Shown here: one piece after another, positions 1 to 24,000 of the stretch
Numbering within the stretch: position 1 is the first letter of the stretch
Layout: every line of letters starts with the position of its first letter
Assembly (NCBI RefSeq): GCF_000527175.1
Contig: NZ_AZUR01000001.1
Coordinates: 2,408,913-2,432,912 of the forward strand
Length of the DNA: 24,000 bases
Origin: Pseudogulbenkiania sp. MAI-1
Lineage (GTDB): Bacteria; Pseudomonadota; Gammaproteobacteria; Burkholderiales; Chromobacteriaceae
Direction: 5' to 3'
The notes under the pieces: model-generated
The model's database searches: none
Told to the model about the DNA's origin: nothing
The model's input: the letters and a program-made list of their open reading frames with translations, nothing else
Translations under genes and position numbers: made by a program

Positions 1-858
1 GTGGTCCACATCGAAGTTGAAGCCACGACGCTCGTTACCGTCCACGAGACCACCCGAAAAACCGTTGCCTTCGGACCGGAACGCCAGGCGGCTAAGGTCC
101 TTCACGTACGGCAAATGCTCGATGGGCTCTCCACACGTGAAGTAATGTTCGAAGCGGCGCATCGGGACAATGGGCAGTTCCATGCCGAACATCTTCGCGA
201 TCAGGCCGGACCATGCGCCACCACAGTTGACGAACGCTTCGGCATCAAGCCGCATACCACTCTCCAGGATGACGCTCTTTGCGCGGCTGGCCGTGACTTC
301 TGCATCGACGACCTTATCCTTGAGATAGACAGCGCCCAGTTCGATCGCCTTGCGACGGAATCCCCAGAGCAAGCCATTCGGATCGCACCAACCATCCTCG
401 GGTGTATGCGCACCGGCTCCCAGGTCCTCGACGTTGATCGAAGGGAAACGTTCTTTCAGTTCGCTCGGCGTCAGCAAATCGACATGACAACCATGCGCAC
501 GCTGGATGGCGACATTGCTTTCCAGCATCGAAACCTTCTCCGGCGGAACCAGGAAGAGGTAGCCACCTTGCACCCAATCGACCGGCGCAGGGCGGCCGTT
601 TGCGGTCATGGTCTGCTCGAAATTTTTGATGAAATCGATACTGTAAAGCGACATCTCAATGTTCTCCGGGCAGGAGAACTGGACTCGACAGCCGCCTGAG
701 GAACGAAGAGCCGAGGCAAATTCATAGGTCGGGTCAGGCTCGACAACGCACACACGCGTCTCGGGAGCCTGCACCAGAATGTTGTAGGCCACGCTAGAGC
801 CAAGAATCCCACCGCCGATAACAACAACATCGTAGTTTTGAGTTTGCGAATTTGTCAT
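1..858 (-). CDS. FAD-dependent oxidoreductase (DAO / glycine-D-amino-acid oxidase superfamily), N-terminal 286 codons; runs off the left edge
   Basis: Absent from the supplied ORF track because it has no stop in the window. My reverse-complement translation from the ATG at 858-856 reads MTNSQTQNYDVVVIGGGILGSSVAYNILVQAPETRVCVVEPD... and stays open to position 1, exactly in frame. DVVVIGGGxxGxSxAY is the N-terminal Rossmann FAD-binding fingerprint. The + ORF 1..699 is its antisense shadow. Confidence 0.8.
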   Translation of the reverse strand, partial: MTNSQTQNYDVVVIGGGILGSSVAYNILVQAPETRVCVVEPDPTYEFASALRSSGGCRVQFSCPENIEMSLYSIDFIKNFEQTMTANGRPAPVDWVQGGYLFLVPPEKVSMLESNVAIQRAHGCHVDLLTPSELKERFPSINVEDLGAGAHTPEDGWCDPNGLLWGFRRKAIELGAVYLKDKVVDAEVTASRAKSVILESGMRLDAEAFVNCGGAWSGLIAKMFGMELPIVPMRRFEHYFTCGEPIEHLPYVKDLSRLAFRSEGNGFSGGLVDGNERRGFNFDVDH

Positions 859-1255
859 AGCTAATACCCCAGATGAATATTCGAAGAGTTCCTTCGTTAA
901 CAGGTTCCCTGTAACGGGCTTGAGGAAATCCCAGCCTGAACCGAACGAGAGGATATTCATGGATTACCGCCCCTTCGATGTCGTCACAAGCATGGCCCCA
1001 CAATCGGATTTTAGTATACGATTTTTCAACAAAGAATACCACACACAACAACTATAGCCGAAGCCTTCCTAAGATCTGCGGCCTCCAGCTGTTGGCACGA
1101 GCTGATGCATTTCCGTGATGGGCTAATGATCAGCGAGATACCGCAACGTGCCGGTACGTACCGAACATCACCAAGAATGGTGACGAGAACAGGAAATTGT
1201 TCCCGCAATGCCAAGATGATGCTGTTGACCATGTGTACTACACGCTCAGCATCCT

Positions 1256-1291
1256 AAAAAAAACCCCGGAATGCTGACCTGCACCCCGGGG
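1256..1291 (-). terminator. Rho-independent terminator downstream of the liv-type operon
   Basis: On the minus strand, CCCCGG (1291-1286) and CCGGGG (1269-1264) form a GC stem followed directly by a T8 run (plus-strand A8 at 1256-1263). It lies 34 nt after the livF-like stop. Confidence 0.6.
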
Positions 1292-1324
1292 CAAACAGAG
1301 GAACCTCCCGACCAATTTCCTTAC

Positions 1325-2034
1325 TTACCCACCCAAATAAGCATTCCTCACCCGCTCGTCGTTCAGCAGATCACGCGCCGGGCCGCTCATCGTGATGCGC
1401 CCGCTCTCCATCACGTAGCCGCGCTGGCTGATCTCCAGCGCCAGCTTGGCGTTCTGCTCCACCAGCAGCATCGTCACGCCCTGCGCCGAGATCATCTGGA
1501 TGATCTCGAAGATCTTCTGCACGATGATCGGCGCCAGGCCCATCGACGGTTCGTCCAGCAGCAGCAGCTTCGGCTTGGACAGGATCGCCCGGCCCATCGC
1601 CACCATCTGCTGTTCGCCGCCCGACAGCGTGCCGGCCAGCTGCTTGAAGCGTTCCTTCAGGCGCGGGAACAGCTCGTAGACGTGTTCCAGCTCGTTCTGG
1701 ATCGCCGCCTTGTCGTCGCGGTAGAACGCACCCATCAGCAGGTTTTCTTCGACCGTCAGCTTGGCGAAGATGCCGCGCCCTTCCGGCACCATGGCCAGGC
1801 CGTGGCGCACGAAGTTGTGCGCCGGGATGTGGGCGGTTTCCTTGCCGTCGTAGACGATGCTGCCGCCGGACTTCTTCTCCATGCCGACCAGGGTGCGCAG
1901 CGTCGAGGTCTTGCCGGCGCCGTTGGCGCCGATCAGCGTGACCAGTTCGCCTTGTTCGATGTGCAGGTCGATGCCTTTCACGGCATGGATGCCGCCGTAC
2001 GACACTTGCAGGTTTTTGACTTCCAACAGTCGAC

Positions 2035-2038
<4 letters not shown>
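1325..2038 (-). CDS. livF: Branched-chain amino acid (HAAT family) ABC transporter ATP-binding protein, LivF-like
   Basis: 237-aa ORF. Walker A GANGAGKTS, ABC signature LSGGEQQM, Walker B LLLLDEPS. Its ATG overlaps the upstream livG-like stop (ATGA). Confidence 0.9.
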
Positions 2039-2805
<767 letters not shown>

Positions 2806-2808
2806 GGC

Positions 2809-3894
2809 TTAACCTTTCTTGGCGTCGTCGAATTCGGCCTTGCGGCGCTTGGAGGGCCACATGCCTTCCGGACGCAGCAGCATCATCACCACCAGGGCGA
2901 GGCCGAACAGCAGCATGCGGGCATTCTCGGGGTCGATCAGCATGCGGCCGAAGGTTTTCATTTGCAGCGGGCCGATGACGTCGCGCAGGATTTCCGGCGC
3001 CACGGTGAGCACCACCGCACCCAGGATCACGCCCGGGATGTGGCCCATGCCGCCCAGCACGATCATCGCCAGGATCATCACCGATTCGAGCAGGCCGAAC
3101 GATTCCGGCGAGATGAAGCCCTGGAACGAGGCGAACAGGCCGCCGGCGACGCCGCCGGACAGCGCGCCCAGCGCGAAGGCGAGCAGCTTGATGTTGCGGA
3201 TGTTGAGGCCCATCGCGGCGGCGGCGATCGAGTCTTCGCGCATCGCGACCCAGGCGCGGCCGATGCGGGAGTGCTGCAGGCGCCAGGCCATGATCACCAC
3301 CAGCACGGTGAGCGCCAGGAAGAAGTAGTAGTAGAGGTAGACGCTGTTGAAGGTGTGGCCGGCGATCTCCAGCGGCTTGCCGAACGACAGCCCGGCGACC
3401 TTGACCGGGTCGATCAGGTTGATGCCTTGCGGGCCGTTGGTGATGTTGACCGGCGCGTTCAGGTTGTTCATGAAGATGCGCACGATCTCGCCGAAGCCCA
3501 GCGTCACGATCGCCAGGTAGTCGCCCTTCAGCCGCAGCACCGGGGTGCCGAGCAGCACGCCGAAGAACGCCGCCACCAGCGCCCCCAAGGGGATGGTGAT
3601 GTAGAACGGCAGGTGGATGTCGAAGTGCGGCGAGCCCAGCAGCGCGAAGGTGTAGGCGCCGACGGCGTAGAAGGCGATGAAGCCCAGGTCCAGCAGGCCG
3701 GCGAAGCCGACCACGATGTTGAGGCCCAGCGCCAGCATCACGTAGAGCAGCGCGAAGTCGACGATGCGCAGCCAGGAGTTGCCCAGCAGGCCGCCGATGA
3801 GGAAGGGCAGCACCGCGAGGGCGACGGCGGAGGCGAGGAACAGGCCGACTTTCTTGGGGCTGGCTTGCTTGTTCATTTCGAGTGCCATGGTCAT
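2809..3894 (-). CDS. livM: HAAT-family ABC transporter permease, LivM-like
   Basis: Polytopic hydrophobic ORF with a LivM-like core (NIVVGFAGLLDLGFIAFYAVGAYT). I moved the start to the ATG at 3894 (MTMALEMNKQ...) because GAAGGAGA lies 9 nt upstream. The track start at 3921 would overlap the livH-like stop. Confidence 0.85.
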   Translation of the reverse strand: MTMALEMNKQASPKKVGLFLASAVALAVLPFLIGGLLGNSWLRIVDFALLYVMLALGLNIVVGFAGLLDLGFIAFYAVGAYTFALLGSPHFDIHLPFYITIPLGALVAAFFGVLLGTPVLRLKGDYLAIVTLGFGEIVRIFMNNLNAPVNITNGPQGINLIDPVKVAGLSFGKPLEIAGHTFNSVYLYYYFFLALTVLVVIMAWRLQHSRIGRAWVAMREDSIAAAAMGLNIRNIKLLAFALGALSGGVAGGLFASFQGFISPESFGLLESVMILAMIVLGGMGHIPGVILGAVVLTVAPEILRDVIGPLQMKTFGRMLIDPENARMLLFGLALVVMMLLRPEGMWPSKRRKAEFDDAKKG

Positions 3895-3913
3895 GGTGGT
3901 TGTTCTCCTTCGC

Positions 3914-4843
3914 TCAGGCACGGTCGGCCATTTTTTCGCCCAACAGGCCGGACGGACGGAAGATCAGCACCAGGATCAGCACCATGAAGGCGAAGATGTC
4001 CTGGTAGTGGCTGCCGAGGAAGCCGCCGGTCAGGGTGCCGATGTAGCCGGCGCCGAGGCTTTCGATGATGCCGAGCAGGATGCCGCCGGCCACTGCGCCG
4101 CCGAGGTTGCCGATGCCGCCCAGTACCGCCGCGGTAAAGGCCTTCAGGCCGATCAGGAAGCCCATGTAGTAGTGGGCCTGGTCGTAGTTGGTGGCGACCA
4201 TGACGCCGGCGATGGCGCCCAGCGCGGAGCCCAGCATGAAGGTGGTGGAGATGATGGTGTTGACGTTGACGCCCATCAGCGAGGCCACGCCCGGGTTCTG
4301 GCTGGTGGCGCGCATGGCGCGGCCGAGCTTGGTCTTCTCGACCATGATCAACAGGCCGGCCATGATGGCCAGGCACAGCACGATGATGATCAGCTGCAGC
4401 TCGGTGATGCTGGCACCGAACAGTTCGATGGTGTCATGGCTCAGGATGGACGGGAACGGGATGTAGTTGCGGCCCCAGATCAGGATGGCGACCTGCTGCA
4501 GCACGATGGACAGGCCGATGGCGGTGATCAGCGGCGCCAGACGCGGGGCGTTGCGCAGCGGCCGGTAGGCGACGCGCTCGATGGTGAAGCCGAGCAGCGC
4601 GCAGGCCGGGATGGCGATCAAGAGACCGATCAGCACCAGGGCCGGTCCGGGCAGGCCGAGGCCGGCGCCCATCAGGGAGGTGACGACGGTGATGGTGACC
4701 ATAGCCCCCATCATGACGACTTCGCCATGGGCGAAGTTGATCAGCCCCATGATCCCGTACACCATGGTGTAGCCCAGCGCGATCAGCGCGTAGATGCTAC
4801 CCAGGACGAGTCCGTTGAGGATCTGTTGAATAAAAATGTTCAC
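3914..4843 (-). CDS. livH: HAAT-family ABC transporter permease, LivH-like
   Basis: The N-terminus NIFIQQILNGLVLGSIYALIALGYTMVYG is the typical LivH start. I place the start at the GTG at 4843 (309 aa) rather than the track start at 4903, whose extra 20 aa are not LivH-like. Confidence 0.85.
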   Translation of the reverse strand: MNIFIQQILNGLVLGSIYALIALGYTMVYGIMGLINFAHGEVVMMGAMVTITVVTSLMGAGLGLPGPALVLIGLLIAIPACALLGFTIERVAYRPLRNAPRLAPLITAIGLSIVLQQVAILIWGRNYIPFPSILSHDTIELFGASITELQLIIIVLCLAIMAGLLIMVEKTKLGRAMRATSQNPGVASLMGVNVNTIISTTFMLGSALGAIAGVMVATNYDQAHYYMGFLIGLKAFTAAVLGGIGNLGGAVAGGILLGIIESLGAGYIGTLTGGFLGSHYQDIFAFMVLILVLIFRPSGLLGEKMADRA

Positions 4844-4954
4844 GGTGGGAGTTCTCTTTACGACGAGAGCAAAGCCTTGAAGTTGGCAGACTATGCGGGC
4901 CAAGCATCAAGCAAGGACATGATTTAAGACATCAGCAAATAATGTTGCAGGTCA

Positions 4955-4981
4955 GGGGGCATTGCTCTAATGCTGCCCCCC
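4955..4981 (-). terminator. Hairpin between putA stop and livH start (candidate putA terminator or attenuator)
   Basis: GGGGGCA (4955-4961) pairs with TGCCCCC (4974-4980). On the minus strand it sits 13 nt after the putA stop and is followed by only a weak T-containing tract (ttattt), so termination may be partial. Confidence 0.4.
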
Positions 4982-4993
4982 AAGCAAGCCCGA

Positions 4994-7900
4994 TCAGCCT
5001 CCCATACTCATCAGGCTGGCATTTCCTCCCGCGGCCGTGGTATTTACGCTAACGGCACGTTCCACCACCAACCGGTGCAGATTGATGTCGTCCGAGTCGG
5101 CCGCCAGCAGCTGGATCAGCGCCCCGTCGCGCGCGGCCAGACGGCGCTGCAGCTGATCCGCTGCATCCGCCTTGCCGGCAAACAGCACGCCAGCGACATC
5201 GGCTTCCACTACATCACGGCTCAGCTCGACGTAACCATTCAGCTTCCCGGCCAGCTTGCGCGTGCTCTCACTCTCCTCCAGCACCGCGCGGTTGCCGGTG
5301 GCGAACACCGCGATCAACTGCCGCAGCAGGCCTTCGGTCGACGACGCCACGCAGCCGATCTTGCCACGCGGCGCAAACAGCAGCGAGTTGTTCTCGCCGG
5401 TCGGCCCCGGCAGCTCCACCCCATGCGCCAGTGGCGTGTGCCGGCTCGCCTCGCCCAGTGCCTGACGCAGGCGAGACTGGGTCGACGCATCCAACCCGAA
5501 TCCACCCAGCTCGGCGTCGAGCTTCTGCAGCGCCGGCAATTTGGCCGACTGCGGGGTCAGCTTCAGCGCCGGCTGCCACTTGGCGCGGGTCAGGCGGTAC
5601 AGGTAGAACGGACCGCCGGCCTTAGGTCCGGTGCCGGACTTGCCCTCGCCGCCGAACGGCTGCACCCCGACCACGGCGCCGACGATGTTGCGGTTGACGT
5701 AGACGTTGCCCACCTTGATGCGCGACACGATGCGCTCGATGGTCTCGTCGATACGGCTGTGGATGCCGTGGGTCAGGCCATAGCCGGTGCTATTGATCTC
5801 GTCCACCACGCGGTCGATGTCGGATGCCTCGAAACGCAGCACGTGCAGCACCGGGCCGAACACCTCGCGGGTCAGATCCTTCAGGCTGTCGATCTCGAAC
5901 ATGGTCGGCGGCACGAAGGTGCCCTGGCCGGCGTTTTCGGGCAGCTTGGCCTGATAGGTCCAGCGCGCCCGCGCCTTCATCTTGTCGATATGCGCCAGCA
6001 GATTCTGCTGCGCCTCGGCGTCGATCACCGGTCCGACGTCGGTGGTGAGCTGAGCCGGATTGCCCACGGTCAGCTCATCCATCGCCCCCTTGATCATGCG
6101 GATCACCTTGTCGGCGATGTCGCTCTGCAGGTAGAGCACGCGCAGCGCCGAGCAGCGCTGGCCGGCCGAATCGAAGGCCGAGGACAGCACATCGGCCACC
6201 ACCTGTTCCGGCAGCGCCGAGCTGTCGACGATCATCGCGTTCTGGCCACCGGTCTCCGCCACCAGCGGCACCTCGCCACCGCGCTGCGCCAGCGTACGGT
6301 GGATGATCTGCGCCACTTCGGTCGATCCGGTGAAGATCACGCCCTGGATACGCGGATCGCGCGTCAGCGCGGCGCCGACCACTTCGCCGCGGCCCGGCAG
6401 CAATTGCAGCACGTCGCGCGGCACACCGGCCTCGTGGAACAGGCGCACGGCAAAAGCGGCAATCAGGCTGGTCTGCTCGGCCGGCTTGGCCAGTACCGGG
6501 TTACCGGCGGCCAGGGAGGCACTCACCTCGCCGGTGAAGATCGCCAGCGGGAAGTTCCACGGGCTGATGCACACCACCGGCCCCAGCGGCGCATGGCTGG
6601 CATTGTCAAACTCGGCACGGATCTGCGCGGCGTAATAGCGGCAGAAATCGACCGCCTCGCGCACTTCGGCGATAGCGTTGGTCAAGGTCTTGCCGGCCTC
6701 GCGCACCGCCAGGCCCATCAGCGCCGGCATATTGTCTTCCATCAGCGTCGCCATGCGCTCGAGGCAGGCGGCGCGCTCGGCCACCGGCGTTTCAGCCCAG
6801 CGTGCCGCGGCGCTTTCCGCCAGATCCAGCGCACGCGCCACATCGGCCTCGGTCGCTTCATACACCTGACCGACGATATCGTTGCGGTCGGCCGGATTGC
6901 GCACTGGCTGCGGTTCGGCCGTGGTCACCTCGCCGTCGCCCAGCAGCGGGCAGGTCTGCCAGTACTGCTTTTCAGATTCCATCAGCCCCAGTTGCAGGGT
7001 CGCGAGCACCTGCTCGTTGGACAGGTCCAGGCCACGCGAATTGGCGCGCTCGGCACCGTACAGCTCCAGCGGCAGCGGAATCTTGGCGTGCGGCTGGCCG
7101 CCGTGACGCGCGGCCTCCGCCACCGGATCCTGCACCAGTTCGTCGATCGACACCGATTCATCGACGATACGGTTGACGAAGGACGAGTTGGCGCCGTTCT
7201 CCAGCAGACGGCGCACCAGGTAGGCCAGCAGCGTTTCGTGCGAGCCGACCGGTGCGTAGATACGGCAGGCCCGGCCCAGGTTGGCCGAACCGACCACCTG
7301 GTCGTACAAGGTCTCGCCCATGCCGTGCAGGCACTGGAACTCGTAATCCTTGTCGCCGGCCAGCGTGTGAATGGCCGACAGGCTGTAAGCATTGTGCGTG
7401 GCGAACTGCGGATAGATCGCGTCCTGGGCCGACAGCAGCTTCTTGGCGCATGCCAGGTAGGACACGTCGGTGTACACCTTGCGCGTGTACACCGGGTAGC
7501 CCGGCAAGCCATCCACCTGGGCACGCTTGATCTCGGCGTCCCAGTAGGCACCCTTCACCAGACGCACCATGAAACGATGCTTGGTGCGGCGCGCCAGATC
7601 GATCAGGAAGTCGATCACGTAAGGACAGCGCTTCTGGTAGGCCTGTACCACGATGCCGATACCTTCGAAACCAGCCAGGTCCGGATCGTTGGCCAAGGCC
7701 TCGACCAGGTCCATCGAGATTTCCAGGCGGTCAGCCTCCTCGGCATCGATGTTCAAACCGATATTGTATTCTTTGGCCAGCAGGAACAGCTGCTTCAGGC
7801 GCGGCAGCAGCTCGCCCATCATGCGCTCATGCTTGGCACGGGCGTAGCGCGGATGGATGGCGGACAGCTTCACCGAGATGCCCGGCCCCTGGTAGACGCC

Positions 7901-8611
7901 ACGGCCGTTGGACGCCTTGCCGATGGCGTGGATCGCCATCACGTAGTCGTCGAAGTAGCGCTGCGCGTCCTCCTCGGTCATCGCCGCCTCGCCCAGCATG
8001 TCGTAGCTGAAACGGTAGCCGCGCGACTCGCGCTCGACGCCGTTGTCCAGCGCCTCGCCGATGGTCTCACCGGTCACGAACTGCTTGCCCAGCATGCGCA
8101 TCGCCATGTCCACGCCCTTGCGGATCAGCGGCTCGCCGCCCTTGGCGATCAGTTTGGTCATCGCCGCCGACAGGCCCTTGGCGCTGTGCGAAGCCACCAG
8201 CTTGCCGGTCACCAGCAAACCCCAGGCCGCGGCGTTGACGAACAGCGAAGAACTGTTGCCGAGGTGCGCACTCCAGTCCCCTTTGCTGATCTTGTCGCGA
8301 ATCAGGCGATCGGCCGTCTCGCGATCGGGAATGCGCAGCAGCGCCTCTGCCAGGCACATCAGGGCGATCCCCTCCTGGCTCGACAGCGAGAATTCGTGCA
8401 TCAAGGCATCCACCCCACTAGCCCGGGTCCGCTCCTTGCGAACGCGCGACACCAGACGACGCGCCAAATCCTGAGCGGTACGTACCTCCGCCTCGCTCAT
8501 CGCCGCCTGCGGCAGCAAGGCTTGGACACACTCCCGTTCATCGCGGCGGTAGACTGCCGTTATCGCATCCCTGAGTGGCGACTGGGTATGGGCAAACACC
8601 TCGAATTGCAT
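4994..8611 (-). CDS. putA: Bifunctional proline dehydrogenase / L-glutamate-gamma-semialdehyde (P5C) dehydrogenase PutA, form lacking the N-terminal ribbon-helix-helix domain
   Basis: 1205-aa ORF. The N-terminal arm and PRODH region read SPLRDAITAVYRRDE...EFSLSSQEGIALMCLAEALLRIPD. The C-terminal ALDH region has FTGSTEVA, ETGGQNAMIVD and the catalytic-Cys motif GQRCSALRVL. AGGAG lies 6 nt before the ATG. Confidence 0.95.
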   Translation of the reverse strand: MQFEVFAHTQSPLRDAITAVYRRDERECVQALLPQAAMSEAEVRTAQDLARRLVSRVRKERTRASGVDALMHEFSLSSQEGIALMCLAEALLRIPDRETADRLIRDKISKGDWSAHLGNSSSLFVNAAAWGLLVTGKLVASHSAKGLSAAMTKLIAKGGEPLIRKGVDMAMRMLGKQFVTGETIGEALDNGVERESRGYRFSYDMLGEAAMTEEDAQRYFDDYVMAIHAIGKASNGRGVYQGPGISVKLSAIHPRYARAKHERMMGELLPRLKQLFLLAKEYNIGLNIDAEEADRLEISMDLVEALANDPDLAGFEGIGIVVQAYQKRCPYVIDFLIDLARRTKHRFMVRLVKGAYWDAEIKRAQVDGLPGYPVYTRKVYTDVSYLACAKKLLSAQDAIYPQFATHNAYSLSAIHTLAGDKDYEFQCLHGMGETLYDQVVGSANLGRACRIYAPVGSHETLLAYLVRRLLENGANSSFVNRIVDESVSIDELVQDPVAEAARHGGQPHAKIPLPLELYGAERANSRGLDLSNEQVLATLQLGLMESEKQYWQTCPLLGDGEVTTAEPQPVRNPADRNDIVGQVYEATEADVARALDLAESAAARWAETPVAERAACLERMATLMEDNMPALMGLAVREAGKTLTNAIAEVREAVDFCRYYAAQIRAEFDNASHAPLGPVVCISPWNFPLAIFTGEVSASLAAGNPVLAKPAEQTSLIAAFAVRLFHEAGVPRDVLQLLPGRGEVVGAALTRDPRIQGVIFTGSTEVAQIIHRTLAQRGGEVPLVAETGGQNAMIVDSSALPEQVVADVLSSAFDSAGQRCSALRVLYLQSDIADKVIRMIKGAMDELTVGNPAQLTTDVGPVIDAEAQQNLLAHIDKMKARARWTYQAKLPENAGQGTFVPPTMFEIDSLKDLTREVFGPVLHVLRFEASDIDRVVDEINSTGYGLTHGIHSRIDETIERIVSRIKVGNVYVNRNIVGAVVGVQPFGGEGKSGTGPKAGGPFYLYRLTRAKWQPALKLTPQSAKLPALQKLDAELGGFGLDASTQSRLRQALGEASRHTPLAHGVELPGPTGENNSLLFAPRGKIGCVASSTEGLLRQLIAVFATGNRAVLEESESTRKLAGKLNGYVELSRDVVEADVAGVLFAGKADAADQLQRRLAARDGALIQLLAADSDDINLHRLVVERAVSVNTTAAGGNASLMSMGG

Positions 8612-8720
8612 CTTGAGCTCCTGCGCTATTAATCTGCTTTGTTCGACAAATTCTACTTGCCAATAGTATACGAATTTTTCTATGCGTATAAGAAAATTAA
8701 GCAGAATCGTAACGAATGAC
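8612..8720 (-). promoter_or_regulatory. AT-rich putA 5' control region (candidate promoter/operator)
   Basis: Markedly AT-rich compared with its flanks. TATACT (-10-like, minus strand, 8670-8665) has only a weak -35. Inverted repeat TATACG/CGTATA at 8667-8672 / 8685-8690, and an outer TCTGCTT/AAGCAGA repeat. Confidence 0.25.
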
Positions 8721-9174
8721 GCTACAGGAGTTAGTCAGCAGTAGGTAGATCTTCGCCTTATCGCCGACACGAAGCATCGCTTCCCAGTCTGTCCGCGCCA
8801 GAGCTCAACCTTGCACCCCGCCTTCAGCGGGCTTTCTCCCAGCTCGAAGCGGCCAGCGGCGCAAGATCATTGGGACAGACCATGGGCGCTGGTTACTATC
8901 TTGCGCATCCTCTTCGCAGCGAATACAGAGAGAAGCTAAGCCCATTTCTGCCATGGTTGCTTGCGGCGACCAAGACATCTTAGTTGTGAGTCGACAGCAG
9001 ATGTCTTGGGGCTGGAGCGCAGTCTAGCTGGTCCGTCTAAGAAAAACTGGCCATGGTGCAAGAGAGCCTCGAGCTAGGGCAAACGGCGCCAGGCATAGTT
9101 ACTGCGCCGGGAGCGGGAAGCGTTTCCATCAATTCACTCCCCGGGAGATAGCCAGGGACCAACCGCGCAGAGAA

Positions 9175-9618
9175 TCACTCGTGCAGGTCGGGATGTCGGG
9201 TCACCAGCAGCCAGACCGCATGCTGGATCACCTCCTCCGGCGTCTCGGCAAGAAAGCGGCAGCGCCGGAGAAAGGCGCTCAGGGTGACTCGCCCTTCTTC
9301 CGGGCATTCTGGGAACGCGACTTCGATACTGTCATGGCGGGGGACAGGGGGATATGACCGTATCTCGAAACCATAGGCGGCCGCCAGCGCCTTCAGACCG
9401 CGGAGGCCGGATGGCATAGCGGCGTGTCGGATCCGGTTGTCGGCGATCGGAAACAGTTTTCCATTATCGTCGCACAACCCCGCAAAATACTGGCAGATGG
9501 CCTGGTGCAAGGCGGCCTGCGGATCGAGCTCATGCTCGGCACAATAGGCCTGGAAGGTGGCTAACGAAACGGCAAGATGGCCGTCTTCACCGGGATAGTC
9601 AAAGCGAATACGTGGCAT
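9175..9618 (-). CDS. Hypothetical protein (147 aa), possibly an internal two-repeat architecture
   Basis: Clean ORF with GC-rich third positions. I recognise no family. Divergent from the HugZ-like gene. Confidence 0.55.
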   Translation of the reverse strand: MPRIRFDYPGEDGHLAVSLATFQAYCAEHELDPQAALHQAICQYFAGLCDDNGKLFPIADNRIRHAAMPSGLRGLKALAAAYGFEIRSYPPVPRHDSIEVAFPECPEEGRVTLSAFLRRCRFLAETPEEVIQHAVWLLVTRHPDLHE

Positions 9619-9820
9619 GGCTCACCTCTTTCCAGGACGCTGGACGGTATGGTGCGCGAGCCCTTCGCCCCGCTAGATTGGGCTCACGCCGAATGCTGCC
9701 CCATGAGCGATGCCGAATCTGTAGCAGGTTAGCAGGAAGGCCATCTCCATGCGTAAGCAAAGAGCACTAGCGTTCACCATGTGATCTTGAGAAAGCATAG
9801 CAGGGTCGCCATCTCCCTCA

Positions 9821-10516
9821 ATGGCAACCTCCCTCACCGAGCCCACTGCTTATTGGAATTCACGTATGCAAATCCCGATCGAGTCCGTTCTTACCCTGCT
9901 GCACGAGACCAGGTTCGGCACGTTGGCCACTCACTCGACTCAGCTACCGGGCTACCCTTACGCCACCGCGGTGCCGTATGTGATGGACGAAAACCATCGA
10001 CCGGTGATCTGTATCAGCGCCCTGGCGGAGCACACCAAGAATGTGCTCGCCGACCCGAGGGTGAGCTTCTCGGTAGTGCAAGCCGGGGCAACGGAGGTTC
10101 AGGCTGCCGCCCGGGTCACCCTCATCGCCGACGCGGAACGGCTCGAGGCTCTGCCAGAATGGCTGGCCCGCTTTCTCCGTTATGAGCCGGGTGTCGAACA
10201 GCTCCTGTCCCTTGACTTCCTGTTCTTCAGATTAATGCCCCAACGCGTCCGCTTCATTGCAGGTATCGGTCGCATGGGCTGGCTGGAGGAGCACGAGTGG
10301 AGCGCACTCTGCCCACTACCGGCGGCCGACGAGGTGAAACTGGTGCAAGTGCTGTCCCCTGCCGTGAGGGCCGGCGTTCGCGTGCTCGGGATCGACTGCT
10401 ACGGGATCGACTATGAATTCAATGGACACCGGCAACGGCAGCGGTTTCCGAATGGCACGTTGCCAGCGGAAACGGTGAGAAAAGCCGCGCGGAGCATGGC
10501 CCCGAATCTCGTGTGA
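9821..10516 (+). CDS. HugZ / pyridoxamine-5'-phosphate-oxidase-like FMN-binding split-barrel protein with a DUF2470-like C-terminal region
   Basis: FGTLATHS...GYPYATAVPYVMDENHRPVICISALAEHTKNVLADPRVSFSV matches the conserved N-terminal pattern of HugZ/PNPOx-related proteins. The start is uncertain (ATG 9821 or ATG 9866); neither has a good SD. Confidence 0.7.
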   Translation: MATSLTEPTAYWNSRMQIPIESVLTLLHETRFGTLATHSTQLPGYPYATAVPYVMDENHRPVICISALAEHTKNVLADPRVSFSVVQAGATEVQAAARVTLIADAERLEALPEWLARFLRYEPGVEQLLSLDFLFFRLMPQRVRFIAGIGRMGWLEEHEWSALCPLPAADEVKLVQVLSPAVRAGVRVLGIDCYGIDYEFNGHRQRQRFPNGTLPAETVRKAARSMAPNLV

Positions 10517-10703
10517 CGTGAGGGGTCTTGCCCGCTCTCCCGAGAGCTGGCCGAGCAGGGTGCGTCCTTCTGAGCTTTGCCTATGCACTGTGCGGACTAC
10601 CCTGCTCTACCCGCATCACAAGACCGGTCATTCCCGCCGCGCCATCACCGGGGAGTGAGACGGTTCTTCCCCGATTTTTGTCTCCCCTCACCGCCCCCGC
10701 CTC

Positions 10704-10731
10704 TTGAAATCGAAGTCTTCTGCGCTAGCCT
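10704..10731 (+). promoter_or_regulatory. Promoter-like motif P1: TTGAAA-N16-TAGCCT, within the shared 10-mer CTTGAAATCG
   Basis: TTGAAA at 10704-10709 and TAGCCT at 10726-10731, with a C-rich tract (CCCCGCC) just upstream. A near-identical arrangement recurs at 12206-12233. Confidence 0.35.
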
Positions 10732-10900
10732 GATGTCGACGGTTGGCCCACGGGTCCACCGCGCCAGCCAGTGACCGGCCAGGAGCCTCGTCCACAGAAA
10801 CGGTGGATAAGTCTGTGCATAGCCCTCTCCTGTCGGTCCCGCTCGCTGGCCACTCCTTGATCGGGCCATACTGCCCATAAAATAGGCGAAGGGGATAATC

Positions 10901-11770
10901 ATGCATCATGACCTGCTCATCCACTGTCTGGTTAATAACGACCAGGACCGTATCGATAACCTGCTGCAGCGCCATCCTGATGTCGCGCAGGCGCTCGACG
11001 ACGTTCTGACCACCGTCGACCTCAGCCCGGTGACGGCACCGGCGCACTGGCTCACCCCCCTCTACGTCCCGGTGGTGGTGCTGTCGCGCCACAGCCTGTC
11101 GCCCGCCCCCTTGCCGGTCGACGCCTTGACGGAGCACCTGGCAGGGCTGACCGGCAGGGCCAGCATCCTCGTGGCGCCCACACTGCTCACGCTCCCCCGC
11201 CTCATCGATTACAGTCCGTGTGAGCATTACGGGCTGGCCGCCCAGTTCGCCTTCAATCAACTCCTGGGGGAAGATGGACCCTACCCCAATGAACTGCGCC
11301 ACTACGTCGGACACGAAGGGTATCTGCGCCAGGCCGAAGGGTTGCTGCTGGCCGGGGTGATGGGCCCGGACCGGGACACGGCCAGCGTCGTCCTGCACCC
11401 GACCGCCGAGGGCCTGCTGGATCTGGCGCGGCTGCTCAGCTTGCACTTCAGCGAGGAAGGCCAACCCAGCCCGCGGGTCTACGTCGGCATCCCGAGCCTG
11501 TATAGTGACTTCCGCCGCCATGCCCTGAACCTGCAGGCGTACACCTCGATCGAGCAGCTAGTGGCTCACCACCCCGATGAGACGATCGACATCCGGCCAC
11601 TGCCGGGCCCGTCCCAAGCCAACCCGATTACCTGCCAGGTCTCGGTCGGGGGACAGCCCACCACGCGCATTACCGTATTGCGGGAGGGCTGGAGCGATTT
11701 CACCCGCTCGCTCAGTCAGTGCCAGCATCGTTATGAGGAGGCGGATATCCAACTGACCGCACCGGTCTGA
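10901..11770 (+). CDS. Hypothetical protein (289 aa)
   Basis: AAGGGGA SD 5 nt upstream of the ATG. Strong GC3 bias in this frame. The overlapping minus ORF 10688..11521 has the R/G/Q-rich composition of an antisense shadow. I recognise no family. Confidence 0.6.
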   Translation: MHHDLLIHCLVNNDQDRIDNLLQRHPDVAQALDDVLTTVDLSPVTAPAHWLTPLYVPVVVLSRHSLSPAPLPVDALTEHLAGLTGRASILVAPTLLTLPRLIDYSPCEHYGLAAQFAFNQLLGEDGPYPNELRHYVGHEGYLRQAEGLLLAGVMGPDRDTASVVLHPTAEGLLDLARLLSLHFSEEGQPSPRVYVGIPSLYSDFRRHALNLQAYTSIEQLVAHHPDETIDIRPLPGPSQANPITCQVSVGGQPTTRITVLREGWSDFTRSLSQCQHRYEEADIQLTAPV

Positions 11771-11906
11771 GGCGGCAGTGAGCCCGGAGTCATCAGGTGG
11801 GCCGGCCCGGCCGGCCTCCCGATGGCAGAGCCCGCCACCACGGCTTGTTTCCAGGCCTGGCGGGCGGGCGATTACCGTCGGGCGTGTCCACCAGGAGAGT
11901 CGAGTG

Positions 11907-12089
11907 ATGTCCAGAATGACCGCGAAAACCTCGAAAGCCTCGAAAGCCTCGTCACGCGCTCCCACCCGGCGGCGGTTCCTCGGGGAGTTCATCGGTGCCG
12001 TGCGGGAAGGGCCGAGACTTTACTTCGCCCCGCTCATTGGGGCGATCCGGGCCATCCGGCGCGAATGGCTCAACACTGGCCGGGAATAA
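11907..12089 (+). CDS. Small basic hypothetical protein (60 aa)
   Basis: AGGAGA at 11893-11898 precedes GTG 11904 / ATG 11907. Product is MSRMTAKTSKASKASSRAPTRRRFLGEFIGAVREGPRLYFAPLIGAIRAIRREWLNTGRE, a basic N-terminus followed by an amphipathic C-terminus. Contains the 9-bp tandem repeat cctcgaaag x2.5 at 11929-11951. Confidence 0.3.
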   Translation: MSRMTAKTSKASKASSRAPTRRRFLGEFIGAVREGPRLYFAPLIGAIRAIRREWLNTGRE

Positions 12090-12205
12090 GGGCTCCTTCT
12101 CCCCGCCCTGCTCCCGGCGGCCCGACACTGTTGCTGCTCCCGTCATACCCTTCCGCCGGGCGCCGGCCAGAGCTCGCTTTCCCCGCCGCTTGCCCTCTCC
12201 AGCAC

Positions 12206-12233
12206 TTGAAATCGCCGCGTCATCCCGTAGGCT
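12206..12233 (+). promoter_or_regulatory. Promoter-like motif P2: TTGAAA-N16-TAGGCT (twin of P1)
   Basis: TTGAAA at 12206-12211 and TAGGCT at 12228-12233. It carries the same 10-mer CTTGAAATCG (12205-12214) and a C-rich upstream tract, and lies about 30 nt upstream of the ATG at 12265. Confidence 0.35.
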
Positions 12234-12264
12234 TGATTGACCTACTTCACTGGCGAGGTTGCTC

Positions 12265-13026
12265 ATGAACTATCTCCATGTCCACGCGGTACTGCAGGAA
12301 CCGACCCAATGCCGGGTAGGCTATTCCTGTCGTCGGGACGGTTTGAGCGGGGTGATCGAGGTGACCTGGCCGCGCGCGGCGAGTGACGGCACGCTGGTGG
12401 CCGAACTGGTGGCGTTGCGTTACCTGTTGTCGGTCGCCGGCGTGGCGGGCCGTGAGCGCCAGGGCGGGGCCGGGCTGCAGCTGACGGTCAGCCATGGCGC
12501 GATTCGCAAGCTGCAGCGCCAGTCCTCGGCCAAGCAGATGCTGGCGCACTACGCCCAATTCCTGCAGACGCGTTATCGGGATGCCGGGATCGGGGTAGCA
12601 AAGCAGCCCTCCTGGGCCACGGAGATGGCACGACTGGAGCCGTCCCTCATCCTGCCGGCCCAGCCGGTGCTGGAGACGCTGGCAACCCCACTCGGGGCTG
12701 TGGCCCTGACACAGCATGCCCTGGAGCGTTTCATTGAGCGCGGCACTCGCCCCGGCTGCAACGCCAGCCAGGCCTATATCTCGTTGCAGCGGCTGGCGGC
12801 CTCCGCCGAGTGTCGGGAAGTGGTGCCGGTGCCGAGCCAGCAGCGGGCTTGGGAGGCCCGGCATGGCCAGCGCGCCCGCTTCCTGCTGCACGATTCCACC
12901 CGGCTGTGCCTGGTGATCGGTTCCGGCTACCAGCACCAGCCGACGCTGCTGAGTTGTTACCGGCTGGACGAGGGTGACCGACTGGCGCCGGTCAAGGTCT
13001 ACCGTGGCGCCTATGCCCCGATCTGA
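12265..13026 (+). CDS. Hypothetical protein (253 aa), two-region architecture
   Basis: GAGG SD 6 nt before ATG 12265; the track TTG at 12259 is less likely. GC3-rich frame. The C-terminal region has LTQHALERFIER ... TLLSCY, reminiscent of small TxHAxxRxxxR toxin-like domains (DUF4258-like). The assignment is tentative. Confidence 0.6.
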   Translation: MNYLHVHAVLQEPTQCRVGYSCRRDGLSGVIEVTWPRAASDGTLVAELVALRYLLSVAGVAGRERQGGAGLQLTVSHGAIRKLQRQSSAKQMLAHYAQFLQTRYRDAGIGVAKQPSWATEMARLEPSLILPAQPVLETLATPLGAVALTQHALERFIERGTRPGCNASQAYISLQRLAASAECREVVPVPSQQRAWEARHGQRARFLLHDSTRLCLVIGSGYQHQPTLLSCYRLDEGDRLAPVKVYRGAYAPI

Positions 13027-13122
13027 TCGAACGAAACCCGGCCAGCCCCGCCCTGCGTTGGCTTGGGGCGGTGTGCCGGCCGGGCACGGTGATGGGTCAG
13101 GTGGGTCGGCAAGCCGTATGGC

Positions 13123-13353
13123 TCAGTGGGCTTCACCGCTGGCCGCCGGCGCCAGCACCGGTTCGGCGCGGTAAATCACGCCCGGATTCAGCAGGCATTC
13201 GTCTTGCCGCATCACCAGCCAGCCGCAGTCGGGGTAGCCCGGCGCGGTGCGATGATAGTGATAGCGCAGTCCGAATTGATCCTCGATCCAGCCATAAATC
13301 GGACCGTCCTGGAATTGGCCGATCACCGGCCCGAGGTGTTCGATCAGCAGCAT
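13123..13353 (-). CDS. Small hypothetical protein (76 aa)
   Basis: A strong SD (AAGGAG, 7 nt spacer) precedes the ATG at 13353 (MLLIEHLGPVIGQFQDGPIYGWIEDQF...). The 88 extra codons of the track ORF upstream of it (to 13617) look non-coding. Confidence 0.5.
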   Translation of the reverse strand: MLLIEHLGPVIGQFQDGPIYGWIEDQFGLRYHYHRTAPGYPDCGWLVMRQDECLLNPGVIYRAEPVLAPAASGEAH

Positions 13354-13364
13354 GGTCTTGCTCC

Positions 13365-13541
13365 TTATATTAAGGTGTGTGATGGGGCCCATCTCGGGCC
13401 GGTGTTCAGACCTGGAGCGTGGCACGGCCGCGCTCGATGCAAGGAGGCACAAATCTCCTCGCGCGGGTAGTTCAACAGCAACGGCATGACGACCGGGCTG
13501 GCGATAGCCAGCAGGGTGATCAACGCCAACAGCTGGGTCAT
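13365..13541 (-). CDS. Possible small membrane peptide (58 aa) upstream of the 76-aa gene
   Basis: MTQLLALITLLAIASPVVMPLLLNYPREE... has an N-terminal hydrophobic helix. Its stop lies 11 nt before the next ATG with that gene's SD in between, which is an operon-like layout. Its own SD is weak. Confidence 0.25.
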   Translation of the reverse strand: MTQLLALITLLAIASPVVMPLLLNYPREEICASLHRARPCHAPGLNTGPRWAPSHTLI

Positions 13542-13817
13542 ACTGTCCCACTTGTCCCTGGCAGGCTTCCTGTCGATCAACACGAAACCAGCATGTCATA
13601 AAAAAGTCGGGTTTCAAGGGGGGGCGGCAGGGTGACGCCAGGCGTTGATCGCAGGCAGTCCCCGGCCACGGAGAGGTGCCGTGCTCGGTGGTCCCGGGCG
13701 TGTCGGCGGGACGTCTCCTCGAGGCCAGTGTCGTCGCACATGGCCAGCAGGTAAGCAGTCAGCCCTCAAGACGGCAGGGGCACGGGCGCTCAGAAAGGCC
13801 GGTCAGCACTTTGGCCG

Positions 13818-13922
13818 AAGATCGGTACAAACACCGACAGTAAGATCGGCAAAACTATCTGCCCATTCCTAGATAAGCCACTGAGCTGGTTGCCTTATAA
13901 TCGGACGAAAGATCGGCAAAAA
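13818..13922 (+). promoter_or_regulatory. Three direct repeats AAGATCGGyA(c)AAA plus a TATAAT box upstream of fic
   Basis: Repeat copies at 13818-13831, 13842-13854 and 13909-13922. A perfect TATAAT lies at 13896-13901, 33 nt before the fic ATG. This looks like a candidate operator array. Confidence 0.35.
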
Positions 13923-13933
13923 CAGGCACCACA

Positions 13934-15235
13934 ATGGTTGATGTTTACGACGATCCCGTTCAGATGGAGCCGCTCGTCATCGACGACTCCCGCCCCGTCT
14001 TCAAAGACCTGCATGGGCTCGCTCACGAGCTGTCAGAGGTGTCCGCGTGCCTCGACGCGGCGGTCATTCCTTCGACGGCAAAAAGCCTCTCTGAACTCGT
14101 CGAGGGCCTGAACTGCTACTACAGCAACCTCATTGAAGGCCACATAACGCTCCCCATCGACATCGACCAGGCATTGCACGAGGTCACGGAGAAGGCGGAC
14201 AGGAAGAATTTGCAGAGCCTTGCGCTGGCTCACATCGAAGCGGATCGCTGGGGCAAACAGCAGTCTCTCGGCAAAGAAACACTCAAGTCATTTCTACTCA
14301 ACGTCCATCGAACATTTTGCCAGCACCTCCCCGCAGAGCTCTTGCAGCTCGACGACGGCGCCATCATGACGCCTGGCGAGTTCCGCACTTGGGAGGTGCA
14401 GGTGGGACGGCACCTCGCGCCCAAAGCCGAGACCCTTGGAAGCTTCATGGACCGGTATCAACAGGTCTATGGGCAACGACTTGATTGGGCCAAGAAGGGG
14501 GGTCTACCAAAGCTCACCAGCATGGTATCGACGTTCGCCGCACACCACCGGCTAGCCTGGATTCACCCTTTCCTGGATGGGAATGGCCGCGTCGCACGGA
14601 GCACCCTGGACGCGATGCTCCGGGCGTGCGGAGTCAGTGGCGCCAGTTTGTGGTCGATGTCCCGCGGGCTGGCGAAGACCTCGGACCAGTACAAGGCTTA
14701 CCTGGCCGGTGCCGACGAAGCTCGACATGGCGCTCTGGATGGGCGAGGCAATCTGACCGAAAAGGGGCTGGCCGAGTTCTTCCGATACGGCATGCAAACC
14801 GCGATTGACCAGGCGAACTACATGGCGTCGATGTTCTCCCTGGAAAACTTCCAGGCTCGCGCATCGGGATACTTTCGTAAGGTCCGGTACACCGACATGA
14901 AGCCAGAAGCCGCCCACTTGTATCTGCATGCGTTCGTGATGGGCGAGTTTGAGCGTGGTGAAGCCAGCCGGATTACCGGCCTAGCCGAAAGAACAGCACG
15001 ATCCGTACTGAGCGACCTCATCGGCGAGGGTTTCCTGGTGTCTGACTCGCCCAAAGGCAAGGTTCGGGTTGGATTTCCGATCCATGCCCTCGGCTCGCTG
15101 CTCCCGAACCTCTACCCCGCCGGCGATGTCGACATCACACCGGAACAGCTTGCCGAGATTCGTCACCGCAAGAAAATCGCAACGAGCAGACCGGCATCGT
15201 TTCGGCAACACATCGACAACAAGACCGAGTCCTGA
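13934..15235 (+). CDS. Fic family protein (class II, with intramolecular inhibitory helix), C-terminal wHTH-like region
   Basis: Canonical Fic active-site motif HPFLDGNGRVAR (HxFx[D/E]GNGRxxR). The N-terminal inhibitory motif [S/T]xxxE[G/N] is present as SNLIEG in YYSNLIEGHITL. Confidence 0.9.
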   Translation: MVDVYDDPVQMEPLVIDDSRPVFKDLHGLAHELSEVSACLDAAVIPSTAKSLSELVEGLNCYYSNLIEGHITLPIDIDQALHEVTEKADRKNLQSLALAHIEADRWGKQQSLGKETLKSFLLNVHRTFCQHLPAELLQLDDGAIMTPGEFRTWEVQVGRHLAPKAETLGSFMDRYQQVYGQRLDWAKKGGLPKLTSMVSTFAAHHRLAWIHPFLDGNGRVARSTLDAMLRACGVSGASLWSMSRGLAKTSDQYKAYLAGADEARHGALDGRGNLTEKGLAEFFRYGMQTAIDQANYMASMFSLENFQARASGYFRKVRYTDMKPEAAHLYLHAFVMGEFERGEASRITGLAERTARSVLSDLIGEGFLVSDSPKGKVRVGFPIHALGSLLPNLYPAGDVDITPEQLAEIRHRKKIATSRPASFRQHIDNKTES

Positions 15236-16253
15236 TCACCCCGGAAACCTGGTCACTTTTGCACGCTGTTCTACATACCGGGCGTCGGTGCGAACCATAA
15301 TACGCGGTTGTGATGTAAATTCTAGAGTGGCCGAGTTCTTCTGAGACCTTGTATCTAACCCTTTTCTCTAAGTCCGCAGGTATCTCATCTTTGACCCCAC
15401 CCCGCACTGGGGTTTTGTATCCCCCGCTAAGTTCTTCGAACCTGTTATTAGCATATTCATGGCGTAGACCATGAGGAGTTACTCCCAATTCCGCCTTGGT
15501 GACCCCATGCTTTTCCAGAACATGACGGAAGTGACGGAGGTTTTGCTTCAAGGTTTTGTTTCGGATACCGATGTGGTTGTCACCATTCCCAGCCAGTTCC
15601 TTCGCCTTTTTCAAAACCGCACGCTGGCTTTCCGTCTCCACGGGGACAAACCTGATACGACCTCCTTTAGTCCCCCGTTTCAGCATCAAGCTTTTGCCGT
15701 CGATACTGATAGAGTCGTTGGGCTTGAACATGGCAGCCTCTTTAACCCTAAGTCCAAATTCGCGAAGCAATTCGAGTTGAATCGCGACTCGTTTATCCTC
15801 TTTCTCGATTCTCTGCAACAGTTCCTCAGGATCAATACTGCTCGCTGACCAACTTTTGTCTGTTTCAGCCCGATAAACCCGCTTAATCGATTCCGGATTG
15901 CTCACAAGGTCACATAAGGGAGGAATTGTTCCAGGTTTATCGACCCAAACAAGAAACGTACCAAGAACTGAGTGCCGAGTTTGTAGGGTGGATGGACTAA
16001 GACCCTGATTTTCCCAGTGTTTAAAGAGAGCCTCTATGTGCCTTTGTCGTAAATTGCGAACACTTTGTAGCTTGTAGCCAAGTTCTCTCAGCTGACGGAA
16101 CGACTGGAACAGGATATCTGCCCTCTTCTTGATCGTTGCCATACTGACAACCTTATCTTTTCTGGCATGGCCATGGGCATTGGCGTGTATGAGTTGATTC
16201 AACTCCTTCTGCCAATCGCCCGGCCTTATATCATATGTGTGAGTGCTGCTCAT
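15135..16253 (-). CDS. Tyrosine recombinase / integrase with an abnormal ~51-aa C-terminal read-through tail
   Basis: Catalytic set present: R (FGLRVKEA), K (TKGGRIR), HxxR (HGLRHEY), H (LGHSRIY) and Y (TTAYYG). The N-terminal region resembles the phage-integrase N-terminal domain family. ATG 16253 is preferred over TTG 16265. After YYGS (15291-15302) the frame continues through the antisense of the fic 3' end to 15135. Confidence 0.85.
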   Translation of the reverse strand: MSSTHTYDIRPGDWQKELNQLIHANAHGHARKDKVVSMATIKKRADILFQSFRQLRELGYKLQSVRNLRQRHIEALFKHWENQGLSPSTLQTRHSVLGTFLVWVDKPGTIPPLCDLVSNPESIKRVYRAETDKSWSASSIDPEELLQRIEKEDKRVAIQLELLREFGLRVKEAAMFKPNDSISIDGKSLMLKRGTKGGRIRFVPVETESQRAVLKKAKELAGNGDNHIGIRNKTLKQNLRHFRHVLEKHGVTKAELGVTPHGLRHEYANNRFEELSGGYKTPVRGGVKDEIPADLEKRVRYKVSEELGHSRIYITTAYYGSHRRPVCRTACKSDQVSGVIRTRSCCRCVAETMPVCSLRFSCGDESRQAVPV

Positions 16254-16440
16254 TTTGTCACCCAACCCATGTCAGTTAATTTCATATTTTTATTCATCAC
16301 CTGCTGCGGCCAGCAGGGCCCTGCGTCCTTAAAAAAATTCGTCCGGCTTTCCAGGCCCCCTCAATTTGAGGGCCAGCTTGCGCTGGGGCAGATACCCCAT
16401 TTATCGACCGGCATCAAGTCTCGACCTCGCCAATAATGGC
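15291..16440. mobile_element. AT-richer integrase-bearing segment (boundaries approximate)
   Basis: Base composition drops visibly relative to fic on the left and the ABC-3C genes on the right. It carries only the recombinase, and both neighbouring genes show junction damage (read-through tail on the left, truncated ATPase on the right). Confidence 0.35.
16358..16372. repeat. 15-bp palindrome CCCTCAA-T-TTGAGGG upstream of the integrase
   Basis: Perfect 7-bp arms around one central base, about 105 nt upstream of the integrase ATG. A second hairpin CCTGCTG-cggc-CAGCAGG lies at 16300-16317. Either could be a recombinase or regulator binding site. Confidence 0.4.
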
Positions 16441-16539
16441 TGAGGTCACTTCTGTGGTTCACGCACGTTCCACCCTGGGGTGGTTACGGTTTCACTCCTG
16501 TTGACCCTTGTGGGGGACACACACGGCTGACCGCTTAAT

Positions 16540-16555
16540 TCACGCGGTCGTTAAT
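16540..16555. repeat. 16-bp exact direct repeat, copy 1 (TCACGCGGTCGTTAAT)
   Basis: Identical to 16967-16982. Lies about 107 nt beyond the premature stop of the ATPase fragment. Confidence 0.6.
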
Positions 16556-16662
16556 GCCTCGGAGGTGGACATGGTCCATTGCCGGTGCGCTTAGTCGATG
16601 GAGTTCATCGGTAGTTCATGGTGGTTCGTCGAGAGTTTCGACTTGGCAGGCGATTCTTCGTC

Positions 16663-16938
16663 TCACAAAGGAGCACGGCGGCCTGGTACCAGCGTGTTGG
16701 CGACGAACACCTGCTCGTGTGGAAACTGGAACGTGACCCCGAACCAGGATACCTTCTCGCGGATGAAGCCCTCCGCAATTTTGCACTCATCCTCTCCCAT
16801 GCAGTACTCGACGATGTCCGAGAGGGACGACTTACCCGTTGAGGCTAGGCCGGTGATGATGTTCAGCCCATCGGGATTCAGGGTGAGGTCGCGCCTACGG
16901 CCGTCGTGGCTGTAGATATGAATAGAAGCAATCTTCAT
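16663..16938 (-). pseudogene. Truncated N-terminal fragment of a DUF3732-like ABC-3C ABC ATPase
   Basis: MKIASIHIYSHDGRRRDLTLNPDGLNIITGLASTGKSSLSDIVEYCMGE...WFGVTFQF matches the N-terminal strand-Walker A region (GxxxxGKS) of SMC/ABC-type ATPases of the three-component family. The frame ends after 91 codons. No Q-loop, signature or Walker B follows in any frame before the integrase segment. Confidence 0.6.
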
Positions 16939-17423
16939 GGGCGGATGGACAAACTGGTGTAGACCGTCACGCGGTCGTTAATCTGGGCGAAATCGCGGCC
17001 GAGGACGACTGCAGCGGCGCGGCATCTTTCGGCGTCTTCGGTGTTCAGCGGCTGGGGTGACACGCGCCTAGGTATGAGGCTAATGCATCCGCCATCATTC
17101 ACTCTGATACAGCCCTTGCTTGCTAGCAGTGCGAAGGCCTCTGTGGCGTACTGGACAAGCGCCCGAGCCCGTTCAGCGAAGTCGACCAGCAAGTCCGGGC
17201 GCAGTGCGAAGACCCGCAGCACCGACCGCCGCTTGTTCTCCAGAATCTCCTCACGTGAGGCCTGGTGTAGGCACATCGGCAGCACAAGCAGCGTCAAGGA
17301 GTACGGCATTGGCTTCCTGGCAATACGCTCGTACTCACGGATGGCCGCGGCCAAGACCACCGCGCAAAACGCAGGGTTGAAGAGGTTCCGCTCTTCAAAC
17401 GGGCGAGATGACCAGTTCCTCAT
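16935..17423 (-). CDS. ABC-three-component (ABC-3C) system middle component
   Basis: 162 aa. The N-terminus MRNWSSRPFEERNLFNPAFCAVVLAAAI...MPYSLTLLVLPMCLHQASRE follows the W..RP.E..NL.NPAF...(L/V)LP..LH pattern I recall for proteins annotated as three-component ABC system middle component. ATGA overlaps at both ends (17420-17423 and 16935-16938). Confidence 0.65.
   Translation of the reverse strand: MRNWSSRPFEERNLFNPAFCAVVLAAAIREYERIARKPMPYSLTLLVLPMCLHQASREEILENKRRSVLRVFALRPDLLVDFAERARALVQYATEAFALLASKGCIRVNDGGCISLIPRRVSPQPLNTEDAERCRAAAVVLGRDFAQINDRVTVYTSLSIRP
16967..16982. repeat. 16-bp exact direct repeat, copy 2 (TCACGCGGTCGTTAAT)
   Basis: Identical to 16540-16555. Lies inside the 3' end of the middle-component gene (codons INDRVT), 29 nt upstream of the ATPase-fragment ATG. 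Confidence 0.6.
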
Positions 17424-18613
17424 GCTGTCACCTTCGACGTGGCAGCCTTCAGGCGCTCAAGAAACTGCGGATGCCAGTGCACGCGCGGCATCGGCTTCTC
17501 GTCAGCGAGGATGTGGAAGCTGCCGCGGCGAACGAAGTCCTCCGTGACGTCCTTGCGGATTTGCAGGCCCTTGGACTGGTTCTCTGCCCAGTCATACAGC
17601 TGGCGGCCCGCAGCTTGGTACTCGGCCTCGTTCTGTGGCGCCTTCACCATGGCCCAGCCTTTGGCGCGCTTCCATTCTTCGACCAGGCGCAGCTCGAACT
17701 TGCGAATCTCGTCGCCGACAAGGGCGTTGACACGCGACCAATGTGCGCGTTGGGAGAACGCGCGGTAGAAGTCCAAGATTGCCATCTCCAAGCTGTCGCT
17801 GGACATGGCAATCGCCCGCAGCTGCTCGACGAACTGCCGGGTGTCTTTCATCGCGTCAATTCCCTCGTCAGGGTAGGCGTCGTCGAAGGTTATTGGCAGG
17901 CGCTCGTCGTAATACTCGCTGTTGACCTGCGCAAACTTCGCCCAGACCTCGGCGCCGGTAATGGGCTCGCGCTCGCCCTGGATGAGCTCTATAGCTTCCC
18001 TGAGCCACCACCCTTCCATGCGTTCACGGACATCAGTGCGGAACTTCGCAGCCACCGACCGCAGAAGCGGGGCGAAGGCGGCATCCAGCTCCATGATGCG
18101 CAGCGAACTATCGGCAATCACGATGCGGGCCAAGAAGTCGTCCTGCTGGGTCGCAGTCAACGAGCTGAACTTGTTTTCAATCTGCGCACTCAGCTGCGTC
18201 TTCGAGCCCTTGAGCTCGGTGACGAGCTGCTTTGCGAAGTCAGCTGGCTTGGCATCAGCACCGTAGAGGAAATACCGAAGCAGCGTGGTGGGACCGACGC
18301 GCGCCGTCGTTGCCATGCAATATGAGTGATCGCAGGCAAGGTTGCCATCGCGGATGTACCGGTCGAGCCAGATGCGGACCGACTTCCAAAAGTCGGTCGA
18401 CAGCGTGGCGACGGTCTCGCCGACCTTCTTGTGCTTCAGCGATATCAGCGTCTTTTTGCCGTCGACGTCGCGCAGTTCAACGTCGTCGTCGGCCTCTATG
18501 AGCAGTGCTTGGCTCTCGTCCTGCTTCATCAGGTGCGCCAGCGCGAAGCGAATCTGGTAGACGTAGCCGAGCCCCTGCTCCCCGGCGGCGTACTTGTCTG
18601 TTTGAGTTGCCAC
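17420..18613 (-). CDS. ABC-3C effector component: N-terminal PD-(D/E)xK dsDNA-nuclease-like (DUF4297/Cap4-type) domain plus an ABC-3C C-terminal domain
   Basis: The N-terminal region GLGYVYQIRFALAHL...LLIEADDDVELRD...LISLKHKK has the GF/YxYQ ... D-x-E ... K layout of Cap4-type nuclease domains. GGGAGGA SD lies 3-4 nt before GTG 18613, and the track start at 18706 is an alternative. Translationally coupled to the middle component. Confidence 0.7.
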   Translation of the reverse strand: MATQTDKYAAGEQGLGYVYQIRFALAHLMKQDESQALLIEADDDVELRDVDGKKTLISLKHKKVGETVATLSTDFWKSVRIWLDRYIRDGNLACDHSYCMATTARVGPTTLLRYFLYGADAKPADFAKQLVTELKGSKTQLSAQIENKFSSLTATQQDDFLARIVIADSSLRIMELDAAFAPLLRSVAAKFRTDVRERMEGWWLREAIELIQGEREPITGAEVWAKFAQVNSEYYDERLPITFDDAYPDEGIDAMKDTRQFVEQLRAIAMSSDSLEMAILDFYRAFSQRAHWSRVNALVGDEIRKFELRLVEEWKRAKGWAMVKAPQNEAEYQAAGRQLYDWAENQSKGLQIRKDVTEDFVRRGSFHILADEKPMPRVHWHPQFLERLKAATSKVTA

Positions 18614-18876
18614 TTGTCCTCCCTTGCTTACCCGCAGCCAATCACGGGCGCCTGATACCCATGTACGAAGCATTGCTGATACAGGTGACCAGAAGACTCC
18701 AGGCAATATCTACGAGAATTTATGGCATCTATACGTGGCGCAGCAATGACGTAGGGATTGTGCCAGCCACACTCTCGTTTGTCATCCTGTGAGTATCACT
18801 TGCCTACGGCTGCTTAGGATGCCAAATCACTCGCTGAAAAATCAGGTAAATTAACCCCGGACTCTAAAGCCCACTG

Positions 18877-19124
18877 CTACTGAGAATGGGGGGACGTCGC
18901 AGTCACCTTATCTTCAACGACCAGATGGGTGAGAAAGCTACTGACCTCCGCAGCCCCATGTCGCAGGGGTACCGATGATGGTGAAAGCGCAAAAAGCGCC
19001 GTACCCAATTGTTGACGTATTGCTGCTCGGTGCGCAGGCTGTAGTGCCTGACTCGCAGCGCCTCGCGCAGCACATGGCACAAGCGTGGCGCGGCAGTCCC
19101 ATTTAACTGTGTACTTTCAGGCAT
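18877..19124 (-). pseudogene. intI: Integron-integrase-like (IntI) N-terminal remnant, frameshifted and truncated
   Basis: From ATG 19124: MPESTQLNGTAAPRLCHVLREALRVRHYSLRTEQQYVNNWVRRFLRFHHHRYPCDMG. A -1/+1 shift then continues in another frame as AAEVSSFLTHLVVEDKVTATSPHSQ*. This parallels the IntI N-terminal SAM-like domain pattern R.RHYS.RTE.AYV.W..RF..FH..RHP..MG..EV..FL..LA....VS.STQNQA. None of the catalytic domain remains. Confidence 0.6.
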
Positions 19125-19269
19125 CAGCAACCCCAAAAGCTTGGGAAACAATGAAAATGCAATTACCATAACCAGTTGTACATACAGAAAAACCAAATAC
19201 CTGTATAGGTGCATATCTCATGTTGGGCGTCAGCAGTAAGCCAATTTACCACAGCAGAAGGTACTTAAA

Positions 19270-19683
19270 ATGTCTAAACAGCTTTCGTTAATAGATTATC
19301 CTAGCAGCGATGAAGGGGAAGTGTACGAGCCAGAAAATTCTGTAATCGCATCAGCTTTCATATCAAATGAAGTAATACACAACCTCGAAAGACTAGGGGT
19401 ATTTGAAAAATTTCGCCTTTATGAAGACTCGAGCTTGAGTGATTTTGTTGAACAAACCCGAATCAAGCAAGATATGATTGACAGTGCTTTAAGGGAGATT
19501 GAATCTGAATTTATTAGATTATTAGATTCAAAAGTGGTTAATGAAATAAAGAAAATTCAATCCAATGAATCTATTGATGCATTGATCTGTGAATTCAACG
19601 TAATAACAAACATATATCATATCTTGAGGCTGAAAAATAATAATTTTTCAAGCATCTCCTCCGCAATTATTAAATTGGGGTGA
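19270..19683 (+). CDS. Hypothetical acidic, predicted-helical protein (137 aa)
   Basis: AT-rich codon usage that is foreign to the rest of the window. GAAGG SD 9 nt upstream. The stop is 3 nt before the start of the next gene. I recognise no family. Confidence 0.6.
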   Translation: MSKQLSLIDYPSSDEGEVYEPENSVIASAFISNEVIHNLERLGVFEKFRLYEDSSLSDFVEQTRIKQDMIDSALREIESEFIRLLDSKVVNEIKKIQSNESIDALICEFNVITNIYHILRLKNNNFSSISSAIIKLG

Positions 19684-19686
19684 GCG

Positions 19687-20235
19687 ATGAGTGAAAATAT
19701 CGGAAAAGATGGAGAAATGCGCTTCGCAATCACGATTGCAGGGGCTTCTATCAGAGAGAATGGCCTCGACTTTACGCGCCACACGGTAACCAACCAGCCG
19801 GACCTTGGTGTCGATTACTCTGCAAAAGGCCCTGCGGAAGTACTGATTTCATTTTGTGAAATTGGCACAGGCACTGAACTTGGGGTCATTAGAGAAGCGT
19901 TTGGGCAGCCTGACCGTAAAATTGAGGCTAGGTTCGATATAAAAACGACTGAAGAAAAGTTAGCAGGAGACACTGTTGAGAAATTTGTTTCAGATGTAAA
20001 AAAACATCCGACCACTGACCTGCATGTTTTAGCTGGGGGTTCCGGTCTAACAAAATCAGCCCAAGCAAAGTTTGAAACGTATAGCGCAGCACTTCAAGAA
20101 GATGGGAAAGCACTCGTTTACATTCCTAATCAAGGGCTGGCAAAACTAGCATCCGAATATAAGCCAGAGATTCTTAGTGCGCTTGGTGGCCCGACAGGAA
20201 CGGACGAAAGCGGCCCTGGAAGCGAAAGCAAGTAA
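19687..20235 (+). CDS. Putative PD-(D/E)xK (Mrr-cat/restriction-endonuclease-like) nuclease (182 aa)
   Basis: Motif order typical of Mrr-like cores: GKDGE(10)MRFA, then QPD(39)LGVD(43)Y, then ARFD(84)IK(86)T, followed by the ...VxxFxxxV...(long-stretch)...GLTKSAQAKFE layout. Motif recognition by eye only. Confidence 0.5.
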   Translation: MSENIGKDGEMRFAITIAGASIRENGLDFTRHTVTNQPDLGVDYSAKGPAEVLISFCEIGTGTELGVIREAFGQPDRKIEARFDIKTTEEKLAGDTVEKFVSDVKKHPTTDLHVLAGGSGLTKSAQAKFETYSAALQEDGKALVYIPNQGLAKLASEYKPEILSALGGPTGTDESGPGSESK

Positions 20236-20260
20236 TTACGATGCACCTAAAAAATCGTTG

Positions 20261-20316
20261 CACCTGACAAGTTTGCCAGGCCCAGCTTTCAGCCGTTCCA
20301 GTCAAACTTGCAGGTG
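20261..20316. repeat. 56-nt imperfect inverted repeat just after the nuclease-like gene
   Basis: CACCTGaCAAGTTTG (20261-20275) pairs with CAAACTTGCAGGTG (20303-20316). That gives 14 paired bases with one extrahelical A (20267) and a 27-nt loop. No U-tract follows. Confidence 0.5.
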
Positions 20317-20445
20317 AGCTTTACGTTGGGCATTTTGAAAATGACTGCGGTCTCGATTTATCGCTTCAAAGATCGGTGGGTTTGAATCGCCCCTGATTTG
20401 CTAGTCGCCTAGGTGGCTGCTAACGTATCGGAAAGCAGCCATTCG

Positions 20446-20718
20446 TTATAGAAAGAACGAACATCCGCTTTGGCCGAATTGTGCGCGTAGCTTGCCCGTC
20501 AGGTTCTGGAACTGAGCAGTCGCTCGAATGACTGCTCTGTGAGACATGCGGTCGGCTGCAGTTGGCCGGTAGCACCAGTTTAGCCATACCTCCGGAAAGC
20601 GGCCATTGAGGTCGAGTAGGCCGCCGAATGCCTGCTTTCGGGTAAGCGTCCCCGAAGGCAGGCCACGGCCATAAGCGGCCTTATGCCACCCACAAGACAA
20701 CCAGTCATTTTGGTTCAC
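20446..20718 (-). CDS. Hypothetical protein (90 aa), doubtful
   Basis: GTG start without a clear SD, intermediate base composition, no recognisable motif. It contains an 8-bp-stem inverted repeat GAGCAGTC/GACTGCTC. Confidence 0.25.
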   Translation of the reverse strand: MNQNDWLSCGWHKAAYGRGLPSGTLTRKQAFGGLLDLNGRFPEVWLNWCYRPTAADRMSHRAVIRATAQFQNLTGKLRAQFGQSGCSFFL

Positions 20719-20772
20719 TTCAGGCCATTCAATAGCCGAATTCGAGACAGACTGTGCTTCGCTCCAATCAGG

Positions 20773-21558
20773 CTACAACTGCACGATCCGTTTGCGGAAC
20801 TCGTCTGGCGTCGCTCCCATCAACCGGTGGAACATCGCGATGAAAGCGGACGACGTGCTGTAGCCCAACTCCAGCGCCACCGTCTGCACGGTCAGCCCAT
20901 CCTCGAGCATCGAAAGCGCCCGCACCAGCCGCAACCGCTGTCGCCACTCCACGAACGACATGCCAAGGTCGCGCTGACAGCGCCGCGACAACGTGCGCTC
21001 GGTACTGTGCACCACACTTGCCCACGCCTCCAGCGGGCGATTGTCGCCCGGCTGCTGGCGCAGTGCCTCTAGCACCTGGCCCAGTGCCCGGTCTTCGGAG
21101 ATCGGCAGATAGGTATCCTGGCGTGGCGCCAGACTCATCTGGTCGACCAGCACCTGCATCAGCCGTTCGTCGTCGTTGCTACGCGGATAGTCTACCTGGC
21201 GCGCCACCAGGTCGGCCAGGATCGCCTTGCTGATGGGGCCGACCGCCAGCGTACACACTTCGGTGGGCAGCCTGCCGCAACGCTCTGACGCAATGTCCAA
21301 CACGCAATAGCAAGCCTCTGACCGCGTACTGGCCCCATGCTCCGTCTGCGGAGGCAGCCACAGACCGTAATGAGGTGGCGTCAGGTACTGGCGGCTTCCC
21401 ACGGTCAGTTCGATCACGCCACTGAACGAGAACACAAATTCTCCCCAGTTGTGGCGCTCCGTCGGGTAGGTCGTCACCTCGTTCAGCCGCATCGTCCGGA
21501 AAACCAGCGAATGCGGCAGGGACGTCCCGAACGGATACGAAATTTGAGCGCCAGGCAT
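20773..21558 (-). CDS. AraC-family transcriptional regulator (N-terminal cupin-like sensor, C-terminal double HTH)
   Basis: C-terminal AraC signature region LEAWASVVHSTERTLSRRCQRDLGMSFVEWRQRLRLVRALSMLEDG.TVQTVALELGYSTSSAFIAMFHRLMGATPDEF. Confidence 0.9.
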   Translation of the reverse strand: MPGAQISYPFGTSLPHSLVFRTMRLNEVTTYPTERHNWGEFVFSFSGVIELTVGSRQYLTPPHYGLWLPPQTEHGASTRSEACYCVLDIASERCGRLPTEVCTLAVGPISKAILADLVARQVDYPRSNDDERLMQVLVDQMSLAPRQDTYLPISEDRALGQVLEALRQQPGDNRPLEAWASVVHSTERTLSRRCQRDLGMSFVEWRQRLRLVRALSMLEDGLTVQTVALELGYSTSSAFIAMFHRLMGATPDEFRKRIVQL

Positions 21559-21716
21559 CTTGTCGGAAACCTCGTATGCGTTGTCTGGTTTTCATTATAT
21601 CCATGTAGACCGCCACCTCCACAATGATTTCCGTGGGTGAAGGCGCTTTGGCTCGAGTCAGGCGAGAACCTTCAGACACTGTTCTTGTTAAGTCATAGCC
21701 ACCATGAGGTACCCAA

Positions 21717-22748
21717 ATGAAGGCTCTCGATACACTTGCTCAACTTCCCAGACTCAATCTGCGAGGATTTACCTCGCCCGTGCAATACCTCGAACGCTTC
21801 AGCGCGGAAATCGGCATCGAGGTATGGTGCAAGCGCGACGATATCGGTACGGTTGGCCTTGCCGGTAACAAGGTGCGCAAGCTCGAAGTCGAACTCGCGT
21901 ACGCCATCGCCCAAGGCGCCAGGCACCTGGTTGCCGAAGGTTCGCGTCTTTCCAACGCGGCGCGCGCAGTTGCAGCGGCGGCGGCGGCCACTGGTCTTCG
22001 CTGCACGCTTGTGCTGTGCCACGACGAACCATGTGAGCCAGTGGGCAATCTGCTTCTGGACGGACTGTTCGGGGCGCATCTGCGATTCGTTGGCAATGCC
22101 AGCTGGGCTGAACTCGCTCAGCATGCCGAGGAGGTGGTGACCGAACTCGAGAATGCGGGGGAGCGTGTCTATCGGCTTCCCATCGGCTGTGCCTCGGAGA
22201 GAAGTTCCTTAGGCTTTGCCCTCGCATACGCTGAGCTTCACGCTCAAATGGCCGCGCAAGGGCGTGAGGTTGGCACCATCGTGCACGCCAGTTCATCGGG
22301 GGGAACCCACTCGGGACTGGTGCTTGGCAATGCGCTTCACGAGTCGCCGAGCACGATCCGAGGCATCGTCGTCGCCGGGGAGGTCTATGACGATGTTCCG
22401 GGTCAATACCTCGCCTTTGCGCAGGGCGGTGCACGTCTGATCGGCGCGGAGGTTGAACTGACGCGCAGCGACATCAATCTCACCGAGGACTATCTCGGGG
22501 ACGGCTACGGGCTGCCCGCTCCCGGGGTGATGGAGGCGATCGATCTTCTTGCCACGACCGAAGGCATACTCGTGGATCCGGTCTACAGCGCCAAGGCTGT
22601 CGCTGCGCTCATCGATCTCGCTGCAAGGGACGAATTGGAAGGCCCTGTTGTCTTCTGGCACACGGGCGGGTATCACTCGCTCTTCGATCCTCATTACTCG
22701 CGGAAAGTCTGGACCGAGATCGAACGGCTTTCTGCCGTGCGGCTGTAG
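21717..22748 (+). CDS. PLP-dependent 1-aminocyclopropane-1-carboxylate deaminase / D-cysteine desulfhydrase family enzyme
   Basis: 343 aa. GNKVRKLE motif with the PLP-binding Lys, SSGGTHSG loop and WHTGG near the C-terminus. GAGG SD 7 nt upstream. Divergent from the AraC gene. Confidence 0.88.
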   Translation: MKALDTLAQLPRLNLRGFTSPVQYLERFSAEIGIEVWCKRDDIGTVGLAGNKVRKLEVELAYAIAQGARHLVAEGSRLSNAARAVAAAAAATGLRCTLVLCHDEPCEPVGNLLLDGLFGAHLRFVGNASWAELAQHAEEVVTELENAGERVYRLPIGCASERSSLGFALAYAELHAQMAAQGREVGTIVHASSSGGTHSGLVLGNALHESPSTIRGIVVAGEVYDDVPGQYLAFAQGGARLIGAEVELTRSDINLTEDYLGDGYGLPAPGVMEAIDLLATTEGILVDPVYSAKAVAALIDLAARDELEGPVVFWHTGGYHSLFDPHYSRKVWTEIERLSAVRL

Positions 22749-23304
22749 CTCGTCGAGCGCAAGGCATCCGCCGGAGGCGCTCTGGCTAGTTCAGCCGGAG
22801 CGTCTCGCCCTCGGGTAGAGTTGTCTTCGAGGCACCTTGCCGGTTCAAGTCGGAGAAGCCCGGCGATCTCGTGGAACTGGCCAGCCCGCTTTTTCCTGAT
22901 TCACCACTCGGCCTCTCAGGGCGGCTCGGTCGCCCTGTGCTCATCCATCCGGCCTGACGCCGGACCACGCCGAACAGGAACACAACGACGTCTACCGAGC
23001 CGGTGGTCGCTTGTTCGGCCTTTCTTAGATGAATGGCCACATTGCCGGGGAGAGCGGCCAATTCGCCGGCCAGTGGCCACAGTGAGTACGCATTCCACAA
23101 AGTTGAAAGCTGCCATTCAGTAGTATTTCAAGCCAATGTCTGGTGTGCGGCTCATAGCTGTCCTAGCTGACTCAGTACGTCACCGGCAGCTCAGGCCGAG
23201 GTACAGAAGTTGGGCGACCGGCAGTTCTCCTCCGAGTCACTCGGTCGGCCACAATAGCCGATCAAGTTGCGCTTACACTCAACGCGCCCTGCCGGGCGTC
23301 CAAT

Positions 23305-23338
23305 GAAAATGCCCCGCACTAGGCGGGGCAGCTTTTCA
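23305..23338. terminator. Bidirectional rho-independent terminator downstream of acnB
   Basis: TGCCCCGC (23310-23317), loop actag, GCGGGGCA (23323-23330). It is flanked by ATTTTCATT on the minus strand and GCTTTTCAC on the plus strand. Confidence 0.6.
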
Positions 23339-23420
23339 CATTGGGGGTATCCTTGGGGGTATCAATCAGCAGAAAGCCGCCTCAGAGAAAATCACCACAA
23401 CACGGAAACCCTTACTGCGC

Positions 23421-24000
23421 TTAGACATTGACAGTGTCGGCCACTTCCTTGAACTCGTCGATCTGGTCGAAGTTCATGTACTTGTAGACATCGGCAGCCT
23501 GTTTGTTGATGACGCCGATATCGGCCATGTACTCTTCCTTGCTCGGGATGCGGCCCAGCTTGGAGCAGATCGCAGCCAGTTCCGCCGAGCCGAGATACAC
23601 ATTGGTGTTCTTGCCCAGACGGTTCGGGAAGTTACGGGTCGAGGTCGACATCACGGTGGCACCCTCGCGCACCTGGGCCTGGTTACCCATGCACAGCGAG
23701 CAGCCCGGCATTTCGGTGCGGGCACCGGCGGTGCCGAACACGCCGTAGTGGCCTTCGTTGGTCAGCTGCTGAGCGTCCATCTTGGTCGGCGGGGCCACCC
23801 ACAGCTTGACCGGGATGTCGCGCTTGCCTTCCAGCAGCTTGGAGGCGGCACGGAAGTGACCGATGTTGGTCATGCAGGAACCGATGAACACTTCGTCAAT
23901 CTTGGCGCCGGCCACGTCGGACAGGGTCTTCACGTCGTCCGGGTCGTTCGGGCAGGCCACGATCGGCTCATGGATATCGGCAAGGTCGATCTCGATCACG
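23421..24000 (-). CDS. acnB: Aconitate hydratase B, C-terminal part (gene continues beyond the right edge)
   Basis: [13 protein letters not shown]...[10 protein letters not shown]...[10 protein letters not shown]...[12 protein letters not shown]...YMNFDQI is collinear with the AcnB C-terminal swivel/catalytic region, including the Fe-S ligand Cys motifs. Confidence 0.92.

Follow-up and report, generated by a model that had tools for sequence, protein, structure and literature searches.

A probable inactivated remnant of a DdmABC-type Lamassu (ABC-3C) operon, truncated in lmuB, in Pseudogulbenkiania sp. MAI-1

The chromosome of Pseudogulbenkiania sp. MAI-1 carries three coupled genes resembling a defence operon, the last of which, coding for the ATPase, is cut off near its beginning. 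This raises the question of which kind of system the genes belong to, how the ATPase gene was lost, and whether the two remaining genes can still serve a function.

Operon organization and family assignment

The window, i.e. the whole stretch of 24,000 nucleotides that was analysed, contains three open reading frames on the reverse strand (17420..18706, 16935..17423 and 16663..16938, the last encoding 91 aa), in agreement with the first-pass annotation. Overlaps of four bases (ATGA) couple both junctions, at 17423-17420 (lmuA/lmuC) and 16938-16935 (lmuC/lmuB'). The first-pass annotation had recognized an ABC-3C architecture in this gene order and coupling, and profile matches to CTD7, MC3 and the PADLOC models for LmuA, LmuC and LmuB, all of them far stronger than chance would give, confirmed it. 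ABC-3C and Lamassu/DdmABC are one and the same (PMC10586767; bioRxiv 10.1101/2025.03.14.643221). As in Lamassu, the order is lmuA-lmuC-lmuB on a single strand with tight coupling, LmuA carries an ABC-3C C-terminal domain (CTD7), and an MC3-type LmuC is positioned between the effector and ATPase genes. A full-length LmuB, with Walker A, coiled coil, signature motif, Walker B and the DUF3732 C-terminal head, is absent. Judged by its sequence, the system is a member of the DdmABC/LmuACB family, an already known kind, in a decayed state.

The effector gene lmuA (17420..18613, reverse strand) is intact and encodes 397 aa. Pfam places CTD7 at residues 292-418 of the 428-aa ORF (E 3.6e-36; 124.6 bits, where 27.6 is the cut-off), and the PADLOC LmuA profile matched at 2.2e-55. 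Residues 11-388 align with the solved LmuA chains 9NXX_A (6.2e-9) and 9HQU_C, Lys60 being paired with the catalytic Lys57 of 9NXX_A. The nuclease-like N-domain proposed earlier is supported by this alignment, but not by the DUF4297/Cap4 match on its own, as the Pfam Cap4_nuclease family (PF14130/DUF4297) does not reach its threshold (E 0.037; 14.6 bits, cut-off 26.2) and NCBIfam DUF4297_antiphage reaches only E 0.052. A Cap4-like nuclease domain is therefore assigned because of the full-length alignment to 9NXX_A and 9HQU_C and not because of Pfam, and LmuA is predicted to consist of a Cap4-like PD-(D/E)xK nuclease N-domain and a CTD7 oligomerisation/docking domain. No LmuA relatives were found in viral contigs.

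The start codon of lmuA is most likely the GTG at 18613, which is preceded by AAGGGAGG as ribosome-binding site and gives the 397-aa product of RefSeq (WP_024302982.1, 'ABC-three component system protein'), a length that all orthologues share. The TTG at 18706 is probably not used. The leader with the ribosome-binding site (18614..18819, reverse strand), delimited by homology to related loci, is common to locus L001 up to 18819 and to other loci up to about 18664, and this upstream segment moves together with the module. It contains one promoter-like site, ATGACA-17-CACAAT at 18785-18757, although such sites are no commoner than expected by chance.

The second gene, lmuC (16935..17423, reverse strand), is likewise intact. 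Its product of 162 aa, described earlier as a middle component of about 160 aa, matches Pfam MC3 over its full length (5.6e-44, profile positions 1-159 of 159), the PADLOC LmuC profile (1.5e-8) and the PDB chain 9HQU_D 'LmuC' (1.1e-4). In RefSeq it is recorded as WP_024302981.1 'three component ABC system middle component', so both the lmuA and lmuC products are already named there as ABC-3C components.

Truncation of lmuB

The third gene is represented by a 5' stub, lmuB' (16697..16938, reverse strand), identified by PADLOC and blastn and comprising 80 codons and 2 bases of a 658-codon gene. Residues 1-80 match positions 3-80 of the 611 positions of PADLOC LmuB PDLC03859 at 4.3e-25 and are 94-98% identical to residues 1-80/81 of close intact orthologues (85% in L010, the most distant). 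The stub encodes the N-terminal strands and Walker A (G30-LASTGKS-S38), the retention of which had been noted before. Intact orthologues of 651-658 aa carry DUF3732 at residues 475-645, in line with the DUF3732-type ATPase proposed at first, and match the Lamassu chains 9NY5_D and 9HQU_A in the PDB (1.1e-46).

In all 13 independent loci that carry the 5' end of lmuB, blastn homology to the window ends exactly at 16697, so the breakpoint lies at this position and the recombination junction at 16696/16697. Aligned with L001 and with L017, an uncultured Pseudogulbenkiania contig, the window departs from lmuB after ...GTCGCCAA and continues in frame into a foreign tail, NTLVPGRRAPL followed by TGA (16663..16696, reverse strand). 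The first-pass annotation had placed the cut after about 90 codons; the truncation is real and sharp, but homology already ends at codon 80 and the last 11 of the 91 codons are foreign. The junction 24-mer had no match in metagenome contigs, and no other member of the 90% cluster has the foreign tail; the short ones among them all continue with the canonical KPNPKPGQV. The junction thus appears unique to the MAI-1 genome among these contigs and cluster members.

A conserved form of about 91 aa was looked for as well. Short matches to LmuB span 80-340 aa with no peak, so there is no such stand-alone version and the reading as a truncation stands. The other short LmuB-like proteins of the cluster were evaluated as independent truncations and rejected, being contig ends or frameshift artefacts of a contig of 2.95x coverage (L021). 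Such low-coverage long-read contigs do yield false short LmuB ORFs, but an error of sequencing or assembly is an extremely improbable source of the truncation in MAI-1: the sequence at the break is replaced wholesale and not frameshifted, the break is flanked by a coherent integrase island, the MAI-1 record is a single 4.34-Mb contig, and the junction has no long repeat that could cause a misjoin, the only repeat nearby being a direct pair of 16 nt at distances of 141 bp and 270 bp.

Flanking elements and fate of the missing part

The left junction partner is a conserved non-coding region (16266..16649, reverse strand) upstream of the integrase gene of a genomic island, with approximately 67% identity to, and collinear with, positions 2354-2741 of L017, with which the integrase island is also collinear. 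The integrase gene itself (15135..16265, reverse strand) encodes a tyrosine integrase of the Integrase_1/Phage_int_SAM_2 type according to Pfam. It matches the NCBI protein of Pseudogulbenkiania sp. MAI-1 at 100% identity and relatives of 327-339 aa at 69%, and its ORF overruns the homologous stop by about 37 codons, entering the antisense of fic. A degenerate motif upstream of the integrase had no match in metagenome contigs, and no direct repeats marking att sites of the island were found. The window gave no match in Rfam and tRNA scans, and therefore it contains no tRNA attachment site.

As the break adjoins an integrase-bearing island, an element type that inserts into genes, lmuB could have been split rather than deleted, a large insertion or inversion having shifted its 3' 88% elsewhere in the chromosome; a pseudogene fragment would be invisible in the protein databases that were searched. 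Such a displacement is nevertheless very unlikely. Neither tblastn nor blastn detected any remainder of lmuB in the window, as had been stated earlier for the part ahead of the integrase segment, and the 120 best homologues of LmuB residues 81-658 include no MAI-1 protein. On its island side, the window reaches the core genes putA and livFGMH by about 8.6 kb, and no lmuB remnant lies in between. A displaced 3' part without Walker A and a start codon would in any case not restore function.

On the other side, the operon is neighboured by an N-terminal remnant of intI (18877..19214, reverse strand; Pfam Phage_int_SAM_4, 1.7e-7), which is frameshifted and truncated. Its spliced translation of 81 aa shares 52% identity with an annotated integron integrase and 56% with class-1 intI regions. 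An integron would comprise an intact intI, attI and cassettes bounded by attC; here, intI consists of about 95 frameshifted N-terminal codons, accompanied by GTTGGGC cores at 19222-19228 and 20325-20331 and an attC-like hairpin at 20261-20316. The possibility that the Lamassu module is an integron cassette was rejected, as it sits behind intI and not in the cassette array, and in none of 16 loci is an IntI homologue a neighbour. The Lamassu remnant is part of a mosaic island together with the decayed integron and the integrase/Fic island. Near and distant DNA searches of plasmid and phage collections with the region gave nothing. A search for the empty site via the flanking AraC gene led to closest relatives in Trinickia and Pseudomonas, in unrelated contexts that give no indication of the island boundaries or the ancestral state.

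Comparison with related loci and known systems

Intact orthologous modules occur among the Betaproteobacteria in Neisseriaceae bacterium JH1-16 (L001), Hydrogenophaga, Caldimonas and Thauera and on the Paraburkholderia plasmid pTA2.1. These modules show 76-97% DNA identity to the window over lmuA, lmuC and lmuB codons 1-80 (67% in L010) and share its boundaries, beginning about 50 bp upstream of lmuA, but they carry a full LmuB of 651-658 aa and lie in unrelated genomic contexts. Decayed copies of the same module are also present in L009 and L016.

Lamassu type II/DdmABC of the Vibrio cholerae island VSP-II and LmuACB of Salmonella enterica have the same order lmuA-lmuC-lmuB with CTD7 and MC3. 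MAI-1 LmuA and LmuC match the solved Lamassu chains (9NXX, 9HQU) with the catalytic lysine of LmuA retained, although at low identity (E 1e-9 to 1e-4). The decisive difference is that only 80 of 658 LmuB codons are left, so that the defining ATPase is missing. LmuB is SMC/Rad50-like, and its Walker A is located, as in Rad50/SbcC and SMC ATPases, in the N-terminal half of the head; the SMC_N/AAA_23 Pfam matches are sub-threshold. Unlike these ATPases, the stub has neither the coiled coil nor the C-terminal head half, and therefore no ABC ATPase fold can form.

The first-pass annotation regarded ABC-3C systems as having little experimental characterization. This is outdated: for exactly this subtype (Cap4-like/CTD7 and MC3), genetics, biochemistry and cryo-EM structures exist (PMC12663957). 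Stepwise decay of ddmABC starting with a lesion in ddmC (lmuB) is also already known, from V. cholerae (PMC13171446). In the 7PET BD2 lineage, as in MAI-1, lmuB/ddmC was hit first with lmuA and lmuC still present; there, a frameshift came first, then an IS insertion and the deletion of ddmAB (PMC13171446), whereas in MAI-1 a single junction took 88% of lmuB and no later steps followed. The loss in V. cholerae has been read as the shedding of a defence that was no longer worth its cost, and the ddmC frameshift 'would probably render the entire operon non-functional' (PMC13171446).

Functional state of the locus

According to the published mechanism of the intact system, two SMC/Rad50-like LmuB protomers and LmuC grip one LmuA monomer via CTD7. 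Ends or hairpins in the replicating DNA of a phage or plasmid are the signal that LmuB senses; LmuA is then released and forms a CTD7-mediated tetramer whose Cap4-like nuclease cuts DNA, leading to aborted infection. In MAI-1, illegitimate recombination or deletion would have fused lmuB, past codon 80, to the region upstream of the island integrase gene, removing 578 of 658 codons and with them the coiled coil, signature motif, Walker B and the D-loop/DUF3732 head half. The 91-aa product would be unable to form an ATPase head, dimerise, bind DNA or dock LmuA and LmuC, so that regulated sensing and release would be lost and the locus would not work as Lamassu. Walker A mutants of LmuB lose defence (PMC12663957), and the published LmuB mutant data predict the same loss of function here (PMC12663957; PMC13171446). 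The locus is very probably a remnant of a DdmABC-type Lamassu (ABC-3C) operon that was recently inactivated in the MAI-1 chromosome. The sequence directly shows which genes these are, where lmuB breaks off, that its remainder is missing from the window and that lmuA and lmuC are whole, while the loss of defence, the recency and the deletion mechanism are inferred.

The effector and middle-component genes, described as intact in the first-pass annotation, indeed show no damage. They are 97-98% identical to those of an intact system, with one conservative window-specific change at an otherwise invariant column in LmuA (S110T) and none in LmuC. On the window branch, 11 non-synonymous and 16 synonymous changes were counted (dN/dS about 0.2), against 3/7 on the L001 branch, numbers too small to separate recent loss from ongoing constraint. 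This pattern fits a recent deletion in lmuB, and both genes would look intact because the lesion is young.

The absence of any decay in lmuA and lmuC, with their coupling and leader kept, is at the same time a point against a dead remnant. Together with the catalytic lysine and the dN/dS value, it speaks for an LmuB-independent role of the pair, whether as a nuclease defence that is constitutively unlocked and runs at a low level, as a toxin-like module or as partners of another SMC-like ATPase acting in trans. Two further observations point the same way: V. cholerae retained restriction of phage VIB04 when ddmC carried a frameshift or nonsense mutation (Robins et al., PMC11707656, Table 1), and LmuA, sequestered by LmuB2-LmuC, is the active species as a freed tetramer (bioRxiv 10.1101/2025.03.14.643221). 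In this sequestration model LmuB loss should free LmuA, and therefore a silent remnant needs low expression or an inactive free LmuA. Salmonella LmuA alone is toxic from a plasmid, while free DdmA from the chromosome has limited toxicity (bioRxiv 10.1101/2025.03.14.643221), and LmuA by itself has no nuclease activity in solution (PMC12663957). The last result argues against such a role, as do the position of LmuB as universal core and sensor of Lamassu (PMC10586767), the full-length lmuB directly downstream in every intact relative examined, the lack of a second close MAI-1 LmuB among the 120 best homologues of residues 81-658, the restriction of the junction to the MAI-1 genome, and a divergence of 2-3%, which has no power to show selection after the deletion. 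We consider an LmuB-independent role unlikely. Of the two fates proposed at the outset, decaying leftovers are much better supported than an ATPase-independent role.

Implications

As a disrupted system, the locus adds one natural case of Lamassu decay starting in lmuB and has little import beyond annotation. In the annotation, lmuA and lmuC should be assigned to a disrupted Lamassu (DdmABC-type) system, the 91-aa 'hypothetical protein' should be renamed an lmuB pseudogene fragment, and no functional Lamassu should be scored for MAI-1 in defence-system counts.

There is a small chance that the locus is a natural lmuB-null in which the undamaged, translationally coupled lmuA-lmuC pair is tolerated, perhaps kept. 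If this is true and the pair is expressed, newly made free LmuA may be inert unless passed through LmuB2-LmuC, a point that the 'sequestration and release' model does not settle; alternatively, a residual LmuB-independent activity of LmuA-LmuC may act against some phages, as hinted by PMC11707656. For such questions of free-LmuA toxicity and activity, the MAI-1 locus could be used as a ready-made natural lmuB-null.

Gene content of the locus

The chromosomal segment of Pseudogulbenkiania sp. MAI-1 (Neisseriales, Chromobacteriaceae) carries three open reading frames on the minus strand: lmuA (17420..18706), encoding the effector, lmuC (16935..17423), encoding the middle component, and lmuB' (16663..16938; 91 aa), a stub of the gene for the SMC/Rad50-like ATPase LmuB. 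A four-base ATGA overlap was found at both junctions, and the coordinates and description in the first-pass annotation were correct. The start of lmuA is most likely the GTG at 18613, preceded by AAGGGAGG; the resulting protein of 397 aa has the same length in RefSeq and in all orthologues.

LmuA matched Pfam CTD7 (3.6e-36) and LmuC matched MC3 over its full length (5.6e-44). PADLOC profiles identified LmuA (2.2e-55) and LmuC (1.5e-8), while the match of the 91-aa product to LmuB (4.3e-25) was restricted to profile positions 3-80 of 611. These matches uphold the ABC-three-component (ABC-3C) architecture proposed earlier, and in RefSeq both intact genes already bear ABC-3C component names. For the suggested Cap4_nuclease/DUF4297 domain, Pfam-type matches stayed under threshold, but LmuA does align with solved LmuA-type chains: residues 11-388 align with 9NXX_A and 9HQU_C, both titled 'ABC-three component systems C-terminal domain-containing protein'. 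Lys60 stands opposite Lys57 of 9NXX_A (counted by hand on the alignment), and K57 is the lysine mutated for inactivation of Vc-Cap4 LmuA (PMC12663957). LmuC matches the solved chain 9HQU_D, 'LmuC'. For the intact LmuB of Neisseriaceae bacterium JH1-16 (locus L001), the matches among solved structures are the DUF3732 proteins 9NY5_D (1e-46) and 9HQU_A (2e-40), and Pfam places DUF3732 at residues 475-645 of this LmuB.

Loss of the LmuB ATPase

A scan with one genome per species yielded 16 related loci, and the window was compared with related loci by blastn. In every locus with an lmuB 5' end (L001-L008, L010, L012-L014 and L021) homology ends at window base 16697. Identity to the window is 67-97% in L001-L008, L010 and L012-L014, where lmuB runs on to 651-658 codons. 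The ATPase was earlier described as cut off after about 90 codons; the truncation is confirmed, while the homologous part amounts to 80 codons and two bases and the last 11 codons (NTLVPGRRAPL, then TGA) are unrelated. About 88% of lmuB is missing, including the coiled coil and the entire C-terminal head half.

The remainder was not found in the window by tblastn with full-length LmuB or by sensitive blastn of the missing DNA, the sole other match being a generic ABC signature in livG. Among the best 120 DUF3732 proteins found when residues 81-658 of LmuB served as the database query, all of them close, none is from MAI-1. Short relatives of the 91-aa product, collected by exhaustive phmmer, showed continuous lengths of 80-340 aa and no size class near 91 aa. 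Each of the nine further sequences in its 90% cluster has the canonical KPNPKPGQV continuation; one, which was inspected, lies on a 2.95x contig rich in frameshifts. The junction 24-mer was not found in metagenome contigs. With HMM matches present, and with no conserved 91-aa form and no split gene nearby revealed by these searches, the truncation claim holds.

Genomic surroundings

Window positions 15289-16649 are collinear with a contig of uncultured Pseudogulbenkiania (67% DNA identity), and collinearity resumes at 10695-11719 and 13129-13353. This island encodes an Integrase_1/Phage_int_SAM_2-type tyrosine integrase (15135-16265, minus strand; 69% protein identity). Upstream of its gene lie about 390 bp of non-coding DNA (16266-16649, minus strand), likewise conserved, which had no Rfam match. 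Its strongly conserved blocks include GAAACCGTAACC and GGAACGTGCGTGAA, and it could be a regulatory or attachment region of the element. The crossover on the island side is confined to 16650-16696, and the most economical reading is that lmuB was joined at codon 80, by illegitimate recombination or deletion, to the DNA upstream of the integrase gene. A fic segment (~13905-15235), 92% identical to the IS-flanked fic of P. subflava, is an insertion relative to the contig's island. The integrase ORF lacks the homologous stop and reads on for ~37 codons into sequence antisense to the 3' end of fic, and the two convergent genes overlap by 101 bp. The core genes putA and livFGMH start by about 8.6 kb.

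The 16-nt sequence ATTAACGACCGCGTGA (minus strand) occurs as two identical direct copies, where shuffles predict 0: one in the integrase-upstream region (16540-16555), the other at the lmuC 3' end (16967-16982). The two lie at unequal distances on either side of the lmuB' junction. Of these, the copy in lmuC is the ancestral one, and the uncultured contig has the other only in part. Region 10500-13650 has 65-67% GC and long overlapping ORFs on both strands with no Pfam match; within it, protein-level relatives exist only for 10901-11770 (plus strand) and 13129-13353, in the same contig's island (67% and 49% identity).

On the other side, the lmuA leader, shared with L001 as far as 18819, adjoins what is left of an integron integrase (intI, 18877-19214), an N-terminal part with a frameshift. 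With the integrase island opposite, the Lamassu stub thus lies between pieces of two other mobile elements. Region 18877-20331 is a decayed chromosomal integron with intI reduced to ~95 frameshifted codons. GTTGGGC cores at 19222-19228 (attI side) and 20325-20331 enclose one low-GC cassette (41-44%). An imperfect, attC-like hairpin that pairs 20261-20275 with 20303-20316 and has a single bulged base precedes the latter core (z = -3.15 for the DNA fold). The two cassette ORFs (19270-19683, 137 aa; 19687-20235, 182 aa) had no match in Pfam, NCBIfam or PADLOC, and neither shares its 90% cluster with another protein. At 20773-22748 an AraC-family regulator is adjacent to a PALP enzyme; the pair is closest to Trinickia dinghuensis (94%), with the same divergent pairing, so this flank may have been horizontally acquired.

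In the related loci, the lmuA-lmuC-lmuB module (L001 7951-11652 and corresponding stretches in L002-L014) has very tight common edges: it begins ~50 bp ahead of lmuA and ends at the stop codon of lmuB. Its DNA identity is 76-97% (67% in the most distant, L010), in unrelated contexts: Neisseriales, Burkholderiales, a Thauera MAG and a Paraburkholderia plasmid. L005 (11652-13345), L006 and L014 carry ~1.65 kb extra downstream of lmuB, with a TauD-like 224-aa ORF and a 337-aa ORF without Pfam match. A ~125-bp segment follows this extra DNA; in L001 (11651-11793) it directly follows lmuB and contains the final ~40 bp of the extra gene, so that L001 looks like a deletion derivative.

Functional implications

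In comparison with 10-12 orthologues, the window alone departs from an otherwise invariant alignment column once in LmuA (S110T) and never in LmuC. When differences from L001 (97% identical) were polarised with six outgroups, lmuA and lmuC together showed 11 non-synonymous and 16 synonymous changes on the window branch (dN/dS ~0.2) and 3 and 7 on the L001 branch. Neither analysis gave a sign of decay, which fits a recent deletion, although continued constraint on both genes is a possible alternative.

ABC-3C, Lamassu and DdmABC form one superfamily (PMC10586767; bioRxiv 10.1101/2025.03.14.643221), and work in V. cholerae and Salmonella has dealt with exactly the subtype found here, Cap4-NTD/CTD7 plus MC3. 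In the structures, two LmuB protomers and LmuC hold one LmuA via CTD7, and freed LmuA becomes an active tetrameric nuclease (bioRxiv 10.1101/2025.03.14.643221). Walker A mutation of LmuB abolishes defence, and no nuclease activity of LmuA by itself could be detected in solution (PMC12663957). Without LmuB there would be neither sensor nor regulated release, and the MAI-1 locus should be defence-dead. Phage VIB04 is still restricted by ddmC nonsense and frameshift mutants (PMC11707656, Table 1), for which reason the locus is given a slight chance of retaining a minor LmuB-independent activity. The strain's tolerance of an intact lmuA agrees with the limited toxicity of free DdmA expressed from the chromosome (bioRxiv 10.1101/2025.03.14.643221) and with the viability of V. 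cholerae ddmC frameshift and nonsense suppressors (PMC11707656).

The decay path has a precedent in the V. cholerae BD2 lineage, where ddmABC was lost in steps: a ddmC frameshift, an IS insertion in ddmB and a ddmAB deletion (PMC13171446). Two related loci are also decayed copies, one with lmuA cut at residue 317 next to a recombinase fragment (L009), the other a 320-bp lmuA/lmuC scrap between a DnaB-like gene and AbiEii (L016). The first-pass statement that ABC-3C systems have little experimental characterisation is contradicted by published mutants, biochemistry and structures (PMC12663957; bioRxiv 10.1101/2025.03.14.643221). Lamassu/ABC-3C is a well-characterised kind of system, and the state in MAI-1, where the gene for the sensor ATPase has become a pseudogene within a mosaic island, is of an ordinary, already known kind.

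Follow-up and report, generated by a model that had tools for sequence, protein, structure and literature searches.

Positions 18800-20331 of the 24,000-nucleotide stretch of DNA analysed here (the window) hold, from left to right, the tail of an IS3-family insertion sequence, what is left of the 5′ part of an integron integrase gene (intI), an attI region and a cassette of two genes that ends in its own attC site. A sequence-only reading of the same stretch had described the locus as a frameshifted integrase remnant next to a two-gene unit bracketed by two copies of the 7-mer GTTGGGC, possibly a fossil chromosomal integron. We examined each of these elements by homology, by profile and covariance models and by predicted protein structure.

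Integrase remnant and IS3-family end

The intI remnant (18900-19124, minus strand) covers residues about 10-86 of a protein of ~320 aa. The ATG at 19124 opens a frame, MPESTQ...RVRHYSLRTEQQYVNNWVRRFLRFHHHRYPCDMG, whose N-terminal pattern (RVRHYSLRTEQQYV..WVRRFLRFHH) is the hallmark of integron integrases, and after DMG the sense switches to a second frame, which carries on as ...GAAEVSSFLTHLVVEDKVTATS. The first frame piece matched PF13495 in Pfam (E = 6e-8), and the two best NCBIfam models for the remnant were both integron-integrase models (NF011946, E = 7e-11; TIGR02249, E = 8e-7), results that bear out the earlier description of an IntI N-terminal pattern split over two frames from minus-strand position 19124. 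The N-terminal SAM-like domain is not by itself specific to IntI. Positions 18899-19224 have 81-85% identity with loci of four genomes from three other genera of the family; one of these loci carries an orthologous open frame of 317 aa (L011:1575-2528) with 77% and 62% identity to the two frame pieces of the window. Fragments of intI orthologues with 84-85% nucleotide identity scored 3e-53 and 4e-32 against TIGR02249 vs 1e-9 against XerC, and the match to TIGR02249 spans the part of the model that holds the integron-specific insertion. Because the orthologues score TIGR02249 far above XerC, the remnant is an IntI and not a XerC/D recombinase, and a comparison that the sequence-only reading had proposed as decisive falls to the integron integrases.

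DNA alignment to the orthologues places the intI frameshift at a 1-nt loss in a G run near 18963; a 3-nt insertion also gives YVNNW where the orthologues have YVNW. Everything after ~codon 77 is gone from the window, including the IntI-specific additional domain and the catalytic R-H-R-Y residues, so what is left is a remnant and not a functional integron. The gene is dead: ~77 codons are kept, with a frameshift, and the other ~240, among them those for all catalytic residues, are lost. The lineage also looks damaged in the relatives, since the intI frames at L011 and L010 stop at the same point, ahead of the catalytic Tyr.

Homology of intI to its orthologues stops abruptly at 18899/18900. 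Immediately to the left lie the last ~100 bp of an IS3-family element (18800-18899, plus strand), comprising the decayed 3′ end of the transposase gene and the right terminal repeat, which finishes ...GGGGGGACGTCG at 18899; the rest of the element is missing. The right ends of IS copies in relatives match this segment at 87-88% identity; there the transposase frame finishes ...KSGKLSPDSKALCY*, and the alignment with those copies breaks right past CGTCG. Many of the relatives' matches lie at contig ends, as expected of a repeated element. The repeated segment of 80-93 bp at 18807-18899 was considered as a possible tRNA or group II intron end; this was rejected because scans of 14-24 kb of the window with Rfam and for tRNAs gave no matches, and the segment is the IS3 end. 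An IS3-family element inserted into intI past ~codon 77, at 18899/18900, and was later deleted down to its last ~100 bp, an event that joined the intI stub to a broken ABC-3C/Lamassu operon. Judged from these junctions, intI was truncated by IS insertion and not by the frameshift alone. The earlier statement that the remnant is frameshifted thus holds, through the 1-nt loss, but the statement that it simply ends does not, the cut at 18899/18900 being made by the right end of the IS3-family element.

attI, cassette boundaries and attC

The attI region (19125-19221, no strand assigned) runs from the intI start codon to the crossover point and contains a short inverted repeat (ACCTGTATAGGT) just ahead of the core. 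It is kept at 81-85% identity with the four loci in three other genera as far as GTT and with none of them past it: in an alignment of the window with these loci, the five sequences share the stretch between the intI start and ...TCA(C/T)GTT, beyond which divergence is complete, homology to the relatives' attI stopping at 19219-19224. Such a pattern is expected of an attI crossover at G|TT where the first cassette differs from genome to genome. On each related platform there are 1-3 attC sites. The intI and attI of the window thus belong to a platform lineage found in three other genera of the family, and the comparison with related genomes suggested by the sequence-only reading revealed this intI-attI platform again, with other cassettes beginning at the same GTT.

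A candidate cassette promoter, Pc, lies within attI (19141-19169, plus strand) as TTGGGA, a 17-nt spacer and TACCAT, and would be weak in the window copy; its boxes are -35/-10-like and conserved in the attI alignment, where at the same columns the relatives have TTGCAA or TTGTAA, 17-18 nt, and TATCAT or TGCCAT. A simple promoter scan left the TTGGGA-17-TACCAT of the window below threshold and did not report it, and no promoter passed. Judged from the alignment, a weak Pc-like promoter in attI probably still drives transcription of the cassette, whose genes are intact.

The core GTTGGGC at 19222-19228 (plus strand) is the junction of attI and cassette, defined by the homology breakpoints of both. 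The crossover G|TT falls at 19222/19223, so that attI contributes the G and the cassette TTGGGC. In the integron mechanism, a left core consists of the G of attI and the TTRRRY of the cassette, and a right core consists of the G of the cassette and the TTRRRY that formerly came after the G of attI. Since this mechanism permits but does not require the two cores to be identical, the identity of the two GTTGGGC copies carries no evidential weight. Both copies lie exactly where the sequence-only reading had placed them (19222-19228, 98 bp from the intI ATG, and 20325-20331, 90 bp past the stop at 20235), and its caution that such recurrence is compatible with chance was justified: GTTGGGC occurs 6 times in the window vs 4.3 ± 2.2 expected and GTTRRRY 32 times vs 30.6 expected. 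Because these counts are at chance level, 7-mer frequency was rejected as evidence for an integron. What goes beyond chance is the position of the copies, both of which sit on homology breakpoints and one of which closes the only significant attC-model match of the window.

The two-gene unit between the cores (19223-20325, plus strand; 1103 bp) has a GC content of 42%, vs about 60-63% in the flanking core DNA. The unit abuts the attI crossover, points away from intI and is closed by an attC of its own. Aligned by BLASTN to the Chromobacterium locus L028, the window gave a single block, 19222-20259, whose first base is the G of the left GTTGGGC and which closes a few bases into attC; in L028, an attC ending in GTTGGAC precedes the two-gene unit. 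The close copies (L028, L029, L034 and L025) have matching boundaries and are followed by a canonical attC scoring 58-73 bits. Copies of the unit with attC were found in Chromobacterium subtsugae, two Pectobacterium genomes and one metagenome contig, and the more distant homologues of the gene pair (≤66% identity) were without attC. One of the cassette-bearing Pectobacterium genomes had no integron integrase above threshold, and tblastn searches of the 4-8 kb around homologous cassettes elsewhere found no intI; the cassette therefore also exists as a stray attC-bearing unit outside integrons. No repeats of 18700-20800 were found within its own genome. The two-gene unit at 19223-20325 is a genuine mobile gene cassette: the earlier claim that the GTTGGGC copies bracket a unit of ~1.1 kb oriented like a cassette is sustained by its length of 1103 bp and by the same boundaries and canonical attC elsewhere.

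The attC of the cassette (20245-20331, plus strand; 87 bp) is supported by a covariance-model match, by the fold of the bottom strand and by homology. Its boxes are R″ ACCTAAA at 20245-20251, L″ at 20257-20268, L′ at 20310-20319 and R′ GTTGGGC at 20325-20331, and the extra-helical bases in L″ are G20260 and A20267. The models were trained on attC sites from related platforms and from the arrays around homologous cassettes, 11 in all, with the sequence of the window left out. In this training set, 81% of the cells of the R-box/L-box structure were paired and 13 of the 21 pairs showed double changes; none of 500 shuffles did as well, and slid controls of the same alignment paired at 27-46%. Run unfiltered on both strands of the whole 24 kb, the resulting model R1 gave one significant match, 20245-20331 on the plus strand, at full length (25 bits, E = 1.5e-4; next best match, 9 bits), and the control model R2, built from eight sites of which none came from homologous cassettes, had the same top match (19.5 bits, E = 0.013). 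Both models were built for this analysis from 8-11 sites, and because their calibration was shortened the E-values are rough. Past the cassette, at 20332-20772, R2 found only noise as regards a further attC (8.2 bits, E = 6.5, at 20418-20451).

The window attC pairs at 20 of the 21 model positions, and its sole non-standard pair is the last of R″, which reads ACCTAAA vs RYYYAAC in the family (AAC to AAA). In the bottom-strand fold of lowest energy, the R box is unpaired because R″ departs from RYYYAAC, and the L-box stem forms with one bulged base (-18.8 kcal/mol, z = -3.3; equalled by 2 of 200 shuffles). That stem is what the sequence-only reading had noticed as a 56-nt imperfect inverted repeat with one extrahelical base. 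Homology to the attC that this cassette carries elsewhere extends over the R″ box, the spacer and the first bases of L″, and the L-box geometry is the same as there (GTT, then a 6-bp stem between one bulged base and a bulged A, then more stem). Three double substitutions separate the L box of the window from the attC of the homologous cassettes, with the stem kept and both bulges in the same positions; preservation of the stem through double substitutions argues that this is a real attC under structural constraint and not a chance hairpin. Judged on its sequence and predicted fold, the attC of the window is real, with a degenerate R″ box, and seems to be beginning to decay. The attC-model search of the region that had been proposed at the outset thus returned a single significant match, with home-made models and over 24 kb. 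A heuristic attC finder (AAC...GTTRRRY plus fold) was also tried and was replaced by the covariance models: its 67 matches genome-wide were mostly spurious, in GC-rich coding DNA, and it missed the attC of the window because R″ ends in AAA. The attC of this family (RYYYAAC ... TTCAAGCGGAC ... GTTAGRC) looks like the Pseudomonas/Xanthomonas type.

Cassette proteins

The first gene of the cassette (19270-19683, plus strand) encodes a 137-aa protein and is always paired with the second, its homologues (55-82% identity) always adjoining a homologue of gene 2. Its AlphaFold model has a pLDDT of 91, and a fold search with it found no PDB match. The second gene (19687-20235, plus strand) encodes a 182-aa protein with a predicted Mrr-like PD-(D/E)xK nuclease fold: its model (pLDDT 86) has EcoT38I (7e8r, E = 7e-4) and MspJI (4f0p, E = 1.5e-3) as best PDB matches and matches Mrr_cat clusters among the Atlas structures (TM 0.55-0.65), and residues D39, D43, D84 and K86 are invariant in 20 homologues. 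Sequence profiles of the 182-aa protein gave no Pfam match at E ≤ 0.01, the Mrr_cat threshold not being reached, and nothing relevant in the PDB. Neither cassette protein matched a Pfam or NCBIfam model, and PADLOC 2.0 HMMs had no match to either at E ≤ 1.

Paired homologues at 55-87% identity occur in metagenomes, Chromobacterium subtsugae, Pectobacterium and Paraburkholderia. The gene pair is rare and widely scattered, over Chromobacteriaceae, Pectobacterium, Pseudomonas, Paraburkholderia and methanotrophs, and was not found in 67 other genomes of the family. Neighbours of the cassette copies elsewhere include Gabija-like OLD/UvrD genes, a Shedu-type gene and AbiE. From the fold and this neighbourhood, the cassette most likely encodes a small nuclease-based conflict system, for phage defence or of a toxin-antitoxin-like kind, in which the 137-aa protein might act as sensor or inhibitor of the Mrr-like nuclease. 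We raise more tentatively the idea, which we hold to be possible but rather less than evenly probable, that the 137-aa protein and the Mrr-like 182-aa protein form an undescribed two-gene anti-phage (or toxin-antitoxin-like) system that spreads as an integron cassette. If the pair were such a new system, its spread would include genomes and conjugative elements without an integrase, and the window copy would be one stranded instance.

Origin of the stub and comparison with known systems

We read the locus as a decayed integron platform with one cassette, inside a horizontally acquired mosaic region, and give this reading a probability of roughly 0.88. The host is probably a Pseudogulbenkiania (Chromobacteriaceae), since one of its core ABC-transporter proteins falls into the same 90%-identity cluster as proteins named from this genus. 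The cassette would have been captured through IntI-mediated attI x attC recombination, in this host or an earlier one, at a time when an integrase was present, and would no longer be excisable in its own cell. Its immobility would follow from the loss of the local intI, from the frameshift in the only other long intI of the genome and from an R″ lacking the C paired beside the cleavage site. That other gene, at 3.02 Mb, is long, has a single frameshift and an IS3-type transposase gene directly upstream, and is only 43% identical to the window remnant over the N-terminus; a third intI piece, at 918 kb, is an unrelated N-terminal stub. A search of the whole genome for an intact intI found none.

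An alternative interpretation is that the stub is the ancestral, sedentary chromosomal integron of the species, decayed in place. Its chromosomal location, dead intI and single fixed cassette accord with that view, as do the other intI remnants in the same chromosome, but we consider it improbable because of the surroundings of the stub. Of three same-genus genomes, one matches 18700-20450 only over 41 bp in the IS remnant and the other two do not match it at all. The entire block of 8.6-23.3 kb is non-syntenic accessory DNA: positions 8642-23298 are not syntenic in relatives, same-genus matches cover only 8000-8641 and the sequence from about 23300, and these flanks (8000-8641 and ~23300 onward) are nonadjacent in every relative examined. 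The ABC-3C remnant adjoining the stub is 97% identical to the genome of another genus, and the intI platform itself occurs at 81-87% identity in three other genera and, within one genome, in several copies, which is how a mobile platform behaves. Since the region is mosaic and absent from same-genus relatives, the stub is part of a patchwork of imported DNA and not an old resident integron. An imported and decayed small integron fits better than the fossil of an ancestral chromosomal integron; of the sequence-only reading, the fossil integron with one two-gene cassette and a dead integrase stands, on the intI, attI and attC evidence, but its ancestral chromosomal character does not.

Whether the cassette of this decayed import is truly fixed is a separate matter. 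An integrase supplied in trans, by an incoming plasmid or by reversion of the 3.02-Mb intI with its single frameshift, could excise or exchange the cassette: attI is conserved up to the core, and attC keeps R′, the L-box stem, both bulged bases and pairing at 20 of 21 model positions. We regard such residual mobility as unlikely, though well short of negligible, because AAC in R″ has lost its C, the partner next to the cleavage point, because the other intI, at 43% identity over the N-terminus, may not recognise the attI of the window, and because no intact intI was found in the genome. Far less credible is the view that there is no integron here at all, and that a generic tyrosine-recombinase fragment, an AT-rich islet, chance 7-mers and an ordinary hairpin coincide. 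The chance-level 7-mer counts and an N-terminal SAM-like domain that is not IntI-specific would suit it, but homology breaks exactly on both cores, the orthologues are clear integron integrases, the same gene pair is found with a canonical attC elsewhere, and the attC models match only 20245-20331. This view is refuted by the L028 boundary, the attC model, the attI alignment and the TIGR02249 scores.

Broken integrons, IS-mediated disruption and intI pseudogenes beside cassette remnants are already documented (PMC4889954, PMC9024848, PMC12444791), and the stub at 18900-20331 leaves the current understanding of integrons unchallenged. Degenerate integrons, including CALIN, single attC sites and intI pseudogenes, have been catalogued with IntegronFinder (PMC4889954, PMC9024848); intI pseudogenes were found near 15 of 279 CALIN and IS elements were argued to help disrupt integrons (PMC4889954), and single attC sites were discarded in that program's 2016 analysis. 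The stub resembles these remnants in its inactivated intI, the IS at the break and the short cassette remnant. Unlike CALIN remnants, however, it has one attC only, with attI and the intI 5′ end still attached, and for this reason its integron origin is unambiguous. Lone attC sites, dropped by standard pipelines, can thus be real, and the locus offers a clean, fully traceable course of integron death, in which an IS entered intI and was then deleted, leaving a lone cassette stranded with a decaying attC. In Xanthomonas, chromosomal integrons often have an inactivated integrase (PMC12444791). The window likewise holds a chromosomal platform with an inactivated integrase, but, unlike the fixed, ancestral locus of the Xanthomonas integron, its stub lies in a mosaic acquired region that is absent from same-genus relatives.

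The practical value of the locus lies in its uncharacterised cassette rather than in the integron stub. Phage-defence genes are documented in integron cassettes (10.1101/2024.07.02.601719; PMC12614218), and the window cassette is, like those, compact, promoterless and of nuclease type, with copies elsewhere lying in arrays beside Gabija-like and Shedu-like cassettes; unlike them, its gene pair matches no PADLOC model, and a defence role is suggested by fold and neighbourhood. Because the pair is rare and widely scattered, has a nuclease fold and lies near defence cassettes, it is a reasonable candidate for a defence screen. The 182-aa protein shares its predicted fold and the acidic and Lys positions D39/D43 ... 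D84-x-K86 with Mrr_cat (PF04471), EcoT38I and MspJI, but, unlike Mrr_cat nucleases, it stands alone, without a DNA-recognition domain, and is paired with the 137-aa partner.

Truncated integrases in related genera

Orthologues of the window's intI remnant (a truncated, frameshifted 5' piece on the minus strand, 19124-18900) in two other genera of the family, L011:1575-2528 and L010:797-1315, share the C-terminal tail TRMSAPR, closed by a stop codon, and both stop before the catalytic Tyr region, extending no further than position 287 of the 315 in the model. Several copies of this intI platform occur within a single genome (G019). It may be a 3'-truncated integrase platform carried from place to place by a larger mobile element to which it belongs.

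The sole long intI of the window's own genome lies outside the window on the plus strand of the chromosome (G000:C1:3020057-3021074) and carries a frameshift near ...KEWG/WQYIFP. Directly upstream of it is an IS3-type transposase ORF (3019227-3020060), beyond which a 215-bp unit is repeated in tandem about 14 times (3016028-3019053). A third, unrelated integron-integrase N-terminal stub, also outside the window, is found on the minus strand at 918063-918212 of the same chromosome; it comprises about 50 codons (...LIRLKHYSLRTEEAY...), is closed by a stop and shares 37% identity with the remnant in the window.

DNA flanking the remnant and cassette

The ABC-3C/Lamassu remnant at 16697-18819 matches contig G005:C15, from a genome belonging to a different genus of the family, at 97% identity, which suggests that this block was recently transferred horizontally. 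At the fic/integrase junction, a 44-bp stretch (15232-15275) has one counterpart, at 95-98% identity, in each of two genomes of the same genus and may be the attachment site of an integrase-borne islet. Downstream of the cassette, positions 20467-20571, which fall inside the 440-bp stretch 20332-20772, align in inverted orientation with L012:1214-1318 at ~71% similarity (E 5e-6, against a small local database); this match could represent a shared repeat or element end. The L012 segment adjoins a truncated intI in another genus.

The same cassette in other genomes

The cassette at 19223-20325, encoding a 137-aa protein and a 182-aa Mrr-like nuclease, recurs with a canonical attC at two Pectobacterium loci (L034 and L029), where it adjoins conjugative-transfer genes. 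No integron integrase scored above threshold in the L034 genome, and the Pectobacterium cassette is a stray unit with a single attC that does not belong to an integron. On a metagenome contig (L025), the gene order is Gabija-like OLD and UvrD genes, the 137/182-aa pair with its attC, a 158-aa gene with an attC and a Shedu-type (SduA_C) gene, an arrangement that looks like a defence-rich cassette cluster.

Follow-up and report, generated by a model that had tools for sequence, protein, structure and literature searches.

A mobile integron cassette encoding an acidic α/β protein and a candidate Mrr-like PD-(D/E)xK nuclease in Pseudogulbenkiania sp. MAI-1

Two small, tightly coupled genes, ORF1 and ORF2, are located in a 24,000-nucleotide stretch of the Pseudogulbenkiania sp. 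MAI-1 genome (the window, i.e. the whole stretch of DNA analysed), and their features are collected in Table 1. An earlier note made from the sequence had given their positions and coupling exactly; only 3 nt (TGA-GCG-ATG) separate the two genes, and the Shine-Dalgarno-like stretch GGGGTGAG, which would provide ORF2 with the ribosome-binding site of its own that the note had claimed, was found within the 3′ end of ORF1. The foreign base composition ascribed to the pair was likewise observed, with GC contents of 0.333 and 0.468 and GC3 values of 0.326 and 0.383 determined for ORF1 and ORF2, respectively (33-47% GC, versus ~60% for the genome), compared with a GC content of 0.600 for the window and GC3 values of 0.67-0.80 for the neighbouring genes. 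For ORF1 and ORF2 alike, dN/dS ratios of 0.09-0.18 were determined; thus, the two ORFs are not due to chance but are real genes under purifying selection, together forming a module of ~1.1 kb.

Table 1. Features of the ORF1-ORF2 cassette and its integron remnant (positions in the window)
Feature	Position	Strand	Length	Description or basis	Accession
Decayed integron integrase gene (ΔintI)	18859..19124	-	~first 95 of ~320 codons left		
attI-like region	19125..19228	+		ends in insertion core GTTGGGC (19222-19228)	
ORF1	19270..19683	+	137 aa	acidic α/β protein	WP_156943126.1
ORF2	19687..20235	+	182 aa	minimal PD-(D/E)xK, Mrr_cat-like nuclease-fold protein	WP_156943127.1
attC of cassette	20245..20331	+		alignment with L001/L002 attC, hairpin fold, inverted repeat I4	

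ORF1 and ORF2 together are one integron gene cassette, extending from the GTTGGGC core to the attC site. Upstream and divergently oriented lies ΔintI, in which three-frame translation revealed one frameshift and an in-frame stop (18877-18879), and which matches the NCBIfam integron integrase model NF011946 (E = 1.7e-10, model positions 16-64 only) and Pfam Phage_int_SAM_4 as well. Because intI is truncated, frameshifted and stop-bearing, the integron is a remnant, and the pair was found, as had been proposed, in its cassette position, adjoining the intI remnant and bounded by core and attC. The intervening region is attI-like, its position suggesting attI function. The cassette starts after the G of the core (G/TTGGGC, the slash marking the boundary), in agreement with the G/TTRRRY form of a 5′ cassette boundary. 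Comparison of the window with the copies of C. subtsugae and P. aroidearum displayed a similarity that begins at the GTTGGGC core and ends at the R′ box, with unrelated flanks outside the cassette, namely that homology between the genomes is confined between two cores. A spacing of 48 nt between the core and the start codon of ORF1 is common to the window and another locus (L001), and a promoter scan detected no sigma-70-like promoter in this 48-nt leader.

At the 3′ end, the attC comprises the boxes R″ (ACCTAAA, 20245-20251), L″ (20257-20275), L′ (20303-20316) and R′ (GTTGGGC, 20325-20331), arranged as R″-L″...L′-R′ imperfect inverted repeats, and aligns with the canonical attC of loci L001 and L002 (GCCCAAC-AATTC-GTTCAAGC...GCTTAAC-TCAAAC-GTTAGAC). 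On the bottom strand, it forms a hairpin with a bulged stem (-20 kcal/mol, z = -3.1), and the inverted repeat I4 backs the assignment. Given the degenerate R″ of the window (ACCTAAA versus GCCCAAC), recombination of the site may be lost. A custom attC scanner was too strict to be of use and picked up just the upstream attC of L001.

The AF2 model of ORF2 (pLDDT 85.5, pTM 0.81) predicts helix 5-24, strands 28-31, 41-49 and 78-86, helix 94-105 and strand 112-117, i.e. the αβββαβ core of the PD-(D/E)xK superfamily, with the C-terminal ~15 residues disordered. In this model, E10 is located on the first helix, D43 on the second strand, and D84 and K86 on the third. Among the 34 ORF2-family members aligned, which reach down to 23% identity, E10, G41, D43, R82 and K86 are invariant, and conservation is 90% or more at R31, T35, D39 and D84, with Q replacing D84 in one member. 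The family thus carries a Glu on helix 1, an acidic residue on strand 2 and a (D/E)xK motif on strand 3, and the motifs picked out in the earlier note (E10, D39/D43 and D84-I-K86) proved to be conserved and to lie on the expected elements. E10, D43, D84 and K86 are the putative catalytic residues. When the model was searched against the PDB with Foldseek, the restriction endonuclease EcoT38I was the best match (E = 1.1e-3, probability 1.00, TMq 0.47) and RPB5 chains (N-terminal domain) ranked next; the EcoT38I match (TM 0.47, E = 1e-3) gives modest support to a nuclease fold. The candidate PD-(D/E)xK nuclease fold proposed for ORF2 was therefore borne out by the AF2 model and the conserved E/D/(D)xK residues, and ORF2 may well act as a nuclease.

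By sequence, the closest family is Mrr_cat, to which 7 of the 34 members match, all below threshold (best E = 3e-4); the one member checked individually scored 18.7 bits, under the 21-bit gathering threshold of Mrr_cat (PF04471), and ORF2 of the window had no match to this model at E ≤ 0.1. An hhalign comparison with E. coli Mrr yielded E = 0.037 and paired RIDVK with YVQAK of Mrr; other sub-threshold matches of family members were to Mrr_cat_2, NA-iREase1 and PDDEXK_15. On these scores, ORF2 falls short of Mrr_cat membership and appears at best a remote relative.

ORF1 had been described as a small acidic helical protein. It is indeed acidic (pI 4.68), but not helical, as its AF2 model (pLDDT 93.5, pTM 0.85) consists of a five-stranded sheet and four helices, an α/β arrangement. 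The ORF1 family comprises 53 clusters, nearly all of 130-142 aa, and has a pI of 4.2-5.9 throughout. No motif had been recognised in ORF1, and neither profile nor fold searches gave anything informative: the best fold match in the PDB had E = 0.25, the best in BFVD was an uncharacterised protein (E = 9e-4, TM 0.35), and the profile search detected no HTH, RHH, AbrB or other domain in ORF1 or 43 relatives. Accordingly, ORF1 is without the DNA-binding domain that is typical, while not universal, of autoregulating type II antitoxins. A match to Colicin_Pyocin immunity was found for a single family member at the 0.1 level and is noise. We propose ORF1 as a partner, inhibitor or sensor of ORF2.

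The co-occurrence and joint travel of the two genes in other genomes, a check suggested by the earlier note, was examined, and the pair was found kept together across Beta- and Gammaproteobacteria, in several proteobacterial orders, and on plasmids, the family being rare. In all ~20 independent loci with a readable upstream side, ORF1 is directly upstream of ORF2 with a gap of 1-7 nt, and the adjacency is the same whether the loci were reached via ORF2 or via ORF1. The pairwise identities of ORF1 and ORF2 correlate (r = 0.905), with ORF1 diverging faster in 102 of 105 comparisons. The pair is hence a small bicistronic operon of tightly linked, co-inherited genes, as type II toxin-antitoxin (TA) modules are. 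Disruption of ORF2 with ORF1 intact was observed in Methylovulum psychrotolerans and in the L027/P0024/P0025 lineage, and the converse, a broken ORF1 beside an intact ORF2, was not seen in the loci examined; this asymmetry, which comprises two cases only, indirectly supports a toxicity of ORF2 that ORF1 would neutralise.

As for the surroundings, the neighbours claimed for the window are present, i.e. a Lamassu/ABC-3C operon, which is decayed in that only a 91-aa stump of the ATPase is left beside an intact LmuA (CTD7) and MC3, a Fic gene, a tyrosine recombinase gene and the integron-integrase fragment. Across the loci, defence genes or mobile elements are frequent neighbours (raw occurrence, not relative to a background rate), including AbiE, GajA-like, Hhe and AbiJ genes, TA clusters and two Lamassu loci, with two divergent copies of the pair adjoining Lamassu. 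Mobile carriers are a 6.9-kb Col-type plasmid, a 122-kb Pantoea plasmid and an ICE, and the plasmid-borne loci include Pantoea and Providencia plasmids. Lone insertions between housekeeping genes were found as well (rph/rdgB in L006, purK/cysS beside P0069), and in a methanotroph clade the pair is placed among housekeeping genes, not defence genes. Across the loci examined, no methyltransferase accompanies the pair, nor does any recombinase or replication gene as a consistent partner.

The pair had not been matched to a named defence or TA system in the earlier note, and the PADLOC check agreed, with neither ORF1 nor ORF2 matching PADLOC-DB v2.0.0 (2023) at E ≤ 0.1 and just two noise-level matches (E ~0.009) for 34 ORF2-family members. 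Pfam, NCBIfam and PHROGs yielded nothing significant and PDB sequence searches nothing meaningful for either protein, Rfam had no match within 18000-21500, and a literature search found no paper citing the pair accessions. Several candidate readings were rejected. A phage origin of the pair was dismissed, as no match was found in 50,697 phage records or IMG/VR. An apparent ORF1-ORF2 fusion (P0079, 316 aa) is an artefact, the gene caller having read Trp where the DNA has a TGA stop; programmed TGA read-through, which the shared frame of the two ORFs in the window would permit, was rejected because family members differ in the gap, which ranges from 1 to 7 nt. A large protein with a supposed ORF2 domain (P0123, 2311 aa) is a repetitive DUF3011 protein matched spuriously.

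Mrr_cat domains occur in the Type IV enzyme Mrr and as effectors in Lamassu, Avs/NLR-like systems and the integron-cassette system Epona (bioRxiv 10.1101/2024.07.02.601686). With these nucleases ORF2 has in common the predicted αβββαβ core, a D-x-G-x-D loop before strand 2 and R-x-(D/Q)-x-K on strand 3, and the helix and strand following the motif in E. coli Mrr align with ORF2 as well; as in Epona, the Mrr_cat-type domain is found inside an integron cassette. In contrast to the Mrr_cat proteins, the ORF2 domain stands alone, without a fused sensor, holin or DNA-binding domain, and would depend on a separately encoded partner. Both TA modules and small defence systems of the Mrr_cat type are known from integron cassettes (Darracq et al., bioRxiv 10.1101/2024.07.02.601686). 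Like the type II TA cassettes of chromosomal integrons (ParDE, HigBA, RelBE, Phd-Doc), the pair consists of two small, translationally coupled genes in one cassette with the putative neutraliser first, its upstream partner evolves faster, it occurs on plasmids and islands, and it shows decay of the putative toxin gene with retention of the partner; it differs in that the putative toxin has a DNase fold and is not an mRNA interferase or gyrase poison, and in that ORF1 has no RHH, HTH or AbrB domain or recognisable antitoxin fold.

The two-gene cassettes described in integron papers have a domain content unlike ORF1/ORF2. Sucellos (sclAB) and Toutatis (tutAB) of the Vibrio cholerae superintegron (Darracq et al. 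2024) resemble the pair in being small, attC-bounded cassettes of two genes that are always together; their domains differ, Sucellos being RexAB-like and Toutatis having an Hpy99I-like recognition domain and a methyltransferase, and the present pair is not known to protect against phage. In colicin E DNase/Im and Tox-REase/Imm pairs, a small acidic protein is encoded beside a DNase domain and presumably blocks it via tight binding, and the ORF1 family is acidic alike; however, ORF2 stands alone as a complete cytoplasmic protein and has no secretion or delivery domain, and the gene order is reversed, with the partner upstream.

Taken with a probability of roughly one half, the best explanation is that the pair is a mobile integron cassette acting as a TA-like module of nuclease and inhibitor for defence or addiction. 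ORF2 would be a minimal Mrr-type PD-(D/E)xK DNase, the effector or toxin, and ORF1, translated from the same transcript just before it, would be the acidic partner that binds ORF2 and keeps it inactive. If ORF1 were lost or displaced, ORF2 would be freed, cleave DNA and halt the cell; possible triggers are a phage shut-off of host expression, a phage-supplied trigger, or loss of the cassette or plasmid, and the process would end in abortive infection or post-segregational killing. The nuclease activity of ORF2, the physical ORF1-ORF2 complex, the inhibition of ORF2 by ORF1 and the trigger, phage or gene loss, are what we infer. Against the TA-like reading stand the missing antitoxin-type DNA-binding domain in ORF1 and the methanotroph pairs among housekeeping genes. 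Tentatively, the pair might also be an anti-phage system not described before, with integrons and plasmids as its vehicles, in which ORF1, for which no structural relatives were detected, would serve as gatekeeper or sensor of a minimal stand-alone Mrr-type nuclease and its perturbation by a phage would bring about abortive infection.

Other functions have to be weighed against these. A pure addiction cassette without an anti-phage role, whose loss would kill the cell and which would so stabilise integron arrays, plasmids and islands, conforms to the occurrence on the Col-type and Pantoea plasmids, to the lone insertions amid housekeeping genes and to the TA cassettes known from chromosomal integrons; yet the pair repeatedly adjoins bona fide defence genes, the two divergent copies beside Lamassu included, and we consider this function improbable in its pure form. 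Since many TA modules also have defence roles, it overlaps the TA-like nuclease-inhibitor explanation and does not exclude it. It is unlikely, too, that the genes encode a two-subunit restriction-type nuclease harmless to the host, with ORF2 catalytic and ORF1 as its specificity or activating subunit, like a split Type IV (Mrr-like) enzyme; ORF1 might then recognise, for example, a phage protein, or DNA that is foreign or modified. In Mrr of E. coli and related enzymes, an N-terminal recognition domain is fused to a C-terminal Mrr_cat domain, while ORF2 is a domain alone at 182 aa and always partnered, and both the methyltransferase-free loci and the defence-island context would suit such an enzyme. 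But the family-wide acidity of ORF1 is unusual for a DNA-recognition module, its best structural matches in two structure libraries (PDB and BFVD) are unrelated or uncharacterised proteins, and decay of ORF2 only, with ORF1 kept, suits a toxic effector more than a harmless enzyme. Finally, ORF2 could be an inert or non-nuclease PD-(D/E)xK-fold protein for DNA binding or scaffolding, and the pair could take part in mobile-element housekeeping such as recombination or replication control. One family member best matches a 'NACHT-associated inactive REase' model (E = 2.6e-5), and ORF2 of the window is acidic too (pI 4.96); still, an acidic/lysine triad kept down to ~23% identity is unexpected for an inactivated domain and the pair has no consistent recombinase or replication gene association, so that an inert ORF2 is very improbable.

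Integron cassettes are recognised reservoirs of compact defence and TA modules, and most cassettes are without an assigned function. With a recognisable effector domain, a partner without an informative match in two structure libraries, and a small and clean module, the pair is an easy and informative experimental target. Even if ORF1 gates nothing, the pair exemplifies a cassette of two genes, with well-defined limits, that moves between integrons, ICEs and plasmids; if ORF1 gates an Mrr-type nuclease, it would represent a new class of regulator for nuclease effectors, and the pair a new entry in the defence/TA catalogue.

The two ORFs of the AT-rich module, ORF1 and its downstream neighbour ORF2, are real genes under purifying selection, since dN/dS was 0.09–0.18 for both against the three closest copies and both gave confident AlphaFold2 models. 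Their GC contents of 0.333 and 0.468 (GC3 0.33 and 0.38), versus 0.600 for the whole window and GC3 of 0.67–0.80 in the adjoining genes, bear out the foreign composition claimed in the earlier note. The ORF1/ORF2 junction reads TGA-GCG-ATG, and the final ORF1 codons CTG GGG TGA double as the Shine-Dalgarno stretch of ORF2, a junction kept across the family. The GC contents of the two ORFs also differ markedly from each other, and ORF1 is synonymously far more diverged from the Chromobacterium subtsugae copy (dS 0.95) than ORF2 (dS 0.37).

Features of the gene pair and its surroundings (window positions)
Feature	Position	Strand	Remarks
Fic gene	13934-15235		SoFic-like; PADLOC E = 1.2e-25
Tyrosine recombinase	15135-16265		in low-GC patch
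Lamassu/ABC-3C operon, decayed	16663-18706	-	abuts low-GC segment with tyrosine recombinase
LmuB, ABC/SMC ATPase stump	16663-16938	-	91-aa N-terminal Walker-A remnant with GLASTGKSS
MC3/LmuC	16935-17423	-	intact
LmuA	17420-18706	-	intact; Cap4-like nuclease + CTD7; PADLOC LmuA E = 2e-55
intI remnant	18859-19124	-	opposite to pair; first ~95 integrase residues; frameshift and in-frame stop
5′ cassette core GTTGGGC	19222-19228	+	start of similarity to L001 and L002; 48 nt before ORF1 start
ORF1	19270-19683	+	137 aa; WP_156943126.1, hypothetical protein, 100% identity
ORF2	19687-20235	+	182 aa; WP_156943127.1, hypothetical protein, 100% identity
attC	20245-20331	+	R″ ACCTAAA degenerate; R′ GTTGGGC 20325-20331; L″/L′ stem with bulged base kept

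The decayed integrase gene (intI), the 5′ core and the 3′ recombination site (attC) identify the pair as a two-gene 1.1-kb cassette stranded within an integron remnant, the position that had been assigned to it from the sequence alone. The intI remnant matched the NCBIfam integron integrase NF011946 (E = 1.7e-10, model positions 16–64 of 337). Cassette borders were set by aligning the window with the copies of C. subtsugae (L001) and Pectobacterium aroidearum (L002): three-way similarity starts at the core (GTTGGGC, GTTGGAC and GGTGGGC, respectively), 5′ of which the sequences are unrelated, and ends with the attC. Textbook attC sites are found in L001 and L002 (GCCCAAC-AATTC-GTTCAAGC...GCTTAAC-TCAAAC-GTTAGAC); that of the window is longer, its bottom strand has a folding energy of −20 kcal/mol (z = −3.1), and it is probably impaired in recombination. 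As expected of a cassette, a promoter scan found no sigma-70-like promoter in the 48-nt leader. A second attC lies directly 5′ of the copy in L001, so that the pair is part of a cassette array there. The cassette form is confined to part of the family, as no attC was found at the copies in L003, L010, L016, L017, L018 and L029, the last having its own promoter (TTGACC-N17-TATATT). In a methanotroph-like contig (L006 6582–7700, ENA contig_22238), rph (RNase PH) and a Ham1/rdgB gene flank a precise insertion of the pair, which is followed on the 3′ side by a degenerate attC-like repeat, GCCTAAC-GAATC-GTTCCAGCGCACC...GGTGGCGCTGAAC; the insertion resembles a solitary cassette that has no integron.

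Downstream of the window attC, the stretch at 20332–20772, reaching to an AraC-family gene, holds a hairpin (GGTGGCTGCT...AGCAGCCA, about 20410–20442), a 20-nt inverted repeat (20426–20445/20625–20644), a direct repeat CGGAAAGC(A/G)GCCATT, and a 90-aa minus-strand ORF (20446–20718) with only a noise-level ISCR-transposase match (E = 0.024); it may represent a second cassette, now degenerate, or the scar left by a mobile element.

The AlphaFold2 model of ORF2 (pLDDT 85.5, pTM 0.81) displays the order helix 5–24, strand 28–31, strand 41–49, two inserted helices, strand 78–86, helix 94–105 and strand 112–117, i.e. a predicted αβββαβ core of the restriction-endonuclease type. Its top Foldseek match in the PDB was the restriction endonuclease EcoT38I (E = 1.1e-3, probability 1.00, TMq 0.47), followed by RPB5, the N-terminal domain of which has a restriction-endonuclease-like fold. 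In an alignment of 34 family sequences, down to 23% identity, E10, G41, D43, R82 and K86 were invariant and R31, T35, D39 and D84 at least 90% conserved; these residues map to the first helix and to the second and third strands, the catalytic positions of the superfamily. Both the nuclease fold and the ordered E ... D.GxD ... (D/E)xK motifs proposed earlier are thereby upheld. Pfam gave no match for the window ORF2; sub-threshold Mrr_cat matches appeared in 7 of the 34 relatives (best E = 3e-4), Mrr_cat_2 in three, NA-iREase1 in one (E = 2.6e-5) and PDDEXK_15 in one. An hhalign comparison with Escherichia coli Mrr placed RIDVK opposite YVQAK and aligned the next helix and strand, weakly (E = 0.037). 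We conclude that ORF2 is a PD-(D/E)xK superfamily protein closest in likeness to Mrr_cat, and that, lying below the curated PF04471 threshold, it is not a PF04471 member. The family is rare, because exhaustive HMMER searching of 1.84 billion representative proteins yielded only 61 relatives with E < 1e-3.

ORF1 was modeled very confidently (pLDDT 93.5, pTM 0.85), with five strands (3–9, 24–31, 45–51, 59–65 and 132–136) beside four helices (33–41, 67–85, 88–96 and 99–125). Of its former description as a small acidic helical protein, ‘acidic’ holds for the whole family (pI 4.2–5.9), but ‘helical’ is wrong given these strands. Foldseek retrieved nothing from the PDB (best E = 0.25) and from BFVD only a poor match to an uncharacterized phage protein (E = 9e-4, TM 0.35), while profile searches of Pfam, PHROGs, NCBIfam, PADLOC and PDB sequences returned noise only, in line with the first reading that ORF1 bears no recognizable motif. 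It is thus predicted to be an acidic α/β protein without detectable relatives of known function. Its family comprises 53 clusters, nearly all of 130–142 aa and none with a domain fusion. One apparent ORF1-ORF2 fusion, the 316-aa protein P0079 (L020 69–1019, Logan contig ERR8057092_45130), was rejected, as the gene call had read a TGA stop as Trp; the DNA reads GGG-TGA-GTT-ATG at the junction, with the stop present as in the window.

Whether loci were found via ORF2 or, independently, via distant ORF1 homologues, the two genes were seen to travel together: a 134–139-aa gene sits 1–7 nt upstream of a 172–182-aa gene in every locus with a readable upstream side. Hosts include Chromobacterium, Pectobacterium, Paraburkholderia, Pseudomonas, Methylococcaceae and metagenomes. 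The most divergent pairs in annotated record collections reside on plasmids, namely the 122-kb pSUH1_C of Pantoea agglomerans (L018 4595–5546) and a 6.9-kb (6925 bp) Col-type plasmid of Providencia rettgeri (CP145936.1, L019 73–1016); their ORF2 copies are just 32–36% identical to that of the window (tblastn), and their ORF1 copies are detectable only by profile (E = 7e-12 in L018 and 9e-7 in L019). ORF1 and ORF2 identities correlate (r = 0.905, 15 pairs), and in 102 of 105 comparisons ORF1 had diverged further than ORF2. The two are an obligate, co-evolving pair.

The window cassette lies within an island of ∼7.5 kb that holds decayed mobile and defence genes, and the neighbours named in the earlier note, a decayed ABC-3C operon, a Fic gene and two recombinase genes, were recovered as the Lamassu operon with its LmuB stump, the SoFic-like gene, the tyrosine recombinase and the intI fragment. 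The Fic and tyrosine recombinase ORFs are convergent and overlap by ∼100 nt (15135–15235). The GC dip to 0.48–0.50 across 15200–16400 points to an independent insertion event as the cause of the LmuB truncation. Elsewhere the pair neighbours defence genes (AbiEi/AbiEii, a GajA-like OLD/TOPRIM ATPase, Hhe, AbiJ, PDC-S04 and PDC-S37), TA genes (ParE, PemK and RelB), Cas2, integrases and ICE conjugation genes; in the methanotroph clade it is a lone insertion amid housekeeping genes, e.g. rph/rdgB, purK/cysS and nitrogenase genes. The family was absent from the searched phage genomes and viral contigs. On the metagenome contigs L029 and L030 1–5953 (Ga0451660_000006 and Ga0451659_000010), 2.2 kb separate a distant copy of the pair (ORF1 32% and ORF2 40% identical) from a complete Lamassu that shares the subtype of the window operon. 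It comprises LmuB_C, MC3 and a Cap4+CTD7 LmuA 30% identical to that of the window, divergently oriented to the pair as in the window; this proximity may reflect chance clustering within a defence island or a genuine link.

No PADLOC v2 model matched any of 34 family members, consistent with the initial failure to assign the pair to a named defence system, and WP_156943126.1 and WP_156943127.1 are cited by no searchable paper. The ORF2 effector resembles Mrr_cat domains; Type IV restriction enzymes carry such domains, and Lamassu, Avs and the integron-cassette system Epona (bioRxiv 10.1101/2024.07.02.601686) employ them as effectors. In architecture, the pair is like integron TA cassettes and the two-gene defence cassettes Sucellos and Toutatis, but differs from them in domain content. 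The partner ORF1 had no informative match in PDB or BFVD.

Decay of the pair is asymmetric. In Methylovulum psychrotolerans Sph1 (L017 7791–8459), ORF1 is intact and ORF2 is a pseudogene, disrupted both by an ∼50-codon insertion carrying a stop codon in helix 1 and by a separate nonsense codon; in another lineage (L027 575–1103, protein clusters P0024 and P0025), ORF1 is again intact and ORF2 frameshifted by 1 nt, the identical truncated product occurring in both clusters from different sources. The converse, a broken ORF1 beside an intact ORF2, was seen in no locus examined. The best-supported reading, with a probability of about 0.5, is a TA-like module of a nuclease and a neutralising partner. 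Given the Mrr_cat likeness, the pair might instead form a restriction-type enzyme of two subunits that is not toxic, ORF1 serving as its specificity or activator subunit, which we regard as unlikely; a pure addiction module, as the mobile settings might suggest, seems equally doubtful. That ORF2 has an inert fold and the pair does housekeeping for the mobile element is, set against the conserved catalytic positions, highly improbable.

We class the pair as a putative nuclease effector and its cognate partner on a mobile cassette. As a TA-like module, ORF2 would be a putative DNase effector held in a physical complex and inhibited by ORF1, the acidic, translationally coupled and faster-evolving partner, which might also act as a sensor; upon a presumed trigger, ORF2 would be set free and bring the cell to arrest, by way of either abortive infection or post-segregational killing.
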